From the NCBI GenBank assembly GCA_020725385.1, contig DYFC01000034.1:88007-152006 (forward strand): a DNA stretch of 64,000 nt. The letters are read 5' to 3'. The DNA comes from Nitrospira japonica. Its GTDB lineage: Bacteria; Nitrospirota; Thermodesulfovibrionia; Thermodesulfovibrionales; SM23-35. The translations under genes and the position numbers were made by a program. Below the pieces are notes generated by a model. It had not been told where the DNA came from. It saw only the letters and a program-made list of their open reading frames with translations, and did not search any database. This document shows, one piece after another, positions 1 through 64,000 of the stretch; within the stretch, counting starts at the first letter, position 1, and each line of letters opens with the position of its first letter.

Positions 1-53
1 GGTTTTAAGTAAATTTTTTGTGAACATTGGCAAATTAAGAGAGGAGGGCTAAG

Positions 54-824
54 ATGGCAGGTTCGGCAAAGAAACATATGGGTCTTGGAATAATAATGGC
101 CCTGTCTTTTTTTGTAATACTTTTTCTGATGTTTTCACCTATTTTCCCAAAGACTTCAGACGGGCAGCCCCAGAATGGTTTACAATGGGCTGATGAGATG
201 TTCAACCAGCTTGCAAAGGGTTCATCTTATTTTATACCGAAAGTTGCAAAAAGTAATGAAAAGTTCATGGGTAGAATGTTTACAGCTACGTTTAAAGTTG
301 ATAAACCAGAAGATAAACCCGGTGATGCCGAAAAAAGAGCTCAAAGAGCATCGCAACTTTTTATTGTTAATCCCGGAGCAAAAGTTGAAGTTAATGGCGC
401 TGAATTAAAAATCGAGGGAGACCTCGGCATGGTATTGAAAGCCGCTTTAGAGGATGCAGATGTAATGTTTAAGAATGAAGGAGATAAACTGAAAGCAAAA
501 TATGCAGCAGCAATGGGAACTGACGATGTTAAACAGATTTTCAGACAGTGGAACAATGTTCTTCCCAAAATCGACAAACTTTTCAAGAAAGAAGGAAAAA
601 TAGAGGAATCTAAAATTGTATCGGATGTTACCAAAAAAACAGTAGAAGCTGCATATAATTTCTACGGAGTACAGGCAGTGCAGGTTAAAGAAAAAGCAGG
701 GCTGATGACATTTCTTCTCGTTTTTTACGTTATTTATACAATGTGGTGGGGCTTTGCGATATTTTACATATTCGAAGGTCTTGGGTTAAGCATGAAAAAA
801 GCTAAAGAAAAGAAAGAAGTCTAA
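54..824 (+). CDS. Hypothetical membrane protein with N- and C-terminal TM helices
   Basis: 256-aa ORF, SD GGAGG upstream, two hydrophobic segments. Confidence 0.7.
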   Translation: MAGSAKKHMGLGIIMALSFFVILFLMFSPIFPKTSDGQPQNGLQWADEMFNQLAKGSSYFIPKVAKSNEKFMGRMFTATFKVDKPEDKPGDAEKRAQRASQLFIVNPGAKVEVNGAELKIEGDLGMVLKAALEDADVMFKNEGDKLKAKYAAAMGTDDVKQIFRQWNNVLPKIDKLFKKEGKIEESKIVSDVTKKTVEAAYNFYGVQAVQVKEKAGLMTFLLVFYVIYTMWWGFAIFYIFEGLGLSMKKAKEKKEV

Positions 825-835
825 AGGAGGATAAA

Positions 836-1270
836 ATGAAGATACTCGTTCCTGTAGACGGTTCAAAATATTCAATGGAAGGCGTTAAAATTGCTCTTGA
901 TTATGCTAAGACAAAAAAAGCTGATATAACTCTGATGACAGTTACTCCTTTTATTTCAGGACTTGACCTTGAAATATCAGCAAAAGAAATTGAGAGCATA
1001 AATGAAACAATGAGACGCAATGGTGAAGATGTGCTTGATAAAGCAAAAAATATTTTGAGCGCTGAAGGTATAACTGCCAAAACAATACTATTATCAGCTA
1101 TTTCTGCAGCAGATGAAATTTTAAATACAGCTGAAAAGGAAAAGATAGACCTTATTATAATTGGAAATCGTGGACTTGGTGGAACTGCTACAAGATTTCT
1201 AATGGGTAGTGTTGCATCCAAGGTTGCTACAAATGCGCCTTGCTCGGTCTATGTTGTAAAAACAGCCTGA
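836..1270 (+). CDS. Universal stress protein (UspA family)
   Basis: MKILVPVDGS start; GNRGLGG...LMGSVA USP motif; SD AGGAGG. Confidence 0.92.
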   Translation: MKILVPVDGSKYSMEGVKIALDYAKTKKADITLMTVTPFISGLDLEISAKEIESINETMRRNGEDVLDKAKNILSAEGITAKTILLSAISAADEILNTAEKEKIDLIIIGNRGLGGTATRFLMGSVASKVATNAPCSVYVVKTA

Positions 1271-1291
1271 TTTCAGCCCCTCTACTTTATT

Positions 1292-1321
1292 AAAGGGCCT
1301 CATCATAAGAGGCCCTTTTTT
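1292..1321 (+). terminator. Rho-independent terminator
   Basis: aaagggcctc-loop-gaggcccttt followed by a T-run. Confidence 0.85.
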
Positions 1322-1520
1322 GTTTTCTTTAACCAAAAAATGCAGTTTAAAAAGCTAACAAGCTATCAAATTCTTAAGAAAAAAGCTAAGAGCAAAAACA
1401 CACCCCTCACCCCTCTTGATAGAGGGTAAGAGCTAATAAGCTAAATAATTAGAGCAATATCTGTATTATTTGGGTAAAATTAGATACAATAATCATAAAA
1501 AAATAAAGGAGAAAACATTT

Positions 1521-2471
1521 ATGGAAAGAATGTGTCCGGTTCCAAGAATTCTTCTGCCAATTGATGGAAGTGAAAATTCTATAAGAGCTGTTCGTTTTGC
1601 AGGATATCTTACCTCAGCCTTGAAAAATGATCTTTTGCATATAACATTATTAAGGGTTATAACAGGAGGGTTCATAAGTCAGCATCTTTCTTATATTGAT
1701 CTTATGGCTGATGTAGTTGGAGAAACTGACACATTCAAGAAAATAAAAGATGAACATATTGATAAGAATATCAAACCAGCATTGGAGCAAGCAGAGAAAA
1801 TTTTTAAGGACATTGGTGCCAGAGTTGAAATTGAGAAAGTTGTCGCTGAGGGGGATGCTGCAAAGAAAATTGTAGAGATAGCAGATAAAAAACACTGTTC
1901 AACAATTATTATGGCCAAGAGAGGGCTCTCGGAAATTAAAGGGTTCTTTCTTGGGAGTGTAACGAATAAGGTTATACATTCTGTTAAGAATCAGAGTATT
2001 TATATTGTTGGCCAGAGAATATTAGAAGATAGTGAATGTCCTTTACCTGATATTCTGATTCCAATTGATGGCTCTCAATATTCTTTGAAAGGTGTCGAAC
2101 ATGCTGTCTGTCTTGCATCCAGGATAGGTTCTGTCAAAAAAATAACGCTATTAAGAGTAATTAATCTTGCTGTAATTATGGAGCGTCTTCAGGGAGGAAT
2201 GGAACCGATGGAGGAGGCAAACAAAATATTCGAAGAGGCTAAGAAAATTATTCTGAATACCGGAATATCCGAAAATGTTATACAGCCATTAATTAAAGTT
2301 GGGATTCCCGCTGAAGAAATACTCAAGGAGGCTGATAAAGGTAGTTATTCTTTGATAGTAATAGGTAGAAAAGGTCGTTCCGCAGTGAAAGATCTTGTAC
2401 TTGGAAGTGTGAGTTCAGTTGTGATAGAGAGAAGTAAAAATCCAACAATTGTGATAGTAAGTAATGATTAA
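1521..2471 (+). CDS. Tandem two-domain universal stress protein
   Basis: Two ILxPIDGS...GSV USP domains; likely start ATG 1521 after AAGGAG (ORF track starts at TTG 1470). Confidence 0.88.
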   Translation: MERMCPVPRILLPIDGSENSIRAVRFAGYLTSALKNDLLHITLLRVITGGFISQHLSYIDLMADVVGETDTFKKIKDEHIDKNIKPALEQAEKIFKDIGARVEIEKVVAEGDAAKKIVEIADKKHCSTIIMAKRGLSEIKGFFLGSVTNKVIHSVKNQSIYIVGQRILEDSECPLPDILIPIDGSQYSLKGVEHAVCLASRIGSVKKITLLRVINLAVIMERLQGGMEPMEEANKIFEEAKKIILNTGISENVIQPLIKVGIPAEEILKEADKGSYSLIVIGRKGRSAVKDLVLGSVSSVVIERSKNPTIVIVSND

Positions 2472-2558
2472 CCTGAATAAGCCAATTAATAAGCCATTTT
2501 TAAGTTTAATAATTATTGATTTTAACTAATTAAATAATTTGTTATAATATAAAGCAAG

Positions 2559-2963
2559 ATGATTGGATGGAACCAGATATGGCTTGGTATAATTGCAATA
2601 GCTGTTGCAGTTACAGCAGGTTATATAATTTCACTTATAATTGAATTAAAAAAGACGATAAATTCTGTTAATGTTGTTCTAAAATCAATTGAAGAAAATC
2701 TCAATCCTGTTCTTGATGAATTACAGTTGACACTTAAAAGTCTGCGAAATATATCCGATGATGTTAATGAAGTTACTTCTGATGTAAAAGTGCTATCTAA
2801 ATCAGTTAAAGATATAGGAACTAATATAAGTCGTGCGAGCAGTTTTATTGGTACCGCTGCTTCGCTGGCTACGATAAGGGCTTCAGGATTGAAAGCAGGG
2901 TTAAAAACAGGATTGGGTTTTTTAATTAGTAATATTTTTTCGAGGATAGGAGGCAGAAAATGA
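2559..2963 (+). CDS. DUF948/YoxC-like membrane-anchored coiled-coil protein
   Basis: N-terminal TM plus heptad coiled coil; adjacent to YtxH-like gene, the usual pairing. Confidence 0.7.
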   Translation: MIGWNQIWLGIIAIAVAVTAGYIISLIIELKKTINSVNVVLKSIEENLNPVLDELQLTLKSLRNISDDVNEVTSDVKVLSKSVKDIGTNISRASSFIGTAASLATIRASGLKAGLKTGLGFLISNIFSRIGGRK

Positions 2964-3280
2964 GAGAAGAAGGTGGATATGGCGCAGGAAGTATAATACT
3001 GTCCTTTTTGCTTGGAGGTGTAGTAGGCGCTGGAGTTGCATTACTTCTCGCACCTCAATCAGGCAGGGAAACAAGACAAAAAATAATGCAAATGACAGAA
3101 GATGTTAAAGGAAAAGCCATGGATTATGTTGGTGATGTTAAAGAAAAAATTACAGGCAGCATTGATAAAGGTAAGGAATTCTTTGATGAAAAGAAATCAA
3201 TTATTACATCAGCAATAGAAGCGGGTAAAGAAGCTTACGAAAGAGAAAAAGAGAGATTGTCCCGAGAAGAAAATGCATGA
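2960..3280 (+). CDS. YtxH-domain general stress protein
   Basis: FLLGGVVGAGVALLLAPQSGRETR is the YtxH signature. Confidence 0.88.
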   Translation: MREEGGYGAGSIILSFLLGGVVGAGVALLLAPQSGRETRQKIMQMTEDVKGKAMDYVGDVKEKITGSIDKGKEFFDEKKSIITSAIEAGKEAYEREKERLSREENA

Positions 3281-3617
3281 AGTTGGAATAGCTCAAGGGA
3301 TTCTTGATATTGCACTTAATACATGTAAGAATAATAATTACACAAAAGTTGATTCAATAAAAGTTAGAATTGGTAAAGCTGCAGGAGTATTGCCTGATTC
3401 TTTAATTTTTGCTTTTGAGACAATGAAAATTGGCACAGAAGCTGAAAATGCCACTCTTATAATTGAAGAAGTTCCTGTAAGCGGTGTTTGTAATAGTTGT
3501 AAAGAAAATTTTTCTGTTGATGATCCTTATATAATACAATGCCCAAATTGTGGAAACATATCATTACGTATCGATACGGGTCGTGAACTAAATGTATATG
3601 AGCTGGAGGTTTCTTAA
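3273..3617 (+). CDS. hypA: Hydrogenase maturation nickel chaperone HypA
   Basis: MHE N-terminus, two CxxC motifs (CNSC, CPNC), GREL. Confidence 0.95.
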   Translation: MHEVGIAQGILDIALNTCKNNNYTKVDSIKVRIGKAAGVLPDSLIFAFETMKIGTEAENATLIIEEVPVSGVCNSCKENFSVDDPYIIQCPNCGNISLRIDTGRELNVYELEVS

Positions 3618-3620
3618 GTT

Positions 3621-4274
3621 ATGAAAGTTAAGGTTGTTACAAATATTCTCGAGGCAAATGACAGACTGGCTGCTGAAAACCAGAAAATATTTGATGAACT
3701 CGGGGTCTTCGTAATAAATCTCATGAGCGGTCCCGGTGCTGGTAAAACTTCTGTGCTTGAAAGTACAATTAAAGAAGTAAATGGAAAAATAAAGATCGGC
3801 GTAATAGAAGGTGACATAGCCGGTGATGATGATGCCCGCAGGATTGAAAGTCTAAATATACCTGTTGTGCAGATAAATACAGGAGGTGCCTGTCATCTTG
3901 ATGCAAACATGATCAGGGTTGTAATGAATGAGCTTCCTTTAAAAGATATTGATTTGCTTTTTATCGAAAATGTCGGAAATCTCGTTTGCCCTGCTGAATT
4001 CAATGTTGGTGAAGATATTAAAGTAATGCTATTAAGCATTGCAGAAGGTCATGATAAACCATTGAAATATCCTTTGATGTTTCAAACATCTTCTGCTTTA
4101 ATTTTAAATAAAATAGATCTTTTGCCTTATACAAATGCAGATATTCAAAAGATAAAGAAAGATGCATTATCTCTTAATCCCGGGTTGAAGATTTTTGAGG
4201 TTTCATGCAAAACAGGAGAAGGTGTCTCTGAATGGGTTAAATGGTTGTATTCAATTGTTAATAATAAACCTTAG
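3621..4274 (+). CDS. hypB: Hydrogenase nickel incorporation GTPase HypB
   Basis: GPGAGKT, GACHLDA, ENVGNLVCPA, NKID. Confidence 0.96.
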   Translation: MKVKVVTNILEANDRLAAENQKIFDELGVFVINLMSGPGAGKTSVLESTIKEVNGKIKIGVIEGDIAGDDDARRIESLNIPVVQINTGGACHLDANMIRVVMNELPLKDIDLLFIENVGNLVCPAEFNVGEDIKVMLLSIAEGHDKPLKYPLMFQTSSALILNKIDLLPYTNADIQKIKKDALSLNPGLKIFEVSCKTGEGVSEWVKWLYSIVNNKP

Positions 4275-4300
4275 AGTCTGGAGCTAAGAATATACTTTTT

Positions 4301-4335
4301 AAAGGGTTCAGATTTTTCAAACTGAACCCTTTTTA
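4301..4335 (+). terminator. Rho-independent terminator after hypB
   Basis: aaagggttcag-loop-ctgaacccttttt. Confidence 0.85.
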
Positions 4336-4491
4336 TTGCCTTAAATAAAAAAGTTTCAACCCGTGTAAACCATATAAAATGTGTAAACCGTTAAATTGTT
4401 TAAGTCGTTTGAACAACTCTTTGCTCTTCGCTATCTGGCATTTTAGCTTTTTTATCTGCATTTTTTGGGTAAGATTAAGTTATCATTAAAT

Positions 4492-6852
4492 ATGGATAAA
4501 AAACGGGTAAGGATTTTTGTTAAAGGCATAGTGCAGGGAGTAGGTTTCAGACCATTTGTGTATAATCTTGCAGAATTACTGGGACTTAAAGGTTATGTGA
4601 TAAATTCTTCAAAAGGCGTAACAATTGAAATAGAAGGAGATAAAATTGATTCTTTTATTCATAAATTAAAAAATGAAGCCCCTCCTTTATCTCAAATCCT
4701 GAGTGTAGAAATTATTGAACTGCCATATCATGGTTATAAAGATTTTAGAATTCAAGAAAGCAAAGATGAAGGTAGTTTTACTTTAATTTCTCCAGATGTC
4801 TCAATTTGTAATGACTGCTTTAATGAAATGCTTGATAGGAATGATAGGCGTTATTTATATCCTTTCATTAACTGCACAAATTGCGGTCCGAGATACACAA
4901 TCACAAAATGTGTTCCTTACGATAGACCTAATACTACCATGGCTGTCTTTAAAATGTGCAAGGATTGTTTTAGAGAATATGATGATCCCCGTAACAGGCG
5001 TTTCCATGCACAACCAAACGCATGTCCCGTATGTGGACCACAGGTTGAACTTTTTTATAAAGGGGAAAAATTAAAGGATAAAAGACAAAATCCAATAAAA
5101 CAAGCCATTGAAATTTTAAAAAAAGGAGAAATAGTAGCTGTCAAAGGTCTCGGAGGTTTTCACATTGCCTGTGATGCTTTAAATAAAGATGCTGTTGAAA
5201 GACTAAGAAGAGAGAAGAGAAAAAATAATAAACCATTTGCTTTGATGTCCCCTGATATTGAAACAATAGAAAAATATTGCTATGTATCTGAAGATGAAGA
5301 AAAAATCCTGAAATCAAATAAAAGACCAATTGTTTTATTAAGAAAGAAGAAGAATAATTTGCCGGAGGCAATAGCTCCTGACAATCCTTCTATTGGTTTC
5401 ATGCTTCCTTATACTCCCTTACATTATCTTTTATTCTATTATCCTCTTGAAAAAGAAAGTTGCAAAGGAAAACCGAGTCCAAATTTTGAAGCCTTAGTTA
5501 TGACAAGCGGAAACATTTCAGAAGAACCAATTGTCACTGATAACAAAGAGGCTAGAAAGAAATTATCTGGAATAGCTGATGCATTTCTTGTCCACAACAG
5601 GGATATTTTTATGAGAGTTGACGATTCTGTGATACGAATTATAGATAAAAAACCGTTGAAAAAATTAAAAGAACGCAACGGTATGGAATCTATAATTTAT
5701 TTTATAAGACGTTCGCGTGGTTTTGTACCTGATCCTGTTCAACTTCATGAAGAAGGGCCTGAGGTACTTGGCTGCGGTGCTGACATGAAAAATATTTTTA
5801 CCTTAACAAAGGGCAGCTTTGCTATACCATCCCAGCATATAGGTGATATGGAGAATTATGAGACACTACAATTTTTTGAGGAAAGCCTGAATAATCTTAA
5901 ATCTGTATATAGAGTTAAGCCTGTGGCTCTTGCGTATGACCTGCATCCAATGTACCTGTCAACACAATGGGCATTGAGGCAAAAAAATATAAAAAAGACA
6001 CCTATTCAACATCATTATGCCCATGTTGCTTCTATAATGGCTGAAAAAGGTATTAAAGACAAAATAATCGGAGTTTCATTTGATGGAACAGGATATGGAA
6101 CAGACGGCAATCTATGGGGTGGGGAATTTCTTATCGCTGATATAAAAGGCTTCGAGAGGGCAGGGCATTTAAAGTATATACCACTACCCGGAGGAGAAAA
6201 AGCTGTAAAAGAACCATGGAGAATAGCACTAAGTTATATCCATTCTTGTTTTAAGAATAAAACTTTATCCACCCTGCAATCTATAGGATTCACAAATAAA
6301 TACGGGATAGATAATATTAATAGTATCCTGTCTATTATTAACAATACACAGTTTTCTCCTTTATCATCTGGAGCCGGCAGGTTATTTGATGCAGTATCAG
6401 CATTGATAGGAATATGTGATAAAAATACTTTTGAAGGTGAAGCAGCAATTGCTCTTGAAGCAGCGGTCAGCAATAATATTAAAGGTAATTATCCGGTGAA
6501 TTTAATATTTAACAATTGCTATGAAATTGATTTTTCCCCAACATTTTTAAATATTGTTAATGATTTGAATAAAAAGACAGATAAAGGTATTATATCTGCT
6601 AAGTTTCATAATACTGTTGTTAAGGTTATAGTTGAGATTGTTTTAAAACTTTCTGAAAAATATTCAATAAAGGATGTAGCCTTATGCGGCGGGGTATTTC
6701 AGAACATGTATTTGCTTTATAAAACAATTGAAGGACTATCTATAAAAAATTTAAACATTCATATACATGATAAGGTGCCAACAAATGATGCAGGTATATC
6801 GCTTGGCCAGGCTTATATTATACGGGAAAGAATTAAAATAGGAATTGAATAA
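4492..6852 (+). CDS. hypF: Carbamoyltransferase HypF
   Basis: GIVQGVGFRPF acylphosphatase domain, zinc fingers (CTNCGPR, CPVCGP), QHHYAH, DGTGYG; likely ATG at 4492. Confidence 0.96.
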   Translation: MDKKRVRIFVKGIVQGVGFRPFVYNLAELLGLKGYVINSSKGVTIEIEGDKIDSFIHKLKNEAPPLSQILSVEIIELPYHGYKDFRIQESKDEGSFTLISPDVSICNDCFNEMLDRNDRRYLYPFINCTNCGPRYTITKCVPYDRPNTTMAVFKMCKDCFREYDDPRNRRFHAQPNACPVCGPQVELFYKGEKLKDKRQNPIKQAIEILKKGEIVAVKGLGGFHIACDALNKDAVERLRREKRKNNKPFALMSPDIETIEKYCYVSEDEEKILKSNKRPIVLLRKKKNNLPEAIAPDNPSIGFMLPYTPLHYLLFYYPLEKESCKGKPSPNFEALVMTSGNISEEPIVTDNKEARKKLSGIADAFLVHNRDIFMRVDDSVIRIIDKKPLKKLKERNGMESIIYFIRRSRGFVPDPVQLHEEGPEVLGCGADMKNIFTLTKGSFAIPSQHIGDMENYETLQFFEESLNNLKSVYRVKPVALAYDLHPMYLSTQWALRQKNIKKTPIQHHYAHVASIMAEKGIKDKIIGVSFDGTGYGTDGNLWGGEFLIADIKGFERAGHLKYIPLPGGEKAVKEPWRIALSYIHSCFKNKTLSTLQSIGFTNKYGIDNINSILSIINNTQFSPLSSGAGRLFDAVSALIGICDKNTFEGEAAIALEAAVSNNIKGNYPVNLIFNNCYEIDFSPTFLNIVNDLNKKTDKGIISAKFHNTVVKVIVEIVLKLSEKYSIKDVALCGGVFQNMYLLYKTIEGLSIKNLNIHIHDKVPTNDAGISLGQAYIIRERIKIGIE

Positions 6853-6899
6853 AAAGAAGAACTAATTTGAAATAGATTAATCAGAGGAGGGAGTTGTAA

Positions 6900-7970
6900 A
6901 TGCAAAGGATAATAAAAAAAATTCACAGTTTAATGAAAACCATTAACAAACCTGTAAAACTTATGGAAGTTTGTGGTACTCATACTGTTGCTATTTTCAG
7001 GCATGGCATAAGAGGTGTAATACCAAAAGAAATTGTTTTATTAAGTGGACCCGGTTGTCCTGTATGTGTTACCCCAATCAAAGATGTTGATATAGCAATA
7101 GCAATAGCAAAAAAAGATGGATATATACTTACAACATTCGGAGATATGATGCGAGTTCCGGGGAGTAAAAAACAATCTTTATTTCATGCGCAGGCAGAAG
7201 GCGCAAATATAAACATTGTATATTCTCCTATGGATGCTCTTAATATTGCCATAAAGAATAAAGAAAAGAAAGTTGTATTTTTTGCAACTGGTTTCGAGAC
7301 AACATCTCCTTCTATCGCGGGAACCCTTTATCAGGCCGAGCATCTTGGTGTCAAAAATTTTTTTATATATTCTGCTCATAAAGTTGTTCCGCCTGCATTA
7401 AAAGCTCTGGTAAATTCACCTGATTTAAAACTTGATGGTTTTATACTGCCTGGGCATGTTAGCACAATAATAGGAAGCAAGCCTTATGAATTTATTGCTA
7501 CCGAATACAAAATCCCATCTGTTATAACAGGATTCGATGCTGAAGATATTCTTACATCAATAATGATGCTTCTTACACAGATAGCAGAAGGCAGGGCTGA
7601 GATTGAAATACAATATACAAGTGTGGTTAAACCCGAAGGAAATCGTAAAGCTTTGGAATTGATTAATGAATATTTTGAACCATGTGATGCAAACTGGAGA
7701 GGTATTGGTGTTATACCGGGCAGCGGACTGAAATTAAGAAGAAGCAAGAAACATTTTGATATTAATACTATACTCAAGATAGATGTTGCCGAATCAGCAG
7801 AACCCAAAGGCTGTCAATGCGGTCATGTTCTCAGAGGTGTTAAAATACCTACAGAATGTAAATTATTCGGAAAAGCATGTACACCGGAACATCCTGTCGG
7901 AGCTTGCATGGTCAGTACAGAAGGTAGCTGCGCAGCATATTATAAATATTCAGGAACGGTAAGATTTTAA
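6900..7970 (+). CDS. hypD: Hydrogenase formation protein HypD
   Basis: MEVCGTHT, GPGCPVC, GFETT, PGHVS, C-terminal 4Fe-4S cysteines. Confidence 0.96.
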   Translation: MQRIIKKIHSLMKTINKPVKLMEVCGTHTVAIFRHGIRGVIPKEIVLLSGPGCPVCVTPIKDVDIAIAIAKKDGYILTTFGDMMRVPGSKKQSLFHAQAEGANINIVYSPMDALNIAIKNKEKKVVFFATGFETTSPSIAGTLYQAEHLGVKNFFIYSAHKVVPPALKALVNSPDLKLDGFILPGHVSTIIGSKPYEFIATEYKIPSVITGFDAEDILTSIMMLLTQIAEGRAEIEIQYTSVVKPEGNRKALELINEYFEPCDANWRGIGVIPGSGLKLRRSKKHFDINTILKIDVAESAEPKGCQCGHVLRGVKIPTECKLFGKACTPEHPVGACMVSTEGSCAAYYKYSGTVRF

Positions 7971-8204
7971 TGTTAAGAATTAAATTAGAGAAACAAACAT
8001 AATAATATAATTAACAAATTACTAAGCTATCACTTAGCAATCTCGAAAGCCTAAACAACTTGCTGATTTATCGAGAAATTTTATTGTTTAAAAAACAAAC
8101 GTTAATATTGCTTTATTTCTAAAATATAATCACAAATTTAGTTAAAATAAAAACAAAGGTGTTCAAAAAAATTAACTAAAAATAGTTTTTAACTTAATTC
8201 CATT

Positions 8205-9353
8205 ATGAAAGAACTGACAATTCTTCTTCCATGTCTAAATGAAGCAGAGACAATCGGTCAATGCATTAAAAGAGCAAGGAAACTTCTTGATGATCATGGA
8301 ATTGATGGTGAAATACTTATTTCAGATAATGGTTCAACCGATGGTAGCCAGGCAATATCAAATAAACTTGGTGCCAGGGTAGTTGAATGCCCTATTAGAG
8401 GGTACGGGGCTGCTTTACAATTTGGAATTGAAAGAGCTGAAGGTAAATTTATCTTAATGGGAGACGCTGATGACAGCTATCATTTTGATGAAGCGTTTCC
8501 TATGATTCAAAAACTTAGGGAAGGTTATGATATCTGTATCGGAACACGACTAAAAGGTAAAATAATGAAAAATGCGATGCCGTTTCTCAACAGGTATCTC
8601 GGTACGCCTGTAATAACTAAAATTGGAAAAATATTTTTTAAAGTTGCTCTTAGTGATTACAATTGTGGAATGAGAGCGTTTAGAAGGGATAAGCTTCTTG
8701 AACTGAATCTTGTTACAACCGGCATGGAATGGGCATCCGAGATGATTATTAAGTCTAAACTTGCGGGTCTAAAAATGACGGAAGTTCCTATTACATTATA
8801 TAAAGATGGCAGAAGCAGACCTCCTCATCTCAGACGATGGAGGGATGGCTGGCGTCATATAAGGTTTATGCTTCTTCATTCACCTAAATGGCTTTTTACA
8901 ATTCCCGGGATTGTCATGATAGCAGTTGGTATAACCGGTGAAATTTTATTAATGCCCGGTGTATTTAAAATCGGAAATGTTAATTTTGATGTTCATACTC
9001 TTACTGCTATGGCTATTTTAACTATTGTTGGTACACAGGTAATGTTCACAGGAATTTTTGCAAATTTATATTCACACATTACCGGTATTCTTCCTGAAGA
9101 TGAAAAATATAGAAATTTAATAAAGAAATTTTCATTGGAAAAAGTTCTCGTGTTCTGTTTAATTCTTTTCATTTTTGGATTAACAGGGTTTTTATATACA
9201 TTATGGGAGTGGTATAGGGTAAATTTTTCTGAATTGAATTATCAGGTAACAATGAGACAGCTTGTACCATCGCTTACGCTCATAGCTATTTCAATTCAAG
9301 GAATGTTCAATGGCTTTATGCTATCATTACTTTTTTTAAGAACAAAAAAGTAA
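8205..9353 (+). CDS. GT2 glycosyltransferase (polyprenol-phosphate sugar synthase-like) with C-terminal TM helices
   Basis: LPCLNEA, DNGSTD, GYGAA, DADD motifs; about 4 C-terminal TM segments. Confidence 0.88.
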   Translation: MKELTILLPCLNEAETIGQCIKRARKLLDDHGIDGEILISDNGSTDGSQAISNKLGARVVECPIRGYGAALQFGIERAEGKFILMGDADDSYHFDEAFPMIQKLREGYDICIGTRLKGKIMKNAMPFLNRYLGTPVITKIGKIFFKVALSDYNCGMRAFRRDKLLELNLVTTGMEWASEMIIKSKLAGLKMTEVPITLYKDGRSRPPHLRRWRDGWRHIRFMLLHSPKWLFTIPGIVMIAVGITGEILLMPGVFKIGNVNFDVHTLTAMAILTIVGTQVMFTGIFANLYSHITGILPEDEKYRNLIKKFSLEKVLVFCLILFIFGLTGFLYTLWEWYRVNFSELNYQVTMRQLVPSLTLIAISIQGMFNGFMLSLLFLRTKK

Positions 9354-9380
9354 CATTTTTAATATTGCATATTTTCATTT

Positions 9381-9926
9381 ATGAAAAAGCTTGATTATAT
9401 TTTACAGAATTGGAGATATTCAATGGTTATTTCATTTATTCCATCTGGTTCTGAAATACTTGATATAGGCGGATATGACGGTTCGTTTTTACTAAAAGTA
9501 AAGAATAAAATCAAAAAAGGATATTGTATTGACCCGCTGATTAGTCCATTCAAAGATGATAAACTTGAATTTATAAAAGAACAAGTAAATAACAAATTGC
9601 CCTTTGCAGACTCATCATTTGATGTAATTACAATGATTGCTGTTTTTGAACATTTAAGAAAAAGCAGAACAATTGCAGTTTCTGAAGCATATCGGCTCTT
9701 AAAAAAAGGTGGAATAGCAATACTAACCATACCCGACAAATTTGTTGACAATATATTAAAAATTTTATCTACGCTAAAGCTAATTGATGGCATTTCTATT
9801 GAAGAACATGATAATTATGAAGTATCTGAGACTATTGAAATATTTTCTAAATATGGTTTTACATTACAAAAGTGGCAAAAGTTTCAGCTCGGCTTGAATA
9901 ATCTTTTTATCTTCAAAAAAAAATGA
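9381..9926 (+). CDS. Class I SAM-dependent methyltransferase
   Basis: LDIGGYDG motif I; LPFADSSFDVI; VFEHL. Confidence 0.85.
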   Translation: MKKLDYILQNWRYSMVISFIPSGSEILDIGGYDGSFLLKVKNKIKKGYCIDPLISPFKDDKLEFIKEQVNNKLPFADSSFDVITMIAVFEHLRKSRTIAVSEAYRLLKKGGIAILTIPDKFVDNILKILSTLKLIDGISIEEHDNYEVSETIEIFSKYGFTLQKWQKFQLGLNNLFIFKKK

Positions 9927-9939
9927 GGAGGCAATATTT

Positions 9940-12348
9940 TTGCCAGATAAGTTAAATAAATCTTTTTTTCTTCAATTAATATTCCTTTTTTCTGTTTTTT
10001 TGCTCTCCATTATTAAGATAGAAGACACAGATAGCTGGATGCATCTTAGTTTTGGAAGGCTGATCTGGGAAAATAAAGGGTTACCAGCCACAGAACAATT
10101 TGTATATCCAAGTTTTGGTATGCCTTTTTCTTATAGCTCATGGCTTTTTGGAGTTATATATTATCTTTCATATTTATTTTTAGATATTCCGGGTATTATT
10201 CTTCTCAAGGCTACTACAATAACCTTAGCTTTTTACATAATTTTAAAAGATTCTTTAAGGCCATATAAGAATCTGATTGTATCCCTTCTCATTATGATGT
10301 TAATTGTGATTATCACCCGTCACCGTTTTGCGGAAAGACCCGAAACATTTATGTTGATATTTCTATCCTTCAGTATTTTCAGTTTGAATGCTTATCTATA
10401 CGACAAAAAGAAATATATCTATTGGCTTCCTTTTATCCATATGTTATGGGCAAATTGTCATTCAAGCATAAATATAATGGTGGTTCCATTTTTAGTTTTC
10501 ATTATTGGAGGATTAGCTAATCAATATCTTGATAAAAAAGGTATTAAAGTCGAAATTAGTCCATCTAATGATCAAATTAAGACTATTCTGATTATTTTTG
10601 TTTTGTCATTTCTTTCTTCTTTAATAAGCCCTTATTTTATAAGTCAGTATTTTTTTGCAACCCAGTATCTTTCCGAACCATGGTTTAAACAGGAAATTCT
10701 CGAACTTCAAAGTCCTGAATGGTACATTAAAAAGTGGCTTTATATTGGAACCGGGATTGTAATTGCAAGCTTTGTTTTAAACAGTAAAAAAATATCAATC
10801 ATAAATTTCTTGATGATTATTCCATTTGCATATCTTTCATTTACAGCAAAACGATTTTTACTTCTTTACGCTGTTATTGCTGCTCCTATTGTGATTAAAA
10901 ATATTTCAGCTTTCATCAGAGGAAGGAAATGGGAAAGATTCAATGATAAGAAAATTATGTTGGCCTTTACATTATTGTGGGTAATAGGATTTACATTTTT
11001 AGCAATATTCAAAGGTACCCCGTTTGACGGTAATAGAAAAAAATTCGGATTTGGCGTTGAATATAAGTATGTCCCTGAAGGAGCTCTTAAATATCTTGAT
11101 AAAAATAATATTTATGGAAGAGTTTTTAATATTTTTGAGTGGGGCGGATATATTATCTGGCGGGATTTCCCTAAAAGAATTGTATTTGTTGACCCCCGGG
11201 GGTATCTGCCAGCAGGTCTTCATGAAAAATTAAATCTCGCTATGGGAAGGCCTTATCTTTTAGATGCATTGGAGAATAAATATGGATTTGATGTTGTGCT
11301 TACCGGGTACCCGGAAGTTAGTACAAATGTTGAAAATATTGATTTAGCTTTATTGCATCCTGGGTGGGCTTTAGTATATTGGGATGATAAGGCTCTGGTT
11401 TATTTAAAGAAAGATGGTAAGTATAGGGAAATTGCTAATAGAGATATATATAATTTTGTTAAGCCTGCCAATGGACTGAGCAATCTTAAAAGTATTTTGG
11501 AGGACAAAGAAAATAGAATAAAAACAATCGAGGAATTAAAAAGAAATATAGATAGTACCAATTCTCAAATCGGAAAGATGTTTCTCGGATATTCATATAA
11601 TGAGATTGGAGAATATAACAAAGCTCTGGATATTTTTTCAGAGTTGGAAAAAACTAATTCTTCAGAATATCTTTTGCAGTCATATAGCGGGGTTGCTTTT
11701 GCCTATGAAAGACTTGGAGATTTTAAAAAAGCTATCGAATATAACGAGAAGATAATAGGTTATAAAAAAGAGGCCGGTGTATTTTATGAAATTGGCAGAT
11801 TATATCTAAAATTGAATGATGTGAAGAATTCATTAAAATACCTAAGAAAAGCTTTAGATAAAGATCGTGATTATCTTCCTGTCTACCCTTTAATTTTAGA
11901 TATTTACCGTAAGGAAGGGATGAGTCATGAATACGATAAATTAAAAAAGTACTATGACGAACTTTCTATCAGGAGTACTGCGATGGAACATTTTCAGAGT
12001 GGAGTAAATGCATATTTAAATGGAAAATTTGATGAAGCCCTGGCTGAGTTTAATAAAGCTATTGAATTGAATCCACTGGACGCAAAATCTTACAGCAACA
12101 TAGGTTATATTTATTATGATAGAGGTGATATGATAAACGCTTTTATATACCAGAAAAAAGCAATAGATATAGATCCGAAATTTGCGAATGCTCACTTCGG
12201 GCTGGCTATGATTTATAAAAAACATGGTGATTTTTTAAATGAAAAAAAGCATCTTGAAGAATATCTGAAACTTGAACCTTCGGGTTATTATTCCAGAAGG
12301 GCGATGGAAGAGATTGACATCCTGAATAAATTTTTGAAAAAACGATAA
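9940..12348 (+). CDS. Multi-pass membrane protein (GT-C-like) with C-terminal TPR repeats
   Basis: DSWMHLSFGR early-loop motif, RPE, LWANCH, many TM segments, then TPR repeats; TTG start after GAGGAGG. Confidence 0.7.
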   Translation: MPDKLNKSFFLQLIFLFSVFLLSIIKIEDTDSWMHLSFGRLIWENKGLPATEQFVYPSFGMPFSYSSWLFGVIYYLSYLFLDIPGIILLKATTITLAFYIILKDSLRPYKNLIVSLLIMMLIVIITRHRFAERPETFMLIFLSFSIFSLNAYLYDKKKYIYWLPFIHMLWANCHSSINIMVVPFLVFIIGGLANQYLDKKGIKVEISPSNDQIKTILIIFVLSFLSSLISPYFISQYFFATQYLSEPWFKQEILELQSPEWYIKKWLYIGTGIVIASFVLNSKKISIINFLMIIPFAYLSFTAKRFLLLYAVIAAPIVIKNISAFIRGRKWERFNDKKIMLAFTLLWVIGFTFLAIFKGTPFDGNRKKFGFGVEYKYVPEGALKYLDKNNIYGRVFNIFEWGGYIIWRDFPKRIVFVDPRGYLPAGLHEKLNLAMGRPYLLDALENKYGFDVVLTGYPEVSTNVENIDLALLHPGWALVYWDDKALVYLKKDGKYREIANRDIYNFVKPANGLSNLKSILEDKENRIKTIEELKRNIDSTNSQIGKMFLGYSYNEIGEYNKALDIFSELEKTNSSEYLLQSYSGVAFAYERLGDFKKAIEYNEKIIGYKKEAGVFYEIGRLYLKLNDVKNSLKYLRKALDKDRDYLPVYPLILDIYRKEGMSHEYDKLKKYYDELSIRSTAMEHFQSGVNAYLNGKFDEALAEFNKAIELNPLDAKSYSNIGYIYYDRGDMINAFIYQKKAIDIDPKFANAHFGLAMIYKKHGDFLNEKKHLEEYLKLEPSGYYSRRAMEEIDILNKFLKKR

Positions 12349-12349
12349 A

Positions 12350-12970
12350 ATGTCTTCGGCAGATTTATATATCAATAGTATAGATTTCAAGAAATATTTA
12401 AATGAATCTGAATGCTGTGAATGTGGTTTCTCTTCATGTAATGACTTTTTTGTTGCACTAAAGGATGGAAAGGTTGATATTCAACTATGTAAATTTATTG
12501 ATGGAAATAGGTTGAATGCTTTAGAAGCAATAAAAAAGATTGAAACGATCTGGCCTGAAGTGCCTTTAATAACTTTTCCAAGACCGGCATATACTGGACT
12601 TATAGAGCTCAATAATCCTGATGAAAAATCAATTATTCTTATTACAGGAAATAATGAGTTTACAGAACAGGTTGTGCTAACGGTTCTCGGGACAACTTCA
12701 TGTCCATTTTATGTTCTGTTTGTTGATACCGATGGGAATACAATAGATATGTCCATGATTTACAATACTTTCAATGCTGAGAGGGTATTGGATGCATTAA
12801 GAAAAACAGGGTTACTGAATATATCTACTGGAAAAAATATTGTAATTCCCGGACTTGCACATGGTATAGAAAGCGAAATTAATAAACTTACGGGCTTTAA
12901 TATTAAAACAGGGCCGGTTTGTGTAGCAGAATTGCCGCTTTTTTTAGCGAACATATGGATACCACCATAA
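12350..12970 (+). CDS. Fe-S domain fused to a CFeSP (AcsC/CdhE C-terminal)-like domain
   Basis: CCECGFSSC...C cluster motif; NPDEKSIILITGN, VDTDG, IVIPGLA, GPVC..ELP. Confidence 0.65.
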   Translation: MSSADLYINSIDFKKYLNESECCECGFSSCNDFFVALKDGKVDIQLCKFIDGNRLNALEAIKKIETIWPEVPLITFPRPAYTGLIELNNPDEKSIILITGNNEFTEQVVLTVLGTTSCPFYVLFVDTDGNTIDMSMIYNTFNAERVLDALRKTGLLNISTGKNIVIPGLAHGIESEINKLTGFNIKTGPVCVAELPLFLANIWIPP

Positions 12971-13078
12971 ACTACAATACATTTATGATGAACGAATTTT
13001 TTTAAGCAATGTTTACATTGTTTGGGTTAAAATAATTCAGTCTATACGGACTGTTTAAAAAGCAGAGGGGTGAGTTAA

Positions 13079-14077
13079 ATGGAAAGAATATTATTAGGAC
13101 ATGGAAGCGGTGGAAAGCTTATGTATCAATTGATTAGAGAACATTTTGTTCCTGAGTTTAAGCTCAAGTCTTTGAATGATTCGGCGGTTCTTAAAGGGTT
13201 AAATAAAGGTAAGATTGCTGTTACAACCGATTCTTATGTGGTTTCCCCTATTTTTTTCCCGGGTGGCAATATTGGTGAGCTTGCTGTTTACGGGACAGTA
13301 AATGATCTTTCAATGGTAGGTGCAACACCTCTTTATATTACGTCGGGATTTATACTTGAAGAAGGGTTTCCACTCGAAGATTTAAAGAAAATTTTAACCT
13401 CTATGTCGGAAGCAGCAAAAAAAGCAGGTATAAAAATAGTTGCAGGTGATACTAAAGTTGTAAATAAAGGAAAAGCAGATGGTATCTTTATTAACACATC
13501 AGGCGTTGGAATTGTCGGGGAAAATACGGACATTTCACCATTAAAAGTAAAGCCCGGGGATAGAGTAATCCTAAGCGGTCCAATCGGTAATCATGGTATC
13601 TCGATTATTGCAGAAAGAAATGGTTTAAGGTTTAATCCTCCTGTATTGAGTGATACGGCTCCTTTGAATGTACTTGTTAAGGAAATGTTGAAACACACAA
13701 AGAAAATACACGCAATGCGTGACCCTACCCGCGGAGGACTTGCAACCACTCTCAAAGAAATAGCGAATGATTCAAAATGTTGCATTACTATTTTTGAAGA
13801 ATCAATACCCGTGCCTTCTGGTGTCAGAGGAGCGTGTGAACTTCTCGGACTCGATCCGCTTTATGTGGCTAATGAAGGCATTTTAATTGCAATAGTATCT
13901 GCGGATGTAGCCGATTCACTCGTAAAAAAAATGAGGAAAATATCTGTTGCGCGCGAATCGTGTATAATTGGTGAAGTTACAAAAAATCCTGCAGGTATGG
14001 TACTTCTTAAAACATCTATTGGTGGAACAAGAATGATCGAGATGCTTTCCGGTGACCAATTACCAAGAATATGTTAG
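13079..14077 (+). CDS. hypE: Hydrogenase maturation protein HypE
   Basis: HGSGG, TTDSYVV, GDTKVV, DPTRGG, C-terminal LPRIC. Confidence 0.97.
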   Translation: MERILLGHGSGGKLMYQLIREHFVPEFKLKSLNDSAVLKGLNKGKIAVTTDSYVVSPIFFPGGNIGELAVYGTVNDLSMVGATPLYITSGFILEEGFPLEDLKKILTSMSEAAKKAGIKIVAGDTKVVNKGKADGIFINTSGVGIVGENTDISPLKVKPGDRVILSGPIGNHGISIIAERNGLRFNPPVLSDTAPLNVLVKEMLKHTKKIHAMRDPTRGGLATTLKEIANDSKCCITIFEESIPVPSGVRGACELLGLDPLYVANEGILIAIVSADVADSLVKKMRKISVARESCIIGEVTKNPAGMVLLKTSIGGTRMIEMLSGDQLPRIC

Positions 14078-14086
14078 AGGTATAAT

Positions 14087-14797
14087 ATGATATTAGGTGT
14101 TAATATTGATCATATTGCTACATTAAGACAGGCACGTCGTGGAATTGAGCCTGACCCAATTTTGGCTGCCCCGCTTGCTATATTGGGTGGTGCTGATGGC
14201 ATTACAGTTCATCTTAGGGAAGATCGAAGACATATTCAGGACAGGGATCTTGAAATATTGAAAAGAATTGTTCCTGTTGAATTAAATCTCGAAATGGCTG
14301 TTACAGAAGAAATGCTCTTAATCGCAGAAAAAATAAAACCTGATCTTGTAACCATTGTGCCGGAAAAAAGAATGGAACTTACAACCGAAGGCGGATTGGA
14401 TGTAAAAAAACATAAAAAAAATGTAATGGAAGCAATCAAAAGACTTCATAGAAAAGATATACCTGTTAGCCTTTTTATAAATCCGGATAAAGGGGATATA
14501 GAATTATCTGGGAAAATTGGTTCCGATATGGTTGAGATTCATACCGGGACATATGCAAATACAAAGGGAAAAAGTCAGGAAAAAGAGTTCGCAAGAGTGA
14601 AAAATGCGGTTAATTATGCATTAGAATGCAGGCTTTTAGTTAATGCAGGTCACGGATTAAATTACTTTAATGTTCAAAGAATTGCTTTGATTGAAGGTTT
14701 AAGGGGGCTTTATATAGGCCATAGCATTATATCAAGAGCAGTTTTTGTAGGGCTTGAACGGGCTGTTAGAGAAATGAAACAAATTATTCACAGATAA
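14087..14797 (+). CDS. pdxJ: Pyridoxine 5'-phosphate synthase
   Basis: LGVNIDHIATLRQAR, HLREDRRHIQ, NAGHGL. Confidence 0.97.
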   Translation: MILGVNIDHIATLRQARRGIEPDPILAAPLAILGGADGITVHLREDRRHIQDRDLEILKRIVPVELNLEMAVTEEMLLIAEKIKPDLVTIVPEKRMELTTEGGLDVKKHKKNVMEAIKRLHRKDIPVSLFINPDKGDIELSGKIGSDMVEIHTGTYANTKGKSQEKEFARVKNAVNYALECRLLVNAGHGLNYFNVQRIALIEGLRGLYIGHSIISRAVFVGLERAVREMKQIIHR

Positions 14798-14800
14798 CTT

Positions 14801-15934
14801 CTATTTTTTTGTTTTTACTTTGTTAGTTTTTTGTTCGGAAGGACTTGGTATTGATTTTGGATATGTCTCCGGGTTATGGTCTTTATCATGGCAGTTAAGA
14901 TAACATTGTCCTGCACCGGGGCCAAAAGATATATATAAAAGTTTACCACTGGATGAGGGTCTTATATTCAAAGAGTTTTCAAAATCTATCAGGTGCTGAA
15001 ACCGCTTGCTTCCGTGAGGGTTGTGACAATTTCTACAGGAAACACCGATGTTCGATATATGCTGGTTATGATAGGTAAAGCTTTCATTATTTAAAATGCT
15101 ATCTCTTCTGTGACAACTATAACATAGTTCATATTGTTGAATGCTCTCGGGTCTATCATCTGAAGAAAAGTTTTTAGAAAGTAAATTTTTATATCTTGAA
15201 CCATGAGGGCCTTTCGGGCCCAAAGGATCATCATTTCCATGACAATTGGTACATTTTATCTGGGTAGAATAAGAAAGAGGAATGATAAGACTTGGCACAA
15301 AACTGTTCTTACCCGGACCTATAACAGGATGATAGGAAGGGTTTGAAATATTGAAAAGTTCTGCTTTATTAGTCTGGTATGAAGGCAAGTTTGCACTATA
15401 TGAATGGCAGTTGAAACACAATTCATATTCATTGGTTATGCCCACTTTTGACCTCTGAGCAGAAGTCCCTTTTATACCAATGAAAGGATTGTCTTTTGAG
15501 ACAAAATGATGGTGATGACAATCTCCGCACTCAACGTGTCTTGGCTTTGATGAATCTATCTCCGGCAATATTTCATCATTAGTATGTATCCCGGTTTTTT
15601 CAACCGGATGTCTGTAAGGTTTTTCAAATTCTTTTTTCAGGTTTTTTGATGTGAAGCTCCTGGAAACTATCCCGTTATTTTTTGCTTTTTCTGTTGAGCT
15701 TTCGTCACCGTGACAGATAAAGCAAAAATTATTTTTTGTATCCGGAAGCATAGCTGTGCCAGGTCTTCCATGACCTACATGGCAGCTTGCACACCCTTTT
15801 GGCACTTTTGTTTTATCAAAATGGGTTATATCGATATTTTTAGAATAGCACCTTGAAAACAAACTGAGAATAAATATAGACCCTATTGTAAAAAAGAAAA
15901 AAACTATAAATATTATTTTTTTTAATACGGCCAT
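14801..15934 (-). CDS. Multiheme c-type cytochrome (7 CxxCH plus 1 CxxxCH)
   Basis: CASCH, CFICH, CGDCH, CFNCH, CTNCH, CYSCH, CRNCH, CYLNCH; N-terminal hydrophobic segment; likely start MAVLKK. Confidence 0.88.
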   Translation of the reverse strand: MAVLKKIIFIVFFFFTIGSIFILSLFSRCYSKNIDITHFDKTKVPKGCASCHVGHGRPGTAMLPDTKNNFCFICHGDESSTEKAKNNGIVSRSFTSKNLKKEFEKPYRHPVEKTGIHTNDEILPEIDSSKPRHVECGDCHHHHFVSKDNPFIGIKGTSAQRSKVGITNEYELCFNCHSYSANLPSYQTNKAELFNISNPSYHPVIGPGKNSFVPSLIIPLSYSTQIKCTNCHGNDDPLGPKGPHGSRYKNLLSKNFSSDDRPESIQQYELCYSCHRRDSILNNESFTYHNQHISNIGVSCRNCHNPHGSKRFQHLIDFENSLNIRPSSSGKLLYISFGPGAGQCYLNCHDKDHNPETYPKSIPSPSEQKTNKVKTKK

Positions 15935-16746
15935 ATCTTGTATGATTCCCCGCAATCATTATAGTGACAGACAAAACAAACATCGTTATATGAAGTTCCC
16001 TGCCAGAATGGGGGCCATTTTACCCCGTTGTTTTCTTCCAACGACCTATTGGTATGAGGATTATGGCAGGAAGTACATTGAACCCCCATGCCTCCACCCT
16101 GATTTTCAGTAGGATACAATTTAACAGGAGAGGTTCTATTGGATGGCGGTGGATTTAGCCAGCAGCTATTCGTAATATTGCTATTATTTCTTTTTGATAC
16201 AAGTGAATTATCGTAAACAATTGAAATCGGATGGCCACCGGAAAGATCAGTGCCGATATAACCGCTGCAACCTGAACCGGGAATAAGTTTTCCAGAGGCA
16301 TCAATGCAGTTGCTAATATTCATTAATATTTCTTCCCATCTGCTATTTACCGAACCAACGGCTACTGTTCCATCATGACAACTGAGACAGAGTTTTGAAA
16401 ATCCGTCAATTTTCCATGCCTGACTTTCAGCTTCGGTATATGATTGCAATGTGTTACTCCAATAAACTTTATATGTTTGTACAGCAGATAGTTCATGATT
16501 CCAGAGAGGCTGAACAGGATTTGCATTATGTGGTGTATGGCAAAAAATACATATCTCCGGCTCATAAACTGCTTTTACAGTATTGCTTGGAGAAGGCCAT
16601 CTGCTCAATGAACCTGAAAGATTGTGTTTTGTATAAACTATGCTGGTCTGGGGTGGATCTTTTGCCTGAACCAGTGCAGATAAAAATGTTACACTGATTA
16701 AAATAACAGATACCATGAATTTTATTATTTTGCTTATACTTGACAT
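15922..16746 (-). CDS. Tetraheme cytochrome c, OmcE-like
   Basis: Signal peptide; TKHNLS, ICIFCHTPHNA..PLWN, CLSCHDG, GTDLS..HP, CTSCH, CFVCH match the recalled Geobacter OmcE motif order. Confidence 0.8.
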   Translation of the reverse strand: MSSISKIIKFMVSVILISVTFLSALVQAKDPPQTSIVYTKHNLSGSLSRWPSPSNTVKAVYEPEICIFCHTPHNANPVQPLWNHELSAVQTYKVYWSNTLQSYTEAESQAWKIDGFSKLCLSCHDGTVAVGSVNSRWEEILMNISNCIDASGKLIPGSGCSGYIGTDLSGGHPISIVYDNSLVSKRNNSNITNSCWLNPPPSNRTSPVKLYPTENQGGGMGVQCTSCHNPHTNRSLEENNGVKWPPFWQGTSYNDVCFVCHYNDCGESYKIWPY

Positions 16747-16752
16747 ATTTTA

Positions 16753-17802
16753 TTATTCCTTATTTTTGAGATATTTAAAAACCTGAATTCTATGATTATA
16801 TGAATCAGCCACATAGATAAAATCATCATTATCAATGAAAATACCGGCAGGTAATATCATCTCTCCGTTTCCGGTTCCTGTTTTCCCGAACACCAGCAGG
16901 AGTCTGCCTTCCTTATCAAATATCTGGACATTATCAAAATTCGAATCTGAAACATATATATGTCCTTCAGAATCTACAGCAACTCCTTTCGGTCTGGAAA
17001 GGTCTCCGGAGCCATCGCCTGCTTTTCCAAACATTGAAAGAAAGTTACCATCTTTATCAAAAATCTGTATCCTGAAATTTAAAGAGTCTGTGATATATAA
17101 AATTTCCTGTTTATCTATAAAAATATTCGTAGGATAATTGAATTCACCTTTTTGGTTTCCCTGATTACCAAAACTGAATAAGAATTCACCTTTTTTATTA
17201 AATACTAACACACGGTGGGAGTGAGTATCAATTACATAAATTCTATCACTGGTTAAAGCAATGCCCGATGGTCTCAAAAATAGATTAGATGAGCCTATTT
17301 CATACTTAAATTTGCCATTTCTATCAAAAACAAAAACTTTTTTAAGTGATGAATCTGTCACATAAATTTTTCCATCTTCATCAACAGCAATGCCTATAGG
17401 TGATTGTAATTCTGCTTGACCAGCATCTTTAATAAGAAAATATTTGCCATTTGAATCATAAACATGAACTATGTGCGCTCCGGGATCTGTAATATACAAA
17501 TTTCTATTAAATGCATATATCCCATGCGGTCTAATCATAGTGCCATAGAATTGTTCTTTGCCGAAGAAGATTTCAATTGTCTGTTCTACCCATGATTTGT
17601 TTATGCCAAAATCCGATGGGGTATAGATACATGTTAGGAATTTAATTTTAGGAATCTGGGGGTAGGGTGGCCATACCAATGTTGATTCTCGGGAATCAAT
17701 GTTATTATATATAATATTTTTTGAATTACTACAGGAAATTATTAAAAAAAAGATTAATATTATTGAAAGGTTAACTTTGCCTTTAAATATATTTTCTTTC
17801 AT
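16753..17802 (-). CDS. NHL-repeat 6-bladed beta-propeller lipoprotein
   Basis: Lipobox LIISC; repeated PxGIAVD..G.IYVxD..NxRIQIF; likely start MKENIF. Confidence 0.88.
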   Translation of the reverse strand: MKENIFKGKVNLSIILIFFLIISCSNSKNIIYNNIDSRESTLVWPPYPQIPKIKFLTCIYTPSDFGINKSWVEQTIEIFFGKEQFYGTMIRPHGIYAFNRNLYITDPGAHIVHVYDSNGKYFLIKDAGQAELQSPIGIAVDEDGKIYVTDSSLKKVFVFDRNGKFKYEIGSSNLFLRPSGIALTSDRIYVIDTHSHRVLVFNKKGEFLFSFGNQGNQKGEFNYPTNIFIDKQEILYITDSLNFRIQIFDKDGNFLSMFGKAGDGSGDLSRPKGVAVDSEGHIYVSDSNFDNVQIFDKEGRLLLVFGKTGTGNGEMILPAGIFIDNDDFIYVADSYNHRIQVFKYLKNKE

Positions 17803-17806
17803 AATA

Positions 17807-19906
17807 TTAAAAAGTTCTTGATGCTTTAAGATTAAAACGTCTTGTTTCACTTATAGCATATCCTTCATCCAGTTTTGTTGAAGTCAACTCAAGTGAGAAA
17901 AACATCTGTCTCCATGTGTAATACAAATCAAATTCATAATCTCTTGTTCTTGTATCTGTATAGAATTCTCTATTTGTTGTAAGAATGCCGGTATTCCACC
18001 ATCCTTTGCTCCTGAATTCCTCTCTCCACCATGCTGTAAAATTAAGTCCTCTGAAGAAAGTATAATTAAACCTTCCTTCATAATTGTATTTTCTTATATC
18101 CTGTGAATTGGTCTGACCTGTTGTGTAACTTCCGCTTAATATTATTGAGCCTCTTTTTAAGATTGGATATCTAAAATGGCATGATGCAGTATAGTGTCTT
18201 ATTTTCTTTGCATTCTGGCTTTCACCCAGCCATACAGATTCAAAGGAATTTAATTTATTGCCCGAGGAATCCATAAAACGGGCTTCTAATTCAACAGACC
18301 ATGAAGCTTTCCAGGGGCCTCTTACATGGGAGCCTAACCGGGCTTTATGTTCAACTGTGGAAGAATTATCTCCTAAGTCGGATTCGGTTTCATAAGGGGA
18401 ATTGAAAGAATATTTAAAAGTCCTGTAACTGAATCTATAGCCGGCAAATATCTTGCCCCATTTATATTTTCTTGTTGACAGGTTTAAATCCAGACTATTT
18501 TCCATGAAACTTAAATCATTGCTATTTTTTTCCTGAGAAAGAATAAAGTTATACAACGCATTAAAGTCATATATTTTGTAAGGTTTGCCGTAGTTGAAGG
18601 TAGTGTCAAGTTTATATGCGTAACGATCATCATCATTAACTGTTCCATATTGAATGCGCATATTAGCTCTCGCAAATATTCTGTTGGAAATTCTATAACG
18701 CCAGATGCCCGCAAGGGTATATCTGTCCGAAGTTTGCTCACCGGATTTTGAAGATGTAAATTCAAAATTATAATCATGGTAGATATTTTTTAATGGCTGG
18801 GGTTTATAATCAGCAGAAAAACTAATAAGTCTGGATGTATCGATTTTATAATATTGAAATGCAGTCCATAGAGAATTGCCTTTATTAAACTGGGTTTTTG
18901 TATTTAAGGTTATTCTGGTTGAACTGAAATCTCTATTGGGATATGAATATTTGGATAATGAATAAACGAGAAAATATTTTGTTTTGATTGCATTCCAGTT
19001 GCCGCTTAAGGTGGTGTCCAGTTTATCAATACTGAATTTATATTCAACTTTTTCTTTTATAATGTCGAAACCTCCCAGAAATTCATCATAGGCTCTCTTA
19101 CCGGTCATCCTATCGGTTGAATAGTCCCAGTGTGAATATTCTATGCGAATATTAGGAAATTTTTTTAAGGTTGAATAGAATCTGGCGCCGTAAAAATTTG
19201 ATACAGAATCCCCGTCAAAGACTGTAACACCATCCATTTTGTTGTATGAACGTGTAGCAAAAACATCAAGCGAGACAGGCCTTGTTGGCAGAAATGTAGT
19301 TGATAATGTGTATGAAATATCCCTTGCATTCCAGGTCGAATCATCGGCTGCTTTATATTTAGTTTTACTGTTGTTAAATGTGATTTCGGCAAAATAGTTA
19401 AGTAGTTTTGGGTGGTAAATGAAACCATTTGCTCTTAGTCTGAATTTTTGCTCGAATGTTTGTGAAGAAGATTTGAATTTATTCCCCATATATTTAGTTT
19501 CGGTATTATAATCTTTATAGTTAAGCTCGATCAGTCCGCTAAAACGTAAAGAGTATCTTGCCTTAACCGGGCTACCGTATAATTGGGTATATGAAAGAGC
19601 CCCTGCAGTTGAAGCGCTTTCACCACCGGATTTAGACATGGATTTTGACATTGATTTGGACATGGATGACATGGATGACATTGATGACATGGACGACATG
19701 GATGACATGGATGACATGGATGACATTGATGACATAGCTAATGAAAATTCAGATGAGGTCAAGACAAATATAAAACATAGAGAAAAAGAGAGAAGAATGA
19801 AACGAAAGAATCTACTTAATAAAAAATTTGATATTAGATGCCATAAAGTGATGCAAATCAATAAAATGGAAAAATAGACTGGCTTTTTGAGTTCTATTAT
19901 TGTCAT
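17807..19906 (-). CDS. Outer-membrane beta-barrel protein (porin-like) with N-terminal Met/Ser repeat
   Basis: Hydrophobic N-terminal leader, alternating aromatic/polar strands, C-terminal Phe (KASRTF); lies within the cytochrome operon. Confidence 0.75.
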   Translation of the reverse strand: MTIIELKKPVYFSILLICITLWHLISNFLLSRFFRFILLSFSLCFIFVLTSSEFSLAMSSMSSMSSMSSMSSMSSMSSMSSMSKSMSKSMSKSGGESASTAGALSYTQLYGSPVKARYSLRFSGLIELNYKDYNTETKYMGNKFKSSSQTFEQKFRLRANGFIYHPKLLNYFAEITFNNSKTKYKAADDSTWNARDISYTLSTTFLPTRPVSLDVFATRSYNKMDGVTVFDGDSVSNFYGARFYSTLKKFPNIRIEYSHWDYSTDRMTGKRAYDEFLGGFDIIKEKVEYKFSIDKLDTTLSGNWNAIKTKYFLVYSLSKYSYPNRDFSSTRITLNTKTQFNKGNSLWTAFQYYKIDTSRLISFSADYKPQPLKNIYHDYNFEFTSSKSGEQTSDRYTLAGIWRYRISNRIFARANMRIQYGTVNDDDRYAYKLDTTFNYGKPYKIYDFNALYNFILSQEKNSNDLSFMENSLDLNLSTRKYKWGKIFAGYRFSYRTFKYSFNSPYETESDLGDNSSTVEHKARLGSHVRGPWKASWSVELEARFMDSSGNKLNSFESVWLGESQNAKKIRHYTASCHFRYPILKRGSIILSGSYTTGQTNSQDIRKYNYEGRFNYTFFRGLNFTAWWREEFRSKGWWNTGILTTNREFYTDTRTRDYEFDLYYTWRQMFFSLELTSTKLDEGYAISETRRFNLKASRTF
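19628..19735 (-). repeat. Coding tandem repeat: 8 x 9-nt (MSS) plus 3 x 12-nt (MSKS)
   Basis: (gatgacatg)n on the + strand; 11 Met codons. Confidence 0.95.
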
Positions 19907-19955
19907 GCATAGAAATCATTATTTAAAGTTGTCATAATTTATAAATAAATGCTTT

Positions 19956-21020
19956 TTATTTTTTTTCTTTAAGATATTGAAAAACCTGAACACGTCTATT
20001 AAAAGTATCCGATATATAAATAATGTCTTTATTATCAATGAACATTCCCGATGGGAGAGAAAATTCCCCAGGCTTGGTTCCGCCCTGTCCTACCCATAAT
20101 AGAAGTTTTCCCGTGTCATTGAATATCTGGAAATTGTTAAAAGCTGTATCAACAACATAGATATGTCCGTCAGAGTCAATCCCGATTCCGGCAGGTCTTG
20201 AGAAATTTCCTGATGTATCACCAAGTCTGCCAAATTTTCTAATAAATCTTCCTTCTGAATCGAAAATCTGAACTCTGAAATTAAATGAATCGACTACATA
20301 TAAATAACCTTTTTTATCAACCGCAAGGTAACTTGGAAAATTGAATTCCCCGTTATCATTACCTTTTTTCCCGATAGTTGCAATGGATTTTCCTGTATCG
20401 TCGAATACTCTTACTACATGATTTTTTGTGTCTGAAACATATAGTTTGTTATTAATTTCATCATAAGCTAACCCTGAAGGATTCTTAAGCATCCCTATGC
20501 TTCCAATATCGATCAGGACTCTTCCTGAATTTTTATCAATCCCGAAAACTTTGTCTATTCTTGAATCGGATACAAAAATAATTCCTTTTTTATTATTAAT
20601 GGCGAGTCCGATTGGAGCTGAGACAACTCCTTCACCAAGAAAGCGAAGTCTGCCCTGTTCCTGATCAAAAACGAAGATAACACCGTGCTCGGAGTCAGCG
20701 ACATATACATTACCTGCATTATCGGCAACAACACCATTCGGTCTTCTCAGTCGAATGCCTCTTTCTTCGCCAACAAGTATATTGAGAACCTTACTCGGTC
20801 TTCCAAAATCATATTTATGAAACCATTGTCTTACCCATTTAATTCGTGGTTGTTCTGGTGGAGAAGGCCATACATATTCAGAAAAATCCTGGTCAGAAAT
20901 TTCTGTCGAAGTTGTTGCACATCCTGTAAAGATTATATTTAATAGTAGTAGAATGATTATTATTTCCGGGAAAAACCTATTATTTTTGAAAGGATTTTTA
21001 CACTTTAGTATTTGTGGCAT
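19956..21020 (-). CDS. NHL-repeat beta-propeller lipoprotein, paralog of 16753-17802
   Basis: Lipobox IFTGC; VWPSPPEQPRIK; six NHL blades. Confidence 0.88.
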   Translation of the reverse strand: MPQILKCKNPFKNNRFFPEIIIILLLLNIIFTGCATTSTEISDQDFSEYVWPSPPEQPRIKWVRQWFHKYDFGRPSKVLNILVGEERGIRLRRPNGVVADNAGNVYVADSEHGVIFVFDQEQGRLRFLGEGVVSAPIGLAINNKKGIIFVSDSRIDKVFGIDKNSGRVLIDIGSIGMLKNPSGLAYDEINNKLYVSDTKNHVVRVFDDTGKSIATIGKKGNDNGEFNFPSYLAVDKKGYLYVVDSFNFRVQIFDSEGRFIRKFGRLGDTSGNFSRPAGIGIDSDGHIYVVDTAFNNFQIFNDTGKLLLWVGQGGTKPGEFSLPSGMFIDNKDIIYISDTFNRRVQVFQYLKEKK

Positions 21021-21790
21021 TTAAGGCATATCCTTTGTACTGGAAATAACTTGGAATAGTCTGAACTATGAGGGTTATGACAGCTAACACAGCTTAAATC
21101 TTTTCCCGGTACCTTCGGGTCAGGCATTTCAATTTGTCTTTTTGGATTGACAGGATCGGGTACTTTAATTATTTTTAAGGTGCTTATGTCTTTTACATCT
21201 TTTATCGGATGAATTTTCCCGCCGGGCAAAGCAACAATATGAATTCCCGATGATTGAGCTTTATGACACGTTGTACATAGGTCATTTATTGGATTTGGAA
21301 GCAAAGAAGGGTTATTGCTTGCATGGGGGTTATGGCATGTGCTGCAACCTATTACATTTATTACCTTATGAGTATATTTTTTTTCGAACTTGTTTTTATC
21401 ATGGCAACTGAAACATAATTCTCTATTTGTAAGTTTCAGGAGTTTTTCATTGTTTGAACTATGTGGATTATGGCATCCTGTGCACATTCCCTTTGAAACC
21501 GGTGGATGAATAGTTTTACCTTTAAGTTTTGTTTCATCATGGCAGTTATAGCAAAGCCCCGGCATAGTTTGAACAAGGATTATGCTTCCTTTCTCGGGAT
21601 GATTCTTACCGGGCATTGACTTATGACATGCTTCGCAGCCCATTGTTATGGGATTATGAATGTATTTTGCTTCCTTTAAATTTGCATGGCACATAAGGCA
21701 GGGATTTGCTTCTTGTGAAAATGAAGTATTTATAAGTGAAAAAAATAAAAATAAAACATGAAAAGTAAGAATAGAAATAAATTTTTTCAT
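21005..21790 (-). CDS. Periplasmic nonaheme cytochrome c (doubled CxxCH, MtrA/DmsE-like)
   Basis: Signal peptide; 9 CxxCH with CxxCHxPH(S/A)S repeats. Confidence 0.88.
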   Translation of the reverse strand: MKKFISILTFHVLFLFFSLINTSFSQEANPCLMCHANLKEAKYIHNPITMGCEACHKSMPGKNHPEKGSIILVQTMPGLCYNCHDETKLKGKTIHPPVSKGMCTGCHNPHSSNNEKLLKLTNRELCFSCHDKNKFEKKYTHKVINVIGCSTCHNPHASNNPSLLPNPINDLCTTCHKAQSSGIHIVALPGGKIHPIKDVKDISTLKIIKVPDPVNPKRQIEMPDPKVPGKDLSCVSCHNPHSSDYSKLFPVQRICLKCHKY

Positions 21791-21967
21791 CAGGTTTATT
21801 TTTTTCCTTATTTAGATGATATTTTAATTAAATTAAATTTTATTTTTTAACAATTTATTTTAACTTTAGATATTGTCTTTGTCAATAAAATTTGTTGTTA
21901 ATTCAGTAATTTCATAAAGTTTTCATAATCTTTTTAAAATAGAATTTTTAGGGAGTAATATTATCAT

Positions 21968-22001
21968 AAAAAAAGCCCCGGAAAAATTCACCGGGGCTTT
22001 T
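21968..22001 (-). terminator. Rho-independent terminator after the dodecaheme pair
   Basis: aaaaagccccgg-loop-ccggggctttt. Confidence 0.85.
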
Positions 22002-22016
22002 GTATAAGTAAACAAA

Positions 22017-22952
22017 TTATTTGCTTATTGATTTTGAAGGAAGATCATGTGCGCCAACATGGCAATCGGCACAATTCGGGAACTTCTTAAGTAAAGCTTC
22101 TCCATGTGGTTTACTATGACAATCTTCACATTTAGGTATAAATCTGTGTTTTGTATGGCAGCTTGCACAGGTTAATGTAGAATGTTTGCTTGCGTTTGCT
22201 TTTAATTTTCCATAAACAACGCCGTGGCAGGAACCACAAATATCATTGGCTGTTGATATTGGATAACTTATCTTTAATGGCGAATGTGCAGGATGACAGG
22301 CAAGACATTCTTTTACGGTCAAAGTCGAAGTGTGTGGCTTATGGCATTCCATACATGACGGGATATATCCATGTTTGTCATGATGGCAAGAAGAGCATGC
22401 AACATTTGTGTGCTTACTGACATTTGTTTTTATTTCCTGTCCGACTTTTGTATGGCAATCGCCACAAACTTTGGACATTTCAGCACTCATGGTCATCTGT
22501 GTTTTTGGAGCATGAGGATTGGAATGACATGTGGCACATGCTGCAAATTTTTCTCCATGAATCAAACCATGACATGTTTTACACTGGGGCATGATCTCAT
22601 TCCAGTTCTGTTTTATCGGATTATATTGATGGAATTTGGTATGGCATTTCTGGCAATCAAATTTGTGTTTTCCGCCCTCGGCCTTAATTTCATTAAATAC
22701 TCCAGGGTGACAACGGGCACAGTCAGCAGGTGTTAAGGGTGAAATTTCCATTTCATAAATGTCTTTTGGTTTGGGCGCAGGTTTTGGTGGTTCAACCACA
22801 GGCTGTTGAGCAGGTACCTGTGTTGCTGCGGCAACTTGCTGTGGTGATTGCTGGGCAGGTGGTGGAGCTACCGGAGCTGCTGCACATGCAATTATTACAA
22901 GCAATAAAAGCAAGGTACAGCCGGTTAGTAAAACTATCTTTTTTTGTTTCAT
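22017..22952 (-). CDS. Dodecaheme cytochrome c lipoprotein
   Basis: 12 CxxCH; lipobox IIAC then a Pro/Ala/Gln linker; ATG 22952 overlaps the upstream TAA (TAATG). Confidence 0.88.
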   Translation of the reverse strand: MKQKKIVLLTGCTLLLLLVIIACAAAPVAPPPAQQSPQQVAAATQVPAQQPVVEPPKPAPKPKDIYEMEISPLTPADCARCHPGVFNEIKAEGGKHKFDCQKCHTKFHQYNPIKQNWNEIMPQCKTCHGLIHGEKFAACATCHSNPHAPKTQMTMSAEMSKVCGDCHTKVGQEIKTNVSKHTNVACSSCHHDKHGYIPSCMECHKPHTSTLTVKECLACHPAHSPLKISYPISTANDICGSCHGVVYGKLKANASKHSTLTCASCHTKHRFIPKCEDCHSKPHGEALLKKFPNCADCHVGAHDLPSKSISK

Positions 22953-23776
22953 TATTTTGAAGCCTCCTTTCCTAAACTGTGTGCACTTGTATGGCACATA
23001 TTACATTTCGGGAATTTTGCAACCATTCCTGCAGGATGGGGTGAACCATGACAATTTTCACAAGCCGGCACATTCCTATGTTTGTCTTTATGGCAATAAA
23101 CACAGGCAAGTTTTGCATGTTTTGTGTCAGTACCGGTTAAAGTATCGTAAATATTCTTATGACAGGATGCACAGGTTTTTGAAGGCATATCGGCACCATA
23201 AGTAATAGTCAAAGGTTGATGGGCTGGATGACAGACCTGACAATCTTTTTCTGTCATATCAGAGGAATGGGGACGGTGACATTGCATACAAGGTGGAATC
23301 TGCTTATGAGCTTTATGGCATGTTGTGCAGAAAAATTTTGAATGCTTGGTCTGATGTGTTTTCATTTCTTCACCCTGTTTTTCATGACAGGAAAGACACG
23401 GTGCTGTAAGATTTGCAGCAAGTTTCATATCAACAGGTGCATGGGGATTTGAGTGACATGTTTTACAGTTACCAATTTCATAATGTTTTTTGCCTGCATG
23501 ACATGCACTGCAGACAGGGATTATTTTGTCTTTACTGACCATTGGAGGATGCCCCTTATGGCAGTCGAGGCAGGAGACAGCAGTTTTGTGTTTATTACCC
23601 TTTGCATCAACTATCTCCTGTACAGCTTTGTGACATTTCACACAGTCATCGTTTGATAATTGTGCTGCAGCAAGGCTTTCAGAATGAATTCCTGCTATAA
23701 ATAGTACAGTGATTATGAGGACGAATAATGGCAGGAAAACATCAAATCTTTTCCTGAAACCATGAATCAGGTTCAT
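22952..23776 (-). CDS. Periplasmic dodecaheme cytochrome c
   Basis: 12 CxxCH; signal peptide ending ESLA; same heme spacing as the downstream paralog. Confidence 0.88.
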   Translation of the reverse strand: MNLIHGFRKRFDVFLPLFVLIITVLFIAGIHSESLAAAQLSNDDCVKCHKAVQEIVDAKGNKHKTAVSCLDCHKGHPPMVSKDKIIPVCSACHAGKKHYEIGNCKTCHSNPHAPVDMKLAANLTAPCLSCHEKQGEEMKTHQTKHSKFFCTTCHKAHKQIPPCMQCHRPHSSDMTEKDCQVCHPAHQPLTITYGADMPSKTCASCHKNIYDTLTGTDTKHAKLACVYCHKDKHRNVPACENCHGSPHPAGMVAKFPKCNMCHTSAHSLGKEASK

Positions 23777-23926
23777 TTTACAACCCCCTTTTTAAAAATT
23801 TATACAATATTGTTTGCCTGTAAATTATATTTTAGCTAACTAATTCTTTTATGATGAATAGTATTAAAGCCAGCATACACTTATACCATCTTTTTTAATT
23901 ATCTGTCAAGGAAAAAATTACAGAAA

Positions 23927-24955
23927 TTAGTACCAGATAACAGTGCCATCTTTTGATTTTACAGGCACTTTTCTTAAAGGCAGATGTTTTTCCCAGATAT
24001 GTTTATTTTCAATATACCATTGGATTGTATTTTTGAGTCCATCTTCAAATTTGGTCAAAGGTGTAAATCCAAATATATCATTTGCTTTTTTATAAGTTGC
24101 AATATGTTTTTGGACCTGTCCGAATCTATCAGGAATATAGTCAAAACGGGTTTCATCGAGATTAAATATTTTAATAACTTTTCTGGCAATTTGAAGAATA
24201 CTTAATGATTCGCCTGTGCCGATATTGAAAACTTCACCTTTAACCTTTTCTATAGGTGCATGAAGCACAAGGTCAATGGCATTAGAAGTATCTGAAGCAT
24301 GTACCCAGTCTCTTTCTGCAGAACCATCACCATGAATAGTAAGTTTTTCGCCGAGTATGCAACTTGTGATAAAGCGTGGTACTACTTTTTCAAGATGTTG
24401 TTTCGGGCCATAATTATTGAAAGGTCTTAAGATAACAGCAGGTATATCATAGGCAATTATATAAGAAGACACAAGTCTGTCGGCTCCGGCTTTTGCAGCA
24501 GCGTAAGGGCTGGTAGGATTTAGTGGATGATCTTCATCCATGGGTTCATAAATAGCAGTGCCATAAACTTCGGAAGTGGATATATGAATAAACCGCTCTA
24601 TTTTTTCGGCATATTTCACAACAGCATTTACGACCGATTGTGTGCCAAGTACATCTGTTATGAAGAATTCTCTATGGGAGTAAAGAGAGCGTGCAACATG
24701 AGTTTCTGCTGCAAAATGAACAATTATATCGGACTTTTTAACAAGGTCGCTGACGAGGTCTAAATTATTGACATCACCGTACCAGAACTCAAATCTTTCC
24801 GATTCTCTGATTTCCCTGCTTATGTTTTCAATGTCTCCAGCATAGGTAAGGTAATCAAGGACAATAATTTTGTAATTGGAATATTTATTGTAAATATGTT
24901 CTATGAAGTTACTTCCTATAAATCCGGCTCCACCTGTAACTAATAAAGTCTTCAT
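23927..24955 (-). CDS. rfbB: dTDP-glucose 4,6-dehydratase
   Basis: LVTGGAGFIGSNF, LTYAG, HFAAETHV, PYAAAK; likely start MKTLLV. Confidence 0.85.
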   Translation of the reverse strand: MKTLLVTGGAGFIGSNFIEHIYNKYSNYKIIVLDYLTYAGDIENISREIRESERFEFWYGDVNNLDLVSDLVKKSDIIVHFAAETHVARSLYSHREFFITDVLGTQSVVNAVVKYAEKIERFIHISTSEVYGTAIYEPMDEDHPLNPTSPYAAAKAGADRLVSSYIIAYDIPAVILRPFNNYGPKQHLEKVVPRFITSCILGEKLTIHGDGSAERDWVHASDTSNAIDLVLHAPIEKVKGEVFNIGTGESLSILQIARKVIKIFNLDETRFDYIPDRFGQVQKHIATYKKANDIFGFTPLTKFEDGLKNTIQWYIENKHIWEKHLPLRKVPVKSKDGTVIWY

Positions 24956-25051
24956 TCTTCCCCCGTTGCTATATTTTGCCATATCTGCTTAATTAAAGCA
25001 TGTATATAAATTTAACATAAAAAATATTTTTTGTTTTTTAATATTGGTATT

Positions 25052-26953
25052 TTATCGGTCTTTTGATACTTGTTTTTTGTATAGAAAGCAATATATTTTG
25101 AATGTAAGGTCAAACAGCACAATTAGCGCGAGCCCTGCCATTAATATTACGAGAAACGCATCTATTTTGAAAGTTAATTTTTCAGTATGTGATAATGTAT
25201 GTGAAGCTTTTTCAATAAATATCCAAATTAATTTCCACGAAGCTGTAAGAGTTGTTGTGAACATAAAAAGCATTGGAAGAAAAGTTATCCATGAATATCT
25301 TGCTTTTCCTGATTTGATTATAAAAACCGTTCCAACTCCAAATGCTATCGCAGCAAGCAATTGATTGGCTACCCCGAACATAGGCCAGATGGTAGATACG
25401 CTTCCGGAATAAATTAGAAAAGACCATGCAGAGACAACCATAAGGCTTGTTATTATATTTCCCGGAAGCCAGCCTGTTCGGGCTAAAGGTTTGTAGATTA
25501 TACCTCCGAGTTCCTGTAAAAGAAATCTTGCTACTCTTGTTCCTGCATCTACTGTAGTCAAAATAAATAAAGCTTCAAACATTAAAGCAAAGTTATACCA
25601 GTAAGGCATAAGTGAATACATGCCCGGTAATCCTGATAATATTGAAGCCATGCCAACTGCAAGAGACACAGCGCCTCCGGGTCTTCCAACAACGTTTGTT
25701 CCAACCATCTGTGAGAATTCATTTACTTTTTCAACAGGAAAGCCGAGAGCTGCTATAGCATCAAAAGACAGTTTTGAATTAATCGCAAAATAATCTCCCG
25801 GAATAAGTATAGTTGCTGCAATGAGAGCCATTACAGCGACAAATCCCTCTGTGAGCATTGCTCCAAAACCGATCACCGGAATATCTTTTTCATTCATAAG
25901 CATCTTTGGAGTAGTACCCGATGAAATAAGGGAGTGAAATCCAGAAATGGCTCCGCAGGCTATTGTAATAAACATAAAAGGGAACAGTGTCCCCGGTATT
26001 ATAGGTCCTCCACCTTTTGTAAATTTCGTAACAGCAGGCATCTGAATATATGGAGCGATAAAAATAACGCCAAGCGCAAGTAATGCTATTGTGCCTATTT
26101 TCATATATGTTGAAAGGTAATCTCTTGGAGCAAGAAGAAGCCAGACAGGCAATACAGAAGCAATGAATCCATAGATAGCGATACTTAAAACAAGCGAGTT
26201 TCTTGATAGATTAAATACAGGTTCAAGGAATGAGCCCGGTATATAATGACCTGTGAACACAGCAATCAAAAGTAGAAAAACACCGATAGCGCTCATTTCA
26301 AATACTTTGCCGGGTCTAAGACTATGCATGTAAACACCCATCAGAAGTGCTATTGGAATTGTAAGAAAAATTGTAAATGCACCCCATGGACTTTCAAACA
26401 GAGCGTTAACGACAGCAAGACCAAGTCCTGCAAGAGCAACTATAATTATAAAAAGTATTGCGATAGCTGCTGCAAGCCCGCCAACAGGTCCGATCTCTTC
26501 TTTTGCAATCTGGGCGAGAGATTTACCATTTTTTCTTACAGAAGCAAATAAAATAACCATGTCATGGACAGCTCCACCAAAGGCAGCACCAATAAGTATC
26601 CATAGAAAACCGGGAAGATACCCGAATTGGGCAGCAAGCATGGGCCCGATTAAAGGACCTGCACCTGCAATCGCTGCAAAATGATGACCGAATAGAATCC
26701 AGCGATTTGTTGGATGATAATCAATACCATCAAAAAGTTTCCTGGCAGGAGTTATTCTTTTTTCATCAATTATAAGGACTTTAGAAGTAATAAATGCTGC
26801 ATAAAATCTGTAAGTTATGACATAAAAACATGCTGTTGCCGTAACAAGCCAGAGTGCGTTTATTTTTTCTGCAGGATGAAATATGCCGGTGGCTATTGAA
26901 AGGGAAACGGCAGCAATTATGGATATGGAAAACCATATAGTTTTCTTAATCAT
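25052..26953 (-). CDS. cstA: Carbon starvation protein A family transporter
   Basis: LFGHHFAAIAGAGP, LLAPRDYLS, IACGAISGFH. Confidence 0.95.
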   Translation of the reverse strand: MIKKTIWFSISIIAAVSLSIATGIFHPAEKINALWLVTATACFYVITYRFYAAFITSKVLIIDEKRITPARKLFDGIDYHPTNRWILFGHHFAAIAGAGPLIGPMLAAQFGYLPGFLWILIGAAFGGAVHDMVILFASVRKNGKSLAQIAKEEIGPVGGLAAAIAILFIIIVALAGLGLAVVNALFESPWGAFTIFLTIPIALLMGVYMHSLRPGKVFEMSAIGVFLLLIAVFTGHYIPGSFLEPVFNLSRNSLVLSIAIYGFIASVLPVWLLLAPRDYLSTYMKIGTIALLALGVIFIAPYIQMPAVTKFTKGGGPIIPGTLFPFMFITIACGAISGFHSLISSGTTPKMLMNEKDIPVIGFGAMLTEGFVAVMALIAATILIPGDYFAINSKLSFDAIAALGFPVEKVNEFSQMVGTNVVGRPGGAVSLAVGMASILSGLPGMYSLMPYWYNFALMFEALFILTTVDAGTRVARFLLQELGGIIYKPLARTGWLPGNIITSLMVVSAWSFLIYSGSVSTIWPMFGVANQLLAAIAFGVGTVFIIKSGKARYSWITFLPMLFMFTTTLTASWKLIWIFIEKASHTLSHTEKLTFKIDAFLVILMAGLALIVLFDLTFKIYCFLYKKQVSKDR

Positions 26954-27200
26954 CGCAATTTATTTTAACCCGAATAATCCGGATATTGCTAAAAAATTAT
27001 TTATAACTTTCAGCTATGGCAGGATCATTTCGGAGAGAAAAACTTCTTCATCAAGAATAGATAATTTTTTTAGTTTGACTATAGATGTATTGATAAAACA
27101 GATTGAGAACCAAAAAGACAACAAAGGGCATATTATATTTTTGACATATTTGTTTAATCTGTTCCCTTAGTTTAAATATAACAAATGTTAAATTTACTTA

Positions 27201-27764
27201 TTAATCAGGTGTTATTCTGCTAAATTTAGCACCTTTTATCGAAACTCCTCCCATTATACCCTTCTGATCAAAAACAAATCCGGCAACAGGATGCTGGCTA
27301 CGAAGTGTTTCTACAGAAGCTTCAGTTCCGACATCAATAAGTGTGACTTCAGCGTCAACTCCAGCTTCCCATCCTTCACTTTTTCTGAATTTATTTAGCA
27401 CTTCATCAGTCATAAAAAGAATAATCATATCATACTTAACTGCTCCAATCTGCCATCCAATTGAACCTTCAGCAATACTATAATAGTCAACAGGTTTTCC
27501 TTCAATCAATAATGCACCCTGTCCGTACTTTCCACCAATTATGAAACCGGCTTTAGTAATATCAGGCATGACAAGGACACCTTTTGCACCTTTAAGATAA
27601 TTAGTTCCACCTTTAACCTGTTTATTGAAACGAGTCATGGCAGCATTGACACTTGCATTTATCTCTTCTTTAGTTTTTGCATAACAGAATGAAGAAAGAA
27701 CCGAAAGAAAAAGAGATAAACAAAATAAAGCAACGAAAATTGTTGAAAAATTACGTCTAAACAT
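27201..27764 (-). CDS. Secreted YSC84/SYLF-domain lipid-binding protein
   Basis: Signal peptide; AKGVLVMP..KAGFIIGGKYGQG; SIGWQIG. Confidence 0.8.
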   Translation of the reverse strand: MFRRNFSTIFVALFCLSLFLSVLSSFCYAKTKEEINASVNAAMTRFNKQVKGGTNYLKGAKGVLVMPDITKAGFIIGGKYGQGALLIEGKPVDYYSIAEGSIGWQIGAVKYDMIILFMTDEVLNKFRKSEGWEAGVDAEVTLIDVGTEASVETLRSQHPVAGFVFDQKGIMGGVSIKGAKFSRITPD

Positions 27765-27939
27765 TTTAACACCTCCTTATTGACTTTCTGAATCAATCAT
27801 ATCATATTATGAAATTGTTTGCATTTTGCTCATTTAACTTTTTGCTCTTCGCTCTATGCTCTACGCTTTTTTGCAGACTTGCCAGCGTATAAGCTTTTTA
27901 TTGGTTGAAATATTTCTTTCATAATGACAGACTAATTCT

Positions 27940-28680
27940 ATGCAAATAATTACTGCAAAAGCATTGACGAAAAGATATGGAACCCTTGTTGCTGTTGATT
28001 CAGTTGATTTTAATATATTCAAAGGTGAGTGTTTCGGTTTTTTAGGTCCAAATGGCGCAGGGAAGACCACAGTTATGAAAATCATTTATTGTTTTCTACC
28101 TCCGGATTCAGGTGAAGTTAGGGTTTTCGGTCTGGATGTTAAAGAATCTTCAAGCTTAATAAAAGCCCGAACAGGTGTGATGCCACAGGAAGATAATCTT
28201 GATCCTGATCTTTCGGTTCTGGAAAATCTTATTGTTTATGCAAGATATTTTGATATGCCAAAGAAAAAATCTTTTCCTATCGCAATGGAACTTCTTGATT
28301 TTGTTGATTTGAAAGATAGGCCAAATACGAAAATTACGGATCTTTCCGGAGGAATGAAAAGAAGACTTGTATTAGCCCGTTCACTTATCAATAATCCGGA
28401 ACTGTTGATTCTTGATGAACCGACAACAGGGCTGGATCCGCATAGCCGTAGAAATGTGTGGGAAAAACTGAATTATCTAAAATCAAGAAATACAACACTT
28501 ATTCTTACTACTCATTATATGGAAGAGGCAGAAAGATTATGCGATAGAGTTGCGATTATGGATTCAGGGAAAATAATAACCATTGATACTCCGGCAAAAC
28601 TTATGGAAACACACGGAGGACATCTTGAGGATGTTTATCTGAAACTTACAGGGAAGCAACTTATCGAGAGAGCAATATGA
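27940..28680 (+). CDS. ABC transporter ATP-binding protein (NodI/DrrA-like)
   Basis: GPNGAGKT, LSGGMKRRL, LDEPTTGLDP. Confidence 0.92.
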   Translation: MQIITAKALTKRYGTLVAVDSVDFNIFKGECFGFLGPNGAGKTTVMKIIYCFLPPDSGEVRVFGLDVKESSSLIKARTGVMPQEDNLDPDLSVLENLIVYARYFDMPKKKSFPIAMELLDFVDLKDRPNTKITDLSGGMKRRLVLARSLINNPELLILDEPTTGLDPHSRRNVWEKLNYLKSRNTTLILTTHYMEEAERLCDRVAIMDSGKIITIDTPAKLMETHGGHLEDVYLKLTGKQLIERAI

Positions 28681-29432
28681 AATTAAGACGTGCATTTAGA
28701 GTATGGCAAAGAAATTTTACTGTTTATACAAAGCTTTATAAATCAAGCTTTGCTCTGAATTTTGTAGAACCTGTTCTTTATTTAACAGCAATGGGTTTAG
28801 GACTCGGTGCGTTTGTACATGAAATAAATGGTGTGCCGTATATACAATTCATAGCCCCGGGTATAATTGCATCATCTTCAATGTTTGCAGCAATATACGA
28901 GTGCACTTATGGCACTTATGTAAGAATGACATACCAGAAAACATTCGATGCTATTCTTGCAACCCCTGTGAATGTTTATGACCTTATAGCCGGCGAGCTT
29001 ATCTGGGGAGCAACTAAAAGCATTATTTATGGAACGACAATCATAATCGTAATTTCTTTGTTCGGGCTTGTAAAATCAGCTTTAATAATTTTAGTTGTAC
29101 CATTTCTTTTCATTACAGGAATAATTTTTGCAGAAATATCAATTATTTTTGTAGCTATTGTTCCCGGCATAGATTCTTTCAATTATTTTTATACGTTGTT
29201 TATGACACCGATGTTTCTTTTTTCCGGAATATTTTTCCCTCTTGATAATCTTCCTGCAATTGTTCAGAAAATTGCTTTCTTTACGCCATTATATCATCTT
29301 GTGAATATATGTCGTGGATTCGCTTCAGGAGATATTAAATACTGTTTGTGGGATATTTTATGGATTACAGTAGTGGTAATAATTCTTGCCCCATATCCTT
29401 TCAGACTAATGAGAAGAAGGATATTGAAGTAA
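28677..29432 (+). CDS. ABC-2 permease (NodJ-like)
   Basis: About 6 TM; PMFLFSGIFFP; ATGA overlap with the ATPase gene. Confidence 0.88.
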   Translation: MKLRRAFRVWQRNFTVYTKLYKSSFALNFVEPVLYLTAMGLGLGAFVHEINGVPYIQFIAPGIIASSSMFAAIYECTYGTYVRMTYQKTFDAILATPVNVYDLIAGELIWGATKSIIYGTTIIIVISLFGLVKSALIILVVPFLFITGIIFAEISIIFVAIVPGIDSFNYFYTLFMTPMFLFSGIFFPLDNLPAIVQKIAFFTPLYHLVNICRGFASGDIKYCLWDILWITVVVIILAPYPFRLMRRRILK

Positions 29433-29568
29433 ACATTTTATTGGATCATTTTCTAAAGACTTTTAGTGTTTAAATTAGTCATTTTTTTTGTGTTGACACC
29501 TTGAAGTCAATTGCTTATTATATAAGTGTTAATTATTTAACTTATATAATAAGCAATAAAGATATAAA

Positions 29569-31335
29569 ATGGTACCTAAGTGGGTTGAAAAAAGGTATAA
29601 GGAGCTATGGAATTCATATAAAGATTCTCCTTTTCGCTTTGAAGATGCAGCAGATGTCCTCAGAAAGAAAATGAAAGATAGCGAAGAACAGGTAAATGTG
29701 ATTCTTTCTGAGTTAAGAAAAGGGGGATGGCTAAAGGTAGATTTTGATCCAGAAGATGCAAGAAAAAGAATATACACATTAAAAAGCAGTGAAGAAATCA
29801 TTACTCAGATACTTTCTATAAATAATAGCAAGCTAACCAGAAGTGACCTTGAAGGTCTATTAAAGAAAGCAGCCGATCTTATTAGAACACGTGTTGATTA
29901 TGCATTTATCCTTTTTCTTCTATTTTATAAAAGGATCAGTGATAAATGGGAAAATGAGTTTGAAAATGCTTATAAGGAAGCTATTGAAGATGGTCTGAAC
30001 GAAGAAGAAGCAAAGGAAGAAGCAAAAAATTCAATCTATCATGACTTCGATATTTCACAAGATCTTCTTTGGGAAAATATAAGAAAAGACCCTGCTCGAT
30101 TACCAGAAAATTTTTCAAAGGCTATGAAGATTCTGGCAGAAAGAAATCCTGAGTTAAAAGATGTTTTTGAAAATGTTGATTTTGTACAGTTCACTACAAA
30201 CAGGGAAAATGTTGAAATACTAAGACAGCTCGTTGAATTATTCAGTGCCAAGCCGCTACATCACGTCTCTCCTGATATTCTTGGTGATGCATATGAATGG
30301 ATTTTACGCTACTTTGCTCCACAGAAAGCTAAAGAAGGAGAAGTTTATACACCCAGAGAAGTTATAAAACTCATTGTTGAAATACTTAGCCCCCGACCAG
30401 GTGAAAGCGTTTATGACCCTGCACTCGGATCATCAGGCATGTTAATAGCTTCATATAAATATGTAAAGGATGAAAAAGGGAAAAGCGAGGCTGATAAGCT
30501 TTTTCTTTTTGGTCAGGAAGCCAATCATAAGACCCTTGCGTTGTCGGAAATGAATCTTTTTATCCATGACATAAGAAATGCTCAGATCGCGCTTGGCGAC
30601 ACCTTGCTTTATCCGAAATTTAAGGAGGGGGAAGGAATCAAGACCTTTGATGTTGTTATTGCTAATCCACCATGGAATCAGGATGGATATGCAGAGGAGA
30701 CTTTGAAAAAAGCAGAGTTCTGGAGGGAGAGGTTTAATAAATACGGGTTCCCGCCAAATCAATCAGCAGACTGGGCATGGATAGAGCATATGCTGTCATC
30801 TGCAAACAATAGAAATGGAAGGGTTGGTGTTGTTATTGACAATGGCTGTCTTTTCAGAAGCGGAAAGGAAAAGGCAATAAGAACAGGAATCGTCAAAGAT
30901 GATCTTATAGACACTGTTATCCTTCTACCTGAAAAGCTTTTTTATAACACGGGTGCACCAGGAGCAATTATCATTCTTAACAAAAACAAACAAAAAGAAA
31001 GAAAAGGAACGATTTTATTTATAAATGCAAGTAAAGAATATGAACAACATCCAGAGGTCAGAAAGCTAAATCGCTTAGGTGATGAGCATATCAATAAAAT
31101 TGTGAAAGCATACAGAGAATTCACTAATATTGACGGTTTCTCTATGGTTGTAGCGCACGAGAAGATAAAAGAAAATGACTATAATCTGAATGTTACCCTT
31201 TATGTTTTTCCTGAGGAAGAAACTGAAGAGATAGATATAGAGAAAGAGTGGGAGGAAGCGCATAAGATCGAAAAAGAGCTAAAGGAGATCGAGAAAAAAA
31301 TTGAAGACTATCTCCTTGAATTAAAGGAAGGCTGA
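29569..31335 (+). CDS. hsdM: Type I R-M methyltransferase subunit with N-terminal winged-helix extension
   Basis: LGDAYE, GEVYTPREV, YDPALGSSG, NPPW. Confidence 0.93.
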   Translation: MVPKWVEKRYKELWNSYKDSPFRFEDAADVLRKKMKDSEEQVNVILSELRKGGWLKVDFDPEDARKRIYTLKSSEEIITQILSINNSKLTRSDLEGLLKKAADLIRTRVDYAFILFLLFYKRISDKWENEFENAYKEAIEDGLNEEEAKEEAKNSIYHDFDISQDLLWENIRKDPARLPENFSKAMKILAERNPELKDVFENVDFVQFTTNRENVEILRQLVELFSAKPLHHVSPDILGDAYEWILRYFAPQKAKEGEVYTPREVIKLIVEILSPRPGESVYDPALGSSGMLIASYKYVKDEKGKSEADKLFLFGQEANHKTLALSEMNLFIHDIRNAQIALGDTLLYPKFKEGEGIKTFDVVIANPPWNQDGYAEETLKKAEFWRERFNKYGFPPNQSADWAWIEHMLSSANNRNGRVGVVIDNGCLFRSGKEKAIRTGIVKDDLIDTVILLPEKLFYNTGAPGAIIILNKNKQKERKGTILFINASKEYEQHPEVRKLNRLGDEHINKIVKAYREFTNIDGFSMVVAHEKIKENDYNLNVTLYVFPEEETEEIDIEKEWEEAHKIEKELKEIEKKIEDYLLELKEG

Positions 31336-31337
31336 TA

Positions 31338-32375
31338 ATGTTTAAGCCCAATTTTCACTATACAGATAAAATCGTTAATGATCTTACCCAAATCGCTGTT
31401 GCCAGAGAAGTCATTTTAAATTCTCCCTTCATTCCAAAATGGGAAGTCTCTCTTAGGAGAGAAGCGATAATCAGGAGTGCTCACTCATCTACAGCGATTG
31501 AAGGAAACAGACTTTCACTTGAACAGGTTAGTGAACTGGCGCACGGACGCGAGGTAATGGCAACCCGGAAAGATAAACAAGAGGTCTTAAATTATCTTAG
31601 GGTTCTTGAATCCATTGACAAGTTGACTGACGGCAAAAAAATTACTGAAAAAGATGTTTTAAAGGCTCATAAAATGATAACACAAGATACCCTTGAGGAT
31701 CCTTCTGATTGCGGTGTCTATCGTAATCGTTACGTAATAGTCGGGAACAGATTGACTGGAGAGATTATTTTCAGGCCACCTTTGAATGAAGATGTCCCGA
31801 AATTGATGAAGGCATTGATTGAGTGGTTGAATTCTCCTGAAGCACAGGCTCTCGATCCTGTTATTGAGGCTGGTATAGCTCACTATGAATTTGTGAGAAT
31901 CCATCCTTTTGTAGATGGCAATGGCAGAACTGCCCGTGTTCTTGCCACTTTGATACTTTATCTGCGGGGCTTTGATACCAAACAATTCTTCTGTCTCGAT
32001 GACTACTACGATTCAGACAGACCATCGTATTATCGGGCTCTCCAGAGCATTGATCAGAAAACCCTCGACATAACTTCCTGGCTTGAATACTTTGTTACAG
32101 GTGTTAAACTGAGCATTGCTACTGTAAAGGAGAGAGTTATACGACTTAGCAGCGAAAGATTACGAAAAACCAAAAAGGGTCAGATTGCCTTGACTGAAAG
32201 ACAGATGAGAATTGTGGAGAAGATGATTCAGAACAATAAAGTCAGTATTAGTGATGTTGCAGAGATGTTCAAAATAACAAGGCAAGCTGCACTAAAAGAG
32301 ATGACCAAATTGTCGAAACAGGGGGTTGTACAACTCATTGGAAAAGGCCGAGGCGCTTACTATGAGCTGGTTTGA
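31338..32375 (+). CDS. Class II Fic-domain protein with C-terminal HTH
   Basis: HPFVDGNGRTAR catalytic motif; N-terminal STAIEGN autoinhibitory motif. Confidence 0.92.
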   Translation: MFKPNFHYTDKIVNDLTQIAVAREVILNSPFIPKWEVSLRREAIIRSAHSSTAIEGNRLSLEQVSELAHGREVMATRKDKQEVLNYLRVLESIDKLTDGKKITEKDVLKAHKMITQDTLEDPSDCGVYRNRYVIVGNRLTGEIIFRPPLNEDVPKLMKALIEWLNSPEAQALDPVIEAGIAHYEFVRIHPFVDGNGRTARVLATLILYLRGFDTKQFFCLDDYYDSDRPSYYRALQSIDQKTLDITSWLEYFVTGVKLSIATVKERVIRLSSERLRKTKKGQIALTERQMRIVEKMIQNNKVSISDVAEMFKITRQAALKEMTKLSKQGVVQLIGKGRGAYYELV

Positions 32376-32380
32376 AGATG

Positions 32381-32416
32381 GTTGTCATTTAAGTTGTCAT
32401 TTAGGTTGTCGATTAT
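32381..32416. repeat. Three 12-nt direct repeats (gttgtcatttaa-type)
   Basis: gttgtcatttaa / gttgtcatttag / gttgtcgattat immediately after the Fic stop. Confidence 0.8.
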
Positions 32417-32631
32417 ATACTTCCTTTGTGAAAGCTGGATTTCCCGATTGATTCGGGGAATGATAAGAGGGTGGGAACGCCGAAGAGTGTTTATTTACTT
32501 ATAACCTCCTTAGTAATGATTATAGAAGGTACACATTTAGTGGATGTCATTCAGAGTCCGCCAAAGGCAGACGAAGAATCTCGTACCTGTGCTTATTACA
32601 TGTGCGATAGTCGAGTCGCCCGAAATAAAAA

Positions 32632-32659
32632 GTATGGGCACGTTTCAACGTGCCCATAT
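32632..32659. repeat. REP-like palindrome
   Basis: gtatgggcacgtt-tc-aacgtgcccatat. Confidence 0.85.
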
Positions 32660-32664
32660 GTTGC

Positions 32665-33230
32665 ATGAATAAAATATATATAACCCAGCGATATACCATC
32701 GCTGTTCGATACGATTAAAAAATTATGATTATTCACATACAGGAGCATATTTTGTGACCATATGTTCATGGAACAGAGAATGTATGTTTGGAGATGTTGT
32801 GGATGGTGAAATGCGTTTAAATAAATATGGACAGATTGTGAAGAAAGAATGGTTACAGACAGGAGACATTCGCCAACTTGTGGAATTAGATGAATTTATT
32901 GTAATGCCTAATCATGTTCATGGGATTTTGGAAATAACCGATTATGGTAGGGGCACGTTGCAACGTGCCCCTACGAAAGAACATTTTGGCAAACCTGTAC
33001 CCAATTCATTACCTACAATTATTCGTTTATTTAAATCCGCATCAACAAAACAAATAAACATATTACGCAACACGCCTGGTTTTCCTGTCTGGCAACGGAA
33101 TTACTATGAACATATCATCCGCAATGAAGATGAATTAAACCGTATCCGAAAATACATCATAACTAATCCATTAAAATGGGATGAGGATGAAAATAATCCG
33201 ATAAATATTAAACATTATGGGGTTTTATAA
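32665..33230 (+). mobile_element. REP-associated HUH tyrosine transposase (RAYT, IS200-like), 5' frameshifted
   Basis: HRxSIRLKNYDYS...YFVTIC, MPNHVHGI (HUH), WQRNYYEHIIR, YIxxNP; ATG 32665 is 2 nt out of frame. Confidence 0.85.
32947..32974. repeat. GTAG-type REP, perfect 28-nt palindrome inside the RAYT ORF
   Basis: GTAGGGGCACGTTGCAACGTGCCCCTAC. Confidence 0.92.
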
Positions 33231-33247
33231 ACAAAATAAATAAAAAT

Positions 33248-34603
33248 ATGAAACTGCAAGAATTCAAACAAACAGAGATTGGAAGAATACCAAAAGAGTG
33301 GGAAGTGGTAAGGCTTGGTGATGTTATCACATATATTAAAGGCAAAAAGCCAGCAAAAATATTAGAAGAGTACAAAGAAAATTGTTTACCTTATCTATCA
33401 ACGGAATATTTGCGAAAAAATAAAACAACAACTTATGTGCCTATTTCAGGTGATGTAGTTTCTGTCAATGATGAGGATTTAATTTTGTTATGGGATGGTT
33501 CAAATGCTGGAGAAATCTTTTTAGGAAAAAGAGGGGTTCTCTCTTCAACTATGGTTAAATTTGAATTGAGAGAAAATAAATATATTCCTAACTTCTTATT
33601 TTATTTATTAAAAATAAAAGAAAACTGTTTAAAGGGACAAACAAAAGGAACGGGAATACCTCATGTTGATGGAAATGTTTTAAATGCTCTTCACCTCCCC
33701 CTTCCTCCTCTCCCTGAACAGAAAAAAATTGCTGAGATTCTTTCGACGGTTGATGAAGCAATACAGAAGGTAGATGAAGCCATAACGAAAACTGAAAGAT
33801 TGAAAAAGGGGTTGATGCAGGAATTATTAACAGGTAGACGAAGAGTAGTAGATAGCAGACAGCATATGGCATATAGTAGACAGCAAATAGTAGACAGCAT
33901 ACAGCATACGGTAGAAAGGGAAAAAACTGATACCCCCCAGTCTACAGTCTACTGTCTACAGTCTACTGAATACAAGGAAACCGAAATCGGAAGGATACCG
34001 AAGGAGTGGGAAGTAGTGAAGATCGGCGATATCGCCTTAGATTTTTTAGGTGGAGGTACGCCGTCTACCTCTAATCAAAGTTATTGGGATGGTGATATTG
34101 CATGGATGACAAGCGCTCATATAAATGATAGAAACGTAACAACGGGACAACGATATATTACGAAAGAGGGGTTAAGAAACAGTGCTGCCAATTTAGTTCC
34201 AAAGGATAATTTACTCATTGCGACAAGGGTTGGTATAGGCAAAGTTGCTGTAAATAAAGTTGATATTGCTATAAGTCAAGATTTAACAGGCGTGATTATT
34301 GATAAAACGAAAGCGATGAGCGATTTTTTATATTGGAACATTAGCACACAGGAAAGAAAATTAAAATCCTTAGCTCAAGGAAGTACTATAAAAGGTATTT
34401 TGAGAGAGGAGTTGGGGAAATTAAAGATCCCCCTTCCTCCTCTTCCCGAACAGAAAAAAATCGCTGAAATCTTAAGTACGGTTGATAGGAAAATAGAGTT
34501 GTTAAGAGAGAGGAAAAAAAGATTCGAAAGAATAAAAAAAGGTTTGATGAATGATTTGCTTACGGGAAGGAAGAGAGTCAAAACAGCATACAGTAGTCGG
34601 TAA
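33248..34603 (+). CDS. hsdS: Type I R-M specificity subunit with two TRDs
   Basis: Duplicated TEIGRIPKEWEVV and PLPPLPEQKKIAEILSTVD...KKGLM..LLTG blocks. Confidence 0.95.
   Translation: MKLQEFKQTEIGRIPKEWEVVRLGDVITYIKGKKPAKILEEYKENCLPYLSTEYLRKNKTTTYVPISGDVVSVNDEDLILLWDGSNAGEIFLGKRGVLSSTMVKFELRENKYIPNFLFYLLKIKENCLKGQTKGTGIPHVDGNVLNALHLPLPPLPEQKKIAEILSTVDEAIQKVDEAITKTERLKKGLMQELLTGRRRVVDSRQHMAYSRQQIVDSIQHTVEREKTDTPQSTVYCLQSTEYKETEIGRIPKEWEVVKIGDIALDFLGGGTPSTSNQSYWDGDIAWMTSAHINDRNVTTGQRYITKEGLRNSAANLVPKDNLLIATRVGIGKVAVNKVDIAISQDLTGVIIDKTKAMSDFLYWNISTQERKLKSLAQGSTIKGILREELGKLKIPLPPLPEQKKIAEILSTVDRKIELLRERKKRFERIKKGLMNDLLTGRKRVKTAYSSR
33846..33968. repeat. In-frame heptamer inverted-repeat element in the hsdS central region
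   Basis: 10 heptamers (tagtaga/cagcata type), spacer, then 4 heptamers cagtcta/ctgtcta; 123 nt. Confidence 0.9.
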
Positions 34604-34619
34604 CCAGGAGAAAACAAAT

Positions 34620-34994
34620 ATGCAAACATCAACAGGCAGACAGGGAAAAGCAAATAGGTTCGAAGATTTAGAGGTATGGAAGAAGTCTCATGAATTGGTG
34701 TTGAAAATTTATAAGATTACAAAAGAATTTCCTTCAGAAGAAAAATTTGGATTAGTGTCGCAGATGCGGCGGTCTGCTGTTTCTATCCCAGCAAATATTG
34801 CTGAGGGATTTAAGAAAAGAGGTCTCAAAGATAAATCAAATTTCTATAACATAGCGCAGGGTTCTCTTGAGGAGTTGAGATACTATTTAATTTTATCAAA
34901 AGATCTTGGATATTATGACAATAAAAAGGATTTTCATGAATTAATGGAAATAATTGGAAAAATGCTTTATGGACTGGTTAAAAGTATACAGTAA
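34620..34994 (+). CDS. Four-helix-bundle protein (23S rRNA IVS protein family)
   Basis: FEDLEVWKKSH...FPSEEKFGLVSQMRRSAVSIPANIAEG...IAQGSLEE; SD AGGAG before ATG 34620. Confidence 0.92.
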   Translation: MQTSTGRQGKANRFEDLEVWKKSHELVLKIYKITKEFPSEEKFGLVSQMRRSAVSIPANIAEGFKKRGLKDKSNFYNIAQGSLEELRYYLILSKDLGYYDNKKDFHELMEIIGKMLYGLVKSIQ

Positions 34995-35110
34995 ACAGCA
35001 TACAGTAGACAGCATACTGGGAGGCAGTAAAAACACGCAGCAAAAAGTAGATGGAGGAATAAATCAGTTTACAGTTTACAGTTTACCGTTTACTGTTTAC
35101 TATCTGCTAC
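34982..35110. repeat. Heptamer inverted-repeat hairpin after the four-helix-bundle gene
   Basis: cagtaaa cagcata cagtaga cagcata ... (cagttta)x3 ccgttta ctgttta ctatctg. Confidence 0.9.
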
Positions 35111-35119
35111 ATAAGAGAT

Positions 35120-38100
35120 ATGTCAAACTTTAGTGAAAAAACCCTTATCGAGGATTATATCCTTCAACGTTTGATTGAAAAAGGCTGGAAGTTTGTTCCT
35201 GCAGACAATCTTGAGCGGGACAGTTATAAGGAGCCTCTGCTTGTTCCAAATCTTTCGAGGGCAATTAGAAGAATCAATACAGCAAAAGGCACACGGCAAA
35301 CAACAGACAGGGAAAGTAAAGCCACTTTCAGTATACATTCTATTGTCTCCAGTTTACAACTCGGTGATGAAGAAATTAACAGGGCGTTGAATGAACTTAT
35401 GCTCACGGGTTCAGGCATTGAAGGTTCAAAAAAGATTTTAAGTTTCTACAAATTCGGTATCCCTGTAAAATTTGAAAAAGAGAGGGTTGTTAATTATATC
35501 CGCCTTTTTGATTTTAACGACATTAGTAACAACGAGTTTATTGTAACAAGGCAGGTCAATTATGACGGCAGGGAAAGGATAAGAACAGACTTAGTCCTCT
35601 ATATTAATGGTATTCCTCTTGTAAACATTGAATGTAAAAACCCTGCGAGCATTTCTGAAAACTGGTATAACGCATATAAACAGATCAAAGATTATGAAAA
35701 GATTGTTCCTGAACTCTATAAGTATATTCAAATTGGAGTTGCAGCTGAAAGTGTTGCCAAGTTCTTCCCTGTTGTTCCCTGGCAAGAGGAAGTCAAGATA
35801 AATGAATGGAAGGTTGATAATAAAGATTCTATGGATTCAATTATCGAGATGCTCTCACAAGACTCACTCCTCGATATTATAGAAAATTTTCTGTTCTTCA
35901 GGATAGAGCGCGGGGAAGCAACGAAAGTTGTAACACGTTATATGCAATATAGAGCAGCAAATAAAATAGTTAACAGAGTCAAAGAGTTTTTAGAGGCGAC
36001 AAGGTCAATAGGGTCAATAGAGTCAAAGGAGCAAGGATACGGCACTCTAGACTCTTTAGACCCTATGACTCTTAGACCTAAAAATAAAGGGCTTATCTGG
36101 CACTGGCAGGGAAGCGGTAAAACCCTCACTATGATATTTGCCGCAAATAAACTTTATTACTCAAATCTGCTTGAAAATCCAACGGTCTTTTTTATTGTTG
36201 ATAGAGTTGAAATAGAGGAACAGCTTTACAAAGAATTCTACTCGTTGGATATTGTTGAACCAGAAATTATCGGCTCAGTCTGGGAACTTAAGGAGATTCT
36301 TAAATATGATGACTATAGGGGCAAGAGGGGTATATTTATAATCTTAATTCATAAATTCAGACAGGAAGAACTGAGAGAGTTGCAAAAAGAGATTGAACAG
36401 GTTTCAGAACTCAAAGAAACCATAATGAACAGAAAAAATGTAATTGCTTTTGTGGATGAGGGACATAGGACACAATATGGAACTCTTGCAGCGCAAATGA
36501 AAGCCATGCTTAAGAACGCCTTTTTCTTCGCTTTTACTGGCACGCCTATATCAAAAACGGGAAGAGATACCTATATGGAATTCAGTTATCCTCCCGATGA
36601 ACTTTATCTTGATAGATATTTTATTACTGACTCGATTAAAGACAAGTTTACTGTCAAAATAGTTTATCAGCCACGACTTGAAAAGGAAGCTCATCTTAAA
36701 AAGGATATGTTGGAAGCCTTTTTAGAAGCGGAACTCGAAGAAATCCCTGAGGATATACGAGATGATATTCAAGACAAAGTCAAAAAAAGACTTAATGCAA
36801 TAAAGATATTCCTTGAAAATCCGCAAAGAATAAAAGTAATCGCTGAGGATATAGCAGCACATTTTAAAGAAAACATTGATGGCAAATTTAAGGCTATGGT
36901 TGTAGCAGGAAGCAGAAAAGCTTGCGAGCTTTACAGAAAGGAATTATATAAACATTTACCTGAGGAATACGTGCATACAATTATTACTCTCGGCAGAGAG
37001 GAAGAACCTTTACTGAAGGAAGCAGTGGCTGAAGCAAAGGCACAGTATGGGAAAGATATAGAAGATATAAGAAAAGAAACAATTGAAAAATATAAAGAAG
37101 AGGAATTCCCCAAAATATTGATTGTCACTGATATGTTGCTTACAGGTTTTGATGCTCCGATACTTCAGGTTATGTACCTTGACAAGCCTCTTAAGGAACA
37201 CAGACTTTTACAGGCAGTAGCGAGAACAAATAGACCATATAGTGATTTAAAAAATGCTGGGGTTGTGATTGATTATGTTGGTGTGTTGAAAGAATTCAAG
37301 AAAGCCCTTGAGATGTATAGCGAGAATGATATAAAAGGAGCGCTTTTTAGTTACGACGACATAAGAGAAGAATTTATCCTCTTAATTCAGGAGATTCTTG
37401 AGATATTGAAAGATGTGCCCAGGAATTACGAAAGAGGAACGTTACTCAAAGCTATAGAGATACTCACTTCCGATGAAGAAAAAGAGAAAGATTTTGTCGA
37501 GAAATATAAAAATCTAAGAAAGACTTTTGAATTGCTCGGACCTGATGAGATTAAACTTGAGTATTTTGAGGATTATAAATGGCTATCTTCTATTTACACT
37601 TATTACATAAAAGTAGTTGTTCAAAAACCTGTTTATGGAGACATCATCCAGAAATATTACGATAAAACCATAAGATTTATTCATAAGGCTACCGAGATAG
37701 ATACATTGGATAAAGACCTCCCTATAATTTCATTTGACAGCGATTATCTCGAGAAGTTAGAAGACAAAGTTAAAAATAAACAAGAAAAGGCAGCAAATAT
37801 TCTCTTTGCTCTTAATAGATTAGTGCTTGTGGAGAGACATCGCAATCCCATCTATGAATCATTGGTGGAAAAAGTGGAAAGACTACTTGAGTTATGGAAG
37901 GAAAAGACAAAAGATTATAAGAAGATTTACTTAGAAGGTACAAATATATTTAAGGATATTGCAACACTCTCTGAACGACAAAAATCTTTAGAATTTTCAG
38001 ATGCTGAATATGCAATGCTCCTTGAACTTGAGAAAAAGTTAGATGGTAAAGTTGAACTTATTAATGAAGTGAAGAAACTTTCAAAGCAATTAAAACAATA

Positions 38101-38266
38101 TATGTTTTCTGGATGGATCAATCAAACAACAGTAAAAAAAGAAGCAGAGCGTGAAATAAGAAAATTTGTCAGAGGGATAAAAGCAAAATATAATCTCACT
38201 TTTGATGAAATGAACGATTTGCATGATAAGTTAGTAGAAAGTGTTAAAAATTATGGAACTGCGTGA
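35120..38266 (+). CDS. hsdR: Type I R-M restriction subunit
   Basis: D..LYINGIPLVNIECK nuclease motif; WHWQGSGKT, DEGHR, FTGTP, LTGFDAP, QAVARTNR. Confidence 0.95.
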   Translation: MSNFSEKTLIEDYILQRLIEKGWKFVPADNLERDSYKEPLLVPNLSRAIRRINTAKGTRQTTDRESKATFSIHSIVSSLQLGDEEINRALNELMLTGSGIEGSKKILSFYKFGIPVKFEKERVVNYIRLFDFNDISNNEFIVTRQVNYDGRERIRTDLVLYINGIPLVNIECKNPASISENWYNAYKQIKDYEKIVPELYKYIQIGVAAESVAKFFPVVPWQEEVKINEWKVDNKDSMDSIIEMLSQDSLLDIIENFLFFRIERGEATKVVTRYMQYRAANKIVNRVKEFLEATRSIGSIESKEQGYGTLDSLDPMTLRPKNKGLIWHWQGSGKTLTMIFAANKLYYSNLLENPTVFFIVDRVEIEEQLYKEFYSLDIVEPEIIGSVWELKEILKYDDYRGKRGIFIILIHKFRQEELRELQKEIEQVSELKETIMNRKNVIAFVDEGHRTQYGTLAAQMKAMLKNAFFFAFTGTPISKTGRDTYMEFSYPPDELYLDRYFITDSIKDKFTVKIVYQPRLEKEAHLKKDMLEAFLEAELEEIPEDIRDDIQDKVKKRLNAIKIFLENPQRIKVIAEDIAAHFKENIDGKFKAMVVAGSRKACELYRKELYKHLPEEYVHTIITLGREEEPLLKEAVAEAKAQYGKDIEDIRKETIEKYKEEEFPKILIVTDMLLTGFDAPILQVMYLDKPLKEHRLLQAVARTNRPYSDLKNAGVVIDYVGVLKEFKKALEMYSENDIKGALFSYDDIREEFILLIQEILEILKDVPRNYERGTLLKAIEILTSDEEKEKDFVEKYKNLRKTFELLGPDEIKLEYFEDYKWLSSIYTYYIKVVVQKPVYGDIIQKYYDKTIRFIHKATEIDTLDKDLPIISFDSDYLEKLEDKVKNKQEKAANILFALNRLVLVERHRNPIYESLVEKVERLLELWKEKTKDYKKIYLEGTNIFKDIATLSERQKSLEFSDAEYAMLLELEKKLDGKVELINEVKKLSKQLKQYMFSGWINQTTVKKEAEREIRKFVRGIKAKYNLTFDEMNDLHDKLVESVKNYGTA

Positions 38267-38810
38267 TATACCATACAAAGTATCTTATAGAAATATAAAA
38301 TACCCACGAATTGAATTTATCACAGGGAAACTGTTGCTTGTACTTCCATTAAATAGCAGACCTGAAGTCATTTTGCAGAAACATAAAAGGTGGATAGAGA
38401 ATAAAAAGAAATTAATTGAGGAATGTTTGAATCATTCAGATGGCATACAGTTAATCAAGAGAGACGATGATAGATTTAAAGAATTAATATATATGAATTC
38501 TAAAAATGCAGAACGTGATTTTAACGTAAAGTTTCATGTCATATACTTCAGGAGAATGAAAACCAAATGGGCAAGTTTAAGCTCCAGAAAAAGTTTAACT
38601 ATTAATACATTGATGAGATACTTGCCTGCTCATTTAATAAAGTATGTTGTTTATCATGAAGCAGCCCATCTCATTGAGAAAAGGCATAATGGCAGATATT
38701 GGGAGATAATACAAAAGCAATTTAAGAATTATAAAAAAATGGAGAAAGATATGTTTGTTTATTGGTTTAAAATTAATAAAAAAGAGTATAAAAAGAAGAA
38801 TGTTGGATAA
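38253..38810 (+). CDS. M48/YgjP-like metal-dependent hydrolase
   Basis: MKTKWAS, YVVYHEAAHL..KRH; typically follows hsdR. Confidence 0.82.
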   Translation: MELRDIPYKVSYRNIKYPRIEFITGKLLLVLPLNSRPEVILQKHKRWIENKKKLIEECLNHSDGIQLIKRDDDRFKELIYMNSKNAERDFNVKFHVIYFRRMKTKWASLSSRKSLTINTLMRYLPAHLIKYVVYHEAAHLIEKRHNGRYWEIIQKQFKNYKKMEKDMFVYWFKINKKEYKKKNVG

Positions 38811-38910
38811 TACTGCTTTACCTGTGAGTGCATTTCAAGAGAAATCTGGGGTAAGAAGTAAGAATCAGGAAAAATGGTAGTATCCGGTCATTTATTTCTG
38901 GCATAATTAA

Positions 38911-40886
<1,976 letters not shown>

Positions 40887-40990
40887 TGTTTATACAGATA
40901 TACATTTATTGCTGCCTTTCCTGCAAATATTACTACAGTAAATACCCTATTTATTGACTGAAACTAAAATAAAATATTAAGATATACACT

Positions 40991-42202
40991 ATGCTTGAAC
41001 CGGAAAAACAGGTTGAAATAATAAAAAGAGGCGCTGTAGAAGTTATTGTTGAAGATGAGCTTCTCAAGAAGCTTAAGAATTCGTATAATGAGAACAGACC
41101 TTTACGTATTAAAACAGGGTTTGATCCAACAGCTCCTGATATTCATCTCGGTCACACGGTTTTACTCGAGAAAATGCGTCAGTTTCAGGATATGGGACAT
41201 GAAGTTATCTTCCTTATCGGCGATTTTACAGGGATGATAGGTGATCCTACCGGCAGATCCGAGACAAGAAAACCTTTAACAAGAGAAGATGTCTTAAGAA
41301 ATGCTGAAACGTATAAAAGACAGGTTTTTAAAATTCTCGATCCTGATAAGACTAAGGTAATGTTCAATAGTGAGTGGTTTTCTAAGATGGATATTATGGA
41401 TTTTGTCAGACTCGGTTCTATGCAAACAGTCGCAAGAATGCTTGAGCGCGAAGACTTTAAGAAAAGATTTGAAAACCACCAGGATATAAGCATCCTTGAA
41501 TTCTACTATCCACTATTTCAAGCTTATGATTCAGTATATCTGAAGGCAGATTTTGAGCTTGGTGGAACTGACCAGAAGTTCAATATTCTTATGGGAAGAA
41601 CCATGCAAAGGAAAATGGGACTCGAAGAGCAGACAGTTGTTTTGATGCCTTTACTTGAAGGTCTTGATGGCGTAAATAAGATGTCAAAGAGCCTTGGTAA
41701 TTATATAGGCATTGATGAACCACCAAAAGATATGTATGGAAAACTCATGTCAATTAATGATGAGTTGATGATCAGATATTATGAATTGCTTAGCAGAATA
41801 TCAATTGATGAATTTAAAGCTTTAAAAGAAGGTATTAAGAACGGAACTATTCATCCTAAAAAAGCAAAAGAAGAGCTCGCTTTAGAAATTGTAGAGCGTT
41901 ATTGGGGAAAAGAAGAAGCATTAAAAGCAAAAGAGGAATTTGAACAAATATTCAGAAAAAAAGGTTTGCCGGATGATATACCTGAAGTTTATATTATGTG
42001 GGATGAAGAGAGTATGTGGGTACCAAAGATTATGAAATTGGCCGGACTTACCCCGAGCACAAGCGAAGCAATAAGGTTGCTAAAACAGGGCGGGGTAATG
42101 ATAAACGAGAGCAAATATACCGATACCGAAGGTAAACTTGTAAAAGGAGAATATTTGTTTAAAGCCGGTAAAAGAAAATTTGTAAAAGTTAAACCAAAAT
42201 AA
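40991..42202 (+). CDS. tyrS: Tyrosine--tRNA ligase
   Basis: [24 protein letters not shown]4 domain. Confidence 0.97.
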
Positions 42203-42207
42203 TTTTT

Positions 42208-42939
42208 TTATAATTCCTGTAAAAGTCTTCTTATTTCTAAGTCCCTCTGCATTATATAAATTCTGATTTTATTCTCATCTTCTGTATGGGGGAATAGTTC
42301 AAGTCCATAGGCAATCATATTTTTATATTTTGCCGATAGAAAAATGCGATTGCCTGAAGTAGTCTTTTGCGATTGCTCGGATTTTAGTAAAGAATCAAGT
42401 TTATAAACTATCGAGGCAGAAGATATAACAAAAGTCTCTCCCTGAACAGGAAGTTTTATTCCACAAACAATTTGCTGGTTTGTATTAAGTACAAGTTGTG
42501 AAAGAAATCCAATTCCGCGTTCTGAAATATCTTTTACATTTATTGAAATTGTTCCATATTCTGGAGAAAACAAATATAAAGTAACAGGCAATTTAGCAGC
42601 AGGTTCAACTCTTAAGAATCTACGGAGATATGGATTCATTGTTCCCGGTATTGTTGCTGTGACTTTATTGTTTTCAACGGTTAAATTATCAAAAACACAG
42701 GTGTACGATTTCCCAAGAACTTCAAAATTAGCAAAAAAATATTGTTCTTTTTGAATACATACTATCGAACGATAAGGTGTGAATCTATTCAGGATTATCT
42801 TATCATTCCTGTAAATTTTTTCAATATAACAAAGCCCCCTGCCGGTGATAAAATATCCCTTTTCTTCTTCAAAAGGAAAAGAAAGGATTAAGGGGAGTTT
42901 TTTCTCGTATAAGTAAATAAAAGCATCATATGGTTTCAT
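42208..42939 (-). CDS. PilZ-domain protein
   Basis: RRFLR (RxxxR) and DISERG (DxSxxG). Confidence 0.8.
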   Translation of the reverse strand: MKPYDAFIYLYEKKLPLILSFPFEEEKGYFITGRGLCYIEKIYRNDKIILNRFTPYRSIVCIQKEQYFFANFEVLGKSYTCVFDNLTVENNKVTATIPGTMNPYLRRFLRVEPAAKLPVTLYLFSPEYGTISINVKDISERGIGFLSQLVLNTNQQIVCGIKLPVQGETFVISSASIVYKLDSLLKSEQSQKTTSGNRIFLSAKYKNMIAYGLELFPHTEDENKIRIYIMQRDLEIRRLLQEL

Positions 42940-43080
42940 AATTTTTTATTTTACTCCAAATAGTAGAGATATTTCTAAAAATTATTTAGATAGATGATTA
43001 TATTGCGACTTCAGCCTCATATTTTTCTGGCGTTTGATTTTGCTTTATAGATTGAGACATGGTTCCGGTTAAAAGTGAGA

Positions 43081-43641
43081 CTATAATGATTCCATATGCC
43101 TTTTTGCGAGTTCATAAAGGCCGTAGATTTTAAGATCGATCAGATAACCATCAATTCTTAATTCTTCGAGTGTCTCATAAATTTTTTCAGAAGGCACAGG
43201 AATTACTTCTATATCCTCTGTTTCATCCCTTCCGGTAATTCCTTTGAAAATTAATCCCTTTGCCAGATACACGGTAAGTATCTCACCTGATGCTCCCGAG
43301 GAAAAAGGCCCTTCTGCAAGGTAAATAAGTTCTTTTGCAATATATCCTGTTTCCTCTAAGAGTTCTCTTAGTGCAGCGTCTTTTAATGATCCTGATTTAT
43401 CATGAAGACCTGCGGGAAATTCAATGACATAGTTATTTACAGGGGGTCTGAATTGTTTTGTCAGTAAAACTTCATTATTATCTGTGAAAGGAACGATTAC
43501 TACTATGCCCTTACAATTGACCCGCTCGAAAGATTCCCATTCTCTGACAACTCCCTGAGAATCAGAATATTCCGAGACCACAAAATTTAGAAATCTGCCA
43601 TTATAAACAATTCTTTTACTGATAACAAAAGCTTTTTTCAA
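43081..43641 (-). CDS. NUDIX hydrolase (ADP-ribose pyrophosphatase-like)
   Basis: PAG.....AALRELLEETG NUDIX box. Confidence 0.9.
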   Translation of the reverse strand: MKKAFVISKRIVYNGRFLNFVVSEYSDSQGVVREWESFERVNCKGIVVIVPFTDNNEVLLTKQFRPPVNNYVIEFPAGLHDKSGSLKDAALRELLEETGYIAKELIYLAEGPFSSGASGEILTVYLAKGLIFKGITGRDETEDIEVIPVPSEKIYETLEELRIDGYLIDLKIYGLYELAKRHMESL

Positions 43642-43662
43642 TTGTAACTTTATGTTGTTAAT

Positions 43663-45471
43663 TTAACCTTTATATAATGGAATTTTTATCTTGAAAATTG
43701 TAGAATCTATATCAGTAAATACATCGAGACTACCATGTATGCCCTGAATGAAACGATATATTATATTAAGTCCTCTTCCTTTTACATCTCCTTTTTTGAT
43801 CTGTTCCATAGTTTCATTATCTATTTTGCCGGTATTTTTTACTTCGAAACAGGCAGTGTTTTCACACCTGTAGCTTTTTATAGATAACTCTCCTCCGGTT
43901 TCTGGTATAGCTTTTGTAGCATTGTCTAATAGATTATCTACAACCCGTTCGAGTCCGAAAGGTGAGCAATATATAAAAAGACCTGATTGTAACTCATCTT
44001 GGAAAAGTTTTATATTTGACCTTTTTTGTTCTCTTATAGATTCTTCATTTATTCTGAAACGGCTCTTCAGAACTTCGGTAAGATCGATCACCCTTTCTCT
44101 ACCTTCAATACCGGGATATACAACAAGTTCCTGCATTCTTAAAGCTTCCTGTGAAATTATTTCAAGATATTCATTTATTTTATTTTTGCTGGAACTCAAA
44201 TCATTGTTTTGAAGCAATTTAAGTGCTCTTTTTGCAAAACCTCCTATTGCGATTGCAGGATTTTTGAAATCATGAAGAACGTCGTCGAGTTTTTCCATCC
44301 TGAGGGCTTTCATTATCTCTTTCCCGAAGAAAGTCAAAAGTTCAATCTCATTTTCGGTGAACTCCTGTCTTCTATCAATAGCATAAAAGATGAGAAAATA
44401 GTTTATATCATCATTGGCTTTCAGAGGAATAAGCAAAACTGAATTAACATTATTTTTCAATGCATACTTTTTCAGTTCATCATTGGATAAATAACTTTTC
44501 AAGGGGTCTTTGATTAGAATATAAGAAGATTCTATGCGCTCATATTCATTATCAGCACTAATACCGTTGTAATTAATTATTGCATCAAAATAAGGGTGGT
44601 CATTTATTGCATAGAGACACCCGATGTCATGACTTTGCTGGCCAATAGGGTACTCGAGTTCTATTTTTACATGTTGTCTATCGGGCATTATTGAAAATAA
44701 AGAACAGCTTTGAATGAGCAATATATCAACAAGTTCGGGTATCATGGTCATAAAAACATCTTTAAGCTTTATCCCTTCCCTATGACTGAGTTTTACGAAT
44801 ATTTTTTCGGTTATTTTTTCTTTCTGCTGGTTTAGTTTCTGCAGGTCGATAATTCTCTTTTTCGCTAAAACATAACTTATTCTTCTTGCCAGTAATTCAG
44901 CATTTGAGACTTCAAGGGGATCGAATTCCCGGTTTTTTTCTTTGTAATAGATCTGGATCGCGCCTGGAATGTCAGGTTCATTTTTTAAGAATCCGGGGAT
45001 ATTCAGAGGAATAGCCATCAAAGAGTTAAATCCGTAAACTTTAACTATATCTTTGTTAGTATAAGCCGGTTCACTCATGATATCAGGAACGAGGTAACTT
45101 TGTCCGCTTTTTATAACTGTTCCTGCTACTGTTTTTTCAACCGGAATACTTTTCAATCTGCTTACTTCTTTGAAATTATATGAACCGAAAGCAACAAGAT
45201 TTTGAGTCTTAGGATCAAAAATTCTTATAGATGCAGCTTCTGCATGAAGAAATTCGGTAATTCTTTTTGCGGCTTCTCCTAATATGTCTTTCCATTCAAG
45301 TTCAGGGTCAATACTTATCACATCTTCAACCATTCTTACAACTTCTTTTATGTGTTCTGAAAGACAGTGTTTTCTGAGATAAGATGCTAATTCAAAGATT
45401 TCGTTATCATTTAAATGGTATTTTTCTATAATTGGATTGGATTTAAGAAATCTTATCAGGGTTTCATTCAT
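43663..45471 (-). CDS. Cytoplasmic double-GAF sensor histidine kinase
   Basis: Two GAF-like regions, HDFKNP H-box, NLLDNATK N-box. Confidence 0.85.
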   Translation of the reverse strand: MNETLIRFLKSNPIIEKYHLNDNEIFELASYLRKHCLSEHIKEVVRMVEDVISIDPELEWKDILGEAAKRITEFLHAEAASIRIFDPKTQNLVAFGSYNFKEVSRLKSIPVEKTVAGTVIKSGQSYLVPDIMSEPAYTNKDIVKVYGFNSLMAIPLNIPGFLKNEPDIPGAIQIYYKEKNREFDPLEVSNAELLARRISYVLAKKRIIDLQKLNQQKEKITEKIFVKLSHREGIKLKDVFMTMIPELVDILLIQSCSLFSIMPDRQHVKIELEYPIGQQSHDIGCLYAINDHPYFDAIINYNGISADNEYERIESSYILIKDPLKSYLSNDELKKYALKNNVNSVLLIPLKANDDINYFLIFYAIDRRQEFTENEIELLTFFGKEIMKALRMEKLDDVLHDFKNPAIAIGGFAKRALKLLQNNDLSSSKNKINEYLEIISQEALRMQELVVYPGIEGRERVIDLTEVLKSRFRINEESIREQKRSNIKLFQDELQSGLFIYCSPFGLERVVDNLLDNATKAIPETGGELSIKSYRCENTACFEVKNTGKIDNETMEQIKKGDVKGRGLNIIYRFIQGIHGSLDVFTDIDSTIFKIKIPLYKG

Positions 45472-45600
45472 GTTATTAAATAATATCAGAGTATGAAGAC
45501 CTTATTCAATATTCTTGGTCAGAAAGATTTATAGACTTCTTTCGTGACGTGAAACTTAAAAAGCAATTCAGGAACATCTGCATAATTTTGTTTTTAAAAT

Positions 45601-45633
45601 AGAGGGGGTTCAATAATATATTGAACCCCCTCT
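45601..45633 (-). terminator. Terminator after the carbonic anhydrase gene
   Basis: agagggggttcaat-loop-attgaaccccctct. Confidence 0.82.
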
Positions 45634-45654
45634 TGAACGTTATTTTTAAAAATA

Positions 45655-46413
45655 TTAATGAGCTTTTTCGGTCTTCTTCTCTTCTTTTTTCTCTACCTTT
45701 TTCTCTGTTTTATGTTCTGATTTTTTCATTTCATGCTTTGTTTTTGGTAGTTCGAGCATCTCTACTTTTCCATTTGCAAGATTATATTCGGCTACTACTA
45801 CTTTTAATTTTCCTTCATGTACAAGTTCTTTGACTATAGGGCTTTTCATTACATCTGCATAAACATTCATTATATTTTCTTTTATTGCTGTCTCAAGAAC
45901 CTCTTCGTTAGACCCGCCTTTTTTCTTTGCTTTCTTTGCAGCAGGCTGTATCTTTTTAACAATAGCACCTATATTCCCTTCAGGTTCACCTTTTGCACCC
46001 AATGTAGCTTTCACAGCTCCGCAATCTGAATGTCCAAGAATCATAAGAAGAGGGGTATGAACATGTTCAACGCCGTATTCAATACTACCAAGAGCAATCG
46101 GGTCAACAACATTACCCGCAACTCTAACTATGAAAATATCACCCAATCCCTGATCAAAAATATGTTCAGGTGGAACCCTTGAATCAGAACAACTTATGAT
46201 TGTTGCAAAAGGATGCTGACCGCCCTTTAAGATTTCATTTCTTCTTGAATCGCTGAGATCTTTACTTGCAAATTTGCCTTCAACATACCTTTTGTTTCCA
46301 TCAAGTAATTTCTGCAAAGCCTCATCTCCTGCGCCCCCAGCGAATACAAGGCTGGAGAATGCCATAATTACAAACAACGAAAGAATAAATCCTGAAAATC
46401 TTGAAAACTTCAT
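45655..46413 (-). CDS. Secreted beta-class carbonic anhydrase
   Basis: Signal peptide; CSDSR, RVAGN, HSDCGAV. Confidence 0.92.
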   Translation of the reverse strand: MKFSRFSGFILSLFVIMAFSSLVFAGGAGDEALQKLLDGNKRYVEGKFASKDLSDSRRNEILKGGQHPFATIISCSDSRVPPEHIFDQGLGDIFIVRVAGNVVDPIALGSIEYGVEHVHTPLLMILGHSDCGAVKATLGAKGEPEGNIGAIVKKIQPAAKKAKKKGGSNEEVLETAIKENIMNVYADVMKSPIVKELVHEGKLKVVVAEYNLANGKVEMLELPKTKHEMKKSEHKTEKKVEKKEEKKTEKAH

Positions 46414-46466
46414 AATCCCATCCTCCTTAATATTAATTTAGACCCTTCAATGAAGGGAATATATTA

Positions 46467-47609
46467 TCAGGCTACTTTCTTGCTTTTCTTCTTTGCTGCT
46501 TCAGCTAAAACAAACTTCGTATTAAAAGTACCTTCTATAGCATGCACAGGACATTTTGCTGTGCATATACCGCAACCTATACACTTATTACCGTCTATTT
46601 TATGAAGTTTCTTGAGTTCTCCAAATGGAGCATTGACGGGACATACTTTAGCACAAATTCCACAGCCAATGCAACGGTCATTTATAAATGCTTTTGGTCT
46701 TTCAGGTATATAGTCGGAGATCGCACCGGTAGGACATTTTGTTACGCATATACCACATACTTTACATTTTTCAGGAATTATTCTTGAGAGATTATTTTCT
46801 ATAATTGGAGCTTCAAATGGACATACTCTCACACATATGCCGCAAGCTATGCATCCTGTTTGACAATTCTTTTTTGTCTCAACACCTTTATCTTTCGAGT
46901 TGCAGGACACGAGTACCTGTTTTGAAGAAGGTAGAACTTTTATTACTTTTCTTGGACACGCAGCTTCACATTTCCTGCACCCAGTGCATTTAATTATATC
47001 GACAAAAGGTAGATGATCTTCTGTCATTGTTATTGCGCCAAAAGGACATACTTTTGAACATGTTCCATATCCAAGACATCCGTAAATACAGGATTTATCT
47101 CCTCCTGCTGTTAACATCGCTGCTCTACAATCCTGAACGCCTTCATATTTAAATCTCTTAGATGATACACTCCATCCACCTTTACACATAATACGCGCAA
47201 ATTCAGGCTCTTTTAAAGTAACTTTTTTCCCTGTGATTGCTGCTACTGCTTCTGCAGTTGAAGCTCCACCCGGAGTACATAGATTAGGTGGTATCTCAGC
47301 TTTTTTTACTACAGCTTCGGCATATTGTTCGCAACCTGCGAACCCGCAAGCGCCTCAATGGGCATGGGCAAGAACGTCAAGAACTGCCTGTACACGGGGG
47401 TCAACCTCAACAGAAAACTTTTTAGCTGCAAAGGCAAGACCGAGTCCAAAAATTATACTGATTCCTGCAAGAAATATAAGTGTATATTTAATTAACGGGA
47501 CGATTTCAACGTATTCTTTTGCTTCTACTCCACCACCAACTCCGACATGAGGGATAATAAAATTTAGCCCTGATATAATTAGATTTATGAAGTCAATTAA
47601 TTCTGTCAT
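46467..47609 (-). CDS. rnfB: Rnf complex subunit B, probable selenoprotein (in-frame UGA at 47357-47355)
   Basis: ORFs 47355-47615 and 46467-47189 share a frame; reads AH-U-GACGFAGC; multiple CxxCxxCxxxCP motifs; SD AGGGAG before ATG 47609. Confidence 0.9.
47327..47357 (-). promoter_or_regulatory. Putative bacterial SECIS element
   Basis: UGA, 11 nt, then GUUCGCA-GGU-UGCGAAC hairpin. Confidence 0.78.
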
Positions 47610-47618
47610 TAACACTCC

Positions 47619-48212
47619 CTATATCTTTATTAATCCTGAAAAACCGGCAAAAGCCAGGGCTATAAGTCCTGTTACTATAAAAGCTATAGGTGTTCCTCTA
47701 AAAGGTTTTGGCACATCGGCAAGTTCGAGTCTTTCTCTTATGCTTGCCATAATTATTAATGCAAGAGCAAACCCTATTCCCGAACCAAATGCAAAAGAAA
47801 TGCTTTCAATAAAACTATAATGTTCTCCGGCATTAATCAGAGGCACTGCAAGAATTATACAATTGGTTGATATAAGAGCCAAGTAAATACCAAGTTTATG
47901 ATAAAGGACAGGTGATATTTTTCTCATAATTGTGTCTGAAGCCTGAACAAAACCCGCAACAATTCCAATGAATATAATAATCTTTAAGAAAGTAATATCC
48001 CATGGTACAAGGACATAATTAAATATAAGCCAGCTAAGTCCTGAACTAATCATCATAACAGATGTAAATGTGATGCTCATTCCAACAGCAGTTTCCATTC
48101 TTCTTGAAACGCCGAAAAATATACATAATCCAAGAAATCTTGTAAAAACAAAGTTATTTATCAAAGAAGCAGAAATAATTAGCTCAAAAACTTTTGTAAA
48201 CTCAGAACTCAT
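47619..48212 (-). CDS. rnfA: Rnf complex subunit A
   Basis: NNFVFTRFLGLC, LISTNC, IRERL. Confidence 0.92.
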   Translation of the reverse strand: MSSEFTKVFELIISASLINNFVFTRFLGLCIFFGVSRRMETAVGMSITFTSVMMISSGLSWLIFNYVLVPWDITFLKIIIFIGIVAGFVQASDTIMRKISPVLYHKLGIYLALISTNCIILAVPLINAGEHYSFIESISFAFGSGIGFALALIIMASIRERLELADVPKPFRGTPIAFIVTGLIALAFAGFSGLIKI

Positions 48213-48230
48213 TTTTTCTCCTGTATATCC

Positions 48231-48845
48231 TTAACTACTTTTCTTTTCATATTTTCCATAAATCCAGTTAAACATTCCCATTAAAATTCCAACAGCAATG
48301 AACCCTCCTGCAGGTAGTATGAAGATTAGCAATGGTTTTGCATTTATAATCTCATATCCCCAAAGAGAACCTTTGCCAAGCAATTCTCTGAAGAAGCTTA
48401 TAAGGCTAAGAGCAAATAAAAAACCGAGTCCCATTCCTATTCCATCAAACATAGAAGGAATAAAACGATTTTTACTCGCAAACATTTCAGCACGTGCGAG
48501 AATGGAAGCAAATGCGACTATTAATTGAATATAAAGCCCCATCTGTTTATATGCATCCGGTGCAAAAGCTGCCATTGACATATCTGTTACTGTAACCCAG
48601 CCGGATATTACAAGCATGAATATCGGAAGCCTTATTCTTGGATGTATAAAATGTCTCATGATGGAAATTGTAATATTAACCATTACCTGTACAAAAAGAA
48701 CCGCCGAGCCCATTAAAACACCGTTTCTTAGATTATTCGTAACAGCTATAGAAGGGCATAAACTCAAGGCAAGCTTGAAGATAGTGTTTTCCTTGAAAAT
48801 TCCATTTTTAATGACTTCGTAATAATTAATTTTTTTCTGTAACAT
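48231..48845 (-). CDS. rnfE: Rnf complex subunit E
   Basis: LSLCPSIAVT, IRLP, DGIGMGLGF, RELLG. Confidence 0.9.
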   Translation of the reverse strand: MLQKKINYYEVIKNGIFKENTIFKLALSLCPSIAVTNNLRNGVLMGSAVLFVQVMVNITISIMRHFIHPRIRLPIFMLVISGWVTVTDMSMAAFAPDAYKQMGLYIQLIVAFASILARAEMFASKNRFIPSMFDGIGMGLGFLFALSLISFFRELLGKGSLWGYEIINAKPLLIFILPAGGFIAVGILMGMFNWIYGKYEKKSS

Positions 48846-49416
48846 CTGATTTCTCTTTTTTCTGTATTGTATTAATTAAAAAAGAAACAGCATTTTTAAC
48901 AGCATCTTCTGTGACTGCTCTGCTTGATATTGTCGCTCCAGAGATAGCCTGCACATATTCTTTTGTATCAGTTTTCAATACTTTTAGATGCTCTAAATAT
49001 TTTTCTTTAAATTGATTGATAAAATAATCTTTTTCTATTTCGTCCCCGAGACCTGGTGTTTCAGCATGACCAAGAATGCTGATCTTTTTAACTTTAAAAT
49101 CATTATCCACTGAAATCAGAGTATTAATATAACTCGAATAACCTTTGCCAAAAGATTGAATCAAATAGCCAATAACTTTATTTTCTTTCATCGCCACATA
49201 ATATTCAGCATGTTTATCATGTATTTTCCAGTCGCCAAGTTTATCAATCTTATCAGCCTCTGGCATAAGTTTTTTTAGAGCTTGCTCTTTTTCTATTATT
49301 GAGTTTCTATACATTATCGGAGATGTCTTTGCATAAACAAATGCAAGAATAGAGCCTCCTATAAGATAAATAACAACGAGATTTAGAGTAATTTTAATAA
49401 TATCTTTGGCATTCAT
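48826..49416 (-). CDS. rnfG: Rnf complex subunit G
   Basis: HAETPGLG, SGAT FMN-attachment motif. Confidence 0.92.
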   Translation of the reverse strand: MNAKDIIKITLNLVVIYLIGGSILAFVYAKTSPIMYRNSIIEKEQALKKLMPEADKIDKLGDWKIHDKHAEYYVAMKENKVIGYLIQSFGKGYSSYINTLISVDNDFKVKKISILGHAETPGLGDEIEKDYFINQFKEKYLEHLKVLKTDTKEYVQAISGATISSRAVTEDAVKNAVSFLINTIQKKEKSDVTEKN

Positions 49417-50408
49417 TTTTTCTTTACTGCTCCGAAAATCTTACTTTTAAACCCCCTATCAATCAATGGTGAAAAACAATTCATTATGAGTATCGCGAAC
49501 ATTACCCCTTCAGGATAACCACCTTTTAAGCGTATAAGCATTGTTAGAAAACCACAACCTGTGCCAAACAATATTTGACCACTCTTCATTGAAGGACTTG
49601 TCACGTAATCAGTTGCCATGAAGAAGGCTCCAAGTATCATGCCTCCGCTAAGAACATGAAGCAATGGATCTCCTGAAAATAATCCGCTATTTCCTCCGAA
49701 TATCCATGCTATTAAAGCAGATGTGCCGATAAATGAAATGGGAATGTGCCATGTTATATATTTACGATAAAAAAGAAAAGCTGCTCCAAGTAAAAGTGCC
49801 AATCCTGAAGTTTCACCTATACATCCTGCACGATTTCCGAGCATTAGATGTGTATATAGGTTTGCTTTGTCACCAAATATCTCAATTAGTTTTGAATAAC
49901 CTTCTTCTTTCAGTATCCCGAGAGGGGTGGCGGTTGTAAGAGCGTCAAACTTGATAAAAGATGCAGAAGGTTCTGTCCATACAGTCATGAGTTTTGGAAA
50001 AGATACAAGGAGAAAAGCCCTGCCAATCAATGCTGGATTGAAAATATTATAACCAAGTCCGCCAAAGAGTTGCTTTGTAATTATAATCGCAAAAAATGAA
50101 CCTGCAATAGGTATATAGAAAGGTACGGATGCAGGAAGGTTCATCCCTAACAAAAGACCTGTAAGAAAAGCGCTGCCATCATTTATGGTTATATCTTTTT
50201 TCAGTGTCTTCTGATAAAGAAACTCAAAAACAACCGATGAAACAATACACAATGAAAGTACAAATATAGCATGTGGACCAAAATAATATGCTCCCATAAT
50301 TATAGCAGGCAGTAAGGATACAGACACACTCCACATTATGCGGGGTGTTGATTCTTCACTTCTTATATGAGGGCTGACAGAAATTATAAATGTTTTTTCT
50401 TTGTTCAT
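49413..50408 (-). CDS. rnfD: Rnf complex subunit D
   Basis: SPHI, FGGLG.NIFNPA, TTATPL, FMATDYVTSP. Confidence 0.94.
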   Translation of the reverse strand: MNKEKTFIISVSPHIRSEESTPRIMWSVSVSLLPAIIMGAYYFGPHAIFVLSLCIVSSVVFEFLYQKTLKKDITINDGSAFLTGLLLGMNLPASVPFYIPIAGSFFAIIITKQLFGGLGYNIFNPALIGRAFLLVSFPKLMTVWTEPSASFIKFDALTTATPLGILKEEGYSKLIEIFGDKANLYTHLMLGNRAGCIGETSGLALLLGAAFLFYRKYITWHIPISFIGTSALIAWIFGGNSGLFSGDPLLHVLSGGMILGAFFMATDYVTSPSMKSGQILFGTGCGFLTMLIRLKGGYPEGVMFAILIMNCFSPLIDRGFKSKIFGAVKKK

Positions 50409-50410
50409 GC

Positions 50411-51718
50411 TTATGGTTTAACCTGTGTTTTTGCAAGTCTAATTAAATGTACAATCGGCCTTTTTGAAGGACATACATATGTGCAGCATCCACATTCAAA
50501 ACAATCGAAAAGATTATATTCCTTTGCTCCTTCAAAAAAGCCCCTTTCACTGTAAACACTCAACATAGATGGCATTAATCCCATAGGGCATGCCTCAATG
50601 CATCTTCCGCATCTAATACATGGCCCAAATTTTTCTGTATGCACAATTTCATTTTCGGTAAGAACAGTAATGCCTGAAGTGCCTTTTGTTACAGGCATAT
50701 CGAGTAAAGCTATAGCAAATCCCATCATCGGTCCGCCTGAAATAATTTTTACAGCACTTTCTTTTAGACCGCCACATTCTTCAATAAGATGGGATACGGG
50801 TGTCCCAATTTTTACTAAAAGATTTTTTGGTTCTCTGATGCCTTCACCGGATACAGTAACTACTCTATCAATTAAAGGTTTACCGAACCGGACTGCTTCA
50901 TATATAGCATTGGCGGTACCGGCATTGTGCACAACAACTTTAACATCCATGGGAAGTGCTCTTGGAGGCACTTCTCTTCCTGTAATTGCTTTAATTAACA
51001 TTTTTTCAGCACCCTGTGGATACCGTGTATGCAAAGAGCAGATTTTTATACTATCTGAATCAGAGACAACTTTTTTTAAAGACTCAATAGCTAAAGGCTT
51101 ATTGTCTTCAACGCCAATAAACCCATTGCTTACACCCAATACTTTCATTATTATTTTTAAACCTTCGATAATTTCTGATGGACGCTCAAGCATTAGTCTA
51201 TAATCACTAGTAAGATATGGTTCACATTCAGCGCCATTAATAATGACAGTATCAATAGGTTTTTCTTTTGGCGGAGAAAGTTTAACTATAGCAGGAAATG
51301 TAGCGCCGCCCATTCCAACTATTCCTGCATTTTTAATCTTCTCTTTCATTTCATCAGGACTAAGTTTCATATAATCAGGATTATCTTTTAATAATGTCCA
51401 TTCATCTTTAAAATCATTTTCAATAACCACAGAAGTAACCATTCTTCCCATTACATTTGGAACTTCGATAATTAATATGACTTTCCCCGAGACAGAAGAA
51501 TGCACAGGAGCAGAAACAAATCCTGTTGGTTCACCAATTAATTCGCCTTTTTTAATTTCCTGATTTATTGTGACAACAGGTTTACAGGGTGCTCCAATAT
51601 GCTGGCTCAATGGAATTACAACTTTTTGAGGCTGAGCTATTTCAGTTATTTTTTTATCTGCTGAAAGTTCTTTTTTATCAGCAGGGTGAATACCTCCTTT
51701 AAAGACTGAAAATCCCAC
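50411..51718 (-). CDS. rnfC: Rnf complex subunit C
   Basis: FKGGIHP, GMGGATFP, NGAECEPY, two 4Fe-4S motifs. Confidence 0.95.
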   Translation of the reverse strand: MGFSVFKGGIHPADKKELSADKKITEIAQPQKVVIPLSQHIGAPCKPVVTINQEIKKGELIGEPTGFVSAPVHSSVSGKVILIIEVPNVMGRMVTSVVIENDFKDEWTLLKDNPDYMKLSPDEMKEKIKNAGIVGMGGATFPAIVKLSPPKEKPIDTVIINGAECEPYLTSDYRLMLERPSEIIEGLKIIMKVLGVSNGFIGVEDNKPLAIESLKKVVSDSDSIKICSLHTRYPQGAEKMLIKAITGREVPPRALPMDVKVVVHNAGTANAIYEAVRFGKPLIDRVVTVSGEGIREPKNLLVKIGTPVSHLIEECGGLKESAVKIISGGPMMGFAIALLDMPVTKGTSGITVLTENEIVHTEKFGPCIRCGRCIEACPMGLMPSMLSVYSERGFFEGAKEYNLFDCFECGCCTYVCPSKRPIVHLIRLAKTQVKP

Positions 51719-51949
51719 CTATATAAAATCTCCAAAAAGTTATTGAGTTAAGATATACTGAAGTTAATTCATTATAAATAAACATGCACTACCAAAAGCA
51801 CAAAAGCATGTAATTAATAACACATTATCATGTATAAAATCAAGTAAAAGTAATAACCTTCGAAAATAAAAAATACTATGCTGAAATTATTTTAGCTCCC
51901 GTGCATTTTGAAAGATTTACAACTTTAAGTATGTTATCCGGACTATAGG

Positions 51950-52936
51950 CTAATGGATGATGCTTTTAGATTTTTTCAAGATAATGTCTTTTAAAGCTTC
52001 TATGAATAATGGATGGGTGTTTAAAGAATCAGCTCTTTTCATATTTATACCAAGTTCTTCAGCAAGAGATTTATAAAGTATGTCAATCTCATAAAGTGTT
52101 TCAACATGATCGGAAACAAAGCTTATTGGTACCATTAGAACATTTTTTATTCCCTTTTGAGAAAGCTCTTTAAGCTTATCTTCTGTTGATGGCTCGAGCC
52201 ATTCAACAGGGCCACTCTTGGATTGATAACCAAGATGCCAGTGTATATTAATTCTTTTAGTAATTTCATTTATTGTAGCAATTGTTTGTTTTTCATACGG
52301 GTCACCGGCATCAATTATTTTTTTTGGAAGACTGTGAGCGCTAAAAAGAACATTAATCTCAGAAAGAGAATAAGAGCTTCCATTTCCGGAGAAAGAATCG
52401 AGGCCTTTCCTTATAACATCAACCAATGCATCAATATACAGAGGATGATTATACCATGATTCTATTTTAATAATCTGAAGATCAAATTGCTTTGAAGCTT
52501 CATCAAGTTTTGTGAATGAAGAACCTGAAGTTGTAATTGAATATTGAGGATAAAGACTAAGTGCAATGATTTTTCTGATTCCAACCCGATATATTTCTTT
52601 GACAGTATCATCAATAAATGGATGCCAGTAACGCATACCAACAAAAACCTTGAAAATACTGTCTCCTGTTTTATTTAGAGCATTTTCAAGAGCACTTGCC
52701 TGAGCTTGTGTAATCTCTAGAATGGGTGATTTGCCTCCAATGAGTTTATAATACTTTTCTGTTTTCCTTGACCTGAAGAATGAAATAATACCTGCAATTG
52801 GTTTTTGTAAAAAAGAAGGTCCGAGGCGGATAATCTGTCTGTCAGAGAAAAGATTGTATAAAAATGGACGAACTGCCTGAATTGAATCAGGTCCCCCAAG
52901 ATTGAGGAGCAGAACTGCTGTAATATTTTTCTTCAT
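51950..52936 (-). CDS. hemH: Ferrochelatase
   Basis: LLNLGGP, MRYWHP, FSAHSLP, SFVSDHVETLYE. Confidence 0.94.
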   Translation of the reverse strand: MKKNITAVLLLNLGGPDSIQAVRPFLYNLFSDRQIIRLGPSFLQKPIAGIISFFRSRKTEKYYKLIGGKSPILEITQAQASALENALNKTGDSIFKVFVGMRYWHPFIDDTVKEIYRVGIRKIIALSLYPQYSITTSGSSFTKLDEASKQFDLQIIKIESWYNHPLYIDALVDVIRKGLDSFSGNGSSYSLSEINVLFSAHSLPKKIIDAGDPYEKQTIATINEITKRINIHWHLGYQSKSGPVEWLEPSTEDKLKELSQKGIKNVLMVPISFVSDHVETLYEIDILYKSLAEELGINMKRADSLNTHPLFIEALKDIILKKSKSIIH

Positions 52937-53958
52937 CTGCTGAAAGTATGCACAGCCTCAACGAGAGCGATAACATTCTCAACAGGTGTTTGAGGAAGTA
53001 TTCCGTGTCCTAAATTAAAAATATGTCCTCTTGCAGATTCTCCTTTCCATAATATATCTTTAACTCTGTCTTCAAGCTTTTCTTTAGGTAAAAATAATGC
53101 GCATGGATCAAGATTGCCCTGTATAATTATTTTCTTCCCAAGCTTTTTAATAGCATCGGATAAGTCTATCCTCCAGTCAATTCCAATAATATCAGCGCCG
53201 CATTTTTTTATTTCGCCAAGAATACCAGCACATTCATTTACAAAATAAATTACCGGGGCATCTGTTTTCTTTAATTCCTTTATTATTTTCTTCACATAAG
53301 GCAAAACATAAATGCGGAAATCCTGAGGCGTTAAAATTCCTGCCCATGTATCAAATATTTGAACAGCCTGTGCGCCTGTTTTGATTTGAGCCTGAAGATA
53401 AGCAATAACAGTATCGGTTAGTTTGTCCATAAGGTAAAGGAATGCGGATGAATTCTGAAACATCATCTTTTTTGTATTTACAAAATTTTTTGATGTTCCA
53501 CCTTCAATCATATATGTTGCGAGAGTAAATGGAGAACCTGAAAATCCAATTAATGGCACTTTATTTTCAAGTTCTTTTCTGAGTATTTTTATTGTCTCAA
53601 GTACAAAGGGCAAATCCTGCTCAATTTCAGGCACTATCAATTTATCTACCGCAGATTTATTTCTTACAGGTTCGCTAAGCACAGGGCCTTCTTTTTCTGA
53701 AAATTCAAGACGCATACCCATAGGTTCGACAACTATAAGAATATCGGAAAAAAGTATTGCTGCGTCAACACCTAGTATATCAACAGGTTGAAGAGTAACT
53801 TCCGCTGCAAATTTCGGGTTTTTGCATAGCGTAAGAAAATCTATATTGGATCTGATAGCCTGATACTGTGGCATATATCTTCCTGCCTGACGCATAAGCC
53901 ACACAGGTGTATAGTCGGTTTTTTCACCATAACAAACTTTTAAGAAAGTATCATTCAT
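52933..53958 (-). CDS. hemE: Uroporphyrinogen decarboxylase
   Basis: PVWLMRQAGRY, FNLGHG. Confidence 0.96.
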   Translation of the reverse strand: MNDTFLKVCYGEKTDYTPVWLMRQAGRYMPQYQAIRSNIDFLTLCKNPKFAAEVTLQPVDILGVDAAILFSDILIVVEPMGMRLEFSEKEGPVLSEPVRNKSAVDKLIVPEIEQDLPFVLETIKILRKELENKVPLIGFSGSPFTLATYMIEGGTSKNFVNTKKMMFQNSSAFLYLMDKLTDTVIAYLQAQIKTGAQAVQIFDTWAGILTPQDFRIYVLPYVKKIIKELKKTDAPVIYFVNECAGILGEIKKCGADIIGIDWRIDLSDAIKKLGKKIIIQGNLDPCALFLPKEKLEDRVKDILWKGESARGHIFNLGHGILPQTPVENVIALVEAVHTFSR

Positions 53959-53978
53959 TTCAACTCCCTCCCTCTATT

Positions 53979-55046
53979 TTAGTTTCTAACAGCAAGCTTA
54001 CGGGGTATATACTGGCAGAAAGGTTCTTCGTTAAGATAATCTCCTGATACAGCATAAGCCCTTGCTCTGCATCCACCGCATACATGTATATATTCGCATG
54101 AACCGCATTTGCCTTTATATTTCTTGAAGTCCCTTAATTCTTTGAAAAGCTCTGAATTTTCCCAGATGTCTTTAAATGTTTGTTTTCTTATATTTCCAGC
54201 AGGCTTTGGAAAGTAACTGCATGGCAGAACATTTCCATCAACATCTATTAAAGCAATAAGCTGTCCTGCAATACATCCTTTAGAACCTCCTGTTGAAAAC
54301 TTAAGAGTTCTTCTTTCGAATTTATCACCTTCTTGTTTTGATTTCTGGAGGACAATTCTGTAATAATGAGGTGCGCATGTGGGTCTTACCAGCAAATCTT
54401 TTTCTTCTTTTTCCATTTTGTAATGCCAGTCAAGTATTTCTTCATAGTCTTCTTTTGAAATCAATTCATTCATAATTTCTTCACCCCTGCCGGTTGGAAC
54501 TATCATAAACATATACCATGCAGTTGCTCCGAGTTCCTTTGCGAGACGATAGACTTTTGGAATTTCTTCCTGATTCCTTTTAGTAAATGAAGAATTTATC
54601 AAGAATTCAATCCCGTATTTTTTAAAAAGTTTTGCTGCATTTATTGTTCCTGCGAATGCACCCTTTTGATTTCTGAAATTATCATGTATAGTCTCATTTG
54701 AACCATCAAGACTTAGAGAAACCATCTTTATACCTGCTTCCTTTATTTTGGTGCATATTTCATCATTTACCAATGTCCCGTTTGTCGCAATACACATTCT
54801 CAGACCTTTTTCAGCCCCATATTTAGCTATATCAAAAACATCTTTTCTCAATAAAGGTTCACCACCAGATAATACTATTACAGGTTTTGCATAGGATGAA
54901 ATATCATCAATGATTCTGAAAGCTTCTTCTGTAGAAAAATCAGGATGTGACTGAACTTCGAGAGCTGAAGAAGATCTGCAATGTATGCAGTTTAGATTAC
55001 ATCTTCTTGTGATTTCCCAAGCTATCCATTTAGGTGAAAATTCCAT
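53979..55046 (-). CDS. Radical SAM/SPASM protein, AhbD/NirJ-like (putative coproheme decarboxylase)
   Basis: [32 protein letters not shown] cysteines; operonic with hemE and hemH. Confidence 0.75.
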
Positions 55047-55072
55047 TTAAATTTCTCCTGCGAATACAAAAT

Positions 55073-56716
55073 TTAATATTTTAAAGTTAAATCATCCTGT
55101 AATTTTTGTTGTTTTAAACCCCAGATATTTACTTCTATTGCTTCAAGCAATTCCTTGAATGTTGAAGGATTTAATGCTGAAATTGAAATAGCATTATAAC
55201 GCATCTTAAGATTTCTTACTTCATCTTCAGAGACTTTATCAATTTTGTTGAAAACAAGAATTTTTGGTTTTTCACCAAGACCGAGTTGTCCGAGTATATT
55301 TTCAACCGATTCAATATGCTGTTCAAATCTTGGATTAGAAATATCAACAATATGTAACAGCATATCCGCATCCTCAAGCTCCTCAAGAGTTGATTTAAAA
55401 GCAGCCATAAGGTCTTCTGGTAGATCTCTGATAAATCCAACAGTATCAGTAATTATAATATCTCTATCCTTTGGAAACTTTAGTCTTCTACTTGAAGTAT
55501 CCAGGGTTGCAAAAAGCTTGTCTTCTGTAAAAACAAAGCTTTTAGTTAATGAATTAAGTAAAGTTGATTTGCCTGCATTTGTATATCCAACAATAGATAC
55601 TATTGGAATACCTGTTTCGATACGCCTATGTTTTCTTTGCTTTCTTGCTTCAGCGAGTTCTTTAAGTTTTTTTTCAAGTAAAGTTATTCTATCTCTGACC
55701 CTTCTTCTATCAACTTCGAGTTTCATTTCACCCGGACCTCTTCCACCAATTCCACCCATAAGGCGGGACATAGCTGTGCCTTTACCTGTAAGTCTTGGGA
55801 GCCTGTATTTCAACTGTGCAAGTTCAACCTGAACCTTGCCATCTCTACTATGAGCCCTTCTTGCGAATATATCCAGTATTAATTGAGAACGATCTATAAC
55901 TTTAATCTCTGTAAGATCACTTATCTCTTTAATCTGTGAAGGGCTTAATTCCTGATCAAACACAAGTAGAGTTGCTCCCTTATTTAACGCATTAATAATC
56001 AATTCTTTCAATTTGCCTTCACCCATTAGAAATTTTGGATTTATATTCTTCGGTCTCTGTAAGATTGTATCAAGAACAAGTATATCACTTGATTCAGCAA
56101 GTTCCTTAAGTTCTTCTATGGAATCCTCCTGTTCGTATTTTGATTTTGTAGATACACTTACAAGAATAGCCCGTTCTCTTTTTTCATCAGGATTGAAAAC
56201 CCTGCTTCTTTCCATTTCTTCTTCAAGCGAACCAATAAATTCGCTAAAGTTTAAGTCAAGCATGTAAAAATCTTTATAGGAGTTAATATCTATTGTTTTT
56301 CCAGTTCCGGGTAAAAGGTGAGCAATAAACAAATTTCCGGGTAACCCATCTTTTACGCCAATTGCAGCTATCATATCAAGTCTGAGAAGTGCAAGGTCTG
56401 TAAGGTCGTCCTGGGTGAGATTCTCTTGTTTAAGATGAGTATGAATAAGTCTCAAACCCCTTAATGCTTTTTTGCCGAGAGGGTAATCTTCAAGAGAAGG
56501 AATAAAGATTCCCTTTGAATCTCCAATTATTATATGGGTTATTATTCCGGCTCTATTTATAAGAATTCCAATCTGACGGTTTATTTCAAAAGAAATTTCT
56601 GTAAGAGAACGTGCAAGTTCGGGTGTTATTACTTCACTTATAACTTTTCTTCTGTATAATCTTTCAAGATAATTTATTTGACTGGATTTAAGACCAGTAA
56701 GATTTCCGTATAAAAT
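55073..56716 (-). CDS. hflX: Ribosome-splitting GTPase HflX, long N-terminal form with non-canonical start
   Basis: GYTNAGKST, DKLFATLD, DTVGF, NKID; frame open 87 codons upstream of TTG 56455 (LYGNLTGLK...). Confidence 0.9.
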   Translation of the reverse strand: MLYGNLTGLKSSQINYLERLYRRKVISEVITPELARSLTEISFEINRQIGILINRAGIITHIIIGDSKGIFIPSLEDYPLGKKALRGLRLIHTHLKQENLTQDDLTDLALLRLDMIAAIGVKDGLPGNLFIAHLLPGTGKTIDINSYKDFYMLDLNFSEFIGSLEEEMERSRVFNPDEKRERAILVSVSTKSKYEQEDSIEELKELAESSDILVLDTILQRPKNINPKFLMGEGKLKELIINALNKGATLLVFDQELSPSQIKEISDLTEIKVIDRSQLILDIFARRAHSRDGKVQVELAQLKYRLPRLTGKGTAMSRLMGGIGGRGPGEMKLEVDRRRVRDRITLLEKKLKELAEARKQRKHRRIETGIPIVSIVGYTNAGKSTLLNSLTKSFVFTEDKLFATLDTSSRRLKFPKDRDIIITDTVGFIRDLPEDLMAAFKSTLEELEDADMLLHIVDISNPRFEQHIESVENILGQLGLGEKPKILVFNKIDKVSEDEVRNLKMRYNAISISALNPSTFKELLEAIEVNIWGLKQQKLQDDLTLKY

Positions 56717-56931
56717 TGTCTTGTAAAACCTCCGGCAATTTAATAATTATTGTATTTTATTTTAACCGATTAATGCATATATTGCTCAAAATTTTATTTG
56801 ACCCAATATTTATTTATTAGATAAACATTAAATTTAACTATGGCTCAATTTTTGAAACAAAATAAACTATCACAATATAGTGGAAGATTGATTTATTATG
56901 AGGTGATGTTAGAAATGTTAAGAAAAGATGT

Positions 56932-57363
56932 CTATGTTTGAATAATCTCAAGTTGCTGTTTCGCCTTTTCATTATAGGGTTCAATTTCAAGAACCCGTTT
57001 ATAAAGTAAAGATGCTGTAACCGGATCATCAACCTTAAGATAATTTTCGGCAACAAGTAAGAGTGCCTCGGCGTTTAAATGAGCAAGTGCAAAATTTTTA
57101 TCGAAGACAGCAATTTTGACAAATTCAAAAGCAGCATATTCAGGTTTGCCGATATACAGAAGTAAATTTCCGTAAGCATTTAGCAAATGAAGATTATCGG
57201 GAATGAAATCGAGTGCATTTGAGAGTTTTTCTTGTGCCGATATTAACTTATTATCACGGAAAAATTCATCGGCTTCTTTTATTAAAGTTTTTACAGAGTC
57301 AGAAATATCAACTTGATTTAACAGTTTTTTTAATTCTTCTTCTGGAATAAGGTGTTTATTCAT
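56932..57363 (-). CDS. TPR-repeat protein
   Basis: TPR-like helices (YKRVLEIEPYNEKA). Confidence 0.65.
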   Translation of the reverse strand: MNKHLIPEEELKKLLNQVDISDSVKTLIKEADEFFRDNKLISAQEKLSNALDFIPDNLHLLNAYGNLLLYIGKPEYAAFEFVKIAVFDKNFALAHLNAEALLLVAENYLKVDDPVTASLLYKRVLEIEPYNEKAKQQLEIIQT

Positions 57364-58099
57364 AAATGCTTGATATAAACTTTCTCTTTAAAGCCCGTTT
57401 TTCCTCAAAAATATTTCTATAATCCTGTGATGTCTCGCTGCCGGTACCTTTAATTGTAACTTTAGAAATCACTGTTTCCTTACCATTTTTTGATTTGACA
57501 GTTTTGGTTGAAACAGTGGCAGTATAATTTATATTAAAACCCGCGTACAATTCGTCTCCAAGTGTGAAATAACCGATTGTACTATCGGTAAATTTTCCTG
57601 AAACACCACCTATATAAGCATCTGCGGCAATTGGAGAGATAAAATCAGGAGTTATTCCGGTCACTTTTACTGTTAAAAGTTTACTATTCCATTTAAGATT
57701 TATAGTAATGTATTTAACAGGGTTATAGGATTCTTCAAGTCTGTCAACATAGGATATATTAAATGAAGTCTTCCCAGGAGAATATTTCCAGTCACTTCCT
57801 AATTTTGTTTCAAAAGATAGACCACCTATTTCAAAAATAAATTTTGTTTCGCGGTCAAATTTAGTAATATCAATTCCGCTTAAAGAAATTTTACTTGTAA
57901 CAGTAAATTTACCATTTATAGCACCACCATCACAAAACGGGATGCCCCATAGAATAACACAATCTCCTTTTTGTTGAAAAGTTTCATTAAAATTTAATGA
58001 ATTTGCAGCAAAGCTTATATTAGAATATGTGAAAATAAAGAATAGAGTGGTTGCTATTATAAAAAATATGCCAAGTTTACTTTTCATTTTTGCCTCCAT
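57356..58099 (-). CDS. Hypothetical secreted beta-rich protein
   Basis: Signal peptide ending SFA; no family recognised. Confidence 0.6.
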   Translation of the reverse strand: MEAKMKSKLGIFFIIATTLFFIFTYSNISFAANSLNFNETFQQKGDCVILWGIPFCDGGAINGKFTVTSKISLSGIDITKFDRETKFIFEIGGLSFETKLGSDWKYSPGKTSFNISYVDRLEESYNPVKYITINLKWNSKLLTVKVTGITPDFISPIAADAYIGGVSGKFTDSTIGYFTLGDELYAGFNINYTATVSTKTVKSKNGKETVISKVTIKGTGSETSQDYRNIFEEKRALKRKFISSIYE

Positions 58100-58334
58100 T
58101 TAAATAGATTGATACTTTATGCTGTTTTCCTTCTGTAAAGAAATAAAAATGTTATCAGAACAATTAAATGCTTTATTTTTGTATTAATTAAAGCAACCTG
58201 GCATTATTATATGTAAGCTTTAGTAAGATTTATTTTCTTTATACTTTAAACTAACATAAATGATTTATTTTTTCAACTTAAAAGGGATAATGTTTTCTCA
58301 ATTTATTGATTTCTGATAGAATAAAACACAGGAA

Positions 58335-60218
58335 ATGCAGATTAAACTTACTACAGGAAATATTTTTGATTTAAATAAAGGTGAGACAATTCAGAGTGCC
58401 CTGAAGAGAAACGGTGTTTATCTTGTTGCTTCTTGTGGTGGAAAAGGCATTTGCGGAAAGTGCAAAATAAGAATCCTTGAAGGAAAATACAGAACAGAAT
58501 CAACAGCAAAGCTTACTTCTGAAGAAATAGAACAGGGTTTCGTGCTTGCCTGTAAGACAATTGCCGTGGAGGATGTTACAATTGATATACCTAAAGCTTC
58601 AAGGCTTGTTGTGGGTGATGTTATTGAGATATCGAGAACTAAAGACCTTTTTGAACTTTTTACCTCTATTGAAAAAAATATAACACCTTTAATAAATTGG
58701 CTTGATATTGATATGCCCGAGCCAACACTTGATAATAATATAAGTGATCTGGAAAGACTAAAGAGACGTCTCGAAGAGAAAGGTATAAGTTCAATGGAAT
58801 TCTCTCATGACTTTGTTAGTTCTTTGCCCGAAGTTTTAAGAAATTCTGGATGGAAAATCAAACTTGCATACGTTAATACCGATGCCGGCAAAAAAGCCTT
58901 ATTTATAAAATCTCAGGAAATTGATAAAAGTTACGGGATTGCTGTTGATATTGGCACAACCACAATAGTCTTATACCTTGTAGATTTGTTGAATGGAAAA
59001 GTGATTGACACGGGTTCGACTTATAATTCACAGATAAGATTTGGAGATGATGTAATCACAAGAATCATTCAGGCAACAGAAGGCGGAATGCTTGATGAAA
59101 TGAGGGAAACTGTAATAGACGATGTTAATAATCTGTTACAACCACTTCTCGAAAAATATAATATTTCATCCGACGAAATACACTCTGCAGTGATTGCAGG
59201 TAATACAACCATGTCACATCTTTTCTGGGGAATTAATCCAAGATTTATCAGGGAAGAACCTTATATTCCTGTTTTAAATTCATTCCCTGTATGGGATGCT
59301 GGAACAATTAATTTATCAATAAATAAATACGCTCCTGTTTATACACTTCCATGTGTTGCAAGTTATATTGGTGGAGATATTGTGTCCGGTGTGATTGCAT
59401 CGAAAATGAATAAAAGTAGGAGGATTTCCCTTTTTATGGATATTGGCACCAATGGTGAAATAGTACTTGGAAATGAAGAGTGGCTTGTAACAGCAGCCTG
59501 TTCTGCGGGACCGTGTTTTGAAGGAAGCGGGATAAGACACGGAATGCGGGCGACAGAAGGAGCTATAGAATCTGTGAAAATAATCCCTGAAACACTTGAG
59601 GTTGTTCTTGGAGTTGTTGGAGATAAAAAACCTATTGGAATATGCGGCTCGGGAATGATAGATGCAATTACAGAAATGTTTATTAATGGTGTAATTGATC
59701 AAAAAGGGAAAATTATTAAAAGTAAATTTAATGAAAGGATAAAAGTAGGTTTTGAAGGTCATGAATTTATTTTATACAAAGACGAAAAAAGGGAAATTGT
59801 TCTTACAGAAGTTGATATAGAAAATATTATTAGAGCAAAGGCAGCAATTTTTGCAGGGATTTCCTTACTTCTTAGGGAAACAGGATTTTCCTTTGATGAT
59901 ATTGAAGAGATTTTTATTGCCGGTGGGTTTGGAAATTATTTAAATATTGAAAAAGCGATATTTATTGGAATGCTTCCTGATATTCCGCGAGATAAATTTA
60001 GATTTCTTGGCAATACCTCTGTGGCAGGAGCTTATATGTGTCTTCTTTCTGGAAATATCAGAAAAGAAGCAGAACATGTGGCGGAAAGAATGACCAATAT
60101 AGAGTTATCAGTATCAAGGGGGTTTATGGATGAATATATATCTGCACTTTTTCTACCGCATACAAATATAGAACTTTATCCATCGGTTAAGAGCATATTG
60201 ACACGAAAAATTCTTTAA
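58335..60218 (+). CDS. ASKHA-type ATP-dependent corrinoid reductive activator (RACo/DUF4445)
   Basis: N-terminal 2Fe-2S CGGKGICGKC...C; DIGTTT, DIGTNGE, AGPCFEG, GICGSG, AGGFG. Confidence 0.9.
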   Translation: MQIKLTTGNIFDLNKGETIQSALKRNGVYLVASCGGKGICGKCKIRILEGKYRTESTAKLTSEEIEQGFVLACKTIAVEDVTIDIPKASRLVVGDVIEISRTKDLFELFTSIEKNITPLINWLDIDMPEPTLDNNISDLERLKRRLEEKGISSMEFSHDFVSSLPEVLRNSGWKIKLAYVNTDAGKKALFIKSQEIDKSYGIAVDIGTTTIVLYLVDLLNGKVIDTGSTYNSQIRFGDDVITRIIQATEGGMLDEMRETVIDDVNNLLQPLLEKYNISSDEIHSAVIAGNTTMSHLFWGINPRFIREEPYIPVLNSFPVWDAGTINLSINKYAPVYTLPCVASYIGGDIVSGVIASKMNKSRRISLFMDIGTNGEIVLGNEEWLVTAACSAGPCFEGSGIRHGMRATEGAIESVKIIPETLEVVLGVVGDKKPIGICGSGMIDAITEMFINGVIDQKGKIIKSKFNERIKVGFEGHEFILYKDEKREIVLTEVDIENIIRAKAAIFAGISLLLRETGFSFDDIEEIFIAGGFGNYLNIEKAIFIGMLPDIPRDKFRFLGNTSVAGAYMCLLSGNIRKEAEHVAERMTNIELSVSRGFMDEYISALFLPHTNIELYPSVKSILTRKIL

Positions 60219-60249
60219 ACCAAATATTACAGGCGGTTGGAGGATTTAG

Positions 60250-61434
60250 TTGAAAATAGCATATTTTGATTGTTTTTCAGGCATTAGCGGTGATATGTGT
60301 CTTGGTGCATTTATTGATGCCGGTGTTTCTTTAAGACAACTGAAAAAAGAATTAAAAAAAATACCCGTCTCCGGTTATGCCTTAACTTCAAAAAAAGTTC
60401 AGCGCTCAAATTTTTCGTCTACCAAAGTTGATGTCACTATAAATAAAAAAATCCGGAATGAGAAATATGCCGGTAGAAAATGGTCTGATATAGAGAAGAT
60501 AATAAACAATTCAACCCTTCAAAATAATATTAAAGAAACAGGTCTTAAAATATTCAGAAGAATATTCAAAGCTGAATCTAAAATACACGGGAAAAATATC
60601 GAACAGATTCATCTTCATGAACTTGGTGCGGTTGATTGTATTATTGATATTTTTGGAACATTAATATGTCTCGATATTCTTGGAATCGAAAGAATATTTT
60701 CGTCACCTTTGAATCTTGGCAATGGAAGTATCGAAACAGAACATGGAATTATTCCAGTTCCTTCTCCCGCAGCACTCGAAATATTACAGAAAATACCTGT
60801 GTATTCAAAAGGAATTCCTTTTGAACTTACTACACCAACAGGTGCTGCAATTATAAAAGAATTATCTTCCGGATTTGGTGGTATTCCTGAAATGGAGATT
60901 GAAACAATCGGTTCGGGTGCAGGAAATAGAGATTTTAAAAGCTGGCCTAATGTGTTAAGGATTTTTATCGGAAATAAACCAATATCTGAAATTTATAAAA
61001 ACGAATCAATAATTGTCATTGAAACCAATATAGATGATATGAATCCCCAGATTTATGAATATGTGATTGAAAGGCTTTTTGAAGAAGGTGCTATCGATGT
61101 ATTTCTGACACAAATTATTATGAAAAAAGGAAGACCGGGTGTAAAAATAACAGTTCTTTGCTGCGAAAATAATCTTAATAAACTTGTGGATATACTATTT
61201 AGAGAGACTACTACAATCGGGATAAGATACTATAAAACTGAAAGAAAAATTCTTAAAAGGGAAATTAAAGAGATTAATTCAACTTTCGGCAGGATAAAGG
61301 TTAAAATTTCAGGTAATCAAAACCATATAATTAGATCAATGCCGGAATACGATGACTGTAAAAGACTCGCTAAAAAAAATAAAGTGCCTTTAATAAATCT
61401 TATAAACAACTATATAAAGCTTAATAAAAATTAA
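60250..61434 (+). CDS. larC: Nickel pincer cofactor biosynthesis protein LarC
   Basis: YFDCFSGISGDM, HLHELGAVD, ETNIDD, MKKGRPG, PEYDD. Confidence 0.92.
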   Translation: MKIAYFDCFSGISGDMCLGAFIDAGVSLRQLKKELKKIPVSGYALTSKKVQRSNFSSTKVDVTINKKIRNEKYAGRKWSDIEKIINNSTLQNNIKETGLKIFRRIFKAESKIHGKNIEQIHLHELGAVDCIIDIFGTLICLDILGIERIFSSPLNLGNGSIETEHGIIPVPSPAALEILQKIPVYSKGIPFELTTPTGAAIIKELSSGFGGIPEMEIETIGSGAGNRDFKSWPNVLRIFIGNKPISEIYKNESIIVIETNIDDMNPQIYEYVIERLFEEGAIDVFLTQIIMKKGRPGVKITVLCCENNLNKLVDILFRETTTIGIRYYKTERKILKREIKEINSTFGRIKVKISGNQNHIIRSMPEYDDCKRLAKKNKVPLINLINNYIKLNKN

Positions 61435-61690
61435 AAAGCATTTATTAATAAAAAGCTATATCAATTTTTAATACTGAATGAATTTACGAGATAATAAGCT
61501 CCAAACATTTTCACTCGAAACATAAATCCGAAGCATATTTAACTAATTAAAAATATTATATATTAAGGAGTTATTCATAAAACTTATAGTATTACTATAA
61601 AAATTTTCTTGACTTTTACAAAAAATTTTTTTAATATTGTGAATTATTTATTTTAAATTTATAATAAAAATTATAATAAATTCATAGAAT

Positions 61691-63775
61691 ATGAATACTA
61701 AATTTTTCATAGGTTTCCTTATTATTTTATTTTCTATACCTAATATGTTGATTGCAGATGAACATAATTTAATCCAGCCTTCAATAAACAAAAAAACTAA
61801 AAAAAATCCTTTCGGAAAAGATAAAGAAACAATACAGGTTTCAAGTTTTAAGAACAAAGAGAACGCTCTGAATTTTCTTAGTGCTTTAAAAAAACAGGGC
61901 AAAGTAGCGATTCTTAAAAAGGAAATCGATAAATCAGGAAAGACTATATATAGAGTTTTTATAAGAAAAGAAAATAATAGTGAAAAAATAATTAGTAAAT
62001 CGAATAATTACCGGGAATCTGTTTCAAGTTCTAAATTAGAAAATGCAAATATTTCAGATTCGGTAGATTTAATAAAAAAGATTGAATATAAAATTGCCGA
62101 TAATACATCCAAAGATATTGTTGCTTCATATAATGTATTTGAGACCATAGAAGAAGCTGATTATTTTGCAAATCAGATACGCCTGAGCGGTTTCAAACCA
62201 AAAATTATAAGCAGAGTAACAAATGAAAATAAAGTACTATATTCTGTTTTTGCAGAAAAAATTATAGAAGAAAAGAAGCCTTCAATCTCAGAAGATAAAT
62301 TTCCATCTCTTACAAAAGAAATACCAGCCCAACAGCAAGAAAAGCCTTTAGAAAGAGATATTATAAAATCAGAAATTCAGGGAAAAGATATTCTTGAAAT
62401 GCAAAAAGCAGAAGCAGAATTAAAGACGAAATTAGAAACATCTACTTTATCACCTATTGAAACAAAGACACTCAATCCGGAAACATCGGCTGCTTTACCT
62501 ATAAATGAAACCTTACCAGTTCAAGATAAAAATCTCTCTGAAAAAGAAGAACCCCCGATAGGAACAACAAAAGAAAAGAAGATAGCAGCTTCTGAGTTAT
62601 TTGGGAGAAGAGGCGGTTATATACACCCTTTCTTTGCTATAACAGAATATTATACCGATAATGTTTATAATTCAAGGAATGACAAAGAAAGCGATTTCGT
62701 TACAATTTTATCTCCCGGCATCTGGATGACCCTCCCCCATATTTATGAAAAACTTCTACTTGCTGAAACATCAATAATGTCTCCAGGTGGATTTAGCCTT
62801 AGCAGATACAAACCTGAAACATTCAGACGTTACCAGACTTATCTATTTTATAATGCTGATATTGAACTCTACTCAAAAGACTCGTCAGGCAATATCGTTA
62901 ACCATAAAGCTGAAGGTTTTTTCCAGTATAATTTAAGAGGTGGTTTAACTTTTGAATTTATTGACCAATATCTTGCCTCACATGACTTAAGAGGAACGGG
63001 GATATCCGGAAAACTTGATAAATTCAGAACGAATCTCGCCAATTTAAATATTATGTATAATTCTTCAGATCGTCTTAATTTTAGGGTAGATTACGCAAAT
63101 TATCTTGTTAATTACACAGCTTCAAGGAATGATTTTAGAGATCGCATTGATAATTCATTGTCTGCATATGTTTTTTATAAATTTAAACCAAAGACATCTT
63201 TATTTTATGAATATGAATTTGTTGACATAAGTTATGATGATAATATAATTTCTGATAGCAAAGAACATCACAACTTTTTGGGTATCCAGTGGGATATTAC
63301 TGCAAAATCAAAAGGAAGTATTAAAGCAGGTTATGGATTTAAGAATTTCTCTTCTTCAGATGTTGAAGACGATAACGAGTTTATTCTTGAAGCTCAGGTT
63401 GACCATAAAATTACCGGTAAAACATCGATAATACTGAAAGCTTCAAGAAAAACCAATGAATCTAATATTTCTACGATGAATTATATGACTTCAGACTATT
63501 TTCAGATTGATTATCTTCAAAAAATAACAGGTAAAATAACCGGCAATGCTTCTTTCTCATATGGAAGAAATATATATGATGGTAAACTAACGTTAAATGG
63601 AATAACCAAAAAACTTAGGGATAATTATATAACAGGACTAATAGCCCTTCAATATAAATTCAAGGAATGGCTTGAAATGGATGCAGGCTATATTTTAAAT
63701 AAAAGAGAATCCACTTTTTCTGATTTTGACTATACTACCAACATTGTTTTTATCAAATTATTGGGGACATTGTAA
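61691..63775 (+). CDS. SPOR-domain plus outer-membrane beta-barrel protein (polysaccharide-export-associated type)
   Basis: IQVSSFKNKENA SPOR motif, low-complexity linker, YTDNVY...SDF barrel start. Confidence 0.7.
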   Translation: MNTKFFIGFLIILFSIPNMLIADEHNLIQPSINKKTKKNPFGKDKETIQVSSFKNKENALNFLSALKKQGKVAILKKEIDKSGKTIYRVFIRKENNSEKIISKSNNYRESVSSSKLENANISDSVDLIKKIEYKIADNTSKDIVASYNVFETIEEADYFANQIRLSGFKPKIISRVTNENKVLYSVFAEKIIEEKKPSISEDKFPSLTKEIPAQQQEKPLERDIIKSEIQGKDILEMQKAEAELKTKLETSTLSPIETKTLNPETSAALPINETLPVQDKNLSEKEEPPIGTTKEKKIAASELFGRRGGYIHPFFAITEYYTDNVYNSRNDKESDFVTILSPGIWMTLPHIYEKLLLAETSIMSPGGFSLSRYKPETFRRYQTYLFYNADIELYSKDSSGNIVNHKAEGFFQYNLRGGLTFEFIDQYLASHDLRGTGISGKLDKFRTNLANLNIMYNSSDRLNFRVDYANYLVNYTASRNDFRDRIDNSLSAYVFYKFKPKTSLFYEYEFVDISYDDNIISDSKEHHNFLGIQWDITAKSKGSIKAGYGFKNFSSSDVEDDNEFILEAQVDHKITGKTSIILKASRKTNESNISTMNYMTSDYFQIDYLQKITGKITGNASFSYGRNIYDGKLTLNGITKKLRDNYITGLIALQYKFKEWLEMDAGYILNKRESTFSDFDYTTNIVFIKLLGTL

Positions 63776-64000
63776 ATTATCTTTATATATCTTCATTTTA
63801 AAATTGCATTTTTATAGTTAACCCGAAAAATGGATTTAAAATAATGCAGATGTCGGGAAAAAATTTATTTTTCGAGACCTTAGTGTACGTTTAAAGATGA
63901 TTTACCATGAACTTTTTTATTCATTGCAAATAAAGATCTTTTAATATAAAAATCATCGAGTTAAATAAATTTTTGAGCAATGTCTGCATTATTTGGGTTA

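Follow-up and report, generated by a model that had tools for sequence, protein, structure and literature searches.

Six cytochrome, propeller and outer-membrane barrel genes of a Thermodesulfovibrionales bacterium: a probable omcE/uet-type conduit with a split undecahaem cytochrome

Six open reading frames, all on the minus strand, occupy positions 14801–21790 of the window (the whole stretch of DNA that was analysed, 64,000 nucleotides; Table 1) and encode, in order, a nine-haem cytochrome, an NHL propeller, a barrel, a second NHL propeller, a four-haem cytochrome and a 7+1-haem cytochrome. The spacing between consecutive genes along the run (−16, +49, −44, +6 and −34 bases, the 44-base overlap being that of the nhl365 and omp699 genes) indicates that the run is tightly coupled, and the coordinates, strands and parts assigned to it in a preliminary description of this DNA were all confirmed. 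Gene order is identical in the Nitrospirota loci L002–L007; the barrel is present in six of the seven other genomes of the host's family, and in 27 of the 301 genomes of a phylum sample (G000 included). The block is a real and functional-looking electron-transfer gene set.

Table 1. Positions of the genes and other features (window coordinates, except for the window itself)
Feature	Position	Strand	Description
window	DYFC01000034.1, 88,007–152,006	forward	64,000 nt, assembly GCA_020725385.1
c274b	22952..23776	-	12 CXXCH, cytochrome c3/c7 domains
c326	22017..22997	-	12 CXXCH, lipobox-like N-terminus, Pro/Ala/Gln-rich linker, c7/c3-type Pfam domains
promoter candidate	21857..21885	-	sigma-70-like, TTGACA-17-TAAAAT, 11/12, in the 226-base gap between c326 and c261
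c261	21005..21790	-	261 aa, secreted, 9 CXXCH, MtrA/DmsE-like
nhl354	19956..21020	-	354 aa, NHL β-propeller, lipobox-like N-terminus (..FTGC)
omp699	17807..19906	-	699 aa, large outer-membrane β-barrel, 28 strands in the model
tandem repeat	19628..19735	-	in frame, 9 bp x 8.6 then 12 bp x 3.3 (Tandem Repeats Finder)
nhl365	16753..17850	-	365 aa, second NHL β-propeller lipoprotein (..LIISC)
g274	15922..16746	-	274 aa, 4 CXXCH, OmcE-family tetrahaem
g384	14801..15955	-	384 aa, 7 CXXCH + 1 CX4CH, own hydrophobic N-terminus

Two further cytochrome genes, c326 and c274b, lie upstream of the block on the same strand, separated from it by a gap of 226 bases. A matching pair of 12-haem genes is found upstream of the cluster in locus L006, and c274b has a homologue (275 bits) in the neighbourhood of the uet-type cluster of locus L124; the match of c274b to the small tetrahaem cytochrome CctA in the PDB is weak (E 1.6e-4). 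Both proteins are probable periplasmic relays. The promoter candidate in the gap is the top-scoring site of its scan, and is to be read as a consensus match only, since the 51 sites found are not in excess of the 46.6 obtained in shuffled sequences.

In the PDB, the c261 protein matches 6r2q_A, from the Mtr complex (E 8.8e-21), and it is 28% identical to the nine-haem cytochrome of a G. sulfurreducens-like omcE locus (E 9e-30). Its score against TIGR03508 (DmsE family; 108.5 bits, under the cut-off of 192.2) identifies it as related to, rather than a member of, that curated family. On the basis of these similarities we propose that c261 may be a barrel-threading cytochrome.

The sequence of omp699 is without match in Pfam, NCBIfam or the PDB. 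AF2 folding of its conserved 614-residue part, aligned with 47 relatives, gave a model of 28 β-strands (mean pLDDT 88.0, pTM 0.72); a 699-residue protein that did not model as a barrel would, by its own terms, have refuted the preliminary description. Foldseek returned 249 PDB matches to the model at E ≤ 0.001, of which those listed are outer-membrane barrels, with 6r2q_B giving the best TM-score among the matches listed (0.42/0.40); all 50 matches listed by VIA-align are likewise membrane β-barrels (Z 13.6–16.8). There are 78 representative relatives of omp699, and its profile aligns with that of the Geobacter-type omcE barrel over 468 columns (hhalign probability 97.5%, E 7e-12). Translation probably starts inside the open reading frame, with the conserved part beginning at about residue 110.

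The two propeller proteins match PF01436 (NHL) with 111.5 bits for nhl354, which also matches six-bladed propeller families, and 127.2 bits for nhl365; both genes match their NHL counterpart in the G. sulfurreducens-like locus with 187–198 bits. Their lipobox-like cysteines were called by eye on the translations; in nhl365 the cysteine in question, Cys40, is invariant among 28 relatives and is followed by a W-P-P motif.

It is very improbable that this block encodes a periplasmic respiratory enzyme or redox module with no part in extracellular electron transfer, such as a reductase of nitrite or sulfur compounds with its accessory proteins. An ESM Atlas cluster close to g384 bears the automatic name 'putative nitrite reductase', and there are weak, sub-threshold matches to NrfB/NrfH-type models; however, a motif scan of the translations found the catalytic CXXCK motif in none of the cytochromes of the cluster, the host encodes an NrfA/NrfH pair at a separate site in its genome, and a barrel of the outer membrane with 28 strands is encoded within the operon, as are two propeller lipoproteins. 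The cytochromes specifically match the OmcE filament and Mtr complex, rather than showing the grouping with periplasmic enzymes unrelated to extracellular electron transfer that would, by its own terms, have refuted the preliminary description.

The last two genes of the run encode the cytochromes g274 and g384. The former matches the OmcE filament subunit (PDB 7tfs_A; E 2.2e-21) and 9yuq_N (E 2.2e-10; PDB 9YUQ probably corresponds to the OmcE bundles of D. soudanensis WTL), and is 29% identical to the G. sulfurreducens-like OmcE by BLASTP (E 2e-27). The latter is an octahaem cytochrome, as first described, only if its CX4CH motif is counted alongside its seven CXXCH motifs, whilst the nonahaem and tetrahaem assignments of c261 and g274 stand unaltered; the CX4CH motif is kept in five of six fused proteins examined (see below). 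In comparison with Geobacter-type loci such as L119, g384 reaches 27–28 bits only against their cytochromes.

What is new here is that g274 and g384 together are collinear with single proteins carrying 11 CXXCH motifs (535–812 residues); in one such protein of 568 residues, residues 22–218 correspond to g274 and residues 226–551 to g384, with 45% identity in each case. Among 80 related loci, the fused form occurs in 57 and the split form in 16 (ten of them in Nitrospirota), with seven having neither; the proportions of fused to split are biased towards the clade of g274, since the 80 loci had been picked as the top scorers against a profile built from g274 relatives. Each of the three trees places g274 on the side of the N-terminal modules of the fused undecahaem proteins, opposite the free tetrahaem proteins including the G. 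sulfurreducens-like OmcE, with weak support for the deep branch between the two clades (UFboot 10, SH-aLRT 80.5). The alignments and trees, with this weakly supported deep split, suggest that g274 and g384 are the N- and C-terminal modules, respectively, of an undecahaem cytochrome of the UetJ/OccP type, encoded here by two genes.

The preliminary description had named the cluster a putative cytochrome-nanowire or porin-cytochrome operon. In a true nanowire operon of the OmcE type, g274 would be the polymerising subunit; aided by the NHL lipoproteins, it would leave the cell through the barrel or be mounted on it, yielding micrometre-long insulated haem filaments which g384 and c261 would only charge. 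We consider this rather unlikely, although several features of g274 are consistent with it. Its four CXXCH motifs and four further histidines (H41, H73, H172 and H231) align with the G. sulfurreducens-like OmcE and are all invariant in 76 relatives, across which nine histidines are invariant. In OmcE-type filaments, a haem is ligated by a histidine of the neighbouring subunit (reviewed in PMC12954529). Being encoded separately and carrying a signal peptide of its own, g274 would be free to polymerise, and the PDB entry 7tfs is the sole Foldseek match of its model at E ≤ 0.001; that AF2 model, made without haems, is however poor (pLDDT 67.1). Orthology with free OmcE is allowed by an AU test, which did not reject a tree grouping the window-type tetrahaems with free proteins of the OmcE type (delta lnL 11.3, p 0.348), but the best trees group g274 with modules of 11-haem fusions, and a fused subunit is not the architecture of the solved filaments. 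The chain of g274-type proteins also extends 8–13 residues past the last CXXCH motif; in the G. sulfurreducens-like OmcE, as in 52 of the 62 free tetrahaems of the B type, this tail is two residues long. Against 7tfs, g274 scores 79.8 bits, below the other members tested from either clade (128.1 bits for a fused N-terminal module and 131.3 bits for a free OmcE of the Geobacter type), though these single-sequence scores do not separate the two clades. An OmcE filament has been solved for G. sulfurreducens (PDB 7TFS), whilst filaments in the clade of g274 are hypothetical.

The suggested link to the Geobacter omcE locus is nonetheless borne out, as the G. sulfurreducens-like locus L137 contains homologues of four of the six genes (the tetrahaem cytochrome, the nine-haem cytochrome, an NHL propeller and the barrel). 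According to the available part of a recent report, the omcE cluster of Desulfuromonadia is composed of the same parts, namely two multihaem cytochromes, two β-propeller lipoproteins, an OmcE-family tetrahaem and a large barrel (PMC13712944), so that the parts list of the present six genes equals that of the published minimal omcE cluster, a further point in favour of a nanowire operon. The arrangement differs: the G. sulfurreducens-like locus has the order nine-haem cytochrome, eight-haem cytochrome, NHL, OmcE, barrel, compared with nine-haem cytochrome, NHL, barrel, NHL, four-haem and eight-haem cytochrome here. In the Geobacter-type locus L119 a second NHL gene follows OmcE, and the second cytochrome of Geobacter-type loci resembles c261, unlike g384. 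Nor is the cluster the first outside Geobacter: the same report, in the part available, describes OmcE-type clusters from five phyla, Nitrospirota among them (Petersen et al., mBio 2026, PMC13712944), in addition to the uet and occ clusters.

The undecaheme electron transfer (uet) cluster is described, in the accessible text of its report, for 'Ca. Tenderia electrophaga' and other Tenderiales (bioRxiv 10.1101/2022.05.06.490989). It resembles the present block in having a barrel predicted with 28 strands (UetC, likened to omp699 by strand count), two NHL proteins (UetH and UetI) and, encoded last, behind these two, the extracellular 11-CXXCH protein UetJ, the place of which is taken here by two adjacent genes with four and seven CXXCH motifs; our matches included loci in which 3-haem genes accompany a pair of NHL genes and an 11-haem gene (L020, L036, L043 and L065). 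Positions 14801–23776 contain no free tetrahaem corresponding to UetA, prolyl isomerase (UetB), triheme c7 cytochrome (UetD, UetE and UetG) or cupredoxin (UetF), and the MtrA-like c261 stands in their place. The occ cluster of 'Ca. Dechloromonas occultata', with 19 genes including the 922-residue undecahaem OccP, is similar by its published description, so far as available, in its extracellular undecahaem, richness in cytochromes, NHL protein and proposed role in extracellular electron transfer (bioRxiv 10.1101/695007).

The design of a cytochrome inside a large barrel is shared with MtrCAB of Shewanella (PDB 6R2Q), from which the block differs in that c261 has nine haem motifs rather than ten, omp699 has 28 strands rather than the 26 given for MtrB in the available text of bioRxiv 10.1101/2022.05.06.490989, and NHL lipoproteins are present with no MtrC homologue; searches for an outer decahaem cytochrome of the MtrC/OmcA type with PF22113 and TIGR03507 gave sub-threshold matches only. 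The osc (OmcS companion) operon of G. sulfurreducens, in which OscE, OscF and OscG are proposed to act in secretion and OscH in folding (PMC13194489 in the part available, citing Shen et al. 2025), is alike in concept, by that description, as a cytochrome subunit is encoded together with proteins proposed for its secretion and folding, on a porin-like pathway; its subunit, the hexahaem OmcS, belongs to another family.

Taken together, the block probably represents a lineage-specific omcE/uet-type cytochrome conduit across the outer membrane, with a split undecahaem, in a sulfate-reducing member of the Thermodesulfovibrionales. As a relative of both the Geobacter OmcE and the Uet clusters, it is of a kind already described (Uet in 2022, Occ in 2020 and the mBio report of 2026). 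In such a conduit, periplasmic multihaem cytochromes, probably both upstream 12-haem proteins, would exchange electrons with c261, which would be located in or at the 28-strand barrel omp699. The partner at the outer face would be the UetJ-type undecahaem in two pieces, the OmcE-like g274 and the 7+1-haem g384 with an export signal of its own, whilst the two NHL propeller lipoproteins may serve as scaffolds or assembly factors for the barrel–cytochrome complex. The description of the block as a 'complete secretion, assembly and charging module' goes further than its genes, which include no inner-membrane quinol-oxidising partner. Metal reduction or direct interspecies electron transfer would be conceivable uses.

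Judged by its genes, the host is a sulfate-reducing bacterium of the Thermodesulfovibrionales (Nitrospirota), with a DsrA of 590 bits, above the cut-off, and an adjoining DsrB-like gene; with a GC content of about 35% it is, as anticipated, a low-GC organism unlike Geobacter. The window additionally encodes Rnf, a Wood–Ljungdahl-type RACo protein and proteins for hydrogenase maturation, which suggest an anaerobe with a soluble terminal acceptor. With such a host, it is possible, if somewhat doubtful, that the same machine works inwards, supplying sulfate or sulfite reduction with electrons drawn from a mineral, metallic iron, a cathode or a syntrophic partner. The uet cluster, with its tetrahaem, 28-strand barrel, two NHL proteins and undecahaem, was described for extracellular electron uptake (bioRxiv 10.1101/2022.05.06.490989, text as available), and uptake has been proposed for NHL/cytochrome clusters of D. 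ferrophilus (PMC5815863). The direction of flow is, however, not readable from sequence, and outward flow is associated both with the Occ undecahaem, which according to the available part of its report is expressed in Mn(III) reduction (bioRxiv 10.1101/695007), and with Geobacter OmcE.

A broader conjecture, which we regard as unlikely, is that the omcE and uet/occ clusters form one family of machines, in which the outer cytochrome of the conduit would bear an OmcE-like module as a base or nucleus for the stacking of OmcE-type subunits. Fission of the undecahaem in the present Nitrospirota lineage would then have freed this module, g274, to become the filament subunit itself, leaving g384 as an adaptor docked to the barrel. 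If true, this would offer a testable answer to the question of how cells anchor and charge their cytochrome nanowires.

The 2.46 Mb host genome contains 27 open reading frames with at least three CXXCH motifs. Its only further OmcE-like tetrahaem is encoded at an end of contig C6, and a PPIase gene is located in a separate cytochrome cluster on contig C45. Within the omp699 gene, the tandem repeat encodes (MSS)n(MSKS)n, directly past the predicted signal peptide.

The minus-strand run of six genes that the preliminary description had placed at 14801..21790 is present exactly there, with spacings from c261 to g384 of −16, +49, −44, +6 and −34 bases. Upstream of c261, across a 226-base gap, lie two further cytochrome genes, c326 and c274b; no CXXCK motif occurs in any cytochrome of the cluster. 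The lipobox-like N-terminus of c326 is followed by a Pro/Ala/Gln-rich stretch of ~50 residues, which suggests a cytochrome tethered to the membrane through a flexible linker. Of the sigma-70-like sites in the region, the best one (TTGACA-17-TAAAAT) is located in the 226-base gap, and is to be read as a consensus match only, because the whole scan returned no more sites than shuffled sequences. A search with the sigma-54 consensus gave 38 sites (24 expected), none of them in the intergenic gap that precedes c261 or in the one that precedes c274b, and we therefore make no claim for RpoN.

Features of the cytochrome cluster and other loci mentioned in the text (window positions unless a contig is named)
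Feature	Position	Strand	Description
c274b	22952-23776	minus	12 CXXCH
c326	22017-22997	minus	12 CXXCH
sigma-70-like site	21885-21857		in gap upstream of c261
c261	21005-21790	minus	261 aa, 9 CXXCH
nhl354	19956-21020	minus	354 aa, NHL repeats (111.5 bits)
omp699	17807-19906	minus	699 aa
tandem repeats in omp699	19628-19735	minus	9 bp x 8.6 and 12 bp x 3.3, in frame
nhl365	16753-17850	minus	365 aa, NHL repeats (127.2 bits)
g274	15922-16746	minus	274 aa, 4 CXXCH
g384	14801-15955	minus	384 aa, 7 CXXCH and one CX4CH
glycosyltransferase group	8205-12348	plus	three genes
restriction-modification system	29569-38810		type I
second OmcE-family tetrahaem	C6:27819-28586 (L148:8820-9587)	minus	255 aa, 4 CXXCH
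second cytochrome cluster	C45 ~9500-24700 (L138:3542-18717)		proteins with 7, 6, 16 and 26 CXXCH

The product of omp699 has no match in Pfam or NCBIfam, nor to any PDB chain at E ≤ 10 by sequence search; the database gene call is a 614-residue protein starting at residue 86 of the open reading frame. An exhaustive phmmer search gave relatives with 78 representatives (59 with E ≤ 1e-10), whose matches span from around residue 110 to the C-terminal Phe. Folded with 46 relatives, the AF2 model (mean pLDDT 88.0, pTM 0.72) has 28 β-strands. Foldseek returned 249 PDB matches at E ≤ 0.001, those listed being outer-membrane barrels (TonB-dependent receptors, ushers, LptD, SlpA and MtrB), of which MtrB (6r2q_B) has the top TM-score (0.42/0.40); the 50 matches listed by VIA-align are all membrane β-barrels (Z 13.6–16.8). 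The protein thus does model as a barrel, as the preliminary description had proposed. Directly after the predicted signal peptide, the tandem repeats encode (MSS)n(MSKS)n; the repeat-bearing open frame is 702 residues here versus 704 in a genome of the same genus (G782), and the repeat could be a length-variable linker.

The tetrahaem g274 matches the subunit of the cryo-EM OmcE filament of G. sulfurreducens (7tfs_A) over residues 17–234 with an E-value of 2.2e-21, and the 16-chain entry 9yuq, probably the OmcE bundle that Petersen et al. (mBio 2026) describe from D. soudanensis, with 2.2e-10. Among 3392 candidates, 3145 proteins belong to the g274 family at E ≤ 0.001; four CXXCH motifs are present in 119 of the best 120 relatives, and nine histidines are invariant across a 76-row family alignment. 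The haem-free AF2 model of g274 is poor (pLDDT 67.1), its sole Foldseek match at E ≤ 0.001 being 7tfs. The nonahaem c261 matches chain A of the Shewanella Mtr complex (6r2q; E 8.8e-21) and scores 108.5 bits with the DmsE-family model, under the curated cut-off of 192.2. The NHL lipoproteins share a motif right behind the lipobox cysteine (consensus V-W-P-P-P-P-x-x-P-R-I-x-Y), found in nhl354, in nhl365, in loci L002–L081 (fetched with the g274 profile) and in L119 and L137, that is, in Geobacter-type NHL proteins too; it may be a docking segment.

A G. sulfurreducens-like omcE locus (L137, on a 3,814,128-base contig) encodes, in order, a PpcA-like triheme cytochrome, a 9-haem and an 8-haem cytochrome, an NHL protein, OmcE (the N-terminal sequence of which agrees with the 7tfs alignment) and a 755-residue protein ending in Phe. 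g274 is 29% identical to this OmcE (E 2e-27), with all four CXXCH motifs and four further histidines aligned; c261 matches the 9-haem cytochrome (E 9e-30), and the two window NHL genes match the L137 NHL gene with 187–198 bits. The barrel families required a profile–profile comparison, since the window-type barrel HMM did not match the L137 barrel even at E ≤ 1; this relates the omp699 family to the Geobacter-type barrel family over 468 columns (probability 97.5%, E 7e-12). By contrast, g384 is without a clear counterpart in Geobacter-type loci: it has no match among those listed in L137, and reaches 27–28 bits with the 9-haem cytochromes of two other such loci (L119 and L122).

The nature of g384 is informed by 80 loci taken from 596 confirmed matches to the g274 profile, a sample which favours g274-like sequences because it was picked with that profile. 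At least one NHL gene is present in 78 of the loci and an HMM-recognised barrel in 38. In 57 there is a single protein of 535–900 residues with ~11 CXXCH motifs, comprising an OmcE-like N-terminal and a g384-like C-terminal part (fused form); the two parts are encoded by adjacent genes in 16 (split form), ten of these being from Nitrospirota, and neither form occurs in the remaining 7. In one fused protein of 568 residues, residues 22–218 align with g274 and 226–551 with g384, at 45% identity each. The CX4CH motif near the C-terminus of g384 (residue 351) is kept in five of six fused proteins examined, and these 'undecahaems' may therefore bind twelve haems. An extra free tetrahaem, i.e. a separate OmcE-type gene, stands at the cluster head in 38 of the 57 fused and 7 of the 16 split loci, and in none of the six closest relatives of the window cluster (L002–L007). 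On 7tfs, a profile of free tetrahaems scores 177.7 bits versus 130.3 for a profile of g274 relatives. That g274 itself forms a true filament is possible but less likely than not, and an OmcE-like tetrahaem beside barrel and NHL genes should not automatically be taken for a nanowire subunit.

Three trees were calculated: one of 159 rows, one of 160 rows, which contained the G. sulfurreducens-like OmcE, and a careful one of 64 rows. In all three, the free tetrahaems, including all Geobacter-type ones, lie on one side; opposite them are the N-terminal modules of undecahaems and the split forms, g274 among them. The deep branch between them is weak (UFboot 10, SH-aLRT 80.5), and in an AU test on 64 rows (sampled randomly from each group, minus the long-branch row L011_22_678) a topology that places the window-type proteins with the free tetrahaems was not rejected (delta lnL 11.3, p 0.348). 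Single-sequence scores against 7tfs likewise fail to separate the clades (Geobacter-type 131.3, fused 128.1 and g274 79.8 bits). A small independent character is the tail after the last CXXCH, which is 2 residues long in 52 of 62 free OmcE-type proteins and in the G. sulfurreducens-like OmcE, versus 8–13 residues in seven window-type proteins. For these reasons the assignment of g274 and g384 as probable split undecahaem modules is held mainly on collinearity and gene position, the trees giving weaker support. At the level of the family, g274 belongs with OmcE, and so does the N-terminal third of the UetJ/OccP-type 'undecahaem' outer cytochromes, which are widespread. That UetJ-type proteins are connected to OmcE through their N-terminal module is the most useful yield of the analysis; in the literature within reach of our search, no paper named both 'UetJ' and 'OmcE'. 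One and the same protein thus occurs both fused and split, and the comparison offers an experimental approach to how filaments are anchored.

The best reading of the system is a trans-outer-membrane conduit. The analysis itself demonstrates homologies, the barrel fold, collinearity with fused proteins and conservation of the genes; from these we infer the following topology, contacts and direction of electron flow. Periplasmic 12-haem relays would pass electrons to c261, the MtrA-like cytochrome at the 28-strand barrel, the split undecahaem g274 + g384 would be the outer partner, and the two NHL lipoproteins would act as scaffold or assembly factors. There is almost nothing to favour the alternative that these cytochromes form a periplasmic enzyme. 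Outward flow is no more plausible than inward electron uptake for sulfate reduction. The genome encodes DsrA (590 bits, over the cut-off) with an adjoining DsrB-like gene, as well as NrfA/NrfH, and has 27 open reading frames with at least three CXXCH motifs.

Clusters of this kind are already in print. Petersen et al. (PMC13712944) place OmcE homologues with such neighbours in five phyla, Nitrospirota included. In 'Ca. Tenderia electrophaga', the uet genes (bioRxiv 10.1101/2022.05.06.490989) encode the tetrahaem UetA, the barrel UetC with 28 strands, a pair of NHL proteins and UetJ, which is an extracellular undecahaem. The undecahaem OccP and its occ cluster were published in 2020 (bioRxiv 10.1101/695007), and for Acidobacteriota and Verrucomicrobiota a preprint of 2026 reports that porin genes and OmcE-like cytochrome genes form syntenic clusters. 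The observations of the preliminary description are confirmed, and its interpretation is supported in part, namely in relating g274, c261, the NHL proteins and the barrel to the omcE locus; the cluster is a lineage-specific variant of a published kind. The literature suggests caution as to function, since G. sulfurreducens is reported not to need OmcE for current or for reducing Fe(III) oxide (PMC13194489), and Fe(III) oxide reduction by D. ferrophilus was unimpaired by deleting NHL-associated cytochrome clusters, possible homologues of this one.

Of 301 genomes sampled from the phylum, 27 have a barrel-profile match at E ≤ 1e-20, the present one included. Strong matches (500–710 bits) occur in six of seven other genomes of its own family, and none in the genomes searched from most other families of the order (0/23 in f3, 0/11 in f6 and 0/8 in f7). 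OmcE-like matches are present in 38 of 301 genomes of a Desulfobacterota sample and in 75 of 201 from the class of a Geobacter-type genome. The window cluster adds a well-conserved, compact example of an omcE/uet-type conduit for the sulfate-reducing Thermodesulfovibrionales. Samples from the subsurface and from hot springs often contain these bacteria, and extracellular electron exchange is therefore worth considering in their ecology.

The assembly comprises 2.46 Mb in 71 contigs (96.6% complete), and the GC content is ~35%. Nitrospirota/Thermodesulfovibrionales MAGs supply the closest named relatives of g274, of the barrel and of the housekeeping protein Tgt (the last at up to 88% identity). 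With g274 as sole query the genome appeared to hold a single OmcE-like gene, a view that was dropped when a B-type profile found a second, very divergent tetrahaem on contig C6, which reaches 95 bits with the free-OmcE profile but only 20.3 with 7tfs. This gene stands where the contig ends, next to one for a PMT_2 (GT39-like) glycosyltransferase, and the assembly lacks its upstream neighbours. On contig C45, a second cytochrome cluster continues with a PpiC-type prolyl isomerase, lipoproteins, an 816-residue protein without a Pfam match and a YncE-like propeller, and may be another envelope electron-transfer module.

Many omcE clusters have glycosyltransferase, methyltransferase and TPR genes attached, according to PMC13712944. 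Around 2.5 kb from the window cluster are genes for a family-2 glycosyltransferase, a methyltransferase and an 802-residue multi-pass membrane protein with C-terminal TPR repeats. The window further holds hyp genes, Rnf, haem-synthesis genes and a RACo protein, together with a restriction-modification system (HsdM, HsdS and HsdR) interleaved with Fic-domain and 23S-rRNA-intervening-sequence-type proteins.

What the first reader, a model, noticed from the sequence alone, without database searches (positions are those of the whole stretch)
33846..36080. Short-period tandem-repeat hairpin elements flank a four-helix-bundle gene and sit in frame in hsdS and hsdR: candidate undescribed mobile or RNA-processing system
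Seen in sequence: one architecture recurs at least four times within 2.3 kb. It has a left arm of degenerate 7-mers (cagcata/tagtaga/cagtaaa), a short spacer, and a roughly complementary right arm (cagtcta/ctgtcta/ctgttta). Copies lie inside hsdS (33846-33968), after the four-helix-bundle gene (34982-35110, with left-arm units also at 34584-34654 before it) and inside hsdR (35280-35359); a 9-mer version is at 35992-36080. All coding copies preserve the frame. Established: this four-helix-bundle family was first found in hairpin intervening sequences of 23S rRNA and is structurally related to the DGR accessory protein Avd; its function is unknown. Inference: the gene plus arms is a filled element and the arm-only copies are empty or non-autonomous derivatives. 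They may be spread or bound by the four-helix-bundle protein, and are either tolerated as peptide loops or removed from the mRNA.
Basis: partly seen in the sequence, partly recalled or inferred. Interest (0 to 1): 0.85.

Follow-up and report, generated by a model that had tools for sequence, protein, structure and literature searches.

The report
Heptamer-repeat hairpins carrying four-helix-bundle genes
The repeats are real hairpins built from tandem 7- or 9-base units, inserted in frame in two restriction-enzyme genes, and they belong to a widespread, apparently undescribed class of elements in which a small four-helix-bundle gene sits between such repeat arms while gene-less copies of the same repeat are scattered through the same genome.

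Summary
Three of the four hairpins fold better than shuffles. The fourth (35280-35359) is a decayed copy of a hairpin that is intact in an ortholog. Homolog alignments show true in-frame insertions: the HsdS linker is 48 aa against 16 or fewer, and HsdR has extra residues at two sites that most of 118 homologs lack.

The pattern is general.
- In this genome, 6 of 8 PF05635 genes have a short-period array within 150 nt, against 1.6% of random intervals.
- In 78 PF05635 loci from many phyla, 47 have inverted flanking arms (1 of 139 displaced controls). Arms are mostly period 7, and the 5' arm is purine-rich in 51 of 53.
- Arm unit co-varies with protein sequence.
- In five genomes of different phyla, the arm unit is that genome's dispersed array family (up to 242 matches with one gene).
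- A congeneric genome has the same operon without arrays.
- No target-site duplication was found.

Best reading: these are 23S-rRNA-IVS-type cassettes outside rRNA, with gene-less derivatives that are tolerated as peptide linkers. Trans action of the protein on the arrays is inferred, not shown. No RNA data were available. I found no paper linking heptamer arrays to this gene family.

The parts
33248..34603 (+). hsdS (type I R-M specificity subunit), host of the first in-frame hairpin
   Evidence: PF01420, E 2.2e-60, two stretches. ORF.
33846..33968 (+). In-frame heptamer hairpin in the linker between the central conserved region and the second target-recognition domain of HsdS. The left arm is degenerate (units like cagcata/tagtaga) and the right arm is regular (cagtcta).
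   Evidence: TRF. Arms. Fold z -2.76. Linker is 48 aa against 16 in the ortholog and shorter in 9 others. Host frame open, other frames have 5 and 4 stops.
34584..34654 (+). Left-arm-type heptamer units spanning the hsdS stop and the first codons of the four-helix-bundle ORF. This is a decayed upstream arm.
   Evidence: Sequence. It does not pair significantly with the downstream arm. The ortholog has a longer upstream arm that does pair.
34620..34994 (+). Four-helix-bundle gene (124 aa), 23S rRNA IVS protein family
   Evidence: PF05635 134.8 bits. TIGR02436 129 bits; Avd model 34.9 bits, below its cut-off of 80. PDB 2gsc E 3.9e-22.
34983..35108 (+). Complete heptamer hairpin directly after the gene; its left arm overlaps the stop codon
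   Evidence: Arms 37 nt, 76% complementary. Fold z -3.15. TRF.
35120..38266 (+). hsdR (type I R-M restriction subunit), host of two in-frame inserts
   Evidence: PF04313, PF18766, PF22679, PF04851. 1048 aa against about 1000 aa in most homologs.
35280..35359 (+). Decayed heptamer hairpin insert in the HsdR N-terminal domain (about 23 extra residues)
   Evidence: No fold signal now (z 0.04). The same site is intact in the ortholog (z -3.05). 109 of 118 aligned sequences lack the insert and 9 have it, the window and the ortholog among them.
35992..36080 (+). 9-mer hairpin insert just before helicase motif I of HsdR (about 24 extra residues)
   Evidence: Fold z -4.27, 0 of 200 shuffles. Absent in the ortholog. 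87 of 118 aligned sequences have the base length; the others carry inserts of varied length at the same site, many of them 9-nt repeats coding (ES[IMG])n.

Best explanation
The window holds one member, plus local gene-less derivatives, of a widespread class of hairpin cassettes of the 23S-rRNA-intervening-sequence type.

Anatomy. A PF05635 four-helix-bundle gene lies between two inverted arms. Each arm is a tandem array of a 7-base (sometimes 8-base) unit, with the purine-rich arm upstream on the coding strand. The same genome carries arm-only copies of the same unit, either as short-loop hairpins or as single arrays. These sit mostly right after stop codons between genes. They occasionally sit inside genes at linker positions, where only in-frame, stop-free versions survive and are translated as extra peptide loops. 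That is the case in HsdS and HsdR here.

Shown: the architecture, its polarity, co-variation of unit with protein, dispersal of the cognate unit within genomes, filled against empty sites between relatives, length change between orthologs, and open reading through the coding inserts.

Inferred:
- Arrays grow, shrink and are lost by slippage or hairpin-mediated deletion.
- The local copies in hsdS and hsdR derive from the neighbouring cassette. The hsdS copy may have arisen by conversion between the two near-identical conserved regions of hsdS, one of which abuts the cassette.
- The pentameric, Avd-like protein recognises its own unit and acts in trans on the arrays, in the way a RAYT relates to its REP sequences.
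- In transcripts the stems are RNase III substrates, as they are in 23S rRNA.
For: Window. Repeats and hairpins are real. Insertions are confirmed against homologs. Host frames are open where other frames have stops. A left-arm inner end of the form ACAGGGA(A/G)A recurs at most of the gene-flanking and gene-less copies read in the window and the ortholog (read by eye; the two copies after the gene and the window's hsdS copy fit it only loosely).

Own genome. There are 8 PF05635 genes. Six of 8 have an array within 150 nt, against 1.64% of 20,000 random intervals. The unit of the contig C45 copy (AAAGAGC) occurs at 20 sites, and that of a contig C29 copy at about 13.

Across phyla.
- 47 of 78 testable loci have inverted flanking arms scoring 30 or more, against 1 of 139 displaced controls.
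- Among the 53 loci with arms, the period is 7 in 43, 8 in 9 and 6 in 1. The 5' arm is purine-rich in 51 of 53.
- Protein identity correlates with unit distance (Spearman -0.32; 0 of 2000 permutations as low). Identical units occur in different phyla, for example a Nitrospirota and a Clostridia MAG at 76% protein identity.
- In the 5x5 test of arm units against genomes, the diagonal is highest in all five rows (239, 15, 242, 43, 146). Off-diagonal values are 0-28 and reversed-pattern controls 0-1. Those genomes hold only 2, 1, 1, 5 and 3 PF05635 matches.
- In the one-gene genome, 19 sampled gene-less sites share both end motifs with the arms of that gene.

Relatives. Orthologs at 70% identity or more all keep AGAGC-type arms. 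All 11 other genomes with an ortholog have the arrays. A congeneric syntenic operon lacks arrays and gene; the extra DNA in this genome is 74-506 nt at 7 of 11 junctions (and 915 nt at an eighth, junction 1), and where I read the junction sequence (junctions 3, 6 and 7) the array starts directly after the stop codon.

Literature. The Coxiella 23S IVS has an S23p ORF in the loop of a 28-bp stem. It is cut by RNase III, and strains differ in the copy number of tandem heptamers upstream of the ORF (passages).
Against: - No target-site duplication: only the two CRISPR-embedded copies have flanking direct repeats, and those are the CRISPR repeats themselves.
- No recent identical copies of a gene-bearing element occur within this genome. 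The paralogs are 30-42% identical to the window's protein.
- Arrays persist without a detected cognate gene. Fourteen of 29 family genomes without an ortholog still have 3 or more AAAGAGC matches, and one 96%-complete genome has 29 matches and no hit with that query.
- The 9-mer hairpin families, including the one in hsdR, have no four-helix-bundle gene with 9-mer arms in this assembly.
- The hsdR 9-mer unit resembles the local sequence of the empty site, which fits in-situ slippage.
- Arm mismatches show no excess of G.U over A.C on the sense strand (57 against 72), so nothing points to selection on the sense RNA.
- In the window the upstream arm does not pair with the downstream arm.
- 31 of 78 loci show no arms at the threshold used.
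- The 78 loci are the nearest relatives of this protein (43-66% identity), not the whole family.
- The direction of change (gain or loss) between the congeneric operons cannot be told.
Confidence: 0.5

Rival explanations
1. The arrays are ordinary slippage-prone simple sequence repeats of the STRR kind, made in place by replication slippage and inverted duplication. The four-helix-bundle gene is a passenger that lands or survives preferentially inside existing hairpins. It plays no part in making or spreading the arrays.
For: - No target-site duplication.
- Arrays occur in genomes where no cognate gene was found.
- 9-mer families have no gene with 9-mer arms here.
- The hsdR 9-mer unit resembles the flanking sequence of the empty site, and the same site carries different repeat inserts in about 30 of 118 aligned sequences.
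- Array lengths differ between orthologs.
- Other, non-four-helix-bundle DNA sits between paired arrays at 2 of 19 sampled sites in another genome.
- Heptamer over-representation in bacteria has been ascribed to polymerase slippage (passage in PMC4692102).
Against: - Unit co-varies with protein sequence, including identical units in different phyla.
- Gene polarity relative to the purine-rich arm is fixed in 51 of 53 loci.
- One gene and up to 242 matches of exactly its unit occur in one genome.
- Gene-less arrays share both end motifs with the gene's arms.
- A chance landing between two inverted arrays is very unlikely at the observed array density.
Confidence: 0.27
2. The coding repeats are kept by the host as contingency loci for the restriction system. 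Changes by one heptamer switch hsdS or hsdR off and on. Changes by three units alter the HsdS linker length, and perhaps with it the spacing of the recognised half-sites.
For: - The repeats lie in hsdS and hsdR, and the right arm in hsdS is a near-perfect array of 4 units.
- Linker length differs between orthologs by 32 aa.
- HsdR site 2 is length-variable across homologs.
- Repeat-driven phase variation of restriction systems, and a change of specificity with the number of repeats in the central region of HsdS, are established for other bacteria (recalled, not checked here).
Against: - The same repeat families sit at many places unrelated to restriction, mainly between genes of a cytochrome operon.
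- The left arms are degenerate (69-75% matches), which makes slippage hard.
- The N-terminal hsdR copy is decaying.
- The hairpin form is not needed for phase variation.
- The four DNA runs laid showed no length variants, but the contigs break at the arrays.
Confidence: 0.1
3. The inserts are removed from the transcript (RNase III cuts followed by joining, or an intron-like reaction), so the proteins lack the extra peptides.
For: Stems of this kind are excised from 23S rRNA by RNase III (passages). Three of the inserts form stable stems.
Against: - RNase III cutting does not rejoin RNA. In rRNA the pieces stay apart.
- All five coding inserts examined are open in the host frame while other frames hold stops. 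The chance values per insert are 7-46%.
- Homologs keep the arm-encoded peptides in frame.
- No Rfam family, including introns, matches here.
Confidence: 0.04

Closest known systems
Intervening sequences (IVS) of 23S rRNA that carry an S23p/PF05635 ORF (Leptospira, Coxiella, Xanthomonas and others)
   Same: The same protein family sits in the loop of a stem made by terminal inverted repeats. Tandem heptamers lie next to the ORF and their copy number varies between strains in Coxiella (passages of PMC4990558). An old proposal, cited there, holds that the IVS is mobile and that the ORF serves its mobility.
   Different: Here the cassette lies in a protein-coding operon, not in rRNA. No 23S rRNA is present in this assembly. 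The arms are long tandem arrays. Gene-less copies are dispersed in the genome and inserted in frame in proteins. I found no paper describing this.
Dispersed heptamer repeats: cyanobacterial STRR sequences and the GGGAATC repeats of Xanthomonas and GGGGA(T/C)T repeats of Nostoc
   Same: Both are tandem heptamers, mostly intergenic and transcribed, with length variation between close relatives. In Xanthomonas 70-75 pairs are convergent and can form stem-loops (passages of PMC4692102). By the title of Vioque 1997, seen only in a reference list, STRRs also sit inside the RNase P RNA gene of heterocystous cyanobacteria.
   Different: Those papers treat the repeats as SSRs or G-quadruplex motifs. 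The one I could read never mentions the four-helix-bundle family (0 hits for S23, intervening, helix bundle). Here the unit is tied to a particular gene. Its supplementary tables, which might show whether XCC0516 is flanked by such repeats, were not available.
REP sequences / REPINs and their RAYT transposase
   Same: Both have a single-copy gene flanked by inverted copies of a short repeat that is dispersed in many gene-less copies, with hairpin-forming units and no target-site duplication. A RAYT-like ORF with its own palindromes even lies in this window at 32754-33230.
   Different: The gene here is a small helical bundle with no known catalytic motif, not an HUH nuclease. The repeats are tandem arrays of variable length rather than fixed palindromes. 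The likeness is one of layout only.
Avd of diversity-generating retroelements
   Same: Homologous four-helix-bundle fold (PF22296 hit). By the review read, Avd resembles PF05635. Its pentamer form and nucleic-acid binding are recalled.
   Different: There is no adjacent reverse transcriptase, template repeat or variable repeat. The only RT in the genome is next to Cas1-Cas2 on another contig. The Avd model scores 34.9 bits against a cut-off of 80.
MITEs
   Same: Short non-autonomous derivatives with inverted ends related to a gene-bearing element.
   Different: No target-site duplication and no transposase. The ends are tandem arrays of variable length.

Membership tests
23S rRNA IVS-type cassette (S23p ORF in a hairpin) | ORF of the PF05635 / TIGR02436 four-helix-bundle family | tested here: met
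   PF05635 134.8 bits (cut-off 33.8). TIGR02436 129 bits (cut-off 24). PDB 2gsc E 3.9e-22.
23S rRNA IVS-type cassette (S23p ORF in a hairpin) | Terminal inverted repeats that form a stem enclosing the ORF | tested here: inconclusive
   In the window copy the upstream and downstream arms do not pair above chance (score 18; 82 of 200 shuffles). The ortholog pairs (0 of 200). The feature is met in 47 of 78 related loci, and 6 of 8 copies in this genome have an array within 150 nt.
23S rRNA IVS-type cassette (S23p ORF in a hairpin) | Location inside a 23S rRNA helix | tested here: not met
   It lies between hsdS and hsdR. No LSU rRNA was found in the assembly.
23S rRNA IVS-type cassette (S23p ORF in a hairpin) | Excision of the stem by RNase III | not testable with these tools
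   No RNA run holds the stretch.
STRR-like dispersed heptamer repeats | Tandem heptamers, dispersed, mostly intergenic, variable in copy number | tested here: met
   Of 128 arrays in the genome, 63 are intergenic and 27 at gene edges, although ORFs cover 89% of the genome.
DGR accessory protein Avd | Adjacent reverse transcriptase with template and variable repeats; equivalog score | tested here: not met
   NF033474 scores 34.9 bits against a cut-off of 80. The single RT is on another contig beside Cas1-Cas2.
MITE / classical transposon | Target-site duplication at the ends | tested here: not met
   No direct repeat above shuffles at 49 of 51 loci. The two exceptions are CRISPR repeats.
REP/RAYT (REPIN) system | HUH/Y1 transposase as the flanked gene | tested here: not met
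   The flanked gene is PF05635. The RAYT-like ORF at 32754-33230 has its own, different palindromes.
Known structured RNA families | Match to an Rfam model | tested here: not met
   Only a chance-level hit (E 0.42) outside the elements.

The most novel reading that the evidence does not exclude
PF05635 four-helix-bundle proteins are the trans-acting partners of a pan-bacterial class of tandem-heptamer hairpin elements. Each protein recognises its own 7-base unit and drives or protects the spread of gene-less arrays. On this reading the long-unexplained heptamer repeats of bacteria (STRRs, the Xanthomonas repeats), the ORF-bearing intervening sequences of 23S rRNA and the reported CRISPR association of this family are all faces of one kind of mobile element. 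That element also seeds new peptide linkers in proteins.
Probability: 0.3. Interest if true: 0.9.

Novelty: new variant of a known kind. Interest (0 to 1): 0.8.

Why it matters
PF05635/TIGR02436 is a very large family with solved structures and no known function outside DGRs. Heptamer repeats have been noted in bacterial genomes since about 1990 (date recalled) without an accepted origin.

A fixed, polar pairing of the gene with arms of a cognate heptamer, plus many gene-less copies of that heptamer in the same genome, gives both puzzles one testable hypothesis: protein-unit recognition.

It would also have practical consequences.
- The arrays break assemblies.
- They can mimic or interrupt CRISPR arrays.
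- They inflate intergenic spacers in operons.
- They add repeat-encoded loops to enzymes such as HsdS, where linker length may matter for specificity.

Tried and rejected
- Sense-RNA selection on the stems: G.U against A.C mismatches were 57 against 72 of 1988 paired positions, so there is no signal.
- Target-site duplications: none.
- Arrays as portable translation starts. In this genome a gene start follows the purine-rich strand at 28 of 68 arrays, against 19 of 68 for the other strand, which is weak. In another genome the recurrent 'AATG' after arrays leads to a long ORF in only about 4 of 13 cases, so it is an end motif, not a start.
- Gene remnants in long loops between paired arrays of another genome: no tblastn hit at E 10.
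- 23S rRNA with an IVS in this genome: no LSU rRNA in the assembly.
- Rfam: nothing.
- DGR reading: rejected.
- Chance or assembly artefact: rejected by shuffles, displaced controls, orthologs and independent assemblies.
- Expression: no RNA holder was listed. The four DNA runs laid gave only short contigs that end at the arrays, with no indels listed. One run has a loose end at 36025 that continues with different 9-mer-like letters. None of this is evidence on expression or variation.
- Presence or absence across the family: suggestive only. Kin are not independent and the MAGs are incomplete.
- Literature: Elhai 2008 and Vioque 1997 are not held; I saw only their titles in reference lists. 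Mazel 1990 and Ralph & McClelland 1993 are recalled, or cited through. Supplementary files were not opened. Those of PMC4692102 may list repeats beside XCC0516.

Full report
**What is in the window.** The region is a type I restriction-modification operon:

| Coordinates | Gene |
|---|---|
| 29569-31335 | hsdM |
| 31338-32375 | Fic-family gene |
| 32754-33230 | RAYT-like ORF |
| 33248-34603 | hsdS |
| 34620-34994 | 124-aa PF05635/TIGR02436 four-helix-bundle gene |
| 35120-38266 | hsdR |
| 38241-38810 | YgjP-like gene |

As RNA, the hsdS element, the hairpin after the four-helix-bundle gene and the 9-mer element in hsdR fold better than dinucleotide shuffles (z -2.76, -3.15 and -4.27). The stretch 35270-35365 does not (z 0.04), and neither do the units upstream of the gene on their own. 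No Rfam family matches.

**Are the coding copies insertions?** Yes.

A genome of the same family holds the same hsdS, four-helix-bundle and hsdR order, with HsdR 74% identical and the same heptamers.
- Its hsdS carries only about 27 nt of left-arm units where the window has 123 nt.
- Its hsdR has an intact hairpin (z -3.05) exactly where the window has the decayed one.
- It has nothing at the 9-mer site.

I aligned 118 HsdR sequences: the window, the ortholog and 116 database homologs.
- At the N-terminal site, 109 have the short form. Nine (the window, the ortholog and seven database homologs) carry an insert, seven of the nine with peptides read from the two arms.
- A 76%-identical homolog lacks the insert.
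- At the second site, just before helicase motif I, 87 of 118 have the base length. The rest carry inserts of many lengths, several of them long runs of a 9-nt repeat coding (ES[IMG])n.

The HsdS linker between the central conserved region and the second recognition domain is 48 aa in the window. It is 16 aa in the ortholog and about 5-25 aa in nine other relatives.

All five coding inserts examined are open in the host frame, while the other frames mostly carry stops. This fits translation through the inserts and argues against removal from the mRNA.

**The gene and its arms in the window.** Heptamer units run from the hsdS stop across the first codons of the four-helix-bundle ORF, and a full hairpin follows the gene. 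The upstream units do not pair with the downstream arm above chance in the window. In the ortholog they do. The window copy is therefore a partly decayed cassette. Most of the left arms I read by eye in both genomes, whether gene-flanking or gene-less, end in a motif of the form ACAGGGA(A/G)A. The two copies after the gene and the window's hsdS copy fit it only loosely.

**The genome.** The assembly (2.46 Mb, 71 contigs, 34.7% G+C) has eight PF05635 matches.
- Six of the eight have a short-period array within 150 nt, against 1.64% of 20,000 random intervals (binomial P about 5e-10).
- By eye, seven of eight have short-period units on at least one side, each copy with its own unit.
- The genome holds 128 arrays of period 6-10. 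Of these, 63 are intergenic and 27 at gene edges, although ORFs cover 89% of the sequence. About 40 arrays are paired as hairpins.
- The unit of the contig C45 copy (AAAGAGC) occurs at 20 sites, and that of one contig C29 copy at about 13. The window's unit occurs only locally.
- The 9-mer hairpin families have no four-helix-bundle gene with 9-mer arms in this assembly.

**Other phyla.** I collected 80 loci encoding relatives of the protein (43-66% identity) from named genome records of many phyla.
- Of the 78 loci with enough flank, 47 have inverted arms scoring 30 or more and 32 score 40 or more. Among 139 displaced control intervals, 1 scores 30 or more and none scores 40 or more.
- Pooled with this genome's copies and the ortholog, 53 of 87 loci have arms.
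- The period is 7 in 43, 8 in 9 and 6 in 1.
- The arm upstream of the gene is purine-rich on the coding strand in 51 of 53.
- Protein identity and unit distance are correlated among the 43 period-7 loci (Spearman -0.32; 0 of 2000 permutations as low). Identical units occur in different phyla.

I took five genomes of different phyla and searched three tandem copies of each one's arm unit in all five:

| Unit searched | G201 | G202 | G203 | G204 | G205 |
|---|---|---|---|---|---|
| CAGTAGT | 239 | 3 | 0 | 0 | 0 |
| GAACTCA | 9 | 15 | 0 | 0 | 1 |
| AGTAGCC | 2 | 0 | 242 | 0 | 0 |
| AGGAGTA | 0 | 0 | 0 | 43 | 0 |
| GGAGACR | 6 | 28 | 6 | 0 | 146 |

Each unit is commonest in the genome it came from. 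Reversed-pattern controls gave 0-1. Those genomes have 2, 1, 1, 5 and 3 PF05635 matches.

In the genome with one gene and 242 matches, I sampled 19 gene-less sites. Four are short-loop hairpins, two are pairs with long loops and 13 are single arrays. They share the outer motif GAAGAAG and the inner motif AAT with the arms of the single gene.

**Relatives of this genome.**
- The AAAGAGC family is present in 35 of 41 family genomes, this genome included.
- Orthologs of the C45 four-helix-bundle protein at 50% identity or more occur in 11 other genomes. All 11 have the arrays.
- The seven orthologs at 70% identity or more all keep AGAGC-type arms, while more distant paralogs have other units.
- Against the main reading, 14 of 29 genomes without an ortholog still have three or more matches.
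- A congeneric genome has the same cytochrome operon with tight junctions and with neither arrays nor the gene. This genome has 74 to 506 extra bases at seven of eleven junctions, and 915 at an eighth (junction 1). The 506 are the four-helix-bundle cassette. At the three junctions whose sequence I read closely (3, 6 and 7) the extra DNA begins directly after the stop codon. Whether this reflects gain here or precise loss there cannot be told.

**What did not fit or gave nothing.**
- There is no target-site duplication.
- Mismatches in the arms are transitions, with no preference for G.U on the sense strand.
- The link of single arrays to gene starts is weak.
- No RNA run holds the stretch, and the DNA contigs break at the arrays.
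- The assembly has no 23S rRNA.

**Literature.**
- Passages of PMC4990558 describe the Coxiella 23S IVS. It has an S23p ORF in the loop of a 28-bp stem and is excised by RNase III. Two or three tandem heptamers lie upstream of the ORF, and their number differs between strains. The paper also cites the old idea that the IVS is mobile.
- Passages of PMC4692102 describe heptamer repeats in Xanthomonas and Nostoc, including 70-75 convergent pairs. It makes no mention of this gene family.
- A figure legend of PMC10910872 lists the 23S rRNA IVS protein among genes associated with CRISPR adaptation modules.
- PMC10053308 notes the likeness of PF05635 to Avd.
- Full-text searches for a link between heptamer repeats and this family found none. 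The library lacks most subscription journals, so this is no proof of absence.

**Verdict.** The most likely reading is an IVS-type hairpin cassette with gene-less derivatives that are tolerated as peptide linkers in HsdS and HsdR. The steps involving the protein acting on the arrays, and RNase III acting on the transcripts, are inferred. The main rival is that the arrays arise by slippage alone and the gene is a passenger.

Noticed in passing
window 32754-33230 (+), and 32637-32660: RAYT-like ORF (REP-associated tyrosine transposase model 62.8 bits, below its cut-off of 80) wedged between the Fic gene and hsdS. A 22-nt G+C-rich palindrome lies inside the ORF at about 32951-32972, and a similar one about 100 nt upstream.
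   Followed up: partly
window 19628-19735 (- strand ORF 17807-19906): A 9-nt repeat of 8.6 copies, in frame, codes (MSS)n right after the signal-anchor region of a 699-aa protein. It has no inverted partner.
   Followed up: partly
G000:C29:42519-42875 and G000:C4:10221-10589 (loci L002, L005): Two four-helix-bundle cassettes sit between CRISPR repeats, as if they were giant spacers. One is about 1 kb from a Cas2, Cas1, reverse transcriptase and RAMP gene cluster (about 2 kb from the RT itself). This fits a published listing of this family among CRISPR-associated genes.
   Followed up: partly
G000:C29 about 42360 and 42915; C4 about 10645; C27 about 46580: A small hairpin of the form CWGCC-AAA-GGCWG lies just outside the arms of the three copies with 8-base units.
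   Followed up: no
G000:C45:12500-30000 (locus L001): A multihaem-cytochrome operon is packed with 9-mer hairpins (unit like GTTTACATA; one folds with z -6.05) and AAAGAGC arrays at nearly every gene junction. The 9-mer family has no four-helix-bundle gene with 9-mer arms in the assembly.
   Followed up: partly
G000 contigs C4, C27, C56; G201:C1, C95; G205:C11, C51: Three of eight four-helix-bundle genes lie within 1 kb of a contig end, and long arrays sit at contig ends in other genomes. These elements seem to break short-read assemblies, so counts are lower bounds.
   Followed up: no
HsdR homologs P0022, P0005, P0040 (site before motif I): Repeat-encoded inserts of up to 70 residues of (ES[IMG])n occur at the same site as the window's 9-mer hairpin. 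The site is a recurrent hot spot.
   Followed up: partly
L150 and L155 (G203:C1:4558540-4559430; G203:C3:333640-334470): Paired arrays enclose 340 and 230 nt of strongly folding non-coding DNA with other palindromes, and no four-helix-bundle remnant. Hairpin arms can hold other cargo.
   Followed up: partly
window 27844-27867: Short heptamer array (GCTCTAC, 3.4 copies). The same unit occurs at G000:C53:56979.
   Followed up: no

Follow-up and report, generated by a model that had tools for sequence, protein, structure and literature searches.

The rnfB gene of a complete rnf operon in the Nitrospira japonica assembly GCA_020725385.1 probably encodes a selenoprotein. Codon 85 of this gene is an in-frame UGA at an iron–sulfur ligand position. 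It is predicted, with a probability of about 0.85, to be decoded as selenocysteine (Sec), with a downstream hairpin acting as the SECIS element and the whole reading frame forming one gene of 380 codons; the same confidence is attached to Sec as the residue inserted at codon 85. This rnfB is a new member, from Thermodesulfovibrionales, of an already catalogued selenoprotein family, and it is mis-annotated; it is not a discovery. The operon lies in a stretch of 64,000 nucleotides of contig DYFC01000034.1 (positions 88,007 to 152,006 of the forward strand), which is called the window below and to which the plain coordinates refer.

The rnf genes are all on the minus strand of the window, in the order rnfC-D-G-E-A followed by rnfB:

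50411..51718, minus strand: rnfC (TIGR01945, 571 bits)
49413..50408, minus strand: rnfD (TIGR01946, 358 bits)
48826..49416, minus strand: rnfG (TIGR01947 / NF041840, below cut-off; assigned from its operon position)
48231..48845, minus strand: rnfE (NF009070, 211 bits)
47619..48212, minus strand: rnfA (TIGR01943, E 1.6e-67)
46467..47609, minus strand: rnfB, 380 codons when UGA85 is read as selenocysteine (NF005503, TIGR01944, 9eri_B, 7zc6_B)
47355..47357, minus strand: codon 85 (UGA), where selenocysteine is predicted as the first ligand of the motif U85-x2-C88-x4-C93-x17-C111
47271..47366, minus strand: Fe-S domain (Pfam PF04060, residues 82-113), which is the FdI domain with cluster RnfB-1
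46467..47189, minus strand: C-terminal open reading frame of 240 codons, the polyferredoxin part, a gene-caller product that replaces the whole rnfB

When TGA is read as U, rnfB is a single frame from the ATG at 47609 to the terminal TGA at 46469..46467, and codon 85 is its sole internal stop. The context of this codon is CAT GCC CAT TGA GGC GCT TGC GGG TTC GCA GGT TGC GAA, and the codon aligns with a cysteine in the RnfB of A. woodii (9eri_B) and of C. tetanomorphum (7zc6_B). Against NF005503 (RnfABCDGE type electron transport complex subunit B) the read-through protein scores 289 bits for a cut-off of 252, and against TIGR01944 143.9 bits for a cut-off of 68.7; it also matches the structure chains 9eri_B (E 5e-81) and 7zc6_B (E 9e-68). 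It has five Fer4 (ferredoxin) stretches besides PF04060. The preliminary description of this DNA, which placed a TGA at the first cysteine of the RnfB motif in a frame open to 46467, has the coordinates and the codon context right. There is no in-frame TGA in rnfC, rnfA or rnfE of the window. The terminal TGA of rnfB is followed by an in-frame TAA (window 46464-46469, minus strand), and in a cell that decodes Sec this tandem stop might protect the terminal UGA from being read through.

In the mechanism proposed here, the hairpin in the coding sequence (a 6-bp stem with a loop NGGNU, 11 nt past the UGA) would be a bacterial SECIS. From what is established of the mechanism in bacteria, SelB carrying Sec-tRNA(Sec) would bind this hairpin and bring Sec to the ribosome. 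The Sec would stand in for the first of the four cysteine ligands of the [4Fe-4S] cluster in the small, mobile FdI domain. Through this cluster, electrons would travel from the polyferredoxin body to the iron centre that lies between RnfA and RnfE.

Homologues of this RnfB exist as Cys/UGA pairs, a comparison that the preliminary description had put forward as a check. An rnfB orthologue is found in 35 of the 41 nearest genomes, and codon 85 is TGA in eight of these 35 (this genome included) and TGC or TGT in the others. Nine rows of that set are flagged as having one TGA, and eight of them have it at codon 85; the ninth, G020, was considered as a second Sec site and rejected, as its TGA terminates either the upstream rnfA or rnfB. 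The pooled set, which includes 66 named loci, has 91 loci with the motif, 80 of them unique, and at codon 85 these 80 unique genome loci have TGA in 13 cases, TGC in 49 and TGT in 18, that is, 67 Cys codons. The rnfB loci missed by the search pattern are four Cys forms, and one locus is partial. In all, TGA is present at codon 85 in 13 unique Thermodesulfovibrionales (Nitrospirota) genomes and in 43 more unique metagenome sequences. When metagenomes were scanned with a pattern that contains the TGA, 81 stretches matched; of the 80 retrieved, the frame is open on both sides of the TGA in 75 and not in five, and one open match (L148) is not RnfB-like.

In the rnfB tree (75 rows, after five short rows, L098, L105, L106, L110 and L111, were dropped), the Sec forms make up two clades within one starred group. 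At least three changes between Sec and Cys are needed, two of which are forced by starred branches. The Cys-type relatives G002 and G003, which belong to the same genus, keep selA and selD; thus, the choice between Cys and Sec in RnfB is not a mere loss of the Sec trait. The Cys-type rnfB of G018 (L027/L095) is nested among Sec types and retains the hairpin (GUUUGC-AGGUU-GCGAAC, with one G-U pair); it looks like a recent replacement of Sec by Cys. The selD of G018 is matched partially, over model positions 125-309, in an open frame of 223 aa.

The hairpin lies just downstream of the UGA:

47327..47343, minus strand: SECIS-like hairpin GUUCGCA-GGU-UGCGAAC, after an 11-nt spacer (47354..47344) that follows the UGA
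47314..47351, minus strand: possible lower helices around the hairpin, predicted (alignment columns 7-8/43-44 and 11-13/36-38)

Both the sequence of this perfect hairpin and its spacing of 11 nt had been read correctly in the preliminary description. The conserved stem pairs GUUCGC (47343..47338) with GCGAAC (47332..47327) around a loop AGGUU, and an additional A-U pair in this copy of rnfB gives a 7-bp stem with a GGU loop. A perfect stem of at least 6 bp with a GG/GU loop at the same distance is present for 268 of the 96,774 TGA triplets of the genome (0.28%), and one of at least 7 bp for 78 of 96,774 (0.08%). The folding energy of the 71-nt stretch is unremarkable compared with shuffled sequences (z = -0.76), and the peptide F-A-G-C-E dictates five of the six stem pairs by the genetic code, if G-U is allowed. 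The case for the hairpin therefore rests on comparative data, and these are strong. RNAalifold predicts the same helix independently, and the pairs of the lower helices show no variation on both sides. An Rfam scan of 47150-47450 with E values up to 10 returned no bacterial SECIS family and a chance match to 'sar' (13.7 bits).

Because the peptide forces five of the six pairs, the positions that remain free are fair tests of the hairpin. The outer pair, at 47343 and 47327, joins the wobble base of Gly89 and the first base of codon 95. Among the 54 unique Sec sequences it is G-C in 38, A-U in 7, C-G in 6, U-G in 1 and unpaired in 2, compared with a standard pair in 19 of 65 unique Cys sequences; these sequences are related to each other and the counts overstate their independence. 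All six stem pairs are kept in 49 of the 54 unique Sec sequences vs 7 of the 65 Cys sequences. The pattern used to collect the metagenome part of the Sec set prescribes some of the stem but leaves the outer pair and the Glu codon free. When the comparison is limited to the identical peptide FAGCE, an all-Watson-Crick 6-bp stem is found in 46 of 51 Sec forms and in none of 11 Cys forms. Residue 90 is Phe in all 54 Sec forms, whereas 41 of 65 Cys forms have Tyr there, by which one pair is broken. In the Sec alignment, 98.5% of the 324 cells are paired and the covariation score is reached by none of 500 shuffles, with compensatory change at one pair alone and two pairs invariant. Judged from these alignments, the UGA of rnfB is accompanied by a hairpin under selection.

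The genome also has most of the machinery that Sec insertion requires. It contains selA (536 bits), two selB genes, both of full length and scoring 384 and 358 bits for a cut-off of 242, and one tRNA-Sec gene (selC). One selB adjoins a yedF/desulfurase cluster, and the other is about 11 kb from selA. Each of two fdhA-type genes contains one in-frame TGA, the surrounding residues being (Y/I)-U-H-S; both are classical selenoprotein genes, and table-11 calling will split them too. The corresponding loci, in this genome (G000) and in the sister genome G005, are:

G000 C15:21101-22957 and C52:14715-16565: the two selB genes
G000 C27:32861-34909 and C27:13869-14627: formate-dehydrogenase-alpha-type genes
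G000 C15:~18316-19054 (L209:6316-7054) and G005 L213:~4819-5568: empty selD slot
window 13079-14077, plus strand: hypE (TIGR02124, 448 bits), of the AIR-synthase family, the source of the weak SelD-like match in the window

The preliminary description made its reading depend on whether the genome has selA, selB, selC and selD; the first three are in the genome and selD, which is required for the synthesis of selenophosphate, was not found. Neither the TIGR00476 and NF002098 profiles nor tblastn with the SelD of relatives detected selD in this assembly, which is 96.6% complete, so that its absence from the organism itself is not proven. The best TIGR00476 match of the genome (69 bits, for a cut-off of 125) is ThiL; a SelD hidden among the weak SelD-like matches was considered and rejected, as these are HypE, ThiL and PurM. 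Similarly, no selD was found in G005, which is 98% complete. The gene is present in nine of the 11 family genomes checked, with an in-frame TGA within selD in eight, and is missing in these two genomes only.

The surroundings of the missing gene are informative. In G002, G006 and G023 a cluster comprises selD at its head, an 85-aa open reading frame, yedF, a cysteine desulfurase gene and selB. In G000 and G005 the cluster is intact on long contigs, and the slot of selD is a spacer of about 740 bp with 14-18% G+C, in which no selD remnant was detected by tblastn (E up to 100) or by blastn against the selD loci of relatives. The absence of selD at the selB-cluster locus is thus real and not an assembly gap, since the cluster sits on long contigs and its slot holds no remnant. 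The second selD locus, seen in G001 and G004, has no synteny in G000. Between G000 and G005, selB, yedF and the desulfurase gene are under purifying selection (dN/dS 0.09-0.11, with 0.095 for selB). Two explanations remain: either both MAGs have selD in the few percent that was not assembled, or the lineage has another selenium donor. A speculative and improbable version of the latter is that G000 and G005 have a working UGA-Sec system, have lost selD, have no other SelD homologue and obtain activated selenium through an undescribed route, perhaps with the YedF-like protein and the cysteine desulfurase/selenocysteine-lyase-like enzyme still encoded next to selB. A lead to something new could come from the missing selD alone.

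The same gap leaves room for the alternative that survives best, in which the UGA is translated in the selD-less G000 and G005, but not as Sec: Cys or Ser would enter through tRNA-Sec, or a near-cognate tRNA would give Cys or Trp by read-through. The absence of selD from both assemblies and from the syntenic slot speaks for it, and the dN/dS values given below show translation and not which residue enters. On the contrary, selA, both selB genes and tRNA-Sec are intact, with selB at a dN/dS of 0.095, the SECIS is kept exactly as in the selD-bearing relatives, and the fdhA genes retain their UGA too; moreover, the few percent of each MAG that is unassembled could contain selD. SelB discriminates against Ser-tRNA(Sec). 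Insertion of a residue other than Sec is therefore considered unlikely, and Sec is the preferred residue. Since selD is missing, the confidence in Sec is nevertheless lower than the confidence that the codon is translated at all.

Translation past the UGA is indicated by the comparison with the sister species G005 (RnfB identity 88%), at a dS of about 0.8. For this pair, dN/dS is 0.05 over codons 1-84 of rnfB, 0.029 (at a dS of 0.85) over the 55 codons that separate the UGA from the following ATG (47189), and 0.11 over the rest of the gene. The 55 codons after the UGA, where the other three cluster ligands lie, are thus the most constrained part of rnfB. On these grounds codon 85 is almost certainly translated. 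TGA is an ordinary stop in this genome, where it ends 219 of 1056 long frames; a change of the genetic code, with TGA recoded as sense genome-wide, was rejected because TGA terminates 21% of long frames.

These values also bear on the possibility that the UGA is a true stop. In that case rnfB would be a split or decaying gene, with a membrane stub of 84 aa and, from a restart at the ATG at 47189, a polyferredoxin of 240 aa. Table-11 calling yields exactly those pieces and the public collection has the 240-aa piece. Against this, the 55 codons that would be left untranslated carry the other three ligands and are the most constrained ones (dN/dS 0.029), all 54 unique sequences have the TGA at one and the same codon and are open on both sides of it, and no second stop or frameshift occurs in any Sec-form rnfB. 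A true stop is accordingly very improbable. A sequencing or assembly error that turned TGC or TGT into TGA, which is an a priori possibility in a MAG and nothing further, has next to no chance of being correct, as Logan contigs from two other samples (X2 and X3, of the probable source study) cover the TGA of codon 85 with 0 differences and the same TGA recurs in 12 further genomes as well as in 43 unique sequences from metagenomes. The authenticity of the TGA, on which the preliminary description depended, is thereby upheld. The Logan contigs of two further runs (X4 and X5) end at codon 85. Overall, the Cys/Sec pairs, the dN/dS values and the hairpin comparison support the proposal made there that rnfB has a Sec-coding UGA at an Fe-S ligand cysteine together with a SECIS hairpin.

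The position of the predicted Sec in the complex can be discussed on the basis of the Rnf structure from C. tetanomorphum, of which the features relevant to RnfB are taken up here (PMC9588780). In that complex the CxxCx..C motif belongs to the small and highly mobile FdI domain, with cluster RnfB-1, and the FdI cluster is modelled and not resolved. The proposed docking site of ferredoxin is RnfB-6, which of the clusters is the most distant from the membrane. Electrons would pass through clusters 6 to 2 and then to RnfB-1, and RnfB-1 swings across to the iron centre that RnfA and RnfE have between them. By analogy, the Sec is located where electrons leave RnfB for the membrane module, and not at the ferredoxin entry. 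The preliminary description had placed the motif at the entry point of ferredoxin into Rnf; this has to be revised, the motif being that of the FdI cluster RnfB-1, the last cluster of RnfB (PMC9588780). By homology, selenium would coordinate iron in the FdI cluster, and the effect of Sec is probably a shift in the potential or the reactivity of this cluster. A selenium ligand on the mobile [4Fe-4S] shuttle would be placed at the point where electrons enter the membrane portion of an ion pump. The sister genomes with Sec- and Cys-type RnfB offer a natural pair for the effect of selenium on a low-potential cluster.

The family is not new, as the preliminary description had suspected when it stated that a Sec-containing RnfB may not be wholly new. 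A UxxC selenoprotein family, PRK07118/NF005503, has rows in two selenoprotein catalogues (PMC9312934, from 2022, and PMC13188914, from 2026), with ABC78902.1 and WP_258165141.1 as examples. The present RnfB has the same NCBIfam model as its top match (NF005503) and the same UxxC motif at the Sec position; this link is made by profile and motif. In the catalogue rows the family has a generic name only, with no RnfB label, no placement in the Rnf complex and no description of a SECIS. Both reviews, in the parts that deal with this family, credit it to the GOS paper (PMC2398784). None of the terms Rnf, Fe-S, PRK07118 and ABC78902 occurs in the main text or in four supplements of the latter, and the attribution may be misplaced. 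RnfB is absent from the 71-row family list in Table S3 of Peng et al. 2016 (PMC5029168). No description of a Sec-containing RnfB under that name was found in the accessible part of the literature on RnfB or Rnf and selenocysteine or selenoproteins. The family is therefore catalogued but essentially undescribed.

The practical consequence of the finding concerns annotation, and no new kind of system is claimed. The table-11 listing of open reading frames cuts rnfB into 47355..47615 (86 aa) and 46467..47189 (240 aa), and the public protein collection has the gene only as a 240-aa C-terminal fragment (P0122, 100% identity) without PF04060; gene callers do split the gene, as had been foreseen. With this stored 'ferredoxin-like' fragment, the membrane anchor and the FdI domain are lost from the annotation. 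Among the 120 best matches there are at least 12 other clusters of 239-280 aa without PF04060. The best full-length public protein is about 75% identical, and Sec-type relatives of 79-88% identity exist at the DNA level. As rnfB is stored as fragments, with related ones in at least a dozen clusters, Rnf looks incomplete in these sulfate-reducer-like Nitrospirota.

The prototype of the bacterial SECIS that is located inside an open reading frame and read by SelB is that of E. coli fdhF. The rnfB hairpin resembles such elements in that it lies inside the coding sequence, about 11 nt past the UGA, and has G and U in its apical loop. Unlike the prototype, it has a short stem (6-7 bp), and its sequence is largely set by the peptide GFAGCE, which leaves little room for covariation. 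The preliminary description likened the rnfB hairpin, by its spacing and a GCAGGU core, to the fdhF element, a putative likeness. In one fdhA of the same genome, the UGA is followed at a distance of about 13 nt by a similar hairpin, whose loop is GGUCU.

The protein itself is similar to the solved RnfB of the Cys type, from A. woodii (9ERI B), C. tetanomorphum (7ZC6 B) and Azotobacter vinelandii (8AHX B), with a membrane anchor, the four-ligand motif of FdI and polyferredoxin modules. The alignment to these chains spans residues 47-360, and the rnfCDGEAB operon is common to both. It differs from them in the residue of interest, since all three solved chains have Cys at the position of the UGA, and its polyferredoxin tail is longer than that of the 274-aa clostridial RnfB. 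The selenoproteins seen in other Rnf-type electron-transfer subunits concern different subunits, and Sec has entered such subunits more than once.
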